From contig OZ219926.1 in NCBI GenBank assembly GCA_964291405.2, positions 4,640,001-4,704,000 of the forward strand: 64,000 nucleotides of DNA, read 5' to 3'. The position numbers and the translations under genes were made by a program. Positions 1 through 64,000 of the stretch are shown one piece after another. Within the stretch, counting starts at the first letter, position 1. Each line of letters begins with the position of its first letter. Below the pieces are notes generated by a model, which saw only the letters and a list, made by a program, of their open reading frames with translations, made no database searches and was not told where the DNA came from. This stretch comes from Thermodesulfobacteriota bacterium. Lineage in GTDB: Bacteria > Desulfobacterota > Binatia > Bin18.

Positions 1-779
1 GCCCGGAAGTTCTGCACGATCACTTCTTGAATATGGCCGTATTCTTCGTGTAGGTCACGAATCGCAAGCAAACTGTCGACCACTTCTTCGCGAGTCTCTC
101 CGATACCAATGAGAATGCCGGTGGTAAACGGAATCTCCAACTCGCCAGCCTCGCGAATCATTTTGACACGGACTTCGGGGCGCTTGTCGGGTGCGGAAAA
201 GTGCGCCATGCCGCGCTCGCACAGCCGTGGGCTGATGTTTTCCAACATGAGGCCAAGACTGACATTGACGTCTTTGAGCCATTTCATCTCGTCATAGCTC
301 AGCACGCCCGCATTGGTGTGGGGCAAGATGCCGTAGGACAGGGCAATTTCACACGCCTGATAGACGTAGGCGGTCGTCGAGGTGTGGCCAAAGCCTGCCA
401 GAGTTTCCCGATAGCTCCGAGAGACTTGCTCAGGCTTGTCTCCCAAACACATGAGGGCTTCTTTGCAGCCCTGTTTTTCGGCTCGCTCCAACCAACTCCG
501 AAGGTCCTCCGGACTCATGGTCCAGGCGTCCGGGTCGCGTGGGTCCTTGCGAAAGGTGCAGTACGAGCACCGGTCCCGACACAGGTTGGTGACGGGCAGA
601 AAGACTTTCCGGGAATAGGTTACCGTCCGGCCTTTGTGTCGGTCGCGTAAGGTCCCGGCCGCCTCCAGGAGGGCCGGAAAGTCCTCCTCGGAGCAGTTGA
701 TGAGCTGGTAACCGTCCTCAGCGGACAAAGCGGCATCTGAAAGCGCTTTGTCTAATATCACCGAAATGTGAGATTGCAC
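1..779 (-). CDS. cofG: 7,8-didemethyl-8-hydroxy-5-deazariboflavin (FO) synthase CofG, or the CofG half of FbiC; runs off the window start
   Basis: Manual minus-strand translation: TYSRKVFLPVTNLCRDRCSYCTF (radical SAM CxxxCxxC), LPHTNAG, SLGLMLE, PDKRP, IPFTTGILIGIGET, HIQEVIVQNFR. GTG start at 779 with GGAGA upstream. Absent from the ORF track because it is truncated. Confidence 0.9.
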   Translation of the reverse strand, partial: MQSHISVILDKALSDAALSAEDGYQLINCSEEDFPALLEAAGTLRDRHKGRTVTYSRKVFLPVTNLCRDRCSYCTFRKDPRDPDAWTMSPEDLRSWLERAEKQGCKEALMCLGDKPEQVSRSYRETLAGFGHTSTTAYVYQACEIALSYGILPHTNAGVLSYDEMKWLKDVNVSLGLMLENISPRLCERGMAHFSAPDKRPEVRVKMIREAGELEIPFTTGILIGIGETREEVVDSLLAIRDLHEEYGHIQEVIVQNFR

Positions 780-975
780 CCGATATCTCCCATGCTGAAA
801 TGCCACTGCGACACTAGTGGAGCGGGGGGGTAATGTCAACTGGGGAATATCACTTTTCCGTGATATTGGTAGCGAAGCGGTTCAAGCGGGCTCCGTCGCG
901 TTGCGGAATATCCAAAGCGAGCCCCCCGACCTCCTTCCCCCCTTGGGGGCTATGAAAGGGGCGTGTCTGGGGAAG

Positions 976-1014
976 CCCACCCCGGCCCCTCGAGCCACCC
1001 CTCCAAGGAGGGGA
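976..1014. repeat. REP-like palindromic repeat (CCCACCCCGGCC...CCACCCCTCC-GGAGGGG family), single arm
   Basis: Near-identical to the left arms at 28872 and 30403. Confidence 0.75.
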
Positions 1015-1052
1015 TTTGTTGCTCCCTCGTCTCTGGAGAGGAAAAGTGCGAC

Positions 1053-1418
1053 CTACCCACGCTCTACCGAGGACGACACCCAGCGTGGCTGCCGATAGCG
1101 CTGGCGACGAACCGCCATAATCGTACACAGCGCACCGCTACACAGTATGAGCCAACCGACGTTGTGCAGCACATGGTAGAAGTCAAGCTTTGCTTGGTTA
1201 AGGGAGCGACGGCTCCAGGCTTCACTCGAGAAGTGGTACAGCCTGGCATTCTTTCCGAACGTTTGCTCGGCCGCAACAGGAGGGGGTGTGCGGGCCAGGG
1301 CGCTCTGATACTCCCGGACTTTGAAGTGGGCTACCATCGTGTTGCCCAGGCCAAGAGCAACCAGGGTGATGCCGGCGACGAAAAGGGTATTGCGAAACAA
1401 CGCGGAGAGAGTACGCAT
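1053..1418 (-). CDS. Hypothetical membrane protein (2 predicted TM helices)
   Basis: ORF from MRTLSALFRN with hydrophobic stretches LFVAGITLVALGLG and VGWLILCSGALCTIMAV; divergent from lipB. Confidence 0.6.
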   Translation of the reverse strand: MRTLSALFRNTLFVAGITLVALGLGNTMVAHFKVREYQSALARTPPPVAAEQTFGKNARLYHFSSEAWSRRSLNQAKLDFYHVLHNVGWLILCSGALCTIMAVRRQRYRQPRWVSSSVERG

Positions 1419-1545
1419 AGCGAATACACTCGCGCTACCACCCGAGGAAAAGAGGGTCAAGAGAGTGGACGTTTCCAGAAACGGTCTACTCCCCCTAGGA
1501 TACAGCGCACGCATGGCCAACCGTCAGACTCAAGGAGGCGAAACG

Positions 1546-2196
1546 TTGCAGAGCAAGATTCAATGCGTACGGCTGGGTCTGACCGCTTATGTCCAGGCGC
1601 TTCAGGTGCAGCGACGCTGGCACGCCTGGTGTGTTGCGCGGCGGACAAACGTGCTCTTGCTGACACAACACCAGCCGGTGATCACGCTCGGCTACCGCCG
1701 GCCGTGTGGGCAGATCAGGCTTTCGGCCGCCCAGCTTCGGGAGAAAGGGCTGAGCGTCGAGTATATAGAGCGGGGTGGGGGTGCGACCTATCACGCCCCA
1801 GGTCAGCTTGTGGTGTATCCGATCTTTTCTTCCCTGTTGCAGAGATGTGGAGTCCGACGTTTCATTGCGCAGCTTGAGGAGGTCATGCGACAGACCTGTC
1901 TCCGCTTTGGCGTCCACTCGAGCCGCCAGGACGGGTATCCCGGGGTCTGGGTGGGTGAGAAAAAAATCGGGGCGGTCGGCATTGCTGTTCGCAAGCGCGT
2001 GTCTTTGCACGGCTTTGCGCTCAATGTTGATCTCGATCTGCGGCCGTTTGCGGACATCGTGCCCTGTGGACTTGCTGATAAGGGAGTGACCAGTTTACAA
2101 CAGGAATGCGTTCTGCCCATCGCTTTTTCCGATGTTGAGCGGGCTGTCATTGAGAATGTCGCTTCGATTTTTGAGGCACGTATGGAAGGGGTGTGA
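1546..2196 (+). CDS. lipB: Lipoyl(octanoyl) transferase LipB
   Basis: HQPVITLG, RGGGATYHAPGQLVVYP, KIGAVG, HGFALN and IVPCG motifs; TTG start after AAGGAGG. Confidence 0.92.
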   Translation: MQSKIQCVRLGLTAYVQALQVQRRWHAWCVARRTNVLLLTQHQPVITLGYRRPCGQIRLSAAQLREKGLSVEYIERGGGATYHAPGQLVVYPIFSSLLQRCGVRRFIAQLEEVMRQTCLRFGVHSSRQDGYPGVWVGEKKIGAVGIAVRKRVSLHGFALNVDLDLRPFADIVPCGLADKGVTSLQQECVLPIAFSDVERAVIENVASIFEARMEGV

Positions 2197-2197
2197 G

Positions 2198-2971
2198 ATG
2201 GAGAGTCTCCTGAATGACAAACAAGACCATATCCGGTGGCTGACGTTGAATCGACCCGAGCGTCGCAACGCGCTCGACCGTGATACCATTTATGCCCTAA
2301 AGGCGGCGTTGGCCGAAAGCGCGCGTGACGCTGATACCCGCCTGGTTGTGTTGACCGGGGCTGGTGGTGCGTTTTCCTCCGGCGCGGACTTGTTGGCCGC
2401 TCCCTCGCAGCCAAGGACTCCCGGAGAAGAGCTGACCGAGGACGGCTTTAACGCCGTGATTCGGATGATCTGGAATCTGCCGAAACCGGTCATTGCCGCG
2501 GTTGACGGAGTTGCCACCGGATATGGCTGCTCGTTGGCCCTAGCCGCTGATATCCGCCTGGCTTCACCAGCGGCGCGCTTTTCCTTGATTTTTGTGAAAC
2601 GTGGACTGACGATTGACGGTGGTGCCAGCTATTTCCTCCCCCGCCTGGCGGGCCTGCGCGGTATGGAGATGGCCCTCACCGGAGAGATGGTCGATGCGAC
2701 GGAAGCGGCCAATATGGGCTTGGCCAACCGTATTCTCACCGGAGACAACTTCCGAGAGCAGGTTGCAGCCTATGCTTCTCGTTTGGCAAAGAATGCTCCC
2801 CTGGCGCTGGCGACGATTAAAGCGTCCATCCATAATGCGTTGGGTGCCGGTCTGGGAGACGTGCTGACCGCTGAAATGGCAGAGCAGCGAAAACTGCTCC
2901 AGTCCGAAGATGTGAAGGAAGGGATTCGCGCATTTCGTGAGAAACGCGACCCGGTCTACACGGGACGATAA
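2198..2971 (+). CDS. Enoyl-CoA hydratase/isomerase family protein
   Basis: LNRPERRNAL, FSSGADL, PKPVIAAVDG and EGIRAFREKR crotonase motifs. Confidence 0.9.
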   Translation: MESLLNDKQDHIRWLTLNRPERRNALDRDTIYALKAALAESARDADTRLVVLTGAGGAFSSGADLLAAPSQPRTPGEELTEDGFNAVIRMIWNLPKPVIAAVDGVATGYGCSLALAADIRLASPAARFSLIFVKRGLTIDGGASYFLPRLAGLRGMEMALTGEMVDATEAANMGLANRILTGDNFREQVAAYASRLAKNAPLALATIKASIHNALGAGLGDVLTAEMAEQRKLLQSEDVKEGIRAFREKRDPVYTGR

Positions 2972-2980
2972 GGAGGCGCT

Positions 2981-3715
2981 GTGGCAGAGCGACCCGGCCG
3001 ATTGTGTATTGTTGGTGATATCCATGCCTGTCCGGCAGAACTTGAGACCCTTCTCACGGCGTTGTCATTACAGCCCGAAGACCATCTGGTGTGTCTGGGC
3101 GACTATATTGACCGCGGGCCTGATGCCAAGGCCGTTGTCGATCTGCTTCTAGGGATAAAGACGGCTGCGGTCTGCCGCTGTACGTTTCTCAAGGGCAATC
3201 ACGAAGATATGTTCCTCGACTTTCTGGGGTATGATGGCTTGTACGGTCAATCCTTCCTGATGAACGGCGGAGACCAAACCCTTGCCAGCTATCGGTGCGA
3301 TCCCTGGACTCCGGGCCGCGAGGTTGCAACACTTCTGCCCGACGCTCACCGAGAATTTTTTCTGAATCTTAAGCTCTATCTGCCGGCCGATGCTATTCTC
3401 TGCGTGCATGCCGGGATCAATCCGGGCTATAGTCTGGAGGACCAGATGGCGGAAGACCTGCTGTGGATTCGTGAGGATTTTTTTGCCCACCCGCACGACC
3501 TGCCGTATACCGTGGTCTTCGGGCATACCCCTCAACGGGAAGTTGGTTTTGATCTCCCGTATAAAATCGGGATTGATACCGGCCTCGTTTATGGCGGGAA
3601 ATTGACCTGTCTCGAAATCACGGAGAAAAGGCTCTTTCAGATCGAACGGGGCAGCCGACGGGTCGTGATGACCGATGCACAAGCGTATTGGGCGGGCGCT
3701 CGTGCCGCAAGGTAA
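2981..3715 (+). CDS. PPP-family Ser/Thr phosphatase / metallophosphoesterase
   Basis: GDIH, GDYIDRG, GNHE, HAG, FGHTP and IDTG motifs. Confidence 0.9.
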   Translation: MAERPGRLCIVGDIHACPAELETLLTALSLQPEDHLVCLGDYIDRGPDAKAVVDLLLGIKTAAVCRCTFLKGNHEDMFLDFLGYDGLYGQSFLMNGGDQTLASYRCDPWTPGREVATLLPDAHREFFLNLKLYLPADAILCVHAGINPGYSLEDQMAEDLLWIREDFFAHPHDLPYTVVFGHTPQREVGFDLPYKIGIDTGLVYGGKLTCLEITEKRLFQIERGSRRVVMTDAQAYWAGARAAR

Positions 3716-3758
3716 GCCCTGGGTGCCCATCAAACCGGATGCGGTCCGGCCCCTCCTC

Positions 3759-3787
3759 TTGACTTTCCCCGAATGGCCGGATTTAAC
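3759..3787 (+). promoter_or_regulatory. Putative sigma70 promoter of tRNA-Met
   Basis: TTGACT-N17-TTTAAC, 7 nt upstream of the tRNA. Confidence 0.45.
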
Positions 3788-3794
3788 TCCCCGT

Positions 3795-3868
3795 GGCGGC
3801 GTAGCTCAGGAGGCTAGAGCGAGGGTCTCATAATCCCTAGGTCGGCGGTTCAAGTCCGCCCGCCGCTA
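3795..3868 (+). tRNA. tRNA-Met (CAT), elongator type; CCA not encoded
   Basis: GGCGGCG/CGCCGCT acceptor stem, TAGCTCAG D-arm, CTCATAA anticodon loop, GGTTCAAGTCC T-arm; the acceptor stem matches elongator Met rather than fMet or Ile2. Confidence 0.92.
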
Positions 3869-3923
3869 GGCTGGAGCGATCTCACGGTGGCGGTCAACAC
3901 TGCCATTGATAAAGGAGCAGACT

Positions 3924-4031
3924 ATGGATCCACTCGCGGTATTTATGCAGATAGTAGCTGGGATTGCCGTGCTCTGTACGCTCGTTTCTGCCATCGCCGT
4001 CGTGCTGCGAAACGCAAAAGGCGACGGGTAG
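3924..4031 (+). CDS. Small single-TM protein (35 aa, MDPLAVFMQIVAGIAVLCTLVSAIAVVLRNAKGDG)
   Basis: AAGGAG SD at 7 nt spacing, one hydrophobic helix, followed by a terminator; below the ORF-track size cutoff. Confidence 0.55.
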   Translation: MDPLAVFMQIVAGIAVLCTLVSAIAVVLRNAKGDG

Positions 4032-4076
4032 GGAAGGACCAAACGGAGCGACTGTGACCCAGAGACCAGCATACCT

Positions 4077-4105
4077 AGGGCGTTCCACAGGGGCGCCCTT
4101 TTTAT
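4077..4105 (+). terminator. Intrinsic terminator
   Basis: AGGGCGTTCC-ACA-GGGGCGCCCT hairpin followed by TTTTATTT. Confidence 0.65.
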
Positions 4106-4114
4106 TTCAGGTGT

Positions 4115-5509
4115 ATGCTGCCCCTTGAGCACAAGCTTTGGGCTTCTTTTCAAAAATTGCTCCCGGACACGTCCGGCCTGCGTATTGGCGTGGCCTGTTC
4201 CGGTGGCCCCGATTCAGTTGCCCTGCTTTCCGCCCTGCTGGCGATTGCACCGCTGCGGAGCTATCGGCTGAGAGTGCTCCACGTCAATCATGGTCTGCGC
4301 CCTGAGTCCGACCAGGAACAGGACATGTTGCAAACCCTGTGTCAGCAGTGGCGGGTGCCGCTCTCGGTCAAAAAACTCCAGCCTCCTCCCGGCCTGAAAG
4401 GAATAGAGGCCTGGGCGCGAGAGGCGCGCTATGCGTTTTTTCAGGAGCGTCTCGCCGCGGCTTCGCTCGACTATATTGCCACCGCCCATACGCAGGATGA
4501 CCAGGCTGAGACCGTTCTCTTTCGTCTCATGCGCGGCAGCGCCCGGCGTGGAGTGGCCGGTATTCCACCGGTGAGAGACAACTGGCTGATTCGGCCTTTC
4601 CTGCATTGTTCACGGCGTGAAATCGACGCCTACACCCAGGAAAAAAAGCTGCCCTGTGTCACAGACCCGAGTAACGCTGACCTGCGTTTTACCCGGAATA
4701 AGATCAGGCATGTTCTCCTGCCCTTTTTGGAACAGGAGTTTTCTCCGCAAATCCGGCGTCATCTGGCCTCTCTGGCGGAAACGACCCGAGAAGAGGAGGA
4801 CTGGCTCGAAGAACTGGCCGCGCACGCCCGCGCGCGTATCGTCGGACGTGACAATAGTGTATCTCTCCCCGCCTTAGACAGAGAGCCTGCCGCCTTACGA
4901 TCTCGCATTCTCCGCCAGTGGGCGGAAGGGCGGGCGCAAGGTTTGAAAGCGGTCCATATGCGCCGGTTGAGGGAACTCAGCGAAGGAAAAATCCAGGGCA
5001 GGGTAGAGTTGCCGGGCCAGCAGGCCGTCGTTCGCCAGGGAACGCAGCTGATGTTCCAAATCCAGCGATCACCTGTCACAGAGCGAGACTATTCCTATGT
5101 CTTACAGGCCGGCCAGAACTGGCGGTTAGCCTCACGCTGGGACCTGAGCGTTTCTGCCGCTATCGAATGGCAAGGCGATCTGAGCGTGGCTCGGTGTGCG
5201 GACCGCTGGTCGGCCCTCTTTGGTTGCAATCTTGCCGACACTGCGGATACTTGTATTGTCCGCAACGCCCGTACAGGGGATCGTATTCGCCCCTTCGGCA
5301 TGCGAGGCCATAGGAAAGTTCAGGACGTCTTGGTTGACGCAAAAATCCCGCACGCGCTCCGTCCCGGATTCCCGGTGGTTGAAATAGGCGGTGAGATTGC
5401 CTGGGTCCCAGGCTGTGTCAGAGGCCAGAGTGGGCTGGTGACGGCGGTGACCCGACAGGTCTATCGTATGCAGGTCAACCCGTTGCCGGTCGATGAAGAA
5501 CTATGGTAG
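4115..5509 (+). CDS. tilS: tRNA(Ile)-lysidine synthetase
   Basis: SGGPDS PP-loop, HVNHGLR, AREARY, TAHTQDDQAET, DPSN and RNKIRH motifs. Confidence 0.95.
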   Translation: MLPLEHKLWASFQKLLPDTSGLRIGVACSGGPDSVALLSALLAIAPLRSYRLRVLHVNHGLRPESDQEQDMLQTLCQQWRVPLSVKKLQPPPGLKGIEAWAREARYAFFQERLAAASLDYIATAHTQDDQAETVLFRLMRGSARRGVAGIPPVRDNWLIRPFLHCSRREIDAYTQEKKLPCVTDPSNADLRFTRNKIRHVLLPFLEQEFSPQIRRHLASLAETTREEEDWLEELAAHARARIVGRDNSVSLPALDREPAALRSRILRQWAEGRAQGLKAVHMRRLRELSEGKIQGRVELPGQQAVVRQGTQLMFQIQRSPVTERDYSYVLQAGQNWRLASRWDLSVSAAIEWQGDLSVARCADRWSALFGCNLADTADTCIVRNARTGDRIRPFGMRGHRKVQDVLVDAKIPHALRPGFPVVEIGGEIAWVPGCVRGQSGLVTAVTRQVYRMQVNPLPVDEELW

Positions 5510-5524
5510 GCTAACGGCGGCTAC

Positions 5525-7363
5525 ATGAAAGGTGACGGAGTGAATAAGGTTTCTTCTAATCTCGCACTGTGGTTGGTTCTCGGGGTGATCTTCCTGTTCA
5601 TGTTCAACCTGTTCAATCGCCAACAACCAAGAGAACCCGAAGTTGTCTTCAGCGACTTTTTCACGGCCGTAGAAAAAGGCGAAGTCTCCGAGGTCGTTAT
5701 TCAGGGACAGGTCATTCGTGGAAAATTCCGCAATGACGATCGCTTTAAAACCTACGCCCCCACCGACGACCCCGACCTTATGCGGACCTTGCGCGACCGG
5801 GGGGTGCGAGTGGCCGCACGGCCGGAAGAAGGCGATCCCTGGTATATCACCATCCTGATCCAATGGTTTCCGATGCTGCTCCTTATCGGCGTTTGGATCT
5901 TCTTTATGCGCCAGATGCAAATGGGCGGTGGCAAGGCCATGTCTTTCGGCAAGAGCCGGGCCAAACTGCTGACGGAAAACCAACAACGCATCACGTTCAG
6001 CGACGTTGCTGGCGTGGAGGAGCCCAAACAAGAGCTGGAAGAAATCATTGCCTTTCTCAAAGACCCGAAAAAGTTCACGCGTTTGGGGGGGCGCATCCCC
6101 AAGGGCGTCTTGCTGGTTGGGTCACCCGGTACTGGAAAGACCCTGCTCGCCCGGGCGATTGCCGGGGAGGCCGGGGTGCCGTTCTTCTCGATCAGCGGTT
6201 CTGACTTTGTTGAGATGTTTGTTGGAGTCGGGGCCTCGCGCGTCCGCGATCTCTTCATTCAAGGGAAAAAACAAGCGCCGTGTATCATTTTTATTGATGA
6301 GATTGACGCGGTCGGACGTCATCGCGGCGCTGGCCTCGGTGGTGGGCATGACGAGCGTGAGCAGACCTTAAACCAACTCCTGGTGGAGATGGACGGTTTT
6401 GAAGCAAACGAGGGTGTCATTCTGATTGCGGCGACCAACCGTCCGGACGTCCTGGACCCGGCATTACTGCGCCCTGGGCGATTTGACCGGCGGGTTGTTG
6501 TGCCCTCACCGGACGTCCGCGGTCGAGAGGAAATCCTCAATGTTCATACGCGCCGGGTGCCACTGGACGACAAGGTTGACGTCTCTCAGCTCGCCCGAGG
6601 CACACCAGGGTTTTCCGGGGCTGACCTGGAAAACCTGGTGAACGAGGCTGCGCTCCTGGCGGCTCGCAAAAACAAGGAAAAAGTCGAAATGGACGACTTC
6701 GAGTTGTCCAAGGACAAGGTCCTCATGGGCGCCGAGCGTCGTAGTATGATTCTCAGCCTTGATGAGCGACGTAATACAGCCTACCACGAGGCCGGCCACG
6801 CCCTGGTTGCCCGGTTGATTCCGGGGACAGACCCGGTCCATAAGGTTACTATTATTCCGCGTGGTATGGCTTTAGGTGTGACCCAGCAGTTGCCCGTTGA
6901 TGATCGCCATACCTTTTCCAAAGACTATATTCTGAAACGCCTCGCCATTATGTTCGGTGGCCGTGTGGCCGAAGAACTGGTCCTTGGCCACACCACAACC
7001 GGTGCTGGGGATGATCTCGAAAAAGCGACCGAGCTGGCTCGACGTATGGTCTGCGAGTGGGGTATGAGCGAGAGCCTCGGCCCCATGACCTTTGGGAAAA
7101 AGGAAGAACAGATCTTCCTGGGCCGGGATATTACTCAGACCAAAGACTACTCTGAGAAGACGGCCATTGAGATTGACACCGAGGTGCGCAACATTATCAA
7201 GGACGCCTTTAACCGGGCGCAGGATCTCCTCCAGACGCATATTGAAATCCTGCACAAGATGGCGGAAGTCCTACTGGAAAAAGAAGCTTTGGACGGACCT
7301 GAGATCGACGGTATACTGAAACAATTCAACATTGAAGTTGACCCGGAGCCGACCGGTGCGTAG
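5525..7363 (+). CDS. ftsH: ATP-dependent zinc metalloprotease FtsH
   Basis: Two TM helices, GSPGTGKT Walker A, IFIDEID, SRH and HEAGH motifs. Confidence 0.98.
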
Positions 7364-7427
7364 TCAGGTATAGGTCGTCGTTGTCCCTTACCGCGTTCCA
7401 GCGCAGTCGGTGATGGATGGTAGCATG

Positions 7428-7477
7428 AAGGGCGGGTGCAAAAAGGATTCCACTGTTTTGCACCCGCCTCTTTTTTT
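7428..7477 (+). terminator. Intrinsic terminator after ftsH
   Basis: GGCGGGTGCAAAA...TTTTGCACCCGCC stem followed by TCTTTTTTT. Confidence 0.75.
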
Positions 7478-7526
7478 GCCTGTTGACAGGGGACTTGCCA
7501 GTCTTTTGGCGGAGAGGGCTATCTGA

Positions 7527-8912
7527 ATGTCGCTCGACGGAGCGCCCAGTACGAAATTATTCGGCACGGACGGGATTCGCGGGGCGGCCAATAGTGAGCC
7601 GATAACGCCGGAGACCGCCCTGCGCGTTGGCCGCGCCCTGACTGCCATTTGCCGCAATCGTCCCGGTCACCACCGCATCGTTATCGGCACCGATACGCGT
7701 CTATCGGGTTATATGCTGGAGGCTGCGCTCGCGGCCGGCGTGTGTTCCATGGGTGGAGATGTCCTCCTCGTGGGCCCCATGCCAACACCCGGCATTGCCT
7801 TTCTTACTCGCAGCCTGCGCGCGGATGCTGGCGTGGTCATCTCTGCCTCGCATAATCCATTCCAGGATAATGGTATCAAAATCTTCTCGCGCGACGGGTT
7901 CAAGCTGCCCGATGCGGTGGAGGATGAGATATCGGAACTGGTGCTAAATCACACGATCGATGACGAGCGTCCCACAGCCGGGTCCATCGGGAAAGCGGTC
8001 CGTATTGATGATGCCCTTGACCGCTATCAGACGTGTGTCAAAAATGCTTTTCCACGCCATCTCAGGCTGGACGGTATAAAAGTGGTGATCGACTGTGCCA
8101 ATGGCGCTGCCTATAACATAGCGCCAGCGGTGTTGGCCGAGCTTGGCGCTGAGGTGATTCCGATAGGGACAGCGCCGAACGGCACAAATATCAACCTTGA
8201 CTGCGGGGCGTTATATCCACAGCGGGTGCAACAGCTTGTCCGTGAGCACAGTGCCCAGGTCGGTATTACCCTGGACGGCGATGCCGACCGAGCCATTCTG
8301 GTTGACGAGACCGGAGCAATCGTTGACGGTGATGCCATACTGGCCATTGCCGCCCAAGCGCATCTCCAGCAGGGCACGCTACCCCACAAGACGATAGTAG
8401 CGACCGTGATGAGTAATCTGGGCCTTGAGATTGCGCTGCGTCAGATGGGCGGCAAACTGGTCCGGACCCCGGTTGGCGATCGCTATGTTGTGGAGGAGAT
8501 GCTCCGGGGGGGATATCGCATTGGTGGCGAACAATCCGGCCATATTATCTTCCTGGATATGAACACAACGGGCGATGGCATCGTCACCTTTCTTGCTCTG
8601 CTAGCAATCCTCGTCCAGAGACAGCAGCCGCTCTCGGATATTCGCCAACTCGTGCGGCGTTATCCTCAGACGCTTATCAATGTGCGCGTCCGAGAGCGAC
8701 AGGATTTGCGGACCATCGAACCGGTGTCACACGTCATCCAGCAGGTCACCGACAAACTGGGCGAGACTGGACGGCTCCTCGTCCGCTATTCCGGGACTGA
8801 GCCGCTGCTGCGGATCATGGTCGAGGGTGAAGACGAAAGCCTGGTTCGCGCCTATGGTGAGGAGGTCGCTGACGCCGTGCGGACCCACCTTGGGGCAGGG
8901 GAATCTGCCTAA
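7527..8912 (+). CDS. glmM: Phosphoglucosamine mutase
   Basis: [28 protein letters not shown] and RYSGTEP motifs. Confidence 0.96.
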
Positions 8913-8923
8913 AGGATTGTCTC

Positions 8924-10516
8924 ATGTATCTCGTCTCTGCCGCCCAGATGCGTGAGCTTGATCGGCTCACAATCGAGAAATATGACACCCCCGGTCATGT
9001 CCTGATGGAACGGGCGGGTAGCGGCGCGGTGCAGGCTCTGCTCGACTTTTTTGAGAAGCGGCCCAAACGAGTGGTCGTGGTCGCCGGAAGAGGCAATAAC
9101 GGTGGCGACGGCTTTGTCATGGCCCGCCTGCTGAAACAGCAGGACATCGCGTGTGAGGTGATTCTTGCCGCCAAAAAGAGAGAGGTGAGGGATGATGCCG
9201 GGCGCAATTTGCAGGCGTTCTTGCGCCTCAGAGGTCGAGTCGAAGAAGTGACCGAACTGGAGCAGATACCTGCCGTCGAGAAGCGACTCGAACGCTGCGA
9301 TGTGATCGTTGACGCCCTGCTTGGGACAGGGCTGAATACCGCGGTGCGAGGTATCCAAGCCGCGCTCATCGCCGGCATGAATACCCGCGGTGTGCCCATT
9401 GTGTCAGTTGATATACCGTCCGGTTTGCATGCCGATTCCGGACAACCCGTAGGCTGTGCCGTTGAGGCGGCGCTAACGGTGACCTTCGGCTATCCCAAGC
9501 TCGGCCAGGTGCTCTATCCTGGGACGGTTCAGGTTGGACAACTCGCCTGTGTTGACATCGGGATCGCTCCACAAGCGCTGGCCGAGGTTGCGCCTCAGCT
9601 GTACGTCCTGACCCGCCGCGAGGTGGGTGGACAGATACGCGCCCGTCATCCCGAGTCGCATAAGGGCGATTTTGGTCACTTGCTGGTTCTCGCCGGCGCG
9701 CGTGGAAAGAGCGGCGCGGCCGTGTTAAGCGCCTCTGCCGCCCTACGGACCGGAACCGGTCTGGTCACCTTAGCCGGCCCACAAGGGCTCATACCCATAT
9801 TCTCCTCGGTTTTGCTCGAAGCCATGACCGCCCCTCAGCCCGAGCGTGCAGACGGCAGTCTGAGACTGAACGCGCGCGTATTAAGTCAGGTGCTGCACGG
9901 AAAAAGCGCCCTCGTTTTTGGACCCGGCATCGGTGTATCTGCTGAAACGAAGCGTATGGCGCGCTGGCTCCTCAAAAACAGCCCAGTCCCCCTGCTTATC
10001 GATGCCGACGGGCTGAACTGTGTAGCGTCTCAGGTGGCTATGCTGAAAACAGCCCAGGTGCCGGTCGTGCTCACCCCCCATCCCGGAGAAATGTCTCGGT
10101 TGACCGCACTGTCAACCTCAGACATACAAGCCCAGCGACTGGAGATTGCACGTCAGTTTGCCACTCGACACGGTTGCTATCTTGTCCTCAAGGGTGCCCG
10201 GAGCATTATCGCTGCCCCCGACGGTCGGGCCTGGATCAATCCAACCGGGAATCCGGGTATGGCCAGCGGTGGCATGGGCGACGTCCTGTCCGGCATTATC
10301 GGCGGCCTGCTCGCCCAAGGCTATGCGCCCGATGAGGCGTGTTGCCTCGGCGTGTTTCTCCACGGGGCTGCCGCCGATACCTTTGCCCAACACCATGGTC
10401 AGGCCGGGTTGCTGGCACGCGACGTGATTGACAACCTGCCAGACACACTGCACGCCCTCTCCCGGGCTAGTCAGAGCGATGCGCATGCCGCATATTATTC
10501 CGACATTCTCGGCTGA
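8924..10516 (+). CDS. nnr: Bifunctional NAD(P)H-hydrate epimerase/dehydratase
   Basis: LMERAG, GRGNNGGDG, DIPSG, HKGDFG, DADGLN, TPHPGEM and GGMGDVL motifs. Confidence 0.95.
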   Translation: MYLVSAAQMRELDRLTIEKYDTPGHVLMERAGSGAVQALLDFFEKRPKRVVVVAGRGNNGGDGFVMARLLKQQDIACEVILAAKKREVRDDAGRNLQAFLRLRGRVEEVTELEQIPAVEKRLERCDVIVDALLGTGLNTAVRGIQAALIAGMNTRGVPIVSVDIPSGLHADSGQPVGCAVEAALTVTFGYPKLGQVLYPGTVQVGQLACVDIGIAPQALAEVAPQLYVLTRREVGGQIRARHPESHKGDFGHLLVLAGARGKSGAAVLSASAALRTGTGLVTLAGPQGLIPIFSSVLLEAMTAPQPERADGSLRLNARVLSQVLHGKSALVFGPGIGVSAETKRMARWLLKNSPVPLLIDADGLNCVASQVAMLKTAQVPVVLTPHPGEMSRLTALSTSDIQAQRLEIARQFATRHGCYLVLKGARSIIAAPDGRAWINPTGNPGMASGGMGDVLSGIIGGLLAQGYAPDEACCLGVFLHGAAADTFAQHHGQAGLLARDVIDNLPDTLHALSRASQSDAHAAYYSDILG

Positions 10517-10976
10517 AGAGACCATGTCCCTTGGGCGCCAGATTGGGCGTCTCCTGGCCCCCGGTATGATCCTTGGGCTGTGTGGCGACTTGGGCACGGG
10601 CAAGACCTGCCTGGTAAAAGGCATAGCGGACGGACTCGGGATTGCCCCTGAAACCATTACCAGCCCCACCTTTACTCTTGTAGCCGAACATTATAGGGGA
10701 AGGATGCCGCTCTACCATATCGATCTCTACCGGCTTGAAGGGGTAGAAGACGAAGAACTGGGCTATGAGGAATATCTCTTCGGGCACGGGGTTGCGGCTA
10801 TTGAGTGGTTTCCGTTTCTGCCGAACGGTGTACGTGATTCGCTAGAAGAATACCTGCTGATTGCGGTCGAGTACGGAGAGGAGGACAGGCGCACGCTGAC
10901 CCTGACTCCGTACGGGGAACGCTACGAGCGGCTGGTTACTCAGATATGCAGGGAGAGTAAGAAGCACCGATGTTGA
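10485..10976 (+). CDS. tsaE: tRNA threonylcarbamoyladenosine biosynthesis ATPase
   Basis: [21 protein letters not shown] and IEW motifs; start codon approximate. Confidence 0.92.
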
Positions 10977-12181
10977 TTGTCCAGAAATACGGCGGCACTT
11001 CGGTCGGCTCGATTGACCGAATCCAGGAAGTGGCCGAACGGGCAGCCGCCACGCGCGGCGCCGGTCATCAGGTCGCCGTCGTGCTGTCCGCGATGAGCGG
11101 TGAAACAAACCGCCTGCTCGCCCTGGCACGACAGATTGCCGAACAGCCCGATGCACGCGAGAGCGATGTGCTCGTCTCAACGGGTGAGCAGGTCTCGATC
11201 GCTCTGCTTGCCATGGCCCTCAAAGCGAGAGGGGTGCCGGCGGTGTCGCTGCTTGGCCATCAGGTCCAGATCGAAACCGATGCCGCCTATGGTCGGGCAC
11301 GGATTACGCAGGTCCGGACGCCACGCCTGTTGAGCACGCTGAAGGACGGCAATATTGTTGTGATCGCCGGCTTTCAGGGTGTGAACACGCAGCAGGATAT
11401 TACCACCCTGGGGCGGGGCGGCTCGGACACGACCGCGGTGGCCATTGCCGCAGCACTACAGGCGGATGTGTGTGAGATCTACACCGATGTTGACGGCGTG
11501 TATAGCGCCGACCCACGCATCTGTCCCCATGCCCATAAGCTGGAGCGTATCTCCTATGACGAGATGCTCGAACTCGCCAGTTTGGGCGCAAAAGTGCTCC
11601 AAATCCGCTCAGTAGAATTTGCCAAGCGCTACCAGGTCCCGGTGCATGTCCGCTCAAGCTTCTCGCAGGACGAAGGAACGTGGTTAGTGCCGGAGGATCA
11701 AAGTATGGAAGAGGTAACGGTCTCGGGTGTCACGTCTGATCTGGATCAGGCGAAAATCACCCTGATGCGAGTGCCTGACCGGCCAGGCCTGGCCGCCAAG
11801 CTGTTCGCACCCATTGCGCAAGACAATATCGTCGTGGACATGATCATCCAGAATGCCAGCGCAGACGAAAAGACCGATGTCACCTTTACGGTCCCGCGCG
11901 GGGATGTGCAGAAGGCGCTTGAGCGGGTTGAAAATGTGGCACCGGAGATCGGGGCAGAGGATGTTGTCTACGACACCGAAGTCGTCAAGGTCTCGATTGT
12001 GGGGCTGGGCATGCGCAGCCACGCGGGGGTGGCTTCCCGCATGTTTGAAGTGTTGGCCGCAGAAGGGATCAACATCCAGATGATTTCAACCTCGGAGATT
12101 AAAATCTCTATCGTGATTGCCGCCAAGTATGCCGAGCTGGCCGTGCGGGTGCTGCACGATGCCTTTATCTCCTCTGCCTAG
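10970..12181 (+). CDS. lysC: Aspartate kinase
   Basis: [20 protein letters not shown] and YTDVDG motifs; two ACT domains. Confidence 0.96.
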
Positions 12182-12228
12182 CCAACGAGGCAGATACTCA
12201 AGACGATCGGGAAATATGTGAGAGAGTT

Positions 12229-13809
12229 ATGAACAAGACGCCCACGGTCACGCTATACGACACAACCTTACGGGACGGGTGTCAGTCTGAGGATGTTTCG
12301 CTCACCCTGGATGACAAATTACGCATTGCCCAGGAACTGGACGCCTTCGGTGTGCACTACATCGAGGGTGGCTGGCCAGGCTCGAATCCCCGCGACGAAG
12401 AGTTTTTTGAAGCGGTCAAAAAACTCGACCTGAAGCAGGCCAAGATCGCCGCCTTTGGTTCCACCCGGCGGGTGAATAGCACAGCCGCGGACGACCTGAA
12501 TATCCGCTTGCTCATACAGGCTGCCACCCCGGTGGTAACTGTTGTGGGCAAGACCTGGGACCTCCACGTTCGAGACGATCTGCGCATCTCAAAAGAGGCC
12601 AATATTGAAGTCATCGGCGATTCGATTGCCTATCTGAAGCAGCGCGTCGATGAGGTTATTTTTGATGCCGAGCACTTCTTTGACGGCTTCAAGGCCAACC
12701 CAGGCTACGCACTGGAATGCCTCACCACCGCGGCTCAGGCTGGCGCGGACATCCTGGTGTTATGCGACACGCGCGGTGGGAGCATGCCGCACGACATTCG
12801 TGCCGGTATGCAGGCAGCCTTTCAAGCGGTCGAGGTGAAGCTCGGTATTCACTGTCACAACGACTGTGAATTGGCCGTGGCAAACTCGCTCGCCGGGGTG
12901 GAAAGCGGAGCCGTTCAGGTCCAGGGAACGATTAACGGCTTTGGCGAGCGGTGTGGCAACGCCAACCTGTGTTCCGTCATTCCCAACTTACAGCTCAAGA
13001 TGGGCTACCGCTGTGTTGGTCCTCAGCAGCTCAAGCATCTCCCCCAGTTGTCTCGTCTGGTGTACGAGCTGGCCAATATCGAACCGAGTAAACGCCAGGC
13101 CTATGTCGGCGCAAGCGCCTTTGCGCACAAGGGCGGCCTGCATGTCGCTGCAGTTCAGAAAAACAGCGAAACCTATGAACACATCAACCCGGAACTGATT
13201 GGCAACACCCAGCGCGTGCTGGTCTCCGACCTATCCGGGCGGAGCAATGTTCTGTACAAGGCCAAAGAGTTCGGCCTGGATATCGAGAGCGCCGATCCCG
13301 CGGTCAAGAACATCCTGAATGAGGTCAAGCAGCTTGAGCACTCAGGCTTTCAGTACGAAGGGGCCGAGGCCTCGTTTGAGCTCCTCATGCGTAAAGCCCT
13401 GAATGGCACGGTCCGCCATTTTCGTCTCATCGGGTTTCGGGTGATAGACGAAAAACGGAAAGAGGATGAGCCGCCACTGTCCGAAGCCACCATTATGCTG
13501 GAAGGGCCGGACGGCCAGATAGAGCATACCGCAGCCCAGGGCAATGGGCCGGTCAATGCCCTGGACCAGGCCCTACGCAAAGCCCTGACTAAATTTTATC
13601 CCCAACTCGAATCGGTCGAACTGCACGACTATAAAGTCCGGGTCTTGGGTGCGGGCGAGGGGACCAGCGCCACGGTGCGGGTTCTGATTGAATCCGGTGA
13701 TGAAACCGACCGGTGGGGAACCGTGGGCGTGTCTCATAATGTCATAGAGGCAAGCTGGCAGGCACTGGTGGACAGCATGGAGTTCAAGCTGCAAAAAGAT
13801 ACCCACTGA
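12229..13809 (+). CDS. cimA: Citramalate synthase
   Basis: [36 protein letters not shown] and YEHINPE motifs; LeuA-type regulatory domain. Confidence 0.93.
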
Positions 13810-13810
13810 T

Positions 13811-14800
13811 ATGGCCGAACAATCGAGCCCGCTCGTCCACGCCGTCATTGGCGGAGCGCTGATGGGACTGGCCAATCTCGTTCCTGGTATCAGTGGCGGC
13901 ACCATGCTACTGATCACTGGCGTCTATCCCGGCTTTATTGGGGCCATAGCTGAAGTCACGACATTGCGCTGGCGTTGGTCGTCTGTGGTGCTGCTGGGTA
14001 CGATTGGCGCCGCCGCAATCCTGGCCATTCTGCTCCTTGCCGGGCCCACCAAAACACTGGTTATTACGCACCGCTGGATCATGTACAGCCTGTTCATTGG
14101 CCTCACGCTGGGGAGCGTGCCGCTCCTGTGGCGTCTTGCTCAGCCGGTGTCGCCGCGCTTTTTCACCAGCGCCGGGGTCACTTTTCTGCTGATGGTCCTG
14201 CTCGCCTTTGGAACGCCGATACAAACGGGACCAGGAGATGAATCGCTCGGCTTACTCTTTCTTGCCGGTCTGGCTGGGGCCAGTGCCATGGTACTGCCCG
14301 GTATATCCGGGGGCTATCTCCTCCTCTTGCTCGGCCAATATGTGCCCATCCTCAGGAGTATAGAAAAACTGCGCCTGGGCCTGTTTGGAGCGGGCGAGCA
14401 GGCCGGGTTGCACTGGCCCCTGGTTCACGAGGCGTTATGGGTCGTCATCCCGGTCGGCCTTGGCGTGGTAGCGGGCATTGTCGGGGTCAGCAATCTCATC
14501 CGCTGGTTGCTGAAACACCACCGAACGGCCACACTCGGTGCCCTCATGGGCCTGGTACTTGGGGCCATTGTTGGCCTGTGGCCATTTCAGGCCGGCGTCC
14601 CGCCTCAGGTGGGCGAGCGGATACACGGTCAGGTGGTCACCTCGGAAACACGCTCCCGGATCGATGTCGAAGACTGGTCAGTCCGGCGGTTTTCGCCCAG
14701 CGGCGGGCAGATAGGCGCTGCGCTGGGACTGATCGTTCTGGGAGCGGGCACAACGCTTGGCCTGGATCGACTTAAGAACCGCGCTGCTCCGGCGCGCTGA
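13811..14800 (+). CDS. DUF368 family membrane protein (undecaprenyl-phosphate translocase family)
   Basis: Duplicated PGISGG motifs (LANLVPGISGGT, AMVLPGISGG); multiple TM helices. Confidence 0.85.
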   Translation: MAEQSSPLVHAVIGGALMGLANLVPGISGGTMLLITGVYPGFIGAIAEVTTLRWRWSSVVLLGTIGAAAILAILLLAGPTKTLVITHRWIMYSLFIGLTLGSVPLLWRLAQPVSPRFFTSAGVTFLLMVLLAFGTPIQTGPGDESLGLLFLAGLAGASAMVLPGISGGYLLLLLGQYVPILRSIEKLRLGLFGAGEQAGLHWPLVHEALWVVIPVGLGVVAGIVGVSNLIRWLLKHHRTATLGALMGLVLGAIVGLWPFQAGVPPQVGERIHGQVVTSETRSRIDVEDWSVRRFSPSGGQIGAALGLIVLGAGTTLGLDRLKNRAAPAR

Positions 14801-14825
14801 GCGCGTCTTGCCCTGGCCTTATTCC

Positions 14826-14854
14826 TTGACAAAGCGGCGCGGGCGTCTGACAAT
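14826..14854 (+). promoter_or_regulatory. Putative sigma70 promoter
   Basis: TTGACA-N17-GACAAT upstream of the LysM/M23 gene. Confidence 0.6.
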
Positions 14855-14910
14855 AATTCATAGCGCGCATGATTGCGGGCGAATAGTTTGCTCTAGGAGA
14901 GGAAGAAGCA

Positions 14911-15657
14911 GTGTGGCGGTGGGGTGGAGTGGTCCTGGGCGTCTTCCTATGTGTACTGGTCGGTCTTTCAGCGTGTTCCCGCAGCCAGTACAGATATCAC
15001 GTCGTTCGGCCCGGTGAGACGCTGTCCGAGATCGGGTATGCGTACCGCATTCCGTATCAGAAGCTGGCAGCGCTGAACGGGATACGCAATCCGGACCGTA
15101 TAGAGGCCGGACAACGCCTGCGTATGCCGCCCGGAGCCAGATACAACAGGTCCAGAGCGGCAACAGCCCGGTCTTCCCGCTCCAGGCACGAGAAGAGGCA
15201 GGCCCGGTCACGCTGGAGGTCGAAAGCGCCCGCCGCTCACCAGCCCATTCCCAAGGATACGGAAAAGCTCTTCAGTTGGCCGCTCAGTGGAAGGTTGACC
15301 TCCCGTTTCGGTCCGCGTAATGGGAGCTTCCACGATGGTATCGACATTGCCGCCCCGGCCGGCACCCCGGTCCGTGCGGCAGCCGCAGGGCGGGTCATCT
15401 TTAGCGACGCATTACGCGGCTATGGCAATGTTGTTATTGTGAAGCACGCCAATGGCTTCACCACCGTGTACGCGCACCATCGCCGTAATCTCGTGAAAGA
15501 CGGCCAGATAGTCCAGCGGGGCGAGATTATCGGCGAAGTTGGAGAAAGCGGCCGGGTAACCGGCCCCAGCTTACACTTTGAGGTCCGCAGTGGTAAAAAC
15601 GCCCGCAACCCGCTCCATTATTTGACCCCCGTGCGCCACGCGACACAGCAGAAATAA
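14911..15657 (+). CDS. LysM + M23 peptidase lipoprotein (NlpD-like)
   Basis: Lipobox LSAC, LysM (HVVRPGETLSEI), M23 motifs HDGID, YAH and LHFEVR. Confidence 0.9.
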   Translation: MWRWGGVVLGVFLCVLVGLSACSRSQYRYHVVRPGETLSEIGYAYRIPYQKLAALNGIRNPDRIEAGQRLRMPPGARYNRSRAATARSSRSRHEKRQARSRWRSKAPAAHQPIPKDTEKLFSWPLSGRLTSRFGPRNGSFHDGIDIAAPAGTPVRAAAAGRVIFSDALRGYGNVVIVKHANGFTTVYAHHRRNLVKDGQIVQRGEIIGEVGESGRVTGPSLHFEVRSGKNARNPLHYLTPVRHATQQK

Positions 15658-15695
15658 AACCGGACAAGGATAAACCAGAGATTGAGGAGACGCGC

Positions 15696-16217
15696 ATGCC
15701 GGACTTGAAAACATTGATTCGTGAGGTCCCGGATTTTCCCCAACCGGGTATCCTCTTTAAGGACATTACGCCCTTACTCACCAATGGGCCGGCCTGGCAG
15801 CAGGTAATAGACCAACTCGCCGACCGGTATCGAAACAAAATCGATGTCGTTCTGGGGATTGAGTCGCGTGGGTTTCTCTTTGGCTCGGCACTGGCCTATG
15901 CGTTGGGCTGTGGCCATGCTCTGGTTCGCAAACCCGGCAAGCTGCCGGCAGCAACCTTTGCGGCAAGCTACGAACTCGAGTATGGAACGGACACGGTAGA
16001 GATTCATCAGGATGCATTCCCGCCGAACAGTCGCGTCTTGCTGATCGATGATCTCTTGGCAACCGGTGGCACGGCACAAGCCGCCCTTTCGCTGGCGGAA
16101 AAACTCCAGGCCCACATCGTGGAGGCCGCCTTTTTGATAGAGCTGTCCTTTTTGGGTGGCCGAGAACGCCTTGCCCCGCATGCCGTCTTTTCCTTTATCC
16201 AGTATGACGGGGAATGA
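15696..16217 (+). CDS. apt: Adenine phosphoribosyltransferase
   Basis: PDFPQPGILFKDITP, RKPGKLP, YELEYG and IDDLLATGGT motifs. Confidence 0.96.
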   Translation: MPDLKTLIREVPDFPQPGILFKDITPLLTNGPAWQQVIDQLADRYRNKIDVVLGIESRGFLFGSALAYALGCGHALVRKPGKLPAATFAASYELEYGTDTVEIHQDAFPPNSRVLLIDDLLATGGTAQAALSLAEKLQAHIVEAAFLIELSFLGGRERLAPHAVFSFIQYDGE

Positions 16218-16281
16218 GGGCGCCGGCCGACAGTGGTACACGTTGCTGGACTCCTGGCTGTGATTAAAGCATAAGGCATAC

Positions 16282-17148
16282 GTGGCGGCCTATTTTCTTC
16301 TCTTTGGCGTGGTGTGTTTATGGGCAATGAATTTCCCGGCCGGGAAGTTCATGCTGGGCGCGGTTGGGCCGCTGACCTTGATTGCTCTCCGCACGGTCGT
16401 CGGCGCGGTGCTCCTGACGCTCATGGGCTGGAAGTCGCAGCCCGATTGGTGGGCGGAACTCCGAAAAGACCTGAGAAGTACGGTCGTGATGACCCTCACC
16501 GGCGTGATTGGAGCCGGAACGCTTTTTTATATTGGCCTCAAGACGACATCCGCCTCGAATGCGGGGATTATCGCCGCCTCCACCCCGATGTGGGTTGCCC
16601 TCTTTTCCTGGGCCTTCTTGAAGGAGCAGCTTTCCCTTATCAATGTCTCGGGTATTCTGCTGTCCTTTGTGGGCCTTGTTGCCATTATTTGTCAGGGCTC
16701 TCTGGATATTCTCTTTGATCTGTCTTTGAATTGGGGAGATTTATATATCCTGCTCGGCCAAATCAGTTGGTCGTCGTATACCGTCTATAGTCGGGTGGCA
16801 CTGGCGCACCGTTCGGCGGCCGCGGCAACGGCGAGTTCATATATCGCCGGGACCTTTATTTTGGTCCCGCTGTGTCTGATCGAAGCGCCGTTCAGCGCCG
16901 TCTTTGATTTTTCACCTCTCGTCCTGATCGCCCTCGGCTTTCTCTCGGTGCTGTCTCCGATGACGAATCTCCTGTACTACCAGGCCCTGACCAGAGTGAG
17001 TCCCCACCGGGCGGCGGTGTTCATGAACCTCATTCCGATCATCACGATGATCTCATCAGCAATTTTTCTCGGAGAACAGATCACGCGAGTACAGATCACC
17101 GGGACTGCCTGCGTGATCGGCGGCGTTGTACTGACGACAAAGCAGTGA
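16282..17148 (+). CDS. DMT/EamA family transporter
   Basis: About 10 TM helices in two EamA repeats. Confidence 0.88.
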   Translation: MAAYFLLFGVVCLWAMNFPAGKFMLGAVGPLTLIALRTVVGAVLLTLMGWKSQPDWWAELRKDLRSTVVMTLTGVIGAGTLFYIGLKTTSASNAGIIAASTPMWVALFSWAFLKEQLSLINVSGILLSFVGLVAIICQGSLDILFDLSLNWGDLYILLGQISWSSYTVYSRVALAHRSAAAATASSYIAGTFILVPLCLIEAPFSAVFDFSPLVLIALGFLSVLSPMTNLLYYQALTRVSPHRAAVFMNLIPIITMISSAIFLGEQITRVQITGTACVIGGVVLTTKQ

Positions 17149-17259
17149 TGTCCCGTTCCGGTTCTCACTGCGTAATATACAGATGCGCTTGCGAGGGGAG
17201 GGGCCTATCAGCTAAATCGATAGGACTAAAAGGGTAATCCCTCCACGGAGGAGCAAACT

Positions 17260-17931
17260 ATGCAGGAGCCTTCTCGTCCAGTTGAGGTGCAAAAGCTTCG
17301 TCGAGCGAAGCGCTCACGAGAAAATTTGATGAAGGGAACGGCGCTTCTCCTTCTGATTATCCTCGGCACGACAACCCTGCTGCGATCCTTTGGTCCGAGT
17401 TCCATTTTGTGGCTGGCGGGTGGCGTTGGAGCCTGGTTGCTCATCAGTACTTTTGCACGTCGTCGCCCCAGTGCCGCTGAACGCTCTCGACAAGCGGAAG
17501 CGTCTCAACAGGTTGAAACCGATCAGATGGAGGGGCCAGAATTCCTGGAACAGGCCATTGGCGTCCTTCAGGCGCAAGGGTATGAAACGCAGATACAGAA
17601 CGTGTCCGATGACTCAGCTACCTATCTACAGCTTGACAGAGGTGACGAACGGGTCTGGTGTCTGGTCGAATATGCACCGGTGGACGAGGCGGTGCTTGAC
17701 GCGGCCCGTGAGGCGTTGAAAAAGACCGACTGCAACCAGGTTATGGTCCTGAGCCCGCACAAATCGTCAGCGCAAGTGCAGGTAGCCGCATTGCAGCAGG
17801 GCGTGGTGCTGATCGACCAGGACGAGTTTTTGAGATTGCGGTCCTTGCAGGTAAAGGGGCATCGCGTTCATGCCTTTCGTTCCGGTGAGGCGCGCCAAAC
17901 CCCCACCCGCATACCCCGCCGCAAACGCTAG
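17260..17931 (+). CDS. Membrane-anchored protein with a degenerate Mrr-like (restriction endonuclease fold) domain
   Basis: Two N-terminal TM helices, then DQMEGPEF...LQAQGY...VVLIDQDE, resembling Mrr_cat; catalytic residues look eroded. Confidence 0.55.
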   Translation: MQEPSRPVEVQKLRRAKRSRENLMKGTALLLLIILGTTTLLRSFGPSSILWLAGGVGAWLLISTFARRRPSAAERSRQAEASQQVETDQMEGPEFLEQAIGVLQAQGYETQIQNVSDDSATYLQLDRGDERVWCLVEYAPVDEAVLDAAREALKKTDCNQVMVLSPHKSSAQVQVAALQQGVVLIDQDEFLRLRSLQVKGHRVHAFRSGEARQTPTRIPRRKR

Positions 17932-17950
17932 TCGGCGGTCGTGTGTCGTC

Positions 17951-18493
17951 ATGCTGACTTTTATTTCCGGGAATACCAACAAGGTTCGGGAATGCGAACG
18001 TCTGCTTGGTGCGACGCTGGCGTATGCGTCGCTGCCGCTCGACGAAATTCAGTCTATTGACCCACTGCCGGTCGTCGAGCACAAGGCCCGGCTGGCCTAC
18101 ACCGCACTTAGCCGCCCCGTCCTGGTTGAAGACACGGGTTTGGCCTTTGCCGCCTGGAATGGGTTGCCCGGCGCGTTAATCAAATGGTTTCTCAGCAGTC
18201 TTGGTCCCGAGGGCCTGTGTCGGATGATGCGGGCGGAGACGAATCGGGCGGCAACGGCCACAACGCTGCTTGGCTATTGTGACGGTGAAAGCGTGCGCAC
18301 CTTTGTCGGCACAGTCCAGGGTTCCATTCCCTATCAGCCGCGGGGCACACAAGGGTTTGGCTGGGATGCGATTTTTCAGCCAGAGGCGAGTGCTCTCACT
18401 TTTGCCGAAATGAGCGCCGCAGAAAAAGATCGTTTTTCCATGCGACGCAAGGCGCTTGAGGCATTCCAGGCATCGGGTCTGCTGGCTGGCTGA
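17951..18493 (+). CDS. Non-canonical purine NTP pyrophosphatase (ITPase/Ham1)
   Basis: SGNTNK, EIQ, VEDTGL, GLPG, FGWDAIF and FAEM motifs; SMR in place of the usual SHR. Confidence 0.9.
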   Translation: MLTFISGNTNKVRECERLLGATLAYASLPLDEIQSIDPLPVVEHKARLAYTALSRPVLVEDTGLAFAAWNGLPGALIKWFLSSLGPEGLCRMMRAETNRAATATTLLGYCDGESVRTFVGTVQGSIPYQPRGTQGFGWDAIFQPEASALTFAEMSAAEKDRFSMRRKALEAFQASGLLAG

Positions 18494-18521
18494 GCCGTTG
18501 ACCTGCATGAGTCTGACGCGC

Positions 18522-19595
18522 ATGGTGGGTAGGCGCTCCGTTGAAAACACACTCCTGTTCGACATCCTGCCGCGGGTGAGTCGATCGTTTTACCTGAGTG
18601 TCCGGATTCTCCCCAAGGCGCTCCGACGACCGATCGGGCTGGCCTATTTGTTCTGCCGGGCCGCGGACACCATAGCGGATACGCGCCTCGTTCCGCGGGC
18701 GGACCGCTTGGAGCGCCTGCTGGAGTATCGAGCCGCGTTTGCAGAGCAGAATCTAACGGTCTGTCAGACCCTGGAGAGCGAGCTTGCCCCGCGCCAGGAC
18801 AATCCCGCCGAGCGTACTTTACTCTCAAGTCTCGGACAGTGCTTCTCGTGCCTGGACGCACTCGACCCGCAAGATCAGGCCCATATCCGTACGCTCGTCC
18901 TTACCCTGACGCAGGGGATGCAAATGGATCTGACGGTGTTCCCGTCCGAAGAGGAGGGGCGGGTTGGCGTGCTGGAAACGCGGGCCGACCTGGACCGCTA
19001 CACCTATTTTGTGGCCGGATGTGTCGGCGAGTTCTGGACGAAAATCTCTCTGAACCATACTGCCTCGCTGCACCACTGGAATGCCGAAGACATGCTGGCA
19101 CGGGCGGTACGATTTGGCAAAGGCCTGCAACTCACCAATATCCTGCGCGACCTTGCACAAGACCTGCGGATCGGACGCTGCTATCTCCCCCGGACCGATC
19201 TCTCTGCCATTGGGGTGGAACCGGAACAACTGCGCGGAGCGGACCGGCGGGAAGCCCTGAAGACGATCCGGCCGCTGTTGAGTGAGTTGCTGGAGGTTAC
19301 CCTGAGCCATTATCAAGAGGGCTGGGTCTATACTCAGGCCATCCCCAGACGAGAGTGGCAACTGCGCCTCGCCTGCGCCTGGCCTTTGCTCATCGGTGCC
19401 GCAACCGTCCATCTCCTGCGTGACGCGCCAGACCTGCTCGATCCGGCCGTCCGGGTGAAGATTCCACGTGTACACCTCTATCGAATCCTCCTTGGCTCCT
19501 TGATGACGGTCTGGTCAAATCGGGCGCTGACACGCCATTACCACGCGGTCCGCTTTCCTGGCCAGGACCTGGATTCAGTCGAGCACTCCCTATGA
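18522..19595 (+). CDS. Squalene/phytoene synthase family protein (squalene synthase-like)
   Basis: VSRSF, ADTIAD, YTYFVAGCVG, GLQLTNILRDLAQD and RCYLP motifs; start uncertain. Confidence 0.85.
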   Translation: MVGRRSVENTLLFDILPRVSRSFYLSVRILPKALRRPIGLAYLFCRAADTIADTRLVPRADRLERLLEYRAAFAEQNLTVCQTLESELAPRQDNPAERTLLSSLGQCFSCLDALDPQDQAHIRTLVLTLTQGMQMDLTVFPSEEEGRVGVLETRADLDRYTYFVAGCVGEFWTKISLNHTASLHHWNAEDMLARAVRFGKGLQLTNILRDLAQDLRIGRCYLPRTDLSAIGVEPEQLRGADRREALKTIRPLLSELLEVTLSHYQEGWVYTQAIPRREWQLRLACAWPLLIGAATVHLLRDAPDLLDPAVRVKIPRVHLYRILLGSLMTVWSNRALTRHYHAVRFPGQDLDSVEHSL

Positions 19596-20170
19596 AAAAA
19601 GAAACGCAGAAAACCCTGGGACGAAGCCGGCGTGGAAACGCCTGGCAGGGGCAGACCTTGCCTGACTATTTAAGAAAAAATTTGGATATTGTGTTTGTCG
19701 GTCTGAATCCCGGCCTCTATTCTGCCGAAGTCGGCCATTATTTTGCCAACAAGGTCAATCGTTTCTGGGAGGCGCTGTCGGCTTCAGGCCTGGTTCCCGA
19801 CCCGGTTGGGCCGGAAGATGACGCCCGACTCATGGGCTGGGGCATTGGGCTGACCGATATCGTCAAGCGTCCGACCAGAGGTATTCATGAGGTCTCGCAA
19901 GCTGAGTTTCGTCGCGGCGCAAAAGCGCTCCGCGAAAAAATTGTTCGTTATGCGCCGCGTATCGTATGCTTTAATGGTCTGACCGGCTACCGCATCTGTT
20001 GTGGTAAAGATGCCGGGCTGGGCGACCGGGACCACCGCTTTGGTGGTGCCCATGTGTTCGCGGTGCCCTCGACCAGCCCACGGAATGCGCACTACTCGCT
20101 GAACGATATTGTTGCGGCGCTGCGCGATCTCAAGGAGTTCAAAGAGTCGCTCCAGGCCAAGGCTCGTTAA
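19592..20170 (+). CDS. mug: G/U mismatch-specific DNA glycosylase
   Basis: VGLNPGLYS, GHYFA, NRFW and VPSTS motifs. Confidence 0.9.
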   Translation: MKKETQKTLGRSRRGNAWQGQTLPDYLRKNLDIVFVGLNPGLYSAEVGHYFANKVNRFWEALSASGLVPDPVGPEDDARLMGWGIGLTDIVKRPTRGIHEVSQAEFRRGAKALREKIVRYAPRIVCFNGLTGYRICCGKDAGLGDRDHRFGGAHVFAVPSTSPRNAHYSLNDIVAALRDLKEFKESLQAKAR

Positions 20171-20190
20171 AGCATAGACTCACGACGAAT

Positions 20191-20538
20191 TTAGGCGTCA
20201 CCCCGATACGGACGGGTCACCACCCGAGCGCCGTTATGGATAAAGAAGGAGCGGACGATATTCTCCAAATCGTGTCCGACGCGGGGATTCGAGGTCTGGG
20301 TTTTGACGAATTTCTTGAGACGGCGAATAAAATCGACCTTCTCTCCTCTGTCCGCGAGGGCCTCGACAATAACCGTATCCGGGTCCTTTTCCTCAGACCG
20401 GCAGAAATCGGCCAAGGTCTGAAGGCGACTATCCCACTCCTCATCGCTGAGATTGTAATAGCGATTGACGTTCTCGATCCACTTTTGGACGCTGGGATAA
20501 GATTTCAAGTCGTTCATGGTTGCTGTGTTTCTCTCCAT
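20191..20538 (-). CDS. Hypothetical small helical protein (paralog of 21665-22024)
   Basis: Shares VQxW, LxDFC...KxPDxxIxExL and NxxRSFxIHNG with the 21665 ORF. Confidence 0.75.
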   Translation of the reverse strand: MERNTATMNDLKSYPSVQKWIENVNRYYNLSDEEWDSRLQTLADFCRSEEKDPDTVIVEALADRGEKVDFIRRLKKFVKTQTSNPRVGHDLENIVRSFFIHNGARVVTRPYRGDA

Positions 20539-20557
20539 TCGTCAGCTACCCTCTCCT

Positions 20558-20761
20558 GACGTGTGATGCAGATTGTGGCGTGAGCCTCCCGGGACCGGTC
20601 CGGCGGCCCCCGCCTCGGGCCGCTCGCCCTCCCGCTTCCTGGGAGCGCGGCCATCTTGGCCGCTTGCGGGCTGAAAGCCCGCACTCCTGGCCCCCTGTCG
20701 CAGACAGGAACTGCGCAGGGGAGCGAGGGGCCGCCGAGTAATGTCATTTGCATCACACGTC
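20558..20761. mobile_element. MITE (204 bp), 16-bp terminal inverted repeats, 4-bp TCCT target duplication
   Basis: GACGTGTGATGCAGAT...ATTTGCATCACACGTC (15/16 match), TCCT on both flanks; it interrupts a CCCTCTCC-GGAGAGGG REP. Confidence 0.8.
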
Positions 20762-20802
20762 TCCTGCTGGGAGAGGGGCTGCGGGTGAGGGTGTATATGC
20801 TC

Positions 20803-21636
20803 CTACAGCGGAAAACCCAACATGCGGGCCAGATGCTTGAGTTCTTCAAAACGTCCGGGCTTGGGCATTTCTTCTTGGAGCAGTTTTTCTTCTTCCAATT
20901 TTTCGACAACCTCGGCATCACGCGCAAACGGCTTGCCATAGGCGCCGTCATAATAGAGCGTTTCAAAGGGCAGGCGGGGTCGCTGGCCGCCCCCATCCGG
21001 GGATTCTGCAGGATAGCCAACTAACTGACACCAGACCGGGACCCAGCCCTCAGGAGCCTTCAGGACGGCGTGGAGGTCTGGAGTTTTCTCGGCCGAAGCA
21101 GCCATATGCAGGCAGGTGCCGAGTCCCTCGTTGACGGCAGCCAGAACGGCGACCGCGCACGCTCCGACCGTCTCCTGCCGGGCAACCGCCTCTGCTGCCT
21201 CACGCGGGAGGCCGTGAATCAGCGAGTGGATGGCCGGCATGCCTTCGGGTGCGGTCTCGCCTTTGACAATGGCCGAATCAATCGTCTCATGCGTCCAGCC
21301 GTAGAAGGTCGGTAGCGCACCGAGGTCTACCAGGTCATGAACCCGGGTCCGAAAGGTGTCTGCGGTAGAACCCTCCACATCGGCGAACCAGTAGATCCAG
21401 ACTGGCGCGTTGACGTGCGCACCCTGATAGTTGTCACACGCCAGCAGGGTTTCCCGATCTTCTTTTGACAGGGCATCACGTTCAACAACAATGGCCCGCC
21501 ACGGCTGGAGGTTGCCCGGACAGGTGGTCAAACGGACTACTTCGAGAATCCGTTGTATCTTCTCCTTTTCGACCTGCTCCCAGGGCTTGAAAATCCGAAT
21601 ACTGCGCCGTGAACCAACAACTTCGAGAAAATCCAT
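20803..21636 (-). CDS. Nitroreductase family protein
   Basis: RRSIR, PGNLQPW, EGLGTC and LVGYP motifs. Confidence 0.85.
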   Translation of the reverse strand: MDFLEVVGSRRSIRIFKPWEQVEKEKIQRILEVVRLTTCPGNLQPWRAIVVERDALSKEDRETLLACDNYQGAHVNAPVWIYWFADVEGSTADTFRTRVHDLVDLGALPTFYGWTHETIDSAIVKGETAPEGMPAIHSLIHGLPREAAEAVARQETVGACAVAVLAAVNEGLGTCLHMAASAEKTPDLHAVLKAPEGWVPVWCQLVGYPAESPDGGGQRPRLPFETLYYDGAYGKPFARDAEVVEKLEEEKLLQEEMPKPGRFEELKHLARMLGFPL

Positions 21637-21664
21637 GCTGTCCTCCTTAATGCCGTGTGCCAGC

Positions 21665-22024
21665 TTATGACAGTGGGCTCGTTTGTAATAAGACGCCGTT
21701 ATGGATCAAAAAGCTGCGGATATAATTCCCCTTTTGTCGCTTTTCGCCTGCACCGCCTCCGATATGGGATTCAAACTCGGTGATCCGGTCCGCGTAAAGA
21801 CGTCGGCCCTTGGCGCGAATTTTTTTCCCACCCTCCACCTCGCGCAAGCACTCCGCAATAATCTGATCCGGCTCCTTGTCTACCAGGGCGCAGAAATCCT
21901 GTAAGACCGCTACGCGCTGTAATCCCTCGTCGCGGGACACGCCGGACTGGTCCTCCAGGCCTTTCAGCCACGTCTGAACCGTTTTCGTTTTCTCTATATC
22001 CATCGGCTCTATATCTATCGGCAT
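21665..22024 (-). CDS. Hypothetical small helical protein (paralog of 20191-20538)
   Basis: Conserved motifs shared with the 20191 ORF; lies downstream of a nitroreductase. Confidence 0.75.
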   Translation of the reverse strand: MPIDIEPMDIEKTKTVQTWLKGLEDQSGVSRDEGLQRVAVLQDFCALVDKEPDQIIAECLREVEGGKKIRAKGRRLYADRITEFESHIGGGAGEKRQKGNYIRSFLIHNGVLLQTSPLS

Positions 22025-22048
22025 AATGTGCGGTATCCTCTTGGCGAG

Positions 22049-22090
22049 CCCTCACCCGGCCTTCGGCCACCCTCTCCCAGGGGGAGAGGG
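22049..22090. repeat. REP-like palindromic repeat (CCCTCACCC...CCCTCTCCC-GGGAGAGGG family)
   Basis: Related copies at 20549-20791 (interrupted) and 25145-25202. Confidence 0.7.
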
Positions 22091-22102
22091 GATAAGGGCA
22101 TG

Positions 22103-22891
22103 CTATTCTTCCGGCAAGCCCAGCATACGGCTCACCGCACGGACTTCCTCTTTCCGCCACGAAAAGGGCGCTGGGTCCTGAAGCATCTTCTCGGCCCGCA
22201 GCCGGGCAGCCCCTTCCTCTGTGCCTCGGAACGGCTGTCCATATTTCCCCTCATGGAACAGCTCGCCCAGCGGAGGACGGGGGCGTTGGCCGCCGGCTTC
22301 CCAACTCTCCGCCGGGTAACCAACAAACTGGACCCATAACGAGGTCCAGGAATCGGGCACCCCAAGCACCTGGCGGGCGGGTTCTTCAGGATAGGTACAC
22401 AGCATGGTCCCCAGTCCTTCATCGACCGCGGCAAGGAGTGCCTGCGAGATGGCCAGACCCGCTTCACAGCCCGTCACCTTGGCGCAGAGGACATCGTCAG
22501 AACTGAAGGCTTGAACGACCTGGGGGTAGGCAACTTCGTTGATGAAAGTATGCGTCCAGCCATGACTGATATTGAGGATGCCCATATCGACCTGCTCCGC
22601 CGCTCGGGAGGGCATGTCGCGGGCAAAGGCTTTGAGGTCGCCCCACCAGTAGACATGGATGGGCGCCATTTCGATCATACCGGCATTCACCGGCAGCGTC
22701 AGCGACTCTAGGTCAGACTTTGACAGGGCATCCCGCTCGACCACGATGGCCCGCGCGAAGTCGGCATTCCCGGCTCGGCTCGCCAATCTCGCGGCCTCAA
22801 GAATGGTCTGCACTTTGTCCCGTTCCACCGGCCGCCACGGCAGGAAATACCGAATCGAGCGTCTGCGACCAACAACTTCTTTGAATTCCAC
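22103..22891 (-). CDS. Nitroreductase family protein (paralog of 20803-21636)
   Basis: GTG start after GGAGG; RRRSIR, EGLGT and FVGYPAES..GGQRPR shared with the paralog. Confidence 0.85.
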   Translation of the reverse strand: MEFKEVVGRRRSIRYFLPWRPVERDKVQTILEAARLASRAGNADFARAIVVERDALSKSDLESLTLPVNAGMIEMAPIHVYWWGDLKAFARDMPSRAAEQVDMGILNISHGWTHTFINEVAYPQVVQAFSSDDVLCAKVTGCEAGLAISQALLAAVDEGLGTMLCTYPEEPARQVLGVPDSWTSLWVQFVGYPAESWEAGGQRPRPPLGELFHEGKYGQPFRGTEEGAARLRAEKMLQDPAPFSWRKEEVRAVSRMLGLPEE

Positions 22892-23062
22892 CGATCTATC
22901 CTCCGAAAGATAGGCTGCGTTGTGCGCAGCGCGTGACAGGCGGAAGTGTACAGACTTTTCTGATCTGCTGGAAGGGTAGGCAGATGGCTCTTCTGGTCGA
23001 TCTCCCCCCACCGCTATGGTAGGATACCTGCCATCCAGACAAGGCTGCGAGGAGTAATATCC

Positions 23063-23842
23063 ATGAAGATAACCGTTCGTCCCGCTTACCTGACTATGTG
23101 CGTCCTCTCGTTTTTTATCGTCAGTTGTGCCGCACCCAAGACGCCGCCTCGGGTGGTGCGAGAGAAGCCCAAGCTGACGGCAACTTCCTGTGAAGAGGCG
23201 AACCGGCTGGTCTATAAAGCCGTCCAGGCGATGGGCTATACTATTGCTGAGTACTCACTCGCACGGCCGGGGCAGGTCGGGCGCATTTCTGCCGTAAAGG
23301 AGAATGCGACCTCTGGGATCGTTACTATTTCATGTACAGAGAGTAGTGCCAGTATTGATGCCCGGAACGCGGTCAATGTCCCGTCGCTGATTGGTGCGGC
23401 AGAGCGGCCGCACCATTTTGTGAACAGCTTTCCCATGTCGTATCAGATGGTCCAGCGGCGCGAGGCGTATCAAACCGCCAACCCCGAAACCGGCACCCTC
23501 CAACTGACCATTGTGCCGCTCAATAGTTTTGAATCCCAGAACGTTTTGGGCTCGGATATACAGGCGAGCGGGATCTTGCCCGTGCGGGTGACGGTCCTGA
23601 ACAACACGCCCCGGCCCTATGCGATTGAGGCCAGCAAGATTTTTCTGGTGCCCGAAGGTGGCGGGCGGGTTGCCCCGGTCTCCTCACCGAGCGGGGGCAG
23701 CGCGCTCCAGGATATGACCATCGAGCCCGGCCAAAGTGCGTCCGGCTTTCTCTACTATCCGGCCGGAAACTATTCTTCCGCCCGCACTTCCGTGATCGAC
23801 AAAGAGAACGACGAACGCGAGGGATTTTCGGTGCAGTTTTGA
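23063..23842 (+). CDS. Hypothetical lipoprotein
   Basis: Signal peptide with lipobox IVSC; Ig-like C-terminal domain (IEPGQSASGFLYY). Confidence 0.75.
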   Translation: MKITVRPAYLTMCVLSFFIVSCAAPKTPPRVVREKPKLTATSCEEANRLVYKAVQAMGYTIAEYSLARPGQVGRISAVKENATSGIVTISCTESSASIDARNAVNVPSLIGAAERPHHFVNSFPMSYQMVQRREAYQTANPETGTLQLTIVPLNSFESQNVLGSDIQASGILPVRVTVLNNTPRPYAIEASKIFLVPEGGGRVAPVSSPSGGSALQDMTIEPGQSASGFLYYPAGNYSSARTSVIDKENDEREGFSVQF

Positions 23843-23847
23843 CTCTC

Positions 23848-24445
23848 CTAATGCCCCACCTGTTCCCGCGCTTTGTCAACATAGCGTTGAATCAGCAGGC
23901 GCATGGTTTCCGCAGGCTGAATGCCGATAAGCGGGAACTCGCCGAGCAGAAAGGTAGGATACCCGACCACGCCCGGCTTCCTGCTCGGTTGCCCGGACCC
24001 GCTGGGTCAGCTCGCCGGACTGGAGCGACTGCTCCAATTCAGCCACGGGCAAACCCACCTGTTCTGCTACGCCAAGCAAAACAGACAGGTCGCCAATATC
24101 CTCCTCTGCCTCAAACGCGGCCACAAAAATCGCTTCGTGACAGGCGGCAAACAGGTTGTGGTCTTTGGCGAATTCAGCTGCCTCCAAGGCGTAGGTCGAG
24201 TCCAGCCATTTTGCCGGGATACGCAGCGGGACGCCGGTTTCGCGCGAGATGCGAACAATTTTGCCTTTGGCCTCGTCTCCGATCATCTCGCCGTTTTTCC
24301 AGCCCTGGTGACGGCGGGCAATGTTTACGCCCTTCCACAACAGCTCGATTGCGAGCTGACCGTCGAGCTGTTCCATCACACGCTTGGCGATATAGCTGAG
24401 GGAAGAGGCATAATCGTAGTAGACCGGGATTTTGACATTCGTCAT
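23848..24445 (-). pseudogene. DsbA-family / HCCA-isomerase-like protein with a frameshift near 23975
   Basis: [11 protein letters not shown]-terminus; the conserved C-terminus [11 protein letters not shown]...GIQP...H* continues in another frame after EQEA. Confidence 0.75.
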
Positions 24446-24537
24446 GGCTTCATTACCTGGTGGCCGAAACTCTACCCGGCGTTCCATTGCACGGGCAAGA
24501 GGGTTGGACTATATAGCGAAAGGCAAGGGAGGTGCGT

Positions 24538-25137
24538 ATGGGACAGATTGAAGTCCTCAGTCCAATTGGCGAAGCGCAAGCCGGTGATCTGCCGCTTGCT
24601 CGACGAGAGGGGAGCCTGCGCGGGAAGACCATCGGCTTTCTGAATAACCGGAAGGCCAACGCCGGCCTGCTGCTCGAACAGGTGGAAGCGCTGCTGCACG
24701 AACGCTGCGGCGATTTCGCCGTTATCAAAGGTGAAAAAAACGCCTCGCTCGGCGCACCCAAGGAGGTCATGGCCCGCCTGTCCACCTGTGATGTGGTTGT
24801 CGCGGCCATAGGCGATTGAGGCTCGTGCACGTCGTGGGGTCTCCACGACACCATTGAACTGGAAAAGCAAGGCATTCCGACCGCCGTCATTTGCAGCGAC
24901 GAGTTTGCTCCGCTCGGCCGGGCCGAGTCCCGCACCCTGGGTATGAGCGGTGTACCCATTGCCGTGATTCCCCATCCCCTGGCCGGCAATACACCGCAGG
25001 TGGTACAGGCCAAAGCCGTAGCTGTGGTGGATGAAATTCTGGCCATTCTGACCCAGCCGGCAGAGCAGTTGGCCGACACGTATCGCGGGCGGTTTCTCAA
25101 GCCGATGGAGAAAAAGATCGAGCGGGTGTCGGCCTAA
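24538..25137 (+). CDS. UGSC-family selenoprotein (199 aa, Sec at codon 94)
   Basis: In-frame TGA at 24817 reads AIGD-U-GSCTSW; the frame stays open with family-typical ELEKQGIPT...PHPL; SECIS-like hairpin follows. Confidence 0.9.
24831..24849 (+). promoter_or_regulatory. Bacterial SECIS element
   Basis: GTCGTGG-GGTCT-CCACGAC hairpin starting 11 nt after UGA; the loop resembles the E. coli fdhF AGGUCU loop. Confidence 0.8.
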
Positions 25138-25144
25138 TCAACCT

Positions 25145-25202
25145 CCTCATCCCCGACCCCCTTCGACTAGGCTCAGGACAGGCTCTCCCTCAGGGGAGAG
25201 GG
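25145..25202. repeat. REP-like repeat carrying an inserted second REP (CTTCGACTAGGCTCAGGACAGG)
   Basis: Outer arms match the 22049 family; extra internal segment. Confidence 0.55.
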
Positions 25203-25214
25203 AGCAAGAGCATA

Positions 25215-26300
25215 ATGGATTTCCAATCAGACCGAATCTCCCTGGACGACTCTCTCGAAACCGTCAACGATTGGTTTTACGACCAAGGCTGGACGGACGG
25301 TCTACCGATTATTCCACCTACACAAGAGCGGGTGGAAAAGATGCTGGCCTGGACGGACCGCGCTCCTCAAGACGTCCTGGGGCCGATACCGCCCAAATAC
25401 GGCCTTGCCACCCTGGAAAAATTAGCCGTAAATGCGGTCATGGCCGGCTGTGTGCCCGAATACTTTCCGGTCATTATTGCCGCGGTCGAGGCACTGCTTG
25501 AAGGCCCGTTCAATCTATATGGGGTTCAGAGCACCACCCACCCCTGCGCGCCGCTGCTGATTCTCAACGGCCCGATTGCGACGGAAATCGGCGTCAACTC
25601 GCGCTATAACGCGTTTGGCCAGGGCTGGCGGCCAAACGCCACGATCGGCCGAGCGATTCGCCTGGTCTTGCTGAATGTCGGCGGGGGAACGCCGGGTATG
25701 CTGGACCGCTCGACCCAGGGTCAGCCCTCAAAATACAGCTATTGTATTGCCGAGAACGAGGAAGAAAACCCATGGGGGCCACTGCACGTCGAACGGGGCT
25801 TTGCGGCCGAGACCAGCACGGTCACGGTGTGCGGAGCGGAGGGGCCGCATAATATCAACGACCATATCAGCAGTGCCGCGCCAGGGATTCTGACGACCAT
25901 CGCCAGCACCATGGCCGGTATGGGCTCGAATAACGCCTACGCGTTTGGTGAGCCGATTCTCGCGCTTGGACCGGAGCACGCCGAGATCCTGGCCCGAGAC
26001 GGCATCTCAAAAGACGACATCCGCACCTATGTGTTTGAGCACGCCCGGGTGCCGCGTGAACAATGGGAGGCGGGCGGTATGATCGGTATGGGGTTTACCC
26101 CCGATGACGCCTTTCCCGACGCGGACGCCATCCCGCTGATTCGCAAGCCGGAACGGCTCATGATTCTTGTCGTCGGCGGTCCGGGTCGCCACTCGTGCTG
26201 GATGCCCACGTTCGGGGCTATGACCCGCTCCGTGACCCGCCAGATTGCCCTCAAAGACGGCCGGCCGGCCACGTCCATTCAAGAGTTTCGTCATGCGTGA
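25215..26300 (+). CDS. UGSC-associated hypothetical protein (GWTDGLPIIPPT family)
   Basis: GWTDGLPIIPPT, AVNAVMAGC, LNGP, NATIGRA and AENEE; homologous to the C-terminal part of 58367-60070. Confidence 0.85.
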   Translation: MDFQSDRISLDDSLETVNDWFYDQGWTDGLPIIPPTQERVEKMLAWTDRAPQDVLGPIPPKYGLATLEKLAVNAVMAGCVPEYFPVIIAAVEALLEGPFNLYGVQSTTHPCAPLLILNGPIATEIGVNSRYNAFGQGWRPNATIGRAIRLVLLNVGGGTPGMLDRSTQGQPSKYSYCIAENEEENPWGPLHVERGFAAETSTVTVCGAEGPHNINDHISSAAPGILTTIASTMAGMGSNNAYAFGEPILALGPEHAEILARDGISKDDIRTYVFEHARVPREQWEAGGMIGMGFTPDDAFPDADAIPLIRKPERLMILVVGGPGRHSCWMPTFGAMTRSVTRQIALKDGRPATSIQEFRHA

Positions 26301-26332
26301 AAACACCAGGCCCGCGTTGCGCGGGCTGTGAG

Positions 26333-26396
26333 CCCGAGCGGCACTTGAGCGATGTAAATCAACACCCGAGCGGCGCTTGAGCGGTGCAAATCTACA
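26333..26396 (+). repeat. 32-bp direct tandem repeat, 2 copies, upstream of ychF
   Basis: CCCGAGCGGCACTTGAGCGATGTAAATCAACA / CCCGAGCGGCGCTTGAGCGGTGCAAATCTACA. Confidence 0.75.
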
Positions 26397-26419
26397 CCTA
26401 AGCTGCTAGACTCCGGCCT

Positions 26420-27466
26420 ATGAAAGTTGGCTTAGTTGGGTTTGCTCGTTCGGGAAAAACCACCATCTTTAACGCCCTGACCGGCATGAGCGCAGAGGTC
26501 GGCAGCTTTGAGACCAAACGCGACGCCGCGATTGCCGTGGTCAAAGTGCCCGACCCCCGGGTTGATGCCCTGGCCGAGATCGTTCAGCCGGACCGGAAAA
26601 AATACGCGGAAGTGACGTTTCTCGACTTTCCGCCCTCGGCCGAACGCAAGGCCGCACTTGATACGCGCTCGCTGGCCCAGATGCGCGAAGTCGAGGCGCT
26701 GACCCAAGTGGTGCGTGCCGTTGACGACCCGATGGCGACTGCGCCTGCTGACCCCCTCCGAGCTTTACGTGACTTTCAGTCAGAGTTGATCCTGGCCGAC
26801 ATGGGGGTGATTGAGAAACGGCTGGAACGTCTGCGCAAGGAAAAGGGCAAAGAACGTGAACGCGAGTTGCTGGAGAAATGCCAGGCCGTGCTCGAAGCGG
26901 AGCAGCCGCTACGGAACGAATCGTTTCTGCCCGAAGAGAAGATGCTGCTGTCGGGTTTTGCCTTTCTGAGTCAGAAACCCCTGCTGATTGTCTATAACCG
27001 GGCAGAAGAAGAGATGCAGGCTGAAATGCCACAGGAAGTCGTGTCCTATATTGAGGAACAGGGGCTCACCGCCGTGCCCATCTGTGGCAAGGTGGAGATG
27101 GAAATCGCCGAGTTGGAAGAAGACGAACGCGGCCTCTTTCTGGCCGACCTCGGTGTTGAGGAGTCGGCACGGGACCGCTTCATCCAGTATGCCTATCGCA
27201 TGCTCAACCTTATGAGCTTTTTCACCGCGGGGCCGATGGAAGCCCGTGCTTGGACCATAGAACGCGGCCTGCCGGCGCTCAAAGCCGCGGGAAAAATTCA
27301 TTCGGATATTGAACGCGGCTTTATTCGAGCCGAAGTCATCGCCTACGAGGCGTATATCGAGCACGGCGGAGAGGCGGGCTGTCGGGACGTGGGAAAAATG
27401 CGGCTCGAAGGCAAAGATTACGTCGTGCAGGACGGTGATGTGGTCCATTTCCGCTTCAAGGTGTGA
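26420..27466 (+). CDS. ychF: Redox-regulated ATPase YchF
   Basis: GFARSGKTT, VPDPR, AAGKIHSDIERGFIRAEV and EGKDYVVQDGD motifs. Confidence 0.92.
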   Translation: MKVGLVGFARSGKTTIFNALTGMSAEVGSFETKRDAAIAVVKVPDPRVDALAEIVQPDRKKYAEVTFLDFPPSAERKAALDTRSLAQMREVEALTQVVRAVDDPMATAPADPLRALRDFQSELILADMGVIEKRLERLRKEKGKERERELLEKCQAVLEAEQPLRNESFLPEEKMLLSGFAFLSQKPLLIVYNRAEEEMQAEMPQEVVSYIEEQGLTAVPICGKVEMEIAELEEDERGLFLADLGVEESARDRFIQYAYRMLNLMSFFTAGPMEARAWTIERGLPALKAAGKIHSDIERGFIRAEVIAYEAYIEHGGEAGCRDVGKMRLEGKDYVVQDGDVVHFRFKV

Positions 27467-27510
27467 GATGAAGGCTGTGTCGAAGCAGGGTAGGGTGGAA
27501 CACCGCCGTC

Positions 27511-27939
27511 TCAGCCGGTGGAGAAGATACGACCCCACCGGCCCTGCGCAAGGCTGGTGACAAAGGCGATATTACCCTCAAGAAAGTCGTAGTCGAGGAG
27601 CTGCGTCGGCTCCACCCAGGCGAGGGTCTCAAAAACGTTATTGGCCAGTGCGCCCCGGTAGGCGGGAACATGGAAAAAGGTCAGGGCCACACGCCGACCG
27701 TTCGCATAGCTATGGCTGGTCCGGTGGAGTTCTTCTCCCAGCGTGGCCTGAATTCCGAGTTCTTCCTCCAACTCGCGCAGCAGGCAGGTCGCCTCATCTT
27801 CACCAGCCTGAACTTTACCACCAGGAAATTCCCACTTCAGGGCATGCAGGGCGTCCCTGCGCCGCTGACAGATAAGCAACCGGCCGGAGCGGGTCACGAG
27901 ACCGGCCGAGACGCGAACAGGCCAAATGGCATTGGCCAT
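27511..27939 (-). CDS. Nudix hydrolase (MutT-like)
   Basis: WEFPGGKVQAGE...RELEEELG Nudix box. Confidence 0.9.
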   Translation of the reverse strand: MANAIWPVRVSAGLVTRSGRLLICQRRRDALHALKWEFPGGKVQAGEDEATCLLRELEEELGIQATLGEELHRTSHSYANGRRVALTFFHVPAYRGALANNVFETLAWVEPTQLLDYDFLEGNIAFVTSLAQGRWGRIFSTG

Positions 27940-27943
27940 TATC

Positions 27944-28777
27944 TTAGTTTAACTGGGCGACCGAGCGCTGGATAAGGGCACGGATGTTTGCCGCATCTTC
28001 GGCATCGGGTGCCAGTTGCAGATACTTCTTGAAGTCTTGGACCGCACCCTGCATACGGCCTAAACGTTGCTGAACGGCTCCGCGGTCGCGGACCTCTACG
28101 GCAACGTCCGGCGCCAGCAAAAGAATGCGATCAATAACGCTCAAGGCACGGGTAAAATCGCCCTTTTGCAGATAGACGCCCTTTAGGTTGCGGAGCATAC
28201 GGATGAGAATTTCTTTTTTCGTTGCCGGGGCGAGTAGCTGCGGAATTTGGGCCACAAAGGGATTATTGTCCCCGTACATGCTCTTCAGCTTGGCGGCGAG
28301 TTGCTCTTCGGTCACCGTCGTTCCGCCGGCAAACGGGTCGAGAATCTGCTCTTCATCCGGGCCGGTATATTTGACTAAAAAGTGGCCCGGAAATCCAACC
28401 CCGGCCAAGGAGAGGCCCAAGCGCCGCCCCACCTCCATATACAGAACGGACAGGGTGATCGGGATACCGGTCTTCCGCTCCAATACTTCATTCAGAAAGC
28501 TGTTGCGCGGATCATAGTATTCGCCGGCATTGCCCCTTAAACCTTCCTCAAAAAAGAGATGGGTGTTGAGGGCCTGAATCCGGTCTTGGGGGGTAGGAGA
28601 CCCAGGCAGCTTGGCGCGCACCGCGTCCGCGATTTGGTCGAGACGCTGCAAGTAGTGGGCAACATCGAGGTTGGGCTGTTCTTCCTGGGCAATCAGCAGG
28701 GCGGCTTCGGCAAGGTCCAGTTCTGCTTCAGGTCCCGAGACCAGAGCGGTGAAACGTGCACGTGCCGGTGTCGCCAT
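27944..28777 (-). CDS. SirB1 family transglutaminase-like / TPR protein
   Basis: YYDPRNSFLNEVLERKTGIPITLS, FPGHFL and RMLRNLK motifs; C-terminal TPR. Confidence 0.88.
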   Translation of the reverse strand: MATPARARFTALVSGPEAELDLAEAALLIAQEEQPNLDVAHYLQRLDQIADAVRAKLPGSPTPQDRIQALNTHLFFEEGLRGNAGEYYDPRNSFLNEVLERKTGIPITLSVLYMEVGRRLGLSLAGVGFPGHFLVKYTGPDEEQILDPFAGGTTVTEEQLAAKLKSMYGDNNPFVAQIPQLLAPATKKEILIRMLRNLKGVYLQKGDFTRALSVIDRILLLAPDVAVEVRDRGAVQQRLGRMQGAVQDFKKYLQLAPDAEDAANIRALIQRSVAQLN

Positions 28778-28868
28778 ACAAACCTCCCTTCCCTGCACCC
28801 TATACTGCCCGGAAAAGGGCAGGGGTGCAAGGAAGAGTCGGGACTGATGGGACGTGTAAGGCGACAAG

Positions 28869-29017
28869 GAACCCACCCCGGCCCTTCGGGCCACCCCTCC
28901 GAGGAGGGGAGCTTTTTTTATCCCCTCTTGGGAGGGAAAGAGGAAACGTATCCTCCAGTCAAACAAAAAAGCTGGATACGTTTCCTCCTTGTGCCGCGTG
29001 AGCGGCGGGGTGGGTTC
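28869..29017. repeat. REPIN-like composite palindrome with a 54-bp inserted hairpin (28937-28990)
   Basis: Same arms as 30400-30493 plus an AAAGAGGAAACGTATCC...GGATACGTTTCCTCCTT insert. Confidence 0.75.
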
Positions 29018-29042
29018 CCCCAGGCCCGGTAGCACACGTGTT

Positions 29043-29071
29043 TTGACAAGCGGAGCGGGGTCTTCTATGTC
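29043..29071 (+). promoter_or_regulatory. Putative sigma70 promoter
   Basis: TTGACA-N17-TATGTC. Confidence 0.5.
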
Positions 29072-29103
29072 TCGTAAAGCTGTGTGAGAAAGGAAGACCG
29101 CCT

Positions 29104-30384
29104 ATGGCACTCGCCCGCATTCCACGCTATTCGGCCCTGGGCCTCAGCCTGATTTCGTTTGAGACGCTCGCGTCACCCACAAACGCTGAGATTGTTCCGT
29201 TCACCGCAGAAGACCGGGGTGAATCAAAAGGCGTGCTATACACCCGCGGCGGCGAGAAAACGGTGGTGTGCCTGATGCACCCGCGGGCCGATATGAGCCG
29301 TCACTATGCCATCCCCTATCTGCTTGACAGTGGGTATGCCGCGTTTGGTCAGGAAGGCCGCTGGCCCAGCAACGATATTGCCTGTATCCACGAAATGCTG
29401 CTGCCGGATATCGCCGCCAGCCTGCGTTACCTCAGAGAAGAGCGGGGTTTTGAGCATATCGTGCTGATCGGCAATAGTGGGGGCGGTTCATTATATTCCT
29501 TTTATCTGGCCCAAGCCGTGACCGACCCGCCGGACCGACTGACAACGACCCCTGCCGGCGACCCGTACGATCTGAATCGATTTCAACTGCCCCACGCCGA
29601 CGGCATGGTCTTTCTGGCGGCCCATCTTGGGGAAGGGAAATTCCTGGAAGGCGCCATCGACCCTTCCGTGACGGACGAGGACGACCCGCTCTCCTGTGAC
29701 CCCAGTCTGGATATGTATCATCCGGCCAATGGCTTTTGTGAGCCGCCGCAGCCCAGCGCGTATGGCGCCGAGTTCATCGCCCGCTATCGGGCCGCGCAGA
29801 TACAGCGGGTAAAGCGCATCGACGCCATTGCCCGTCGCTATGTTGACGAGCAACATTATTTTCAAGAGCAGATTCGACAGCCGGACTTTGACGACCAGTC
29901 CCTGGAACGGAGAACTTTTCTCAGTCGGCGGGCCCTCGTCGGGCGCTATATGGAAATTCACCGCACCGAGGCGAATCCGGCCTATACGGACCCGTCGATT
30001 CGCCCGTCATCACGGGACTACGGCTCGCTCTGGTCGCCGCGGCCGGACCTGTTTAACTATCTTGAGGCCGGCTTTGCCAAATACCAGACGCCGCGCGCCT
30101 GGCTGAGCACCTGGTCGGGCCAGTCCTCGCGAGCGGCCGTCCTCGACAACGTGACCCTCATGACCCTGCCGACCCTGGTCGTGAATCATACCGGAGACCA
30201 CGCCATTTATCCGCAGGAGTCGGAAGCCGTCTATCGACACTCGCCGGCTGACGACAAACACCTCGCGCATGTGGACGCCGATCACTTTGGTTTCCCGCTT
30301 CCATCGCAGCCCGACCACGGCGGACGCGACGCGACGATGAAGGTGATTGTTGACTGGCTGCGTGAACGATTCCCCGGACGCTAA
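29104..30384 (+). CDS. Alpha/beta-hydrolase fold protein
   Basis: GNSGG nucleophile elbow; late Asp (TGD) and His (ADHF). Confidence 0.8.
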   Translation: MALARIPRYSALGLSLISFETLASPTNAEIVPFTAEDRGESKGVLYTRGGEKTVVCLMHPRADMSRHYAIPYLLDSGYAAFGQEGRWPSNDIACIHEMLLPDIAASLRYLREERGFEHIVLIGNSGGGSLYSFYLAQAVTDPPDRLTTTPAGDPYDLNRFQLPHADGMVFLAAHLGEGKFLEGAIDPSVTDEDDPLSCDPSLDMYHPANGFCEPPQPSAYGAEFIARYRAAQIQRVKRIDAIARRYVDEQHYFQEQIRQPDFDDQSLERRTFLSRRALVGRYMEIHRTEANPAYTDPSIRPSSRDYGSLWSPRPDLFNYLEAGFAKYQTPRAWLSTWSGQSSRAAVLDNVTLMTLPTLVVNHTGDHAIYPQESEAVYRHSPADDKHLAHVDADHFGFPLPSQPDHGGRDATMKVIVDWLRERFPGR

Positions 30385-30399
30385 GGTATGATGCGAAAA

Positions 30400-38971: not shown

Positions 38972-39853
38972 ATGCCCAATTTTCATGCCTTAGCCGTTTT
39001 TGAAGCCTGTGGATCGTCGACCCAAGAGATCCAAGCAGCTGTCTCATCCCTCTTCGAGTCCCTCTCTCATCAGCGTGTCCGTTACCATGAGCACGAACTG
39101 AGTGAAGGCCCGAGCGCTGCGCCGGCAGGGAAGAACTTCTACTGCATGGTGTTCGTCGACTGTGATGTCGATGCCTACACCGAAGAAAAAGCGCTGGATT
39201 TTGCAAACGATGCCTTTGAGCATATTTCGACGGAGACCTGCCAATATCTGTCCTTCGGGCTCGTTCCCGGTCGTCAGCGTGTGCAGCGCCGACGAGAACG
39301 AGAAGAAGCGAGCGCTGCCGACACAAACGAACGGGGCAGACGGCGGCGTGGAACGCAAGGCCGGGGTCGGAGGAGACGAGGCGACCAGGAAGACGGCAGA
39401 GGGGCGCGGCAGGAAACGGATCAGACCCAAGCGACACCAGGAGAAGCCGCGGTCATACCTGAGTCTGAACCGAGCGAACCGCCTCCCGCCCCAGAGCCGG
39501 AGATACAGGCGGTGGAAGTCGAGCCGGAGGAGGTTGAGGCGCCAACCGAACTTGAGGTGGACATTGAGGCCGGCGAGCCGCCCGCACCGCCACCCCGCAG
39601 TTCTGCGGCCATGCAGGTCACCGTCACCGTCAAGCTCCGGGCTTCCGAGCTCAAAGACTCGCTGAATGGCGAGGCCCCGCAGCAAGACCTCGTTCAGATG
39701 GCGATTGCCGAGGCGCGGAACCGACATCCGGAAGTCCCGGCCGATGTTGCGCCCGAATCGGAGTCCATTCCGCTCCCCGGTGGCGACACGCTGCTGTTGT
39801 TGACCTGGAAATACCCGGCTCCGGTTCCTTCCTCAAAAGAATCGGCATCGTAA
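38972..39853 (+). CDS. Hypothetical protein with an Arg-rich tract and an acidic/Pro-rich linker
   Basis: Globular N-terminus; RQRVQRRRER...RGRRRRG...RGRRRRG; EPEP-rich linker; small C-terminal domain. Confidence 0.7.
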   Translation: MPNFHALAVFEACGSSTQEIQAAVSSLFESLSHQRVRYHEHELSEGPSAAPAGKNFYCMVFVDCDVDAYTEEKALDFANDAFEHISTETCQYLSFGLVPGRQRVQRRREREEASAADTNERGRRRRGTQGRGRRRRGDQEDGRGARQETDQTQATPGEAAVIPESEPSEPPPAPEPEIQAVEVEPEEVEAPTELEVDIEAGEPPAPPPRSSAAMQVTVTVKLRASELKDSLNGEAPQQDLVQMAIAEARNRHPEVPADVAPESESIPLPGGDTLLLLTWKYPAPVPSSKESAS

Positions 39854-39992
39854 AGTCTCCGGCAGTTGCTCAGGCCTGCCAGTCCACCCGAACAGCACCG
39901 CTCTTCTTGTCAATACCTGAAAAAGCCTCGCTTTTTCAGGGGACCCATGTTACACAGCCGTCGTACCGGCACGGATAACGCGGAGGTGCAGC

Positions 39993-41219
39993 ATGCAACA
40001 CACCAATGACCAGCAGTATATGCTTTCCGGGGTGACAGTCCTGGATTTTACTCAATACTTGGCCGGACCGACCGTGACCCGTCTCATGGCAGAGATGGGG
40101 GCCAATATCATTAAGGTGGAACAGGCCCCCATGGGTGATCCTTCGCGTTTGCTGCCGTTTATTCAGGATGATCGCAGCGCGTATTTTGTCCAACAGAATC
40201 GCGGCAAAAAAAGTCTCTGCCTGGATTTCGACAAGCCGGAATCCCTTGAAATCCTGCGGGCCTTGATTCCGACCGTGGATGTTGTGGTTGAGAATTTCGG
40301 GCCAGGTGTGATGGAAAAACGGAATCTTGACTATTCCTCGCTCAAGACAATCAATCCCCAGATTATCATGGTTTCGATTTCCGCCTTTGGACGCAAAAGC
40401 CCACTGTCCCACAAGGTCGGCTACGATTTCATTGCCCAGGCCTTCTCCGGCATCATGCATATGACCGGTAGTCCGGACGGGCCGCCACAGTTTGTCGGGC
40501 TCGGTATTGCCGATGTCAGTAGTGGCGTCCACGCCTTTGCGGCCTTGGGTTATGCCTTATACCACCGGGAACGCACTGGTGTCGGCCAGTATATCGACCT
40601 GTCCATGATTGACGCCATGTTCCATATGCACGAGGTCAATGTGCAGGGCCATACCATGAGCAAGGGCGAGTTTGTGCCGCTCCGGATGGGGTCACATCAC
40701 CCCCTGGTGTGTCCGTGTGGGGTGTTCAAAGGACCCGAGGGCTGGATAGTCGTCCTCGTCCTGGACCGACAGTGGGCCAATATGTGTAAGGCTATGGGCA
40801 GGCCGGAGTTGATTGAAGACGCCCGCTTTGCGACCAATGCCGCGCGAGGAGAGAACCAGGGCGAACTCATTCCGATCATTGAAGCGTGGATGCAGGCGCA
40901 GCCGAGTGATGAGGCCGTCCTCCAAATCTTTGAAGAGCATCGGGTTCCGTCCGCTCCCGTTATGTCCATCACCGATATATTGAAGCACCCGTATTTCAAG
41001 GCGCGGGAGATGGTTCGGACGGTCCCCGACCCCATCCTGGGAGAAGTCACCATCCCCGGCTTCCCACTCAAGTACTCCGAGTTTCCCCGGCTCCCGGACA
41101 TTCAAGCCCCGCTTTTAGGCCAGAACAGTGCCGAGATACTGCGGGAGCAACTCAGCTATAGCAACGAAACCATCGCCGCACTCCAAGCGAAAGGGGTGCT
41201 GTATGCAGAGGACCGTTAG
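39993..41219 (+). CDS. CoA-transferase family III (CaiB/BaiF)
   Basis: LAGP, NRGKKS, VVVENF and GYDFIAQA motifs. Confidence 0.93.
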   Translation: MQHTNDQQYMLSGVTVLDFTQYLAGPTVTRLMAEMGANIIKVEQAPMGDPSRLLPFIQDDRSAYFVQQNRGKKSLCLDFDKPESLEILRALIPTVDVVVENFGPGVMEKRNLDYSSLKTINPQIIMVSISAFGRKSPLSHKVGYDFIAQAFSGIMHMTGSPDGPPQFVGLGIADVSSGVHAFAALGYALYHRERTGVGQYIDLSMIDAMFHMHEVNVQGHTMSKGEFVPLRMGSHHPLVCPCGVFKGPEGWIVVLVLDRQWANMCKAMGRPELIEDARFATNAARGENQGELIPIIEAWMQAQPSDEAVLQIFEEHRVPSAPVMSITDILKHPYFKAREMVRTVPDPILGEVTIPGFPLKYSEFPRLPDIQAPLLGQNSAEILREQLSYSNETIAALQAKGVLYAEDR

Positions 41220-41285
41220 CGTGTTCCGGACAGCCCCGATCACATTGATCGGCCTCTGGGTCAAGGTAAAAAATAGGGAGAAGGT

Positions 41286-42194
41286 ATGGCATCGATGATT
41301 CCCGTTGAGCAGGTGGAAATTTTTGGCTCTGGCGTGCTCAGAGCTGAAGGTGTGGTCATTGATAAAGAGGGCAACGCCTGGGGGGGCGGGCGCAATGGCA
41401 TTGTCTATAAAGTCAGTCCGGACGGCGTCGTCCACGAGGTCGCCCAGTTGCCGGACCGGGCCATCCCCAACGGCGTCACGCTGGACCGCCAGGGCAACTT
41501 CGTCTATTGCGACCTCAGACATAAAGCGGTGATGCGGCTATCACCCGACGGGAAAGTCTCCCTCGTCGCCGACCACGCAGGAGACTTTCCGATTTCGATC
41601 CCGAACTTCGCCAGCTATGACGCCGAGGGCAATCTCTACGTCTCGAACTCAAGTTCCCAGCCGGGCCGCGAGGTGTTCAAGGAGTTTGTGAATCCCCAGC
41701 CCAACGGCGCGGTGGTACGCATCCGCCCCGACGGACGGGGCGAGGTCGTCGCCACCGGAATTTATTTCGCCAATGGGACGGCCATCGACCCCAACGAAGA
41801 TGCGGTCTACGTCCTGGAGAGTTCGCGCAACGACTGCGTCCGTATCCAGATCAAGAAAGACGGCACCTTTGGTCCGCCCGAAATCTATGCCAAAGATTTT
41901 CCGGCTCTGCCGGACGGGATGGCCTTTGACGTGGACCGCAACCTGTATATCACGCTGCCCGGTGTCCCCGAGAACGGCAAGCTGGAGCCCCGAAACCGGG
42001 TCATCAAGGTCGATCCGAACGGCAACTGGGAGACCTTCGTCCACGACCCGGACGGCGCTGCATTGGCCTTTCCGACCAACTGCGCGTTTGGCGGCCCTGA
42101 CATGCAGGACCTCTTTATCGCCAATCTGGAGGGAGATCATATGAATAAGGTCCGCACCCCAGTCCGAGGCCACCTCCTGTATCACCAACGCTAA
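41286..42194 (+). CDS. SMP-30/gluconolactonase/LRE family protein
   Basis: AEG, PNG, FANG, PDGM and PTNCAFGG motifs. Confidence 0.9.
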   Translation: MASMIPVEQVEIFGSGVLRAEGVVIDKEGNAWGGGRNGIVYKVSPDGVVHEVAQLPDRAIPNGVTLDRQGNFVYCDLRHKAVMRLSPDGKVSLVADHAGDFPISIPNFASYDAEGNLYVSNSSSQPGREVFKEFVNPQPNGAVVRIRPDGRGEVVATGIYFANGTAIDPNEDAVYVLESSRNDCVRIQIKKDGTFGPPEIYAKDFPALPDGMAFDVDRNLYITLPGVPENGKLEPRNRVIKVDPNGNWETFVHDPDGAALAFPTNCAFGGPDMQDLFIANLEGDHMNKVRTPVRGHLLYHQR

Positions 42195-42229
42195 GAGTAT
42201 CATCAGCGCTAACCATACGGAGCCTTCTC

Positions 42230-43384
42230 ATGCAAAAGAGTGACGAACGGATTCTTACCACTCACGTCGGCAGCCTGCCGCGTAATCCTGAGCTGACCGA
42301 TCTGCTGATTAACCAGGAGCAGGGCAAGGTCATAGAGGCGGCGGCCCTGGAGCGCCAATCCGAAAGAGCCGTTCAACACGTGATTGATGAACAACTCAAA
42401 GCCGGCGTGGACATCATCAATGACGGCGAACAGCCGCGCATCGGTTTTCAGACCTATGTGCCGCAGCGCATGCGCGGCTTTGGCGGGGAGAGCAAACGAC
42501 CCACACCGCAAGACATGGCCGAATTTCCGGATTTTACGGCCATGATGCAGCGGCGCAATATGATGCGGGCCAAGGTCTTCAACGCTCCGCAGGCCATCGG
42601 CGAGCTTGCCTACGACGACCTGTCCGCCGTGGAGCAGGAATGTGCGTTGTTTCTGCGCTGTACGGAGCAGGCGGCGTTCACCGAACGCTTCATGACCGCG
42701 GCTTCGCCCGGCATTATTGCCACCACCATGCTGAACGCCCATTACGACTCGCACGAGGCGTATGTGCTGGCCGTGGCTGAGCAGATGAAGAAAGAGTACG
42801 AATACATCCACGCCCAGGGCCTGTTGCTGCAACTCGACGCCCCCGACCTGGCTATGGAGCGGACCTTCCTCTTTCAGGAGCAGACACTGGCCGAATTCCA
42901 GAAGACCATCGAAGTTCATATCGAAGCCGTCAACCGCGCGACCGAGAATATCCCGGCCGAGCGTATCCGACTGCATATCTGCTGGGGGAATTACGACGGT
43001 CCCCACAATCACGATGTGCCGCTGGCCGATATTCTGCCCATTCTCTATCAGGCCAAGGTTGGAGCCCTGTCCATCGAGCTGGCCAATCCCCGCCACCAGC
43101 ACGAATATAAAGCCTTCCGGCAACATCCCTTACCCGACTCGATGCTGCTCATCCCCGGTGTGATCGATTCCACAACCAACTATATCGAGCACCCGGAAAT
43201 CGTCGCCGACCGCCTCTGTCAGGTGGTTGAGGCTATCGACGACCGGAGTCGGGTCATTGCCGGTTCGGACTGCGGCTTTGGCACGTTTGCCGGCTGGGAG
43301 ATGGTGTCCGAGAGCGTGGTGTGGGCAAAAATGAAAGCGTGCAGTCAGGGGGCGCAGATTGCGACGCAGCGCTTGTGGGGATGA
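42230..43384 (+). CDS. Cobalamin-independent methionine synthase II family protein (single barrel)
   Basis: TTHVGSLPR, HICWGN and DCGFGT zinc ligands. Confidence 0.9.
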   Translation: MQKSDERILTTHVGSLPRNPELTDLLINQEQGKVIEAAALERQSERAVQHVIDEQLKAGVDIINDGEQPRIGFQTYVPQRMRGFGGESKRPTPQDMAEFPDFTAMMQRRNMMRAKVFNAPQAIGELAYDDLSAVEQECALFLRCTEQAAFTERFMTAASPGIIATTMLNAHYDSHEAYVLAVAEQMKKEYEYIHAQGLLLQLDAPDLAMERTFLFQEQTLAEFQKTIEVHIEAVNRATENIPAERIRLHICWGNYDGPHNHDVPLADILPILYQAKVGALSIELANPRHQHEYKAFRQHPLPDSMLLIPGVIDSTTNYIEHPEIVADRLCQVVEAIDDRSRVIAGSDCGFGTFAGWEMVSESVVWAKMKACSQGAQIATQRLWG

Positions 43385-43534
43385 GAGGACTCGGCGCTAT
43401 ACTGATTTTCCGGAATCCTTTCAGCCGCCGCTATCACCGTAAGCACATCGTCATGGCTCGCGGCCCGTGTGGACCGCGCGTCAGCTCGATCAACCCATCA
43501 CAGGCGCCCTGCATGGACTCCGAAGGGAGCCCTC

Positions 43535-44674
43535 TCAATAAACGCCAGGAAAAATCCGGTACTTCACTCGTGCCTGATACGCTGCCCACTTCTCGGCGCC
43601 GTACTTCTCGGCACAGAGCCTGTCGTCTTCAAGTTGACGCCACACAAACAGCGAGACGATGAAGACAAAGTAGGTCCAAGCCCACGGATTAGTGAAGTAG
43701 CCGAAGACCAAGGCAATGGACAGGGCAAGGAACCCCTCGCCCAGGTAGTTGAAGTGGCGGGCCACACCCCATAGACCGCTGCACAGGATCTTGCGGTCAC
43801 CGGCCTCAATGTACTCAGGCTCGATGAGCCCGAGAAACTTACGCTCGGGCCATCGCTTAAATGTGTATTTCTGCAAGTTGGCGCCGCGCGAGATGCTCCA
43901 TCCGAAGAGGAACAGCGCAGCCGTTCCGATAAGCCAGACATACGTCCATGCCGGCGAGAATCCGGGGTCCGGGTAAGCGGCCATGCCCCACAACGGGAGG
44001 ATGAACATCCACCCGTAGACTACGAGGCCACCCCAGAACAACTTGAAGCCGAGATTCTCATGGATCAGATCGTAGGTATAGAGCTGGACGCGCTCAAAGA
44101 TGAAGTAGTCCAGCACGTAGAACGTGAAGAACGCCGCATACAGGAAAACGCCGGGATTGGAGTTTTCGCCAAAGAGTTCGTAGTGGTACACGGCCCCGGA
44201 CAGGGCGTTGAGCGAGAACATCGTCCCACCGACAGCATAGAAATACATCTTTACGTCGAAGCGGTCGTTGAAGAACGACAGCTCATGAGCCCGCCCAACC
44301 CACAGATCCACGATGGGATTCTTTATTTTCCCTTGCGGCTGGCTGTACACCGCTACGATGGTAAAGAGAGTAGTGAAGGCCGTTCCGCCAGCCACCGCAT
44401 AGATCGAGGACCGGTAGAACCAATCACGCGGCATCCCGGTGAGCTCAAAAGCCCACACGCCCAGCGCGATGGCAAACACCAGAATACCGTTGAGCCGATA
44501 GTTGCGGGGTTCACCGGTCTGCGGATTGATGACGTAGCCGGGAACCCGCCTTCCTGGCAACATGAGTTGCGCCAGGAAAAACACGGCGAAGATCACCAGC
44601 GGGGTGAAAAACCCCGCAATCGCTTCCGTCCGGGAAAGCTCGAAAAGGTGGCCAATACCAAGCCATTCAATCAT
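43535..44674 (-). CDS. ERG4/ERG24 family sterol reductase-like membrane protein
   Basis: YRLNG, YDLIHENLGFKLFWG, ANLQKYTFK, SGLWGVARHFNYLGE and DDRLCAEKYG...VKYRIFPGVY motifs. Confidence 0.88.
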   Translation of the reverse strand: MIEWLGIGHLFELSRTEAIAGFFTPLVIFAVFFLAQLMLPGRRVPGYVINPQTGEPRNYRLNGILVFAIALGVWAFELTGMPRDWFYRSSIYAVAGGTAFTTLFTIVAVYSQPQGKIKNPIVDLWVGRAHELSFFNDRFDVKMYFYAVGGTMFSLNALSGAVYHYELFGENSNPGVFLYAAFFTFYVLDYFIFERVQLYTYDLIHENLGFKLFWGGLVVYGWMFILPLWGMAAYPDPGFSPAWTYVWLIGTAALFLFGWSISRGANLQKYTFKRWPERKFLGLIEPEYIEAGDRKILCSGLWGVARHFNYLGEGFLALSIALVFGYFTNPWAWTYFVFIVSLFVWRQLEDDRLCAEKYGAEKWAAYQARVKYRIFPGVY

Positions 44675-44858
44675 GACCGAGTACCCCTTCTGCCAGTGAC
44701 CTGGTCATTAACCACCCTCGGACTGTCCCCTGTTGTAGCTATACAGTATTACCCTGCCGAAAGCCGCCTCTCAGTCATTTTTTATAGAAGTCTCCTCTGA
44801 AACGGACAGGCGGTGGTCTCTCAGTAAACGCGAGAGTATCGATCTCCGACCTTTCGTT

Positions 44859-45392
44859 TTAGGCTCCGGTGATATTTTCCGTCCAGCCTTTGTCTTTATC
44901 GACCGTTGTGGCTGTGATCTTCTTTGAAGCGTAAAAGCCGACCAGCCCCAGGGCATCTTTTATCTGCAGCCGCCCGATCGGTCCCGAGGTATAGGTCACA
45001 TTCAGGATATTGCGCGCGGGGTCGATGATAAACGCCGCCGGCTGGATGATATTGCGCTTCTCCTCGTACCAGCAGGTCAGGGTCGCAGCCGTGTCCGGGC
45101 CGTCCACGCCGTAGATGACGGGAAACGTCAGCCCCGACTTATCGACCGTCTGCCGGGCTTTGTCGAGCGGGTCGGTTGAGATGGCGTAGACCGAAATCCC
45201 GGTTGCCTGGGCCTGCTCAAGATTAGCCTGATAATCAGCCAACTGCTGATCGCAGAACGGTCACCAGTGAGCCCGGTAAGTCAGGACGATAGCGTACGGG
45301 GTCGAGATGTCGGCCGGCAGATTGACCGTCCCTCCGCCGACGCTCGGACCGCTGATGGCGGGAAAAGGCTCTCCGGGGTGGAGGCGTTCCAT
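44859..45392 (-). CDS. Peroxiredoxin-like (AhpC/TSA) selenoprotein (177 aa, Sec at codon 44)
   Basis: YRAHW-TGA-PFC corresponds to the WCPFC motif; joins two ORF-track fragments in frame; AISTD and QPAAFIID motifs; AAAGGAG SD. Confidence 0.88.
45227..45256 (-). promoter_or_regulatory. Bacterial SECIS element
   Basis: GATCAGC-AGTTG-GCTGATT hairpin starting 9 nt after UGA, with a TCTG/CAGG lower stem. Confidence 0.7.
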
Positions 45393-45450
45393 AGCTGTAC
45401 TCCTTTCCGGGATGCGCGCCGGGTCAGGGCGGACAAGACGCGGTGGGCCA

Positions 45451-45479
45451 CCTATAGCCATGACCCGGCGGCGAGTCAA
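45451..45479 (-). promoter_or_regulatory. Putative sigma70 promoter of the peroxiredoxin-like gene
   Basis: TTGACT-N17-TATAGG with TG extension. Confidence 0.5.
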
Positions 45480-45621
45480 GGCAAGAGCGCGCCGCGCCGG
45501 TCTTCTGCAACAGGCCGGCCCTGTGCTACACTCTGGCCCATGACTCGCCCGTCGCCGCCGTCTCCCGAGCCTCCTGACCTCGTTGCAGAATCTGCTGTGC
45601 TCAGCCTGTGATATTGCCCGC

Positions 45622-46209
45622 ATGGCCAGAGACTCTCGATCCACTGCGTCTAAGCAGGAAGCCAAGAAAACTCCAGCCCAGACCCTGCTGGGTGCTATTG
45701 GTGCCGGACTGCGGAAACTACCGACCACCTTTGTCCTGGTGCTGATCGGACTTTTTATTGTTTTTCGCTCGGCGGACGAGGAGCAGCCACCAGAGCAACA
45801 ACCCGAAGACTCGATATCACAGGAAGAGCCGCAGCCACCGGCTGACCTTCCTGCCAATATCAGTCCGGCCTTTTGGACCTGTGTCTACCGCACCGACACC
45901 CAGCTCTCCGAAAGCCTCTGGGCGGATGTGTACTACGGCATGGAAGCCAGCGACGCCGGACGCTCGGTATCCGTTTCCGTCTCTCCGAAATGGACCGACC
46001 TGACACTCGACCAGCGCTCTATCGTAGTCGAACTGGTGGCGACGACCTGGCAAAAGAACAGCCAGGACCTGGCAGTCTTTGAGCCGGGAGCCGGACTGGA
46101 AAGCGTGATGCTCAAAAGAGCGGAAGACGACACGGTAGTGGCAGTCTGGACGCCGCACGACGGAGTCCAACTCATCGACGGGGGTTCCGGATCTCAAAGC
46201 CACGGATAG
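45622..46209 (+). CDS. Hypothetical single-TM protein
   Basis: One TM helix (FVLVLIGLFIVF), acidic linker, globular C-terminus. Confidence 0.65.
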   Translation: MARDSRSTASKQEAKKTPAQTLLGAIGAGLRKLPTTFVLVLIGLFIVFRSADEEQPPEQQPEDSISQEEPQPPADLPANISPAFWTCVYRTDTQLSESLWADVYYGMEASDAGRSVSVSVSPKWTDLTLDQRSIVVELVATTWQKNSQDLAVFEPGAGLESVMLKRAEDDTVVAVWTPHDGVQLIDGGSGSQSHG

Positions 46210-46258
46210 CCAGACGAGACCTCGTGGGGAATAACCGGATACGAAACAAAAGGAAGGC

Positions 46259-47305
46259 ATGAAGCCAGACTCGTTTTTTACCATAGACTGGCGGGACGGT
46301 GCGGTGGTGATGATTGACCAACGCGCCTTACCCACCCGGGAAGTCTATCGCACCTACACGGATTACCGCAGCGTCGCACGCGCTATTACCGATATGGTCA
46401 TTCGCGGGGCTCCTGCGATTGGTGTTGCCGCTGCCATGGGGATCGCGCTTGGCGTGCGACAGCTCAAACGGAGTGCTCAGCCCGACGTGTTTACGCGCAT
46501 CTGTCAGGTCTTTGCCGCCACCCGACCGACCGCGGTCAACCTCTTCTGGGCCATTGACCGTATGCGGCGTCGGTATGAGAAAGTGCGGGCCAAAGGCCGT
46601 GACGCGCTCATTGAAGCTCTGGAGCAGGAAGCCCTGAAAATTTGTCAGGAAGACATAACCGCCAATCAGCGTATCGGTCGCCACGGCGCAAAATTGGTTC
46701 CCAAAGGGGCCACGGTTTTAACCCATTGTAACGCCGGGGCGCTGGCAACGGCCGGGTATGGAACCGCCCTGGGCGTAATCCGGGCCGCCTGGGAGCAGGG
46801 CAAAAATATATCCGTCTTTGTGCCGGAAACCCGGCCGTATTTACAGGGCGCGCGTTTAACCGCCTGGGAACTCGTGCGCGAGGGGATTCCCGCAACCCTG
46901 ATCACCGACAATATGATCGGCCATTTCATGCAACAGGGCGCGATTGATTGTGTGATTGTCGGCACCGACCGCACCGCGGCCAATGGAGACGTGGCCAATA
47001 AGATCGGGACGTATACGTCCGCCGTGCTGGCCGGACGGCACAAGGTGCCGTTCTATGTGGCCGCCCCAACCACGTCGATTGATCTGGATTGCCCCTCGGG
47101 CAAGAAGATTCCGATCGAAGAGCGATCCGCCCAGGAAGTCACCCATGTGCTGCGCCAACAGATCGCCCCCAGCGAGGTCGCGGTTGCTCATCCGGCTTTT
47201 GATGTCACCCCCCATCGCCTGGTCAGCGCGATCATCACGGAAAGGGGGATCGCCCGCGGTCCCTATGCGCAGTCGTTGCCGAAATTTGTCAAAAGAAAAC
47301 GGTGA
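46259..47305 (+). CDS. mtnA: Methylthioribose-1-phosphate isomerase
   Basis: [44 protein letters not shown] and NKIGTY motifs. Confidence 0.96.
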
Positions 47306-47308
47306 GAC

Positions 47309-47445
47309 CTAGAGCGGCTTACGATCAATTGTCGCCTTCGTCATGCCGGACTTGATCCGGCATCCAGCGGACGGGGGGCGGGAGACCTGGATTCCTGTTT
47401 TCACAGGAATGACGAGTGGCTACACAGTATCGGAATTTGCTCTAG
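47309..47445. mobile_element. MITE/REPIN-like element with CTAG ends
   Basis: CTAGAGC...GCTCTAG termini enclosing CGTCATGCCGGACTTGATCCGGCATCCA...TGGATTCCTGTTTTCACAGGAATGACG. Confidence 0.7.
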
Positions 47446-47599
47446 CATCCGAATACGGCAGATATGGACGCATTCAGCGGGAGGTGTTTTTCAGATCGGA
47501 AGGATAGATGCCATCAATTAACGGTAATAAAGACTTGATAACGAACTGAATTAACGAAAATTTGGTTATTCCCATACGACCAACAGGAGAGAGACCTGA

Positions 47600-47870
47600 T
47601 CGAAGAGTGGGGCGGGCGTCTGCACACAGCCGAAATAAAATGGTCCCCCCGAGCCGCGACCCGCACGCCCCGCGGTTGGCGCCAAGTCTACCCCGGCAGT
47701 TCGTTCCAGGTTGTTCATCAGGGGAATTATCTGGATTTCATCGCCACGCCGAACTGTCAGGCTGCCGGCGTCTGAGCGTCGAAAGCCCGATCTGATTTGA
47801 GACAGCCACCAAGCGTCGTCCGAACGGTCCGGCGACGAGGCAACCTTTCCGTTCAGGAGACAGCGTTTCC
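47600..47870 (+). ncRNA. Candidate structured RNA of unknown class
   Basis: Several stems whose G-U pairs only work on the + strand (AGCCGCG/CGCGGTT, GGCGCC/GGCGTC, GGCAGTTCG/CGAACTGTC, TCCAG/CTGGA); no credible ORF. Confidence 0.4.
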
Positions 47871-47872
47871 GC

Positions 47873-48949
47873 TCAATCACGGGTTTGCCGAGCGATCGTA
47901 TCGACCAGCCGGGCGTGTTCCGGCGCTCCGATTGCGGGCAGCGGGAGAGCCGGCCGGGCGGCAGTGCGTTGCTTCAGCCACTCGACACGGCGCTGGGCTT
48001 CGGCCACCCGCTCCCCGGCCAAAACGCCTTGTTGCACCGCCTGCCGGCACGCATCCCGAGCGCTGAGGGCGTACTCCAGGCTCTGGCAGACCAATAGGAG
48101 ATCAGCCCCGGCGCTGAGCGCCTGAACCGCGGCGGCCGCGACCGACGAATGCCGGACAATAGCGCCCATCTCCAGGTCGTCCGAGACAATGACGCCCTGG
48201 AATCCTAATCGTTTCCGCAGCAGATCGTTCATAATGACGGAGGAGAGCGAGGCGGGCTGCTGCGGGTCAAGGGCGGGATAGACAACGTGGGCGGTCATCA
48301 AGAGCTCGATCTTCTGGGCAATAGCGGCCTGAAAAGGGAGGAGGTCAACTGCCTCCAGGGTCGCGCTGTCTCGCTCATCGTAGGGAAGATCGTCATGCGA
48401 ATCGATGACGGTCGCCCCATGCCCAGGGAAATGCTTGCCGCACGGGAGCACGCCGGCCGCACGCAGCCCGTCGGCAAGCGCACAGCCAAACTCCGCCACC
48501 CGCTGCGGGTCAGAGCCAAACGCGCGGTCGCCAATAACCGTGTTGTCAGGATTGCTGTACACGTCCAGTACGGGCGCAAAGTCAATATCTATCCCCACGC
48601 TGCGCAACTCCCGCCCAAGGGCGACCCCTACCTCATGGGCGAGTTGCGGAGAGCCCGTCTGGCCGACCTGCAAAGCGGGCGGAAAATGGGTGAAGGGCGG
48701 TGAGAGACGATGGACACGCCCACCTTCGGCGTCAAGCGCAATCAAGGGTGGGTGCTCGGGAGTCAGGGCATGGATGTCCGCACACAGGACCCGAAGCGTG
48801 TCCGGATCCGTATAATTCCGCTGAAAGAGAATGAGGCCACCGGGCTGCAAGTCGGCAAGTATCCGGCGCGTCTCAGCATCAAGCGTTGGATGGGGAATAC
48901 CAACCATCAGGCACTGGCCGGGAGTGTCTTGAGGAAGTCGACTGCTCAT
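47873..48949 (-). CDS. nagZ: Beta-N-acetylhexosaminidase (GH3)
   Basis: DAEGGRVHR, FAPVLD, KHFPGHG...DSH, MTAH and SDDLEM motifs. Confidence 0.93.
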   Translation of the reverse strand: MSSRLPQDTPGQCLMVGIPHPTLDAETRRILADLQPGGLILFQRNYTDPDTLRVLCADIHALTPEHPPLIALDAEGGRVHRLSPPFTHFPPALQVGQTGSPQLAHEVGVALGRELRSVGIDIDFAPVLDVYSNPDNTVIGDRAFGSDPQRVAEFGCALADGLRAAGVLPCGKHFPGHGATVIDSHDDLPYDERDSATLEAVDLLPFQAAIAQKIELLMTAHVVYPALDPQQPASLSSVIMNDLLRKRLGFQGVIVSDDLEMGAIVRHSSVAAAAVQALSAGADLLLVCQSLEYALSARDACRQAVQQGVLAGERVAEAQRRVEWLKQRTAARPALPLPAIGAPEHARLVDTIARQTRD

Positions 48950-49063
48950 AACAGTACTCTAGCAAGAAGGCCAATACGAGAAAAGAAAATCTCACAGTAC
49001 CTAGACAATCCTCGGACAAATATGCTAACAGCACGCCCATACTATTGCTTTGCCTTGGACGGG

Positions 49064-49164
49064 AGAGCCGCCGGGCGACAAACCGGTCGACCCAAACAGG
49101 CTCTGTCAGGGCAAAAAGATAGTGAAGGCAGACCGCTTGGATCCAATTGTACGGACCGAGACGG
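49064..49164 (+). ncRNA. pan RNA motif-like leader (tandem hairpins with bulged adenosines) upstream of panBC
   Basis: CCG-CTTGG-A-TCC...GGA-CCGAG-A-CGG stem with two bulged As (49133-49164), preceded by a second bulged-A hairpin; panB leader context. Confidence 0.7.
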
Positions 49165-49301
49165 ATGGCAGAAAAGCTATACGACAGGGAAGAGCGACAG
49201 CGTGCGGTTCCGGCAGCAGCCCGCGTAGCCTCCACACCATTTCCCCTGTCTCGACGCCCTCCGACTGTGGTCCATGGAGAAACCGTGGAAGGAGGGACGA
49301 C

Positions 49302-50120
49302 ATGCAATCCACAAAGATTTCGGTTCCTGAACTGCAACGGCTGAAAGCGTCCGGGCAGAAGATTACTGCCCTCACCGCCTACGACTACCCATTCGCCCGC
49401 ATCCTGGACGAATGTGGCATCGATTTTCTCCTGGTCGGCGATTCTCTGGGCACGACCGTGCAGGGAGCGGCTACGACCCTGCCGGTCACGATGGACGATA
49501 TGGTCTACCACCTCAGGCTGGTCAATCGAGCCCGCCCACGCGCCCTCATTGTGGGTGATATGCCGTTTCTCTCCTACCAAGCCGGCATTTGTGACGCCAT
49601 TGCCAATGCCGGACGCTTACTCAAGGAAGGCGGGGCCGAGGCCGTCAAACTGGAAGGTGGGGTCAACATCGCCCGGGTTATCAAGGCCATCGTGAATGTA
49701 GATATCCCCGTGATGGGCCATATCGGCCTGACGCCGCAATCGGTGCATCGCATGGGCGGCTATAAGGTCCAGGGCAAGAAATCGGGCCGCCAACCCGGTG
49801 CACGGGAACGGCTCATCGAAGACGCCGAAGCCGTCACCAACGCCGGCGCTTTTGCCGTGGTCTTGGAGGGCGTCCCCATGGACTTGGCTGCTGAGATAAC
49901 GGATATGCTGACCATTCCAACCATTGGGATTGGGGCCGGTCCGCACTGTGACGGTCAGATTCTGGTGATGCATGACCTGCTGGGCATGTCCGGTGATTTC
50001 ACGCCCAAATTCGTCAAGCGCTACGCCAATCTGGAACAGGTGGTGGCCGACGCGGTGAACGCTTATATCAGCGAGGTGCGGGAGCATGCCTTCCCCCAGG
50101 ATGAGCATTCGTTCCATTAG
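49302..50120 (+). CDS. panB: 3-methyl-2-oxobutanoate hydroxymethyltransferase
   Basis: [30 protein letters not shown] and DGQILV motifs. Confidence 0.97.
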
Positions 50121-50150
50121 GGCGTACCCTGAAGAATCGGAAACAGAGCT

Positions 50151-50993
50151 GTGCAGATTATTCAAACCGTTCGAGAGATGCAGCGTTGGTCGGAAGATCA
50201 GCGCCTGGAGCGCAAGACTGTGGCCTTTGTCCCCACCATGGGATTTCTGCACGAGGGCCATCTCAGCCTGGTGCGCGAGGCGAAGAATCGAGGCGACGTG
50301 GTTGTGGTCTCCATTTTCGTCAATCCCATGCAATTCAATCAGGCGTCTGATTTTGATAAATACCCGCGTAACGAGGACCAGGACGAACGTGCCCTGGAAG
50401 CATTGGGCACCGACGTGTTGTTCATGCCGCCGCCGGCTGAAATCTATCCCGATGGCTACCAGAGCGCGGTTGAGGTCGAGAAAGTCAGCCAGCCCTTATG
50501 CGGGGCCTTTCGTCCCGGCCATTTTCGGGGGGTGGCAACGGTGGTGGCCAAGCTGTTCAATATGGTCAAACCGCATTGTGCCCTGTTTGGCGAGAAAGAT
50601 TTCCAGCAGTGCGTTGTCATCAAGCGCATGGTCCAAGACCTGAACTTTGACATCGATATTGTCACCCTGCCAACAGTGCGCGAAGACGACGGCCTGGCCA
50701 TGAGTTCCCGGAATGCCCGGCTGAGTACGGCTGAAAGGGAGACGAGCCTGTGTGTGTCGAGCGCGCTCACGGCTGCCCAGGAACTGGTCTCCGGCGGTCA
50801 GTCCTCCGCGGCTGTTATTCTCCAGGCCGTGCAGCAGATATTAACCCAAAACGCCGAGGTGCGGGTTGAGTATGCCTCCCTGTGCCAGCCTGAAACGCTC
50901 GAAGAGGTGGAGCAGATATCCGGCCCCACCTTGTTGGCTATTGCGGTCTGGGTTGGCGAGGTCCGGCTGATTGATAACTGCGTGCTCCATTAG
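50151..50993 (+). CDS. panC: Pantoate--beta-alanine ligase
   Basis: PTMGFLHEGH, FVNPMQF, RPGHF, GEKDFQQ, MSSRN and RLIDN motifs. Confidence 0.97.
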   Translation: MQIIQTVREMQRWSEDQRLERKTVAFVPTMGFLHEGHLSLVREAKNRGDVVVVSIFVNPMQFNQASDFDKYPRNEDQDERALEALGTDVLFMPPPAEIYPDGYQSAVEVEKVSQPLCGAFRPGHFRGVATVVAKLFNMVKPHCALFGEKDFQQCVVIKRMVQDLNFDIDIVTLPTVREDDGLAMSSRNARLSTAERETSLCVSSALTAAQELVSGGQSSAAVILQAVQQILTQNAEVRVEYASLCQPETLEEVEQISGPTLLAIAVWVGEVRLIDNCVLH

Positions 50994-51008
50994 GCTCAGA
51001 GTTCGCGT

Positions 51009-51479
51009 ATGGCCAAACCGAAATCCGCCGAGAGAGCGATCTGCGTCAATCGCAAAGCACGGCACGATTATATCATCAACGAAACCATCGAGGCCGGGAT
51101 TGTGCTGAACGGCGGAGAGGTCAAATCGCTCCGGGACGGTCGGGCCAATCTCAAGGACAGCTATGGCCGGATCGACAAGGGCGAGGCGTTTTTATTGAAC
51201 GCGCATATCAGCGACTACAAACCGGCCCATTATTTCAACAGCGATCCCAACCGCAGGCGTAAGCTCCTCTTGCACAAAAAAGAAATCATGCGTCTGATGG
51301 GAAAAACAAAGGAGCAGGGATTGACCCTGGTTCCTCTGCGGCTGTACTTTAAGGAAGGTCGAGTCAAGGTTGAGTTGGCTTTGGCCAAGGGTAAACGGAC
51401 GTATGACAAGCGCGCTGCCATTCGCGAACGCGAGATGAAGCGCGATGTTCAGCGTGCCATGCATAGACGAACAGGCTAG
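51009..51479 (+). CDS. smpB: SsrA-binding protein
   Basis: NRKARHDY, EAGIVLNGGEVKS, RKLLLHKKEI and GKRTYDKR motifs. Confidence 0.97.
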   Translation: MAKPKSAERAICVNRKARHDYIINETIEAGIVLNGGEVKSLRDGRANLKDSYGRIDKGEAFLLNAHISDYKPAHYFNSDPNRRRKLLLHKKEIMRLMGKTKEQGLTLVPLRLYFKEGRVKVELALAKGKRTYDKRAAIREREMKRDVQRAMHRRTG

Positions 51480-51522
51480 GGGAGGTATGCTTTTCTCTGT
51501 GTGAGAGACACAACTGCGATAA

Positions 51523-51874
51523 GGGGGCGATCTGGTTTCGACGGGGGCTAGAAAGCCAAGGCTGCATGCCGGGGTTCTGTCCCGCCCGTAAAACGGACAG
51601 GCTGCAATTTAACTGCAGACGATTTTGATTACGCTCTTGCTGCCTAGAGCAGCTTGCGTCTTACCGATCCGCGCCCGTAGGGTCGGCTAAGGCGACATAA
51701 ATCGGGATAGGGCTCGCATCGTGCCGAAGGGTGTGCGCCCGAAACTCTACTTTGGCTGGTCTGAAGGCATCCTGCTCGTAGGAGGCCCGAGGATGAGATT
51801 AAAATACGAGCTACGCATTGTAGATGCCTTGAGTGGACTACTTTCGGACGCGGGTTCGATTCCCGCCGCCTCCA
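51523..51874 (+). ncRNA. ssrA: tmRNA; tag peptide (A)ADDFDYALAA at 51615-51647; CCA not encoded
   Basis: GGGGGCG...TTCGAC 5' end, GGACGCGGGTTCGATTCCCGCCGCCTCCA 3' end, resume codon GCA and YALAA*; adjacent to smpB. Confidence 0.96.
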
Positions 51875-51957
51875 TTCCGTCCTAATCCTTTCCCTTCCCG
51901 CCTGTTCTCCGATAATCCATTAACGATTTGTATTTGCAGGATTTTTTCTTATTCAAA

Positions 51958-52078
51958 GGCTTGCATGTTCCGTGCCCGCAGCGGGACCAAGAGTTGGATG
52001 CCGCGCGTCACGATCGACGGCAAACGCCACGATATCGGCCTGGGGGCCTATCCCGTGGTCAGTCTTGCGAAGGCGCGG
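51958..52078 (+). pseudogene. P4-like tyrosine integrase remnant, N-terminal arm-binding domain
   Basis: SGTKSW..RVTIDGKRHDIGLGAYPVVSLAKAR; frameshifted, no start, truncated; 84 bp after the tmRNA. Confidence 0.85.
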
Positions 52079-52110
52079 AGCCCCGGCTTTCTAGAGTGTC
52101 GAAGCCAATC

Positions 52111-53718
52111 CTAGTTACGCCCTTTCCGTGCATTTTTGCGCCGCATCTTCTTCGCCTTTTCGTCGAGCACGCGGTACACTATTGTGTACCGGTCGGAATA
52201 CACTTTTTCCATAAGCGGATCTCGGTCGGCAAGGGCAATGAACTTCCGATGTTTGTTGTCGGTAAAGGCGTATTCACATCCGAACCGCTGCAAAATCACC
52301 CTCGCCGGCAGACGCACCTTCCCCCTGGTGATGTCTTTCCAGCGTTTATAGCCCTCGGGGTCTTTGAGCCGCATGAAGTCGGGATCAAGCCCAACGATGT
52401 AGGTATTATGCGTATTAAAGAAAAACAGGCGGGGAAAGTCGTCCCAGTCGGTGTGAAACACGCGCGCCCCTTTGGGCGTGTTATGGGCTAACCACTCTGC
52501 TCCGCCCTTATACGCCGCAGACGGTGGGAGGCGGTGAATGTCCCGCCAGGCGGCTTGCACGGTGGCTTGCATGGCGGCAACAAGCAGGAGGCTTGCCAGC
52601 ATGAGCCCGCCAATTTTTCTCTCTGTCCAGGCAATAGAACCGACGTCCAGGGTCTTCACCCACTCCCGCGTTCCAACTGCTAAGAGCAGCACGGCAGCCG
52701 GCGGATAATATTCGACAAAACGGCGCGATTTGAACAACAGAAGGGCGTATAACGTGGCGGCTAAAAATAAGAAAAGCCGCGGGGCATCTTGGCGCCATTC
52801 CTCTCTGTTGGTCAAGAATATGGCGCTGCCATAGGCGAGGTGCGCTCCAAGCGACAGGCTCAGAAGATCCCATGAATTATAGGGACGCCACTCTCCCCCG
52901 ACCGATGTCGCATACTCCACCACGAACAGCTTAGGGACAATGTGGTCCCAGAGGAGGAGGACATTTTGCGGAAAGTAGGGATTGACGATCAGGCCGCAGG
53001 CGATCCCAATACCTGCTCCGAAGAGGAGAGGGTATTCGAAAGTGCCGTCGACGAGGTAGTGCGTCAGGAGACCGATCAGCACTAGGAGCAGGAGCAACGG
53101 GAAGGCATTATACGCCCACACAAACAGCATTGCCACGATCCCGAGAGCAACCGGCCGACGTTTCAGAATCAGATACATCGCTAGCAGTTGAAACGCCAAC
53201 CCCAGGCTCTGCCCCCGAGCCATACTCATCCGATACAGAAACGGGTGTGAGGACGCAAAGAGGACGAGCAGCCAGACAAATGGATAGCGCACCTGGTAGG
53301 CAACGAGGAAAAAATAGAACACACAGCAGGCAAAAACGGCGAGGGTCACCGCGGCCCATTTCGACGCCAAACCTAAATCGGTAAAGGCGGTGAAAGGGGC
53401 TTGCAGCACATGCAGCAGCATATGGCGGTCGCTGTAGCCGTGCTCATCCAGAATGGTAAGGGGCAACCAGGGGAACGGAAGCGGGAGCCCCTGCTGGAGC
53501 GTCAATTCTGCCATCTTGATATGATGGTATCCGTCGTTCCCCACGATATGCGGGCTGGCGAATTGGATGTAGGCGAGGAGGACCCCGGAGATCGCGATGG
53601 CGCTCACAACGTGGATGAGGGAGTGCCACTTCACCGCATGAAGAGCGCGGCTGACCAGAGCGGTCATCGACCGTGTACGCTTGGGGTGATGGGACGGAGG
53701 AGTTTCTGCCGCTGACAT
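52111..53718 (-). CDS. Polytopic membrane protein, GT-C/STT3-like glycosyltransferase candidate
   Basis: About 12 TM helices; NDGYHH after TM1, GGEW, SRRFVEY, and a C-terminal soluble domain with DWDDFP. Confidence 0.65.
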   Translation of the reverse strand: MSAAETPPSHHPKRTRSMTALVSRALHAVKWHSLIHVVSAIAISGVLLAYIQFASPHIVGNDGYHHIKMAELTLQQGLPLPFPWLPLTILDEHGYSDRHMLLHVLQAPFTAFTDLGLASKWAAVTLAVFACCVFYFFLVAYQVRYPFVWLLVLFASSHPFLYRMSMARGQSLGLAFQLLAMYLILKRRPVALGIVAMLFVWAYNAFPLLLLLVLIGLLTHYLVDGTFEYPLLFGAGIGIACGLIVNPYFPQNVLLLWDHIVPKLFVVEYATSVGGEWRPYNSWDLLSLSLGAHLAYGSAIFLTNREEWRQDAPRLFLFLAATLYALLLFKSRRFVEYYPPAAVLLLAVGTREWVKTLDVGSIAWTERKIGGLMLASLLLVAAMQATVQAAWRDIHRLPPSAAYKGGAEWLAHNTPKGARVFHTDWDDFPRLFFFNTHNTYIVGLDPDFMRLKDPEGYKRWKDITRGKVRLPARVILQRFGCEYAFTDNKHRKFIALADRDPLMEKVYSDRYTIVYRVLDEKAKKMRRKNARKGRN

Positions 53719-53786
53719 AAAAAATTCATTGAGCCCCGTACGCTACACTCCTATTCGGTCCCCCGCACGGCAATGACGGCACTCTC

Positions 53787-54752
53787 TTAGTCATCGTCAT
53801 CGTTTTCGTTGCCATTGTCGTTGTTGTTCTCATTCTCATTGTCGTTTTCGTTGCCATTGTCGTTGTTGTTCTCATTCTCATTGTCGTTTTCGTTGCCATT
53901 GTCGTTGCTGTTCTCATTCTCGTTCGTGTTCTTGTTGGTGTTGGCGTTCGTGTTCTCGTTCTGGTTCGTGTTCCCGTTCGTATTCTCGTTGGTGTCGGTA
54001 TTGGTGTTCGTATTTTCAAGACTGTCGCTCAGGCCATTCCGGTCAAGGTCGTCGTCGGGAAAGCCGTCCCGGTCGGCATCATTGTCGGCAAAACCGTCAG
54101 AATCCGTATCATCGTCCCGCACACCATCGTTGTCTTGGTCGGCCACAAAAGAAATCGCCGCGAGCTTATTGGAAGGCGGGTCATATTTGAGGACGGTCGT
54201 CAGTGATCGTCCACCGATTTCTATTCCCTCTACCAATACTTCCGTCTTGCCCACGATATCGAGCGTGGCTCCGCTCAGATCAATTTCAACGTTTCGTGGA
54301 TTTTCATCGCCCGGCGCATTGGACACCAGAAAGCGGACGCTGCGGCTCGCGGCGTCCCCGTTCATATCCACCGCTCTGACCGTCAGCCGGTGGACACCGT
54401 TTGTCAGCGGCCGTGCATTCCACCCGAGCGCGTATCCAGAGAATTTGGCGTCGGGGATATCGGGAAATGCATGGCCAACATCTATCCGTTCTCCACCATA
54501 GCCGGCGGGAGTGGGGCTTTGCCCGTCAAACGACACCTCCACGTAGTCAATCGGGGCGGTGATGCCGACCGCCCAGCCCAGGATATTGACCAGCCCGGAG
54601 ACGTGTTGCCCTTCTGTCGGATTATCAATGGCCAAGCGTGGTGGATCGGCCACCGCGCTTGAGAACCAGAGGAGGCTGCTCACCAGCCCGATTGCGACAT
54701 GCGTCTGCCAACACATGCGTACTCTCTTGCCGTCCTTTTTGCGCTTTGCCAT
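53787..54752 (-). CDS. Secreted protein: Ig-like domain, DxDxDG Ca-binding-type repeats and an alternating-Asn tail
   Basis: Signal peptide (SSAVA-D); Big-like domain (GWA...NGVHRLTVRAVD); DQDNDG/DTDSDG/DADRDG/DLDRNG; about 70-aa NxNxNx tail. Confidence 0.8.
   Translation of the reverse strand: MAKRKKDGKRVRMCWQTHVAIGLVSSLLWFSSAVADPPRLAIDNPTEGQHVSGLVNILGWAVGITAPIDYVEVSFDGQSPTPAGYGGERIDVGHAFPDIPDAKFSGYALGWNARPLTNGVHRLTVRAVDMNGDAASRSVRFLVSNAPGDENPRNVEIDLSGATLDIVGKTEVLVEGIEIGGRSLTTVLKYDPPSNKLAAISFVADQDNDGVRDDDTDSDGFADNDADRDGFPDDDLDRNGLSDSLENTNTNTDTNENTNGNTNQNENTNANTNKNTNENENSNDNGNENDNENENNNDNGNENDNENENNNDNGNENDDDD
53801..53920 (-). repeat. 42-bp coding tandem repeat, about 3 copies (NDNENENNNDNGNE)
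   Basis: CGTTTTCGTTGCCATTGTCGTTGTTGTTCTCATTCTCATTGT repeated at 53801, 53843 and 53885. Confidence 0.9.
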
Positions 54753-55130
54753 ACACCCTCCACGTCTTGGGTATGAGGAAAGTTTTCAATGGATTTTCCT
54801 GAGCCATATCTCATCCCTTCTCAGCACAGTGTCCCTGGAGTCGCAACCTGCTCTACATTTTTTCCTCAAAATTCAGAGGAGTATAACATAGGGGCTCCCC
54901 GCTCCCCTCCACTTTTGGTAATCAACCCGCGCGCAGACCGGGTGGGCTGTCCCTTTGGGGGGCTAGTGCGCCCCTCATAAACGCTGTTATGCGTAGCAGG
55001 TGGAAGGGAGGCTTAGATGTCAGCATAGGCAGTCGCGCGACGGTTGGCGAGCGAGCTGGGCTGGGCTCGCAAATCCCGCCATCGGGAGGAGTACGACCCC
55101 GAGTGCCCTTGAGGGGCTAGATTTGCCGCC

Positions 55131-55253
55131 TTACCCCCATCGCACAAGCGGCACGACCTTGTCGTCTCCCTGACTCAGATACACTGTCCATTGCTCCATA
55201 AGCCCACGCCGGCGCTCAAACAAGTCTGAGCGAGCATACGCCGCCCCCACCGT
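55131..55253 (-). pseudogene. P4-like tyrosine integrase remnant, C-terminal end
   Basis: Manual translation TVGAAYARSDLFERRRGLMEQWTVYL...KVVPL*, including the catalytic Tyr motif. Confidence 0.85.
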
Positions 55254-55367
55254 TTTTCAAGACAGTACACGTCTCTTCGAGGAGACGTGTGTCCTATAGC
55301 CTCTTTTCATTATGGGCGCTCGGAGCGCCGCCTGGCACTGACTCTGGGAATGCCTCAAATATAGAGC

Positions 55368-56438
55368 CTAATCGGCCCTGCGGGACTCCAGTCTTGGCAG
55401 GATGTGTTCGCCGAATGTATCGATGTCGTGCTCAAAGTCGGGAAAGGCGAACATACAGGCCGCCACTTTGGCTTCGGCGTAAATCCTGTCCAGGTAAGAG
55501 GCCACTTTCCGGTAAGAGCCCACCAAGGTCGGCAAGCCCATGAACATGGATTTACGTTTCAGGCTCTCGGACATGCCTTCGGACTTGTCCAATTCTGCCT
55601 GGCCGACAAGGTTGGCGATGGCCACCTCATCGGCGCCGGCGACGATATGCTCGAAACGTTTTTCCGCTTCCGCGTCCGTCTCCGCGGCGAAGACATTGAA
55701 CAGGGCAATGGTGCCCACGTCACGGCCGAGCTTTCTGGCGTGGTCCTGAAGCTTTGACGTGATGGCGCTGAACGTCTTGATATCCGCTTCGATGTCGTGC
55801 GTGTTGCCGCCGGCGATGACGAAGTTCCGGTCAGCCATTTCGGCGGTGTAGCGAATGCCACGATCCGACTGACCGGCACACACCAGGGGAATGCGCTTTG
55901 ACGGCACCGGCTTGATCTCGGCGTCGTTCATTGTGAAGTATGTGCCCTTGAAATTGCTCCTGCCGGTGTCCCAGAGGTCCGTCAGGATCGTGACATACTC
56001 GGTCGCATAGTCGTAGCGGGTTTCGTAATGTTCGTCGCCCGGCCACAAGCCCATTTGATTGAACTCATCCTTATACCAGCCGGAAACGATATTGAGCCCG
56101 AAACGCCCTGGGCAGACGGCTTCGATGGTCGCAGCCATGCGGGCCGCCACCGCTGGATGCATGGACAGGCTGGTGACCGAAGGGAACAGATGGATGGTCT
56201 TGGTCACCGGAGCCAATGACGCGGTTAAGGTAAAGGAGTCAAGGGCATAGTCCCAATATTTCGTTTCTCCACCAAAGCCTCGGAATTTCACCATGGATAG
56301 GGCAAACTCGAATCCCAGCGCTTCGCATTTCAAAGTGACGGCCCGGTTCAGTTCCCACGTGGGCCACGTGGGCGGTATATTGCGTGAAATGATAAAACCG
56401 CCCTTGGCGATGGGCAGGAAAATACCAATTTCCATCAT
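55368..56438 (-). CDS. RutA-like flavin-dependent monooxygenase (LLM class)
   Basis: FALSMVKFRGFGGET, GRFGLNIVSGW, QMGLWPGD..Y..RYDY.TEY and CAGQSD closely follow E. coli RutA. Confidence 0.85.
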   Translation of the reverse strand: MMEIGIFLPIAKGGFIISRNIPPTWPTWELNRAVTLKCEALGFEFALSMVKFRGFGGETKYWDYALDSFTLTASLAPVTKTIHLFPSVTSLSMHPAVAARMAATIEAVCPGRFGLNIVSGWYKDEFNQMGLWPGDEHYETRYDYATEYVTILTDLWDTGRSNFKGTYFTMNDAEIKPVPSKRIPLVCAGQSDRGIRYTAEMADRNFVIAGGNTHDIEADIKTFSAITSKLQDHARKLGRDVGTIALFNVFAAETDAEAEKRFEHIVAGADEVAIANLVGQAELDKSEGMSESLKRKSMFMGLPTLVGSYRKVASYLDRIYAEAKVAACMFAFPDFEHDIDTFGEHILPRLESRRAD

Positions 56439-56699
56439 GGGAACGGTCTCCCTTCCATCATCTATCCTAGCAACGCCATTTTGCATTGGATAGTCCCGGA
56501 AAACTGTTTGTGACAGGAGGGGCATAGCGTGGCGCTGATGCAGGTACGGCGGGCTACCGGAGCTCTATACACAACTGCCGGACGGCTGTCCCTAGTAAAA
56601 GCACGAGAGCGGGCGCTCCTCTATGCGAAAAATCGACACCAGAAGAGGTAGACGAGGTAAAGTCAACGTTTTAATGTACGAAGGCTATGAGGGAGGACC

Positions 56700-58241
56700 A
56701 TGATGAGTTCCGATAAAACCGGCGGCCCCGTAGGCGCGCCGACAGACAGCGAGCTGCGCGCGGCCGCGCAGGCTTTATTTCTCGATCTGGATCGGGGCGA
56801 CTTGGATTTCTTCGCAAGCGCGATGGACAGGTTCGTCGACGACTACAATGCCATCGACGCCATGGACGCGCCGACCCTGCCGACGAAATACCCGCGCGGT
56901 GAGGGGTATCGCCCGACCGGCGATGAGAACCGTTACGGTGCCTGGCAGTGGAAGTGTTCGATTAAAGGCGCAGCGTCCGGCAAGCTCGTCGGCAAACGCG
57001 TCGCCATCAAGGACAACATCAGCGTTGCGGGCATGCCTATGCTGAACGGCTCGGCGCTGTATGAAGGCTTTATCGCCGACGAAGACGCGACCGTCGTGAC
57101 CCGCGTGCTCGATGCCGGCGGCGAAGTGGTCGGCAAGGCCGTGTGCGAAAACTTCTGCTATTCCGGCGGCAGCCATACGTCGGCGTCGGGTCCGGTGAGG
57201 AACCCGCGCAACCCCGACTTCATGACCGGCGGCTCGTCGAGCGGCTGTGCCGCATTGATTCTGACGGGTGAATGCGACATGGCGATCGGCAGCGACCAGG
57301 GCGGCTCCGTACGCATGCCGAGCTCGTGGTCTGGCTGCGTCGGGATCAAGCCGACTCACGGCCTCGTGCCCTATACCGGCGCCGGACCCATCGAGCACAC
57401 GATCGATCACCTCGGGCCGATGGCTGCCTCGAGCGTCGATTGCGCCCTGTTGCTCGAAGTCATCGCGGGCTATGACGAGGGCCGCGACCCGCGTCAGGTG
57501 GCGGCGTTGCAGGCAAAACCCTATAGCGAACTCGTCGGCCAGGGGATCGAGGGGCTGCGGATCGGTATCGTGCGCGAAGGCTTCGGCGCGCCGGGCTCGG
57601 AAGCGGACGTGGATGAATCCGTGATGGCCGCGGCCCGGCGGCTGCAGGAAGCCGGTGCCGTGGTCGAAGAAATCTCCATCCCCATGCACACCAAGGCCCT
57701 CAAGATCATGTTCGCAGGTTCCGTCGACGGGACGCTGTCAACGTGGAGTGATCAGGGTCCGGCGGGCGGAAACGCCGATGGCCACCACCCACTCGGAGCG
57801 ATCCGCTTCTTTCAGGAGGCACGCAAAACCCGGGCGGCAGAGCTGCCGGACATGGCCAAGACCGTGCTGTTGTTCGCGCAGGTCATGCGCGCACGTTACG
57901 GCAACTATTATTCCGCCAAGGCACAAAACCTCGTCCGCACGCTACGCGCCGCCTACGATCGCGCGTTCGATACATGCGACCTGCTGGTGATGCCGACGAC
58001 CGTGATGAAAGCCCACCGGATCCCGCCACCGGACGCATCGCGTGAAGTCGTCATGGGGCTCACGCTCGACATGATCGGCAACACCGCGCCCTTCGATGCG
58101 ACGAGCCACCCGTCGATGAGCGTGCCGACCGGTCTGTCGAACGGCCTGCCCGTCGGCATGATGATCACGGGACGCTACGGTGAGGACGACGTCGTGCTGC
58201 GCGCCGGGCATGCGTTCGAGACGTTGCGTGGACCGTTCTGA
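56700..58241 (+). CDS. Amidase (amidase signature family)
   Basis: AIKDN, GGSSSG and GSDQGGSVRMPS (Ser-cisSer-Lys triad). Confidence 0.93.
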   Translation: MMSSDKTGGPVGAPTDSELRAAAQALFLDLDRGDLDFFASAMDRFVDDYNAIDAMDAPTLPTKYPRGEGYRPTGDENRYGAWQWKCSIKGAASGKLVGKRVAIKDNISVAGMPMLNGSALYEGFIADEDATVVTRVLDAGGEVVGKAVCENFCYSGGSHTSASGPVRNPRNPDFMTGGSSSGCAALILTGECDMAIGSDQGGSVRMPSSWSGCVGIKPTHGLVPYTGAGPIEHTIDHLGPMAASSVDCALLLEVIAGYDEGRDPRQVAALQAKPYSELVGQGIEGLRIGIVREGFGAPGSEADVDESVMAAARRLQEAGAVVEEISIPMHTKALKIMFAGSVDGTLSTWSDQGPAGGNADGHHPLGAIRFFQEARKTRAAELPDMAKTVLLFAQVMRARYGNYYSAKAQNLVRTLRAAYDRAFDTCDLLVMPTTVMKAHRIPPPDASREVVMGLTLDMIGNTAPFDATSHPSMSVPTGLSNGLPVGMMITGRYGEDDVVLRAGHAFETLRGPF

Positions 58242-58366
58242 GCGCTTGTGGAACGCCGCCGACGGATCAGCCTCGGCGCCGGGCGGCCGCCAGGAAGAGA
58301 CCCGTTAATGACGGGTTCGCAGCACTCCGGTATTCATGACCGCAGGTCTAATCAGGGGAGGGGGCG

Positions 58367-60070
58367 ATGAGTTCACAGAGCGAAATTCACTACGAAGTCG
58401 TCTGGCCGAAATCGCCGCTCGCGGTACAGACACGGCCGCTCGCCGAGCGGCTCGACACGCTCGAGGGCAAACGCGTCGGGTTCCTGTGGGATTTCCTGTT
58501 TCGCGGTCACGAGCTTTTTCCGGTCATCGAAAAAGAGCTGCGGAACCGCTTCACCGGGATCGAAATCGTCGGGTACGACGATTTCGGCAACACGCACGGG
58601 GGCGATGAAGCCGAGGTGATTGCCGCGCTTCCCGACCGGTTGCGCGACCGCCGTATCGACGCGGTTGTCTCCGGGGTGGGATGTTGAGGGAGTTGTACGC
58701 CCGCCGTGATGCGGGCGTCGGTTGTCGCGGAAGCCGCCGGGGTGCCGTCGGTGTCGCTGGTCTGCGAAGGTTTCGAACGCCAGGCGGCGGCCACCGGTCG
58801 CGGCACGGGATTCGACGGGCTTCCCCTCGGCGTGCTGCGCGGGCACGTGGACGCGCAGAGCTACGACGAGATGATCGGTTCCCTGCGTGACGCGACGCTC
58901 GACCAGATCATAGCCGGCCTCACCAGCGCACCGGTCGTCGGTGAGGGCGCTGCCGCCGAGCCCGTACCACTGGATGTCGTTGCCACGGGAACGATTGACG
59001 AGATCAACGAACGTTTCACCGTTGAGGGGTGGAGCGATGGGCTGCCGGTCATTCCGCCGACCCAGGACCGGGTCGCGGCGTTCCTCGCCACCCTGAACGA
59101 TGATCCCTGGAGAGTAATCGGCACCGCCCGGCCCTCGGGCCGCGAGATCACGGTCTGGTCGGTTGCCGTCAATGCCGTCATGACCGGTTGTCAGCCCCGG
59201 CACCTGCCCGTGCTCGTGGCGCTCGCCGAAATCATCGCCGATCCCGGTTACGGCGTCGAGCACTCGGGCAACACCACCGGGGCCGACGCCCTCGTCATCG
59301 TGAATGGGCCGTCGATGGCCGCACTCGGCTTCAACACAAGGCAGGGTGTCCTTCGGGAGGGCGCCCACGCGAATACCAGCGTCGCCCGATGGCTCCGGCT
59401 GTACCTGCGCAATGTCTGTGGATTCACCGCCGACGAACATGACAAGGCCACGTTTGGTAACAGCACCCGGGTGGTATTGGCCGAAGATGAGCAGACGCTG
59501 ACCGATATCGGCTGGCAACCACTGAGTGCGGAGTTCGGGTTCGGGCGGGGCGACGACGTGGTCACCATGGCCCGCATGAACAGCGGTCTTATCCTCGGCA
59601 GCGTCTTCGGATCGACGGGCGATGCGATCGTGCCGTATCTGGCCGACGGCCTCGTTCGAGTCAGTGGCTGGGACCTCGCGCACATCTACGGGCTCGGACA
59701 GGGCCATTATCGACCGCTGCTGATACTTTCCCCGATACTGGCGCGCACCTTCGCCCGATCCGGCTGGGGCAAGGATGACGTCAAGCAGGCGCTGTTCATA
59801 AAGGCACGGCTGCCGGCGGCCAGGTTCGAGCAGCTCATCGGCGAGTGGAGCAACATCGATGCGGGGCGCCGCACCCTGTTCGAACTGGCGACCGAGGGGC
59901 TGGTCCCGCCGGTCTTCGGCGAGTCCAACGACCCGCAACGCCTCGTGCCGATCGTGACCGAGGCCTCGAAGTTTCTGATCGCCGTTGCAGGCGACCCGAA
60001 CCGGAACAATGCTTACGTCATGAGTAACGATGGCCCGCACGGTGACTGGACGGCCAAAGCCGTACCATGA
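58367..60070 (+). CDS. UGSC-family selenoprotein fused to a DGLP-family domain (567 aa, Sec at codon 107, CUGSC motif)
   Basis: GVGC-TGA-GSCTP; ORF-track fragments 58367-58687 and 58706-60070 are in the same frame; GWSDGLPVIPPT and AVNAVMTGC downstream. Confidence 0.88.
58697..58718 (+). promoter_or_regulatory. Bacterial SECIS element
   Basis: Perfect 8-bp stem ACGCCCGC-CGTGAT-GCGGGCGT starting 9 nt after UGA. Confidence 0.75.
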
Positions 60071-61713
60071 ACCCCTACGCCCTCGGCATCATCACGAGCA
60101 TCGTGATCTATCTGCTGATCGGAAACTACGCCGGCCGGCGGGTCAAAGATGTCGATGATTATTTCGTTGCGGGGCGTGACAGCTCGACCTTGCTGATAGC
60201 CGGCACCCTGGTCGCCAGCTACCTGAGCACCGCCGCGTTCCTGGGTGAAACCGGGTTTACGTATCAAGGGCACGGCGCGATTCTCCTGATCCTGGTCGGG
60301 GTCAATATCGCCGGCTACGTCCTGGGCGCAGCGTTCTTCGGCCGCTATGTCAGACGCAGCCAGGCGATAACCGTCGCCGAGTTCTTCGGCAAGCGCTTCA
60401 ACAGTCGGCGCGTTCAGGCCGCCGCGGGCGTGACGGTTATCGGGGGTGTCACCGCCTATTTGCTGGCGGTGACCCAGGGGGCATCACTGGCGATATCGGA
60501 AGTGATGCATATTCCCTATGACGTGACTTTGCTGATCGTCTGGATCGGTTACACCTCGTTCACGATCTATTCCGGCTCGCGAGGCGTGGTGTTGACGGAT
60601 ACCGTGATGTACCTGCTGTTCACCTTCGTCGGTTTCCTCTCTCTCTACTATATCCTGGGTGAGACCGGTGGATGGTTCGCCACCATCGAGTCCCTGGCTG
60701 TATACGAAGCCAAGCCGGCAATCATCTCCTGGCACGGTGTCGTCGGATCCGATTCGCGCTGGCAAACGCCGTTCGATTCAGTTGGCTGGGGTCTCGTGCT
60801 CGGGATCGCGTGGGCATTCACGATTGCCGTGAGCCCGTGGCAATCGAGCCGGTATCTCATGGCGAAAAACGAGCACACCGTGATGCGATCGGCCTGCTTC
60901 GCGAGCGCGTCGGTCGTGGTGCTGTATTGGGCGTTGGTGGTGTCCGCTGCCGCCGTCAATCTCCTCAACCCGGATATCGAGCCCAACGAAAGGGCAATGA
61001 TCTGGGCGGCTTTCAACGCCATGCCGACCTATGCGGGCGTGTTGTTCATGACCGGTGTGGTGGCTGCCGCCCTGTCCTCGGCGTCGACGTTTCTCTCCTT
61101 GATCGGATTCAGCGCGACGAACGATCTGGTCGAGATGCGTGAGGGCGATGAACGTCGCAAGCTCCGATTGAGCCGCTCCACTATGCTGGCGGTCGGGATC
61201 GTCATCTTGCTCATCGCGTCTTTCCAACCGCCCGCGATCATGATGATCAGCTATTTTGCGGCGACGCTGTTTTCATCGTCGTGGGGACCGGTGGCCTTCA
61301 TGAGCGTGTGGAGTACACGCATCACGGCAGACGGAGCTTTTTGGGGGATCGTCGTCGGCTTCGTCGGCAACCTGATCCCGAAGATCCTGTCGGTATTCGA
61401 GGTGATATACCTGCCGGTTTATCTCGATCCATTCGTGATTGGCATCGTATTGAGCCTCATCACGATCCTACTCGTATCGCGCAATGGCCGGGTCACCCAG
61501 GAGGAATATCTTTATCACATGCAGATACATCAAACGCCCTCCACTGAATACGACCCTTCACTGACCGCCAGAACCTTGTGGTTCGCGAGGGGTTTGATGG
61601 TCTGTGGCGCAGCTGTGACGATACTCATGATCGTGTTTTACGTGTTGCCGTACGAACGTGCGGTCGGGCACGAGGCCGACTCCCTGAGTCTGGCCCGGTG
61701 GTTCTTGTCATGA
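60067..61713 (+). CDS. Sodium:solute symporter family protein
   Basis: DYFVAGR, SYLSTAAFLG, GVVLTD and AAALSS motifs; about 13-14 TM helices; ATGA overlap with the upstream gene. Confidence 0.92.
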   Translation: MNPYALGIITSIVIYLLIGNYAGRRVKDVDDYFVAGRDSSTLLIAGTLVASYLSTAAFLGETGFTYQGHGAILLILVGVNIAGYVLGAAFFGRYVRRSQAITVAEFFGKRFNSRRVQAAAGVTVIGGVTAYLLAVTQGASLAISEVMHIPYDVTLLIVWIGYTSFTIYSGSRGVVLTDTVMYLLFTFVGFLSLYYILGETGGWFATIESLAVYEAKPAIISWHGVVGSDSRWQTPFDSVGWGLVLGIAWAFTIAVSPWQSSRYLMAKNEHTVMRSACFASASVVVLYWALVVSAAAVNLLNPDIEPNERAMIWAAFNAMPTYAGVLFMTGVVAAALSSASTFLSLIGFSATNDLVEMREGDERRKLRLSRSTMLAVGIVILLIASFQPPAIMMISYFAATLFSSSWGPVAFMSVWSTRITADGAFWGIVVGFVGNLIPKILSVFEVIYLPVYLDPFVIGIVLSLITILLVSRNGRVTQEEYLYHMQIHQTPSTEYDPSLTARTLWFARGLMVCGAAVTILMIVFYVLPYERAVGHEADSLSLARWFLS

Positions 61714-61835
61714 GCGGCGAGCTGATTCTCTCGATAGGGTACGGCGGTATCCTCTTCCTGTGTGGCGCGTTCGCCTACTGGTGGACCAAGCGCGCCTACG
61801 GCGAACGTCACGAGGGGCCGGATCAACACTCGTAG
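61710..61835 (+). CDS. Small single-TM protein (41 aa) coupled to the symporter
   Basis: ATGA overlap; MSGELILSIGYGGILFLCGAFAYWWTKR. Confidence 0.55.
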   Translation: MSGELILSIGYGGILFLCGAFAYWWTKRAYGERHEGPDQHS

Positions 61836-61865
61836 CCCGCGAAAAACCCCGGCCAGATACACGCT

Positions 61866-62135
61866 ATGAAAAAGCTGACCGCCTCAGAGGTGAAGAAAAA
61901 TTGGTTCCGAGTGCTTGACGAAGTCGCTGCCGGGGAAGTTATTGTCCTGGAGCGGAAGGGGCAGCGGCTCATTTTACGCAGGGAAGACAAAACAGTTACG
62001 AAATCGAAACAACAGTTTCCCGACTATACAGGTCTCCTGCGGATTCCTGACGCCGATCAAGCTGACCGGTGGAGTTGGGACTGGCGGGGGAAAAGACAAG
62101 ACCTCGTGTCGGTCTCTCGAAAAAAAAGGCAATAG
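61866..62135 (+). CDS. Phd/YefM family antitoxin with no adjacent cognate toxin
   Basis: LTASEVKKNWFRVLDEVAAGEVIVLERKG. Confidence 0.8.
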   Translation: MKKLTASEVKKNWFRVLDEVAAGEVIVLERKGQRLILRREDKTVTKSKQQFPDYTGLLRIPDADQADRWSWDWRGKRQDLVSVSRKKRQ

Positions 62136-62143
62136 CTTCATGC

Positions 62144-62507
62144 TCACTCAAAAGGATTCAAAATCTCCAAATCGCTGATCCAAAGAAAATCTTTGGTATT
62201 TCTCGTCACGAGTGTACGCTGATGGATAAGAGCTGTCCCTGCTACTAGGGCATCGCCCAAGGTCATCCTCCGGACTCTTGGCGAAGCTGCACGGCCCGCT
62301 CTATGATCCCTTGTGATATCGGGAGAATGGCCGACGAGGCAAAGAATTCCTCGAAAAGACCTTGGTCTGCCTTCGTGAGATTATGGTAGCCGAGCACTTC
62401 AACATAGCTCACGGCTGAGATCGCGGGCGTATGCTCTGCAATAAACTGTCGTAGATTCTCATGCTCCGGCTGAGCAGCATAGATAATGATATTGCTGTCG
62501 ATGGCAC
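62144..62507 (-). pseudogene. PIN-domain (VapC) toxin with two frameshifts
   Basis: IDSNIIIY...SYVEVLG in one frame, MTLGDALVAGTAL...LVTRNTKDF in another; the GTG start is out of frame by 1 nt. Confidence 0.85.
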
Positions 62508-62782
62508 TACGCCTCTCGGTCTGGAAGAGGTCTATCCTGGCGCTGTTCTCTTTCCCAATCTAGAGGATCAATGTCCTGTGGAAACGTGCTCAATCGTGCG
62601 ATCTTCTCCAGTGCGTTTACCATGCGTTGGCCGCTATCACTGTCGGATGCTGGAGCTAGCAATTTCTCCTGCAAAATCGTCACTTGAACAGGAATAGGCC
62701 GCTCTTCGGGAAGAGTCCGCGGCCTTCCGTCGCTCCATTCCAATTGGTTGCCGCGAAGGGTTGCTTTATACGTTGTCGGCAT
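62507..62782 (-). CDS. Putative antitoxin of the VapC pseudogene
   Basis: TYKATLRGNQLEW...DPLDWEREQRQDR; its stop overlaps the toxin start. Confidence 0.75.
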   Translation of the reverse strand: MPTTYKATLRGNQLEWSDGRPRTLPEERPIPVQVTILQEKLLAPASDSDSGQRMVNALEKIARLSTFPQDIDPLDWEREQRQDRPLPDREA

Positions 62783-62903
62783 GACTCTACACTACCCCGT
62801 TCAAGAGAGAAAATCGAGTCTTACACAAAAAGAAACCGGGGTTCCTGTCTTGTCACATCTCTCTATCCTTCGATGATTTCAGGCCGAACGCAAAAGTACA
62901 AAC

Positions 62904-62931
62904 AAAAAGGGGCGCACCGCGGTGCGCCCCT
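62904..62931 (-). terminator. Intrinsic terminator
   Basis: AGGGGCGCAC-CGCG-GTGCGCCCCT followed by TTTT on the minus strand. Confidence 0.8.
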
Positions 62932-62959
62932 CCAAGTTCCGCTGAATGCAGAGTATCTG

Positions 62960-64000
62960 CTACTCCAAGACCTCGGCAATTACTAACTCGGTGATCTTCT
63001 CCTCGTTATAGCCCAGGATGTTCTCCAACACGTTCTGGTTCTCACGTCCCAGCGTCGGGGCCGCCGGGTTGATCTGGGCCGGAGTGCGAGAGAATTTGAA
63101 GCGAGTGCCTTCGACCGTGGTCTTGCCGAAGTCGGGATGATCCAGGTCGACGAAGTGCTCGCGATGCTGAAGCTGTTTGTCCTCGTACAGCTCGTTGATG
63201 GTTTCCACCGCACTGGCCGGAACGTTTTTGGCCTGAAGCTGCTCTTCGGCCTCGTACGGGCCGAGCTGGCTGCTCCAGGCGTTGACGGCCTTGTCGATTT
63301 CGTCCTGATTGTCCAACCGGCCTTTGGCGGTGGCAAGACGCTCGTCACTACCGAGGTCCGGACGATTCATGGTCTCGCACAGCGAACGCCACTGGTCGTC
63401 GGTTTCCACGCCGATCGCAACCCAGCGGTCCTCTCCTTCGGACTCATACACCCCGTGCGGAGCGAAGTTCATATCACGGTTGCCCATACGGGTCTGGGTC
63501 CGTCCGTTGACGGTCTGGTCTAAAAGAAACGGCGCCAGAAAATGGAGCGAGGCTTCGGCTTGCGCCAGGTCGATATGCTGGCCCTTGCCGGTCTGGTGCT
63601 TGTGTTCGAGTGCCGCCAGCACGGCCGCGGCGTTATACCACGGTGCAATATAGTCGGTGTAAGCCCCGAACGGCCCGGCGGGTGCGCGGTCGGGCCAGCC
63701 GGTGGGGTCGAAAAAGCCTGAGACGGCCGCCGCCAGATTGCCAAACCCGGCAAAGTGAGAATGCGGGCCGGTCTGACCCATCAGGCAGGTGCTGAGCATG
63801 ATGATGTCAGGCTTGATTTTTGTGAGCGACTCGTAGTCAAAGCCCCACTCCCGCATGGCTTTGGGAGAAAAAGACTCAGTTACCACGTCTGCCCAGCGCA
63901 CCAAGTCAAAAATAATCTCGCGCGACTCCGGTTTGGACAGGTTCAGGGTCATCGGCAGTTTGCCGGTATTCATATTATTGTACAAACCGGAATTATTCGG
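62960..64000 (-). CDS. CoA-transferase family III (CaiB/BaiF), 5' end outside the window
   Basis: NTGK, ADVVTESFSP, GQTGP, GAYTD and APTLG motifs. Confidence 0.9.
   Translation of the reverse strand, partial: PNNSGLYNNMNTGKLPMTLNLSKPESREIIFDLVRWADVVTESFSPKAMREWGFDYESLTKIKPDIIMLSTCLMGQTGPHSHFAGFGNLAAAVSGFFDPTGWPDRAPAGPFGAYTDYIAPWYNAAAVLAALEHKHQTGKGQHIDLAQAEASLHFLAPFLLDQTVNGRTQTRMGNRDMNFAPHGVYESEGEDRWVAIGVETDDQWRSLCETMNRPDLGSDERLATAKGRLDNQDEIDKAVNAWSSQLGPYEAEEQLQAKNVPASAVETINELYEDKQLQHREHFVDLDHPDFGKTTVEGTRFKFSRTPAQINPAAPTLGRENQNVLENILGYNEEKITELVIAEVLE

What the first reader, a model, noticed from the sequence alone, without database searches (positions are those of the whole stretch)
55368..61835. 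RutA-like monooxygenase clustered with an amidase, a CUGSC selenoprotein and an SSS transporter: possible selenium-dependent variant of a Rut-type pathway
Seen: a close RutA homolog is transcribed divergently from amidase > 567-aa Sec fusion protein > sodium:solute symporter > small TM protein, the last three joined by ATGA overlaps. Established: RutA opens pyrimidine rings and normally sits with RutB (isochorismatase-fold amidohydrolase), RutCDEF and the RutG permease, none of which is here. Inference: the amidase-signature enzyme and the SSS permease replace RutB and RutG, and the functionally uncharacterised UGSC/DGLP protein does a redox or catabolic step on the imported N-heterocycle or amide. 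This would give a metabolic context for an orphan selenoprotein family.
Basis: partly seen in the sequence, partly recalled or inferred. Interest (0 to 1): 0.8.

Follow-up and report, generated by a model that had tools for sequence, protein, structure and literature searches.

The report
Amidase–selenoprotein–transporter operon beside tmRNA
The genes are real and the 567-residue protein is a true selenoprotein, but the cluster is a lineage-specific mosaic at a tmRNA insertion hot spot, not a selenium-dependent Rut pathway; the selenoprotein belongs to a large orphan family whose two domains are always paired.

Summary
The LLM, amidase, 567-aa UGA-containing fusion, SSS permease and 41-aa membrane protein lie at the stated coordinates, with both ATGA overlaps. 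Selenocysteine reading is well supported: TGA in 80 of 80 relatives, a conserved hairpin with one compensatory pair, and selA, selB and tRNA-Sec in the genome.

The Rut reading fails. The LLM scores below the RutA cut-off and forms a sister clade to RutA. No RutA or RutB passes its cut-off in the genome. The LLM is an accessory gene: it is present in 5 of 10 close relatives, at three positions. Its 39 orthologues elsewhere never sit beside an amidase, UGSC or SSS gene.

The region lies directly after a tmRNA gene, and one relative has tmRNA followed by SSS with nothing between. Amidase plus selenoprotein (GC 0.65) is an inserted two-gene module, seen again in one gammaproteobacterial MAG. In 71 other UGSC-fusion loci there is no amidase or SSS.

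New here: the C-terminal "DGLP" domain has no known fold, and it is paired with a UGSC Sec domain in 8 of 8 own-genome loci and 29 of 29 phylum loci. The substrate remains unknown.

The parts
51523..51874 (+). tmRNA gene (ssrA). Synteny with relatives breaks immediately after its 3' end.
   Evidence: ARAGORN; synteny maps
51875..55238 (.). 3.4-kb insert specific to the window lineage. It holds a 49-aa integrase-arm-like remnant (51965-52111), a 535-aa ORF and a 321-aa Big_7 ORF. A copy of the last ~11 nt of the tmRNA, with the sequence that follows the tmRNA in relatives (55239-55356), lies just past its end.
   Evidence: integrase arm match is weak, E 1e-3 to 6e-3
55368..56525 (-). RutA-like FMNH2-type luciferase-like monooxygenase. 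It is an accessory, relocating gene. The likely true start is near 56438.
56700..58241 (+). Amidase-signature enzyme (NF005565 subfamily), GC 0.647. First gene of the inserted two-gene module.
58367..60070 (+). 567-aa selenoprotein, GC 0.651. It has an N-terminal UGSC domain (about 58367-58936) and a C-terminal 'DGLP' domain of no known family (58964-60067).
58685..58687 (+). UGA read as selenocysteine (residue 107, motif C-U-G-S-C)
58697..58718 (+). SECIS-like hairpin. The core stem pairs 58699-58704 with 58711-58716, and the loop is 58705-58710.
60067..61713 (+). Sodium:solute symporter family permease, GC 0.587. It is the resident flank of the hot spot and is present without amidase or selenoprotein in one relative.
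61710..61835 (+). 41-aa membrane protein that travels with the SSS gene (73% identical after the 85% SSS of L283)
24538..25137 (+). Second UGSC selenoprotein gene in the window, stand-alone, 199 aa, TGA at 24817-24819
25215..26300 (+). Stand-alone DGLP-domain paralogue, 30% identical to the fusion's C-domain, directly after the stand-alone UGSC gene

Best explanation
SHOWN. The cluster is a mosaic built at the insertion hot spot after the tmRNA gene.
- The resident genes are the SSS permease and its 41-aa partner.
- A high-GC two-gene module, amidase followed by the UGSC/DGLP selenoprotein, was inserted between the tmRNA and the permease in the ancestor of a narrow Binatia clade.
- The RutA-like monooxygenase is a separate, dispensable cargo gene that entered or moved independently.
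- The selenoprotein is a genuine Sec protein. It belongs to a very large family in which a UGSC domain (Rossmann/flavodoxin-like fold, Sec at a strand-to-helix turn) is always coupled, fused or adjacent in either order, to a 'DGLP' domain of unknown fold. That domain carries a nearly invariant Cys (C275).

INFERRED. In the window lineage the selenoprotein's stop codon came to overlap the permease start. Amidase, selenoprotein, permease and the small protein would then form one transcription unit.

INFERRED. The DGLP domain is the substrate-binding catalytic part. The UGSC domain is its built-in selenol/thiol redox relay, forming a selenosulfide with C110 or C275 that cellular thiol reductants recycle. 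In this operon the enzyme would act on the acid or amine that the amidase releases from an amide imported by the permease. The substrate is unknown.
For: Hot spot:
- The tmRNA gene is at 51523-51874.
- Relative L285 is colinear with window 45861-51874 and 60064-61864, with only about 455 bp between these blocks and no amidase, UGSC or LLM.
- In L010 the amidase block starts 22 nt after the tmRNA. In L012 and L015 the order is tmRNA, amidase, selenoprotein, LLM, the ancestral SSS leader, SSS.
- GC is 0.647 and 0.651 for amidase and selenoprotein, 0.587 for SSS, 0.561 for LLM and 0.585 for the window.

Module:
- Amidase followed by selenoprotein occurs in 10 of 10 close relatives found with the amidase, and in 1 of 69 other amidase loci (L156).

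Selenoprotein: see the observation check.

Domain coupling:
- 59 of 104 diverse C-domain relatives carry a UGSC domain, and one carries a ferredoxin-thioredoxin-reductase catalytic domain instead.
- 8 of 8 C-domain loci in the own genome have an adjacent or fused UGSC gene with TGA. So do 29 of 29 loci from other genomes of the phylum.
- The motifs D-G-x-P-x-x-P-P-T and A-x-N-x-x-M-A-G-C are at least 90% conserved across 104 sequences.
- The whole-protein model has pLDDT 84.8 and pTM 0.87.

Transcription, weak evidence: one RNA-library contig spans the amidase-selenoprotein gap (58112-58615, run X16). Contigs cannot show a single transcript.
Against: - The amidase and permease link does not generalise. 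0 of 71 other UGSC-fusion loci have an amidase or SSS. 0 of 69 other SSS loci have a UGSC gene.
- The ATGA overlap is not universal even within the clade. L012 and L015 have 1.5 kb between the two genes, L017 has a 38-nt gap and L088 a 3-nt gap.
- The redox-relay mechanism rests on domain co-occurrence and motif conservation only. No structural relative was found for the C-domain: best VIA Z is 6.3, and the best Foldseek hit has E 5e-4 at TM 0.23. The U107-C275 distance could not be measured.
- The hairpin's folding energy alone is not unusual (z 0.03).
- A tblastn screen of 29 phylum loci found no enrichment of hydrolases or transporters near UGSC/DGLP pairs. Amidase was found at 2 loci against 1.6 expected, Amidohydro_2 at 0 against 4.1, and MFS and SSS at 0.
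Confidence: 0.55

Rival explanations
1. The RutA-like monooxygenase, amidase, selenoprotein and SSS permease form one Rut-like N-heterocycle catabolic pathway. The amidase stands in for RutB and the SSS for RutG.
For: - When the LLM orthologue is present in the clade, it is always within about 3.5 kb of the cluster (window plus 5 of 5 relatives).
- An Agrobacterium vitis pAt locus annotated rutA lies next to an amidase (29% identical to the window's), a flavin reductase and an isochorismatase.
- One own-genome paralogue has the gene order DGLP, UGSC, Amidohydro_2, LLM, Amidohydro_2.
- Near relatives of the amidase in L154 are flanked by other LLMs.
Against: - The LLM scores below the RutA cut-off and falls in a separate clade.
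- No RutA or RutB passes its cut-off in the genome.
- The LLM is absent from 5 of 10 relatives that keep amidase, selenoprotein and SSS. It has no orthologue elsewhere in the 4 genomes checked.
- It occupies three positions, once splitting the selenoprotein from the SSS.
- 0 of 39 LLM orthologues elsewhere have these neighbours.
- LLM is an immediate neighbour of the amidase family in only 4 of 133 flanking ORFs.
- The genome holds about 154 LLM-like places, roughly one per 32 kb, so proximity is cheap.
- The LLM is on the opposite strand.
Confidence: 0.1
2. Pure hitch-hiking. All genes between the tmRNA and the permease are unrelated island cargo, and even the amidase and the selenoprotein share no pathway.
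For: - The region is a hot spot with a different content in nearly every relative.
- UGSC fusions elsewhere have no constant neighbour. The commonest is a divergent Lrp/AsnC regulator, seen in 13 of 135 flanking ORFs from 71 loci.
- Neighbours of the amidase family vary as well.
Against: - Amidase and selenoprotein share strand, composition (GC 0.647 and 0.651) and a 125-nt spacer.
- They stay together in 10 of 10 relatives despite rearrangements around them.
- They are adjacent again in an unrelated gammaproteobacterial MAG, at 78% and 67% identity (L156).
Confidence: 0.2
3. The selenoprotein is a general thiol-redox or antioxidant protein, as is often assumed for UxxC proteins. It would have no dedicated small-molecule substrate.
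For: - It has a UxxC motif.
- Passages read in PMC2398784 call the family redox-type with a likely Trx-like fold. Passages read in PMC13188914 list it among uncharacterised families.
- It has no conserved metabolic neighbours.
Against: - The N-domain models as a Rossmann/flavodoxin-like fold, matched at VIA Z of about 10-11 to generic alpha/beta folds, not specifically as thioredoxin.
- It is obligatorily coupled to a 370-aa conserved domain (8 of 8 and 29 of 29 loci).
- The pair is expanded into 8 paralogous pairs in one genome and into tandem arrays in others. That pattern is typical of substrate-diversified enzymes.
Confidence: 0.15

Closest known systems
UGSC-containing selenoprotein and the 'UGSC/Unknown_1' fusion (Zhang and Gladyshev, PLoS Genet 2008, PMC2398784; passages read)
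   Same: Same UGSC motif with Sec and the same two-domain fusion. It matches Pfam PF24696. The function is still listed as unknown in the 2026 review PMC13188914 (passages read).
   Different: The paper's Figure S1 is a supplement that I could not see, so identity of 'Unknown_1' with the DGLP domain is inferred. As far as the passages I read go, these points are not in that paper: the obligatory pairing in split form in either gene order, the 8 pairs in one genome, the FTR-domain variant, and the amidase/SSS operon.
Rut pyrimidine pathway (rutABCDEFG, E. coli b1006-b1012)
   Same: The LLM's best solved relative is RutA (5WAN, E 4e-102). A hydrolase and a permease lie nearby.
   Different: The LLM is below the equivalog cut-off and in a sister clade. 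There is no RutB, C, D, E or F nearby, whereas annotated operons have them adjacent. The LLM is on the opposite strand and is dispensable.
Glycine and D-proline reductase selenoprotein B (GrdB, PrdB)
   Same: Both have a UxxC Sec motif in a substrate-specific reductase that works with a partner catalytic protein. This is a resemblance in logic only; the GrdB and PrdB mechanism is recalled, not tested here.
   Different: There is no sequence match (Pfam at E up to 10 gave nothing for the C-domain), and no PDB sequence match was found.
Genomic islands integrated at tmRNA (ssrA) genes
   Same: The variable DNA starts at the tmRNA 3' end. There is a duplicated 3'-end segment and an integrase-arm-like remnant. 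A relative has an empty site. GC is deviant.
   Different: No intact integrase is present. The amidase-selenoprotein block has no recognisable att repeat of its own. The cargo is metabolic.

Membership tests
RutA (TIGR03612 equivalog) | HMM score at or above the curated cut-off (498.3 bits) | tested here: not met
   394.6 bits
RutA (TIGR03612 equivalog) | Falls inside the clade of RutA proteins encoded in rut operons | tested here: not met
   The window LLM and 10 orthologues form their own clade (99/99). It is sister (84/81) to the clade of E. coli, Moraxella, Falsirhodobacter and A. vitis (99/100). The tree has 21 rows.
Rut pathway | rutB-F genes adjacent, or at least present in the genome | tested here: not met
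   None lies in the cluster. The best RutB score in the genome is 96.4 bits against a cut-off of 378. RutC-F were not searched genome-wide.
Luciferase-like monooxygenase superfamily | PF00296 domain | tested here: met
   152 bits against a cut-off of 27.9
UGSC family | Pfam PF24696 match and a U/C-G-S-C motif | tested here: met
   99 bits against a cut-off of 25, residues 11-186; motif C-U-G-S-C
UGSC family (NCBIfam NF041046 equivalog, stand-alone ~147 aa) | Score at or above 125 bits | tested here: not met
   44 bits. The fused form is outside this narrow model.
Bacterial selenoprotein | In-frame UGA conserved in relatives, a downstream hairpin, and selA, selB and tRNA-Sec in the genome | tested here: met
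   selD was not searched. Incorporation of Se is not testable here.
Amidase signature family | PF01425 and NF005565 above their cut-offs | tested here: met
   295 bits and 658 bits. Catalytic residues were not inspected.
Sodium:solute symporter family | PF00474 above its cut-off; TIGR00813 above its cut-off | tested here: inconclusive
   Pfam is met (97.8 bits against 22.8). TIGR00813 scores 116.8 bits against 184, which is not met. No substrate-specific model is met.
tmRNA-targeted genomic island | Insert abutting the tmRNA 3' end, a duplicated target segment, an integrase, and an empty site in a relative | tested here: inconclusive
   Abutment, empty site (L285) and repeat are seen. Only a 49-aa integrase-arm-like remnant is present, with weak matches.

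The most novel reading that the evidence does not exclude
UGSC plus DGLP is a widespread, obligatorily two-part selenoenzyme class with a new catalytic fold. The profile search found 4300 clusters at 50% identity, and one genome holds 8 pairs. The class would carry out a selenol-driven reductive or group-transfer step on small carboxylates or amines in aerobic heterotrophs. The Binatia amidase-selenoprotein-permease operon would then be the first case that names its feeding reaction, namely amide hydrolysis of an imported compound.
Probability: 0.25. Interest if true: 0.8.

Novelty: new member of a known kind. Interest (0 to 1): 0.45.

Why it matters
UGSC proteins ranked among the most abundant selenoprotein families in the GOS ocean survey. 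They had 255 sequences, fifth by count in the part of Table 2 that I read (PMC2398784), and they are still listed as uncharacterised in 2026 (PMC13188914).

This locus does not tie them to pyrimidine breakdown. It does give three usable handles:
- The family's real unit is a UGSC redox domain plus a conserved 370-aa partner domain of unknown fold, fused or adjacent.
- There is one compact, apparently co-transcribed context (amidase, selenoprotein, permease) that can be cloned and screened.
- One genome has eight paralogous pairs, which allows comparative work.

It is also a clean example of how a tmRNA hot spot can place unrelated genes together so that they look like a pathway.

Tried and rejected
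- Fold of the C-domain. Foldseek on the whole model gave only generic alpha/beta hits to the N-domain. VIA-wide on the whole model covered only residues 29-191. For the C-domain alone, the best VIA Z was 6.3 (encapsulin) and the best Foldseek hit was class-I fumarate hydratase at E 5e-4 with TM 0.23. Toblerone-fold cyclic amide hydrolases scored probability 0.3 or less. All of these are within noise.
- PDB sequence and profile searches gave 0 hits. Pfam at E up to 10 gave 0 hits for the C-domain.
- Rfam gave nothing relevant in 54500-62500. The promoter and terminator scan was not above its shuffles.
- A 'hydrolase plus transporter' theme was suggested by the own-genome paralogues: Amidohydro_2 and LLM, MFS and PLP decarboxylase, MFS and lactonase, cyclase, cupin, alpha/beta hydrolase. 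It did not hold in 29 other genomes by tblastn. These families are also abundant in this genome (63 Amidohydro_2-like, 154 LLM-like and 23 amidase-like places). Single-sequence tblastn is insensitive, so this is a weak negative.
- In those 29 loci the recurring neighbours were AMP-binding enzymes (5), SDR (5) and CoA-transferase (3). This is too weak to name a pathway.
- My first ORF picker failed in high-GC loci and was replaced by a GC3-based one.
- Three 'neighbours' of paralogues F, G and H were antisense artefacts over UGSC genes.
- RNA-library contigs show that the sequence is present in metatranscriptome libraries of four studies. They cannot show transcription, level or strand.
Full report
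**1. What is there**

The ORF list and translations with the Pfam and NCBIfam scans confirm the five genes.
- A luciferase-like monooxygenase (LLM) lies at 55368-56525 on the minus strand.
- An amidase-signature enzyme lies at 56700-58241. NF005565 scores 658 bits against a cut-off of 545.
- A reading frame at 58367-60070 is open only if TGA at 58685-58687 is decoded. It gives 567 aa with the motif GVGC-U-GSC and a Pfam UGSC domain at residues 11-186.
- An SSS-family permease lies at 60067-61713.
- A 41-aa hydrophobic ORF lies at 61710-61835.

Both ATGA overlaps were read in the DNA. Relatives of the LLM align from its residue 30 or 31, and the upstream extension contains stops in two relatives. 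The true start is therefore probably near 56438.

**2. The selenocysteine reading is sound**

- All 80 of 80 related loci fetched from species-representative genomes have an in-frame TGA at the same motif. Most of these loci are from Acidimicrobiia, at 59-71% identity. Nine are from Candidatus Binatia, at 93-95%.
- The top hits of the sequence search cover 77-80% of the query, the part that follows the Sec codon, which suggests gene calls begun after the TGA.
- Twelve bases after the TGA starts a hairpin at 58697-58718. On 75 distinct sequences its six core pairs are formed in at least 74. Five pairs never vary although they include third codon positions. One pair changes G-C to A-U on both sides in 3 sequences. 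Sliding the partner by 1-3 columns drops pairing from 86% to 26-51%.
- The folding energy by itself is not unusual (z 0.03).
- The genome has selA, selB and a tRNA-Sec next to selA.

**3. The monooxygenase is RutA-like but not RutA, and it is not a fixed member of the cluster**

Family placement:
- It scores 394.6 bits on TIGR03612 against a cut-off of 498.3.
- It is 42-46% identical to the annotated RutA proteins listed from the plasmid search, where all 113 matching records are below 60%.
- Its best solved relative is E. coli RutA (E 4e-102).
- In a 21-row maximum-likelihood tree the window LLM and ten orthologues form a clade with 99/99 support. That clade is separate from the clade of RutA proteins encoded in rut operons (99/100), and the two are sisters at 84/81. 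The Binatia sequences nest among Proteobacteria.
- No RutA or RutB passes its cut-off in the genome.
- Annotated rut loci in E. coli, Moraxella and Falsirhodobacter have rutB, rutC and rutD beside rutA.

Linkage:
- Of 10 close Binatia relatives that carry the amidase, selenoprotein and SSS, 5 have the LLM orthologue at 89-96% identity.
- Two have it upstream of the amidase, as in the window. Two have it between the selenoprotein and the SSS. One has it downstream of the small membrane gene.
- In the 4 LLM-less genomes that I searched whole, the best LLM is only 32-47% identical. The fifth was not searched.
- Thirty-nine orthologues at 74-85% identity in Rhodospirillaceae, Gammaproteobacteria, Planctomycetota, Myxococcota and others have no amidase, UGSC or SSS gene within 7 kb (0 of 39). 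Their neighbours vary.
- The own genome holds about 154 LLM-like places, so an LLM within a 12-kb window is expected about 31% of the time.

**4. Why the genes sit together: a tmRNA hot spot**

- A tmRNA gene ends at 51874.
- One Binatia relative (L285) is colinear with window 45861-51874 and again with 60064-61864. Only about 455 bp lie between these blocks, and there is no amidase, selenoprotein or LLM.
- In L010 the amidase block begins 22 nt after the tmRNA.
- In L011 and L016 the LLM lies between the tmRNA and the amidase.
- In L012 and L015 the order is tmRNA, amidase, selenoprotein, LLM, a stretch homologous to L285's SSS leader, then SSS.
- The window carries a further 3.4-kb insert (51875-55238). 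It ends at a copy of the tmRNA's last ~11 nt and starts with a 49-aa ORF weakly like integrase arm domains (E 1e-3 to 6e-3).
- Position 60063/60064 is a recurrent breakpoint, seen in L285, in L012 and L015, and in RNA-library contigs.
- GC is 0.647 and 0.651 for amidase and selenoprotein, 0.587 for the SSS, 0.561 for the LLM and 0.585 for the window.

I read this as follows. The SSS with its 41-aa partner is resident, a pair also seen in a gammaproteobacterial MAG at 85% and 73% identity. Amidase plus selenoprotein is an inserted module. The LLM is independent cargo. The ATGA join of selenoprotein and SSS is a secondary deletion product, because L012, L015, L017 and L088 lack it.

**5. How far the amidase-selenoprotein-permease link extends**

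- A Pfam census of the 135 immediately flanking ORFs of those 71 loci gives Lrp/AsnC regulators 13, LLM 5, HAD 4, AMP-binding 3 and Rieske 3. Neither amidase nor SSF is among the 25 families shown of 117.
- Of 69 amidase relatives outside the clade, one (L156, a gammaproteobacterial MAG, amidase 78%) has a UGSC fusion (67%) directly downstream, after two acyl-CoA-dehydrogenase-fold genes.
- The census of 133 ORFs flanking the amidases is led by trypsin/PDZ proteases (13), AMP-binding enzymes (10) and ABC ATPases (9). LLM appears 4 times and SSF is not in the top 25.
- Of 69 SSS relatives outside the clade, none has a UGSC gene.
- The two-gene module therefore recurs once. The four-gene string is confined to one clade.
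- In a sample of 301 genomes of the phylum, the one other genome of the same genus has no orthologue of the fusion. Its best score is 153 bits against 692 for the window's gene. This fits recent acquisition.

**6. What the selenoprotein is**

- The fusion was noted in 2008 as 'UGSC/Unknown_1' (PMC2398784, passages read; its figure is a supplement that I could not see). The family is still listed as uncharacterised in 2026 (PMC13188914, passages). Two literature searches found 9 and 8 papers, none with a function.
- The AlphaFold model of the whole protein is confident (pLDDT 84.8, pTM 0.87).
- The N-domain is a generic Rossmann/flavodoxin-like alpha/beta fold (VIA Z about 10-11). The Sec lies between strand 99-105 and helix 110-123.
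- The C-domain modelled alone (pLDDT 83.3) has no convincing structural relative and no Pfam or PDB sequence match.
- A profile of the C-domain finds 4300 representatives at E up to 1e-3, of which 2749 are at 1e-10 or better. They include Sec-truncated forms, Cys forms (CGSC or CGAC), stand-alone forms of 350-400 aa and double-length forms.
- Of 104 of these that I scanned (the listed hits of 340 to 900 aa, of the best 150 listed), 59 carry UGSC. One carries a ferredoxin:thioredoxin-reductase catalytic domain instead. Apart from one weak ACR_tran match, no other Pfam family appears.
- Across these 104 the motifs D-G-x-P-x-x-P-P-T and A-x-N-x-x-M-A-G-C are at least 90% conserved. The second motif contains Cys275 of the window's protein.

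**7. The two domains are always together**

- The own genome has 8 C-domain loci. One is the fusion. Seven are stand-alone genes, each with a stand-alone UGSC gene carrying an in-frame TGA directly beside it, in either order. One such pair lies in this window at 24538-25137 and 25215-26300.
- In 29 loci from 29 other genomes of the phylum, 29 have a UGSC domain with TGA on the same strand within about 600 bases of the C-domain match.
- Several genomes hold tandem arrays.
- Obligatory coupling, the alternative fusion to a disulfide-reductase domain, and the conserved Cys lead me to infer that the DGLP domain is catalytic and the UGSC domain is its redox relay. This is inference. No distance, chemistry or substrate was tested.

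**8. Context clues for a substrate are weak**

- Own-genome paralogues are flanked by Amidohydro_2 enzymes and an LLM, by MFS transporters, a PLP decarboxylase, an SMP-30-type lactonase, a cyclase-family protein, a cupin and an alpha/beta hydrolase.
- These families are numerous in this genome, and a tblastn screen of the 29 other loci showed no enrichment.
- AMP-binding enzymes (5 of 29 loci), SDR (5) and CoA-transferases (3) recur there. AMP-binding enzymes also recur near Acidimicrobiia fusions and near amidases. With the Lrp/AsnC regulators, this hints at carboxylate or amino-acid-like substrates and no more.

**9. Expression**

- Near-identical DNA is held by sponge and other marine metagenome runs.
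- Contigs of four metatranscriptome libraries cover parts of the LLM, amidase, selenoprotein and SSS at 90-100% identity.
- One contig spans the amidase-selenoprotein spacer. Another shows the alternative join of selenoprotein to LLM.
- Contigs cannot prove transcription.

**Verdict**

What remains is a lineage-specific amidase-selenoprotein-permease operon at a tmRNA hot spot, and a clearer definition of an abundant orphan selenoenzyme family.

Noticed in passing
window 24538-25137 and 25215-26300: A second UGSC selenoprotein gene lies here. It is stand-alone, has its TGA at 24817 and is followed by a hairpin-capable stretch. A stand-alone DGLP-domain gene (30% identical to the fusion's C-domain) follows it directly. 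Neighbours are two nitroreductase-family genes and a YchF GTPase.
   Followed up: yes
window 51523-55356: A tmRNA gene (tag ADDFDYALAA) is followed by a 3.4-kb insert. The insert holds a 49-aa integrase-arm-like remnant, a 535-aa ORF with no family and a 321-aa Big_7 ORF. It is bounded by a repeat of the tmRNA 3' end.
   Followed up: partly
own genome C3: 686573-688159, 1785913-1787444, 1888300-1889919, 2511910-2513525, 3630408-3632001, 4181302-4182900: Six further split DGLP/UGSC-Sec pairs are present, making eight pairs in one 4.9-Mb genome.
   Followed up: partly
protein P0257: In this protein a DGLP-domain homologue is fused to a ferredoxin:thioredoxin reductase catalytic-chain domain in place of a UGSC domain.
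   Followed up: partly
window 61866-62900: An 89-aa ORF (61866-62135) and the DNA after it vary between close relatives. The ORF looks antitoxin-like to my eye, but this was not tested with any tool.
   Followed up: no
L359 (Agrobacterium vitis pAt, 430662-433854): A gene annotated rutA sits beside an amidase, a flavin reductase, an isochorismatase and a nitrilase-type hydrolase. This is a non-canonical Rut-like cluster. Its LLM is a long branch in the RutA clade.
   Followed up: partly
L013 11900-11990; L285 5543-5620; window 55239-55300: The LLM module carries on its stop side the hairpin-containing sequence that normally follows the tmRNA gene. This holds even where the LLM lies elsewhere (L013). 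It suggests movement by recombination at att-like sequence.
   Followed up: partly
own genome, whole: About 154 LLM-like, 63 Amidohydro_2-like, 51 CoA-transferase-III-like and 23 amidase-like places were found by tblastn. This is a strongly expanded catabolic repertoire.
   Followed up: no
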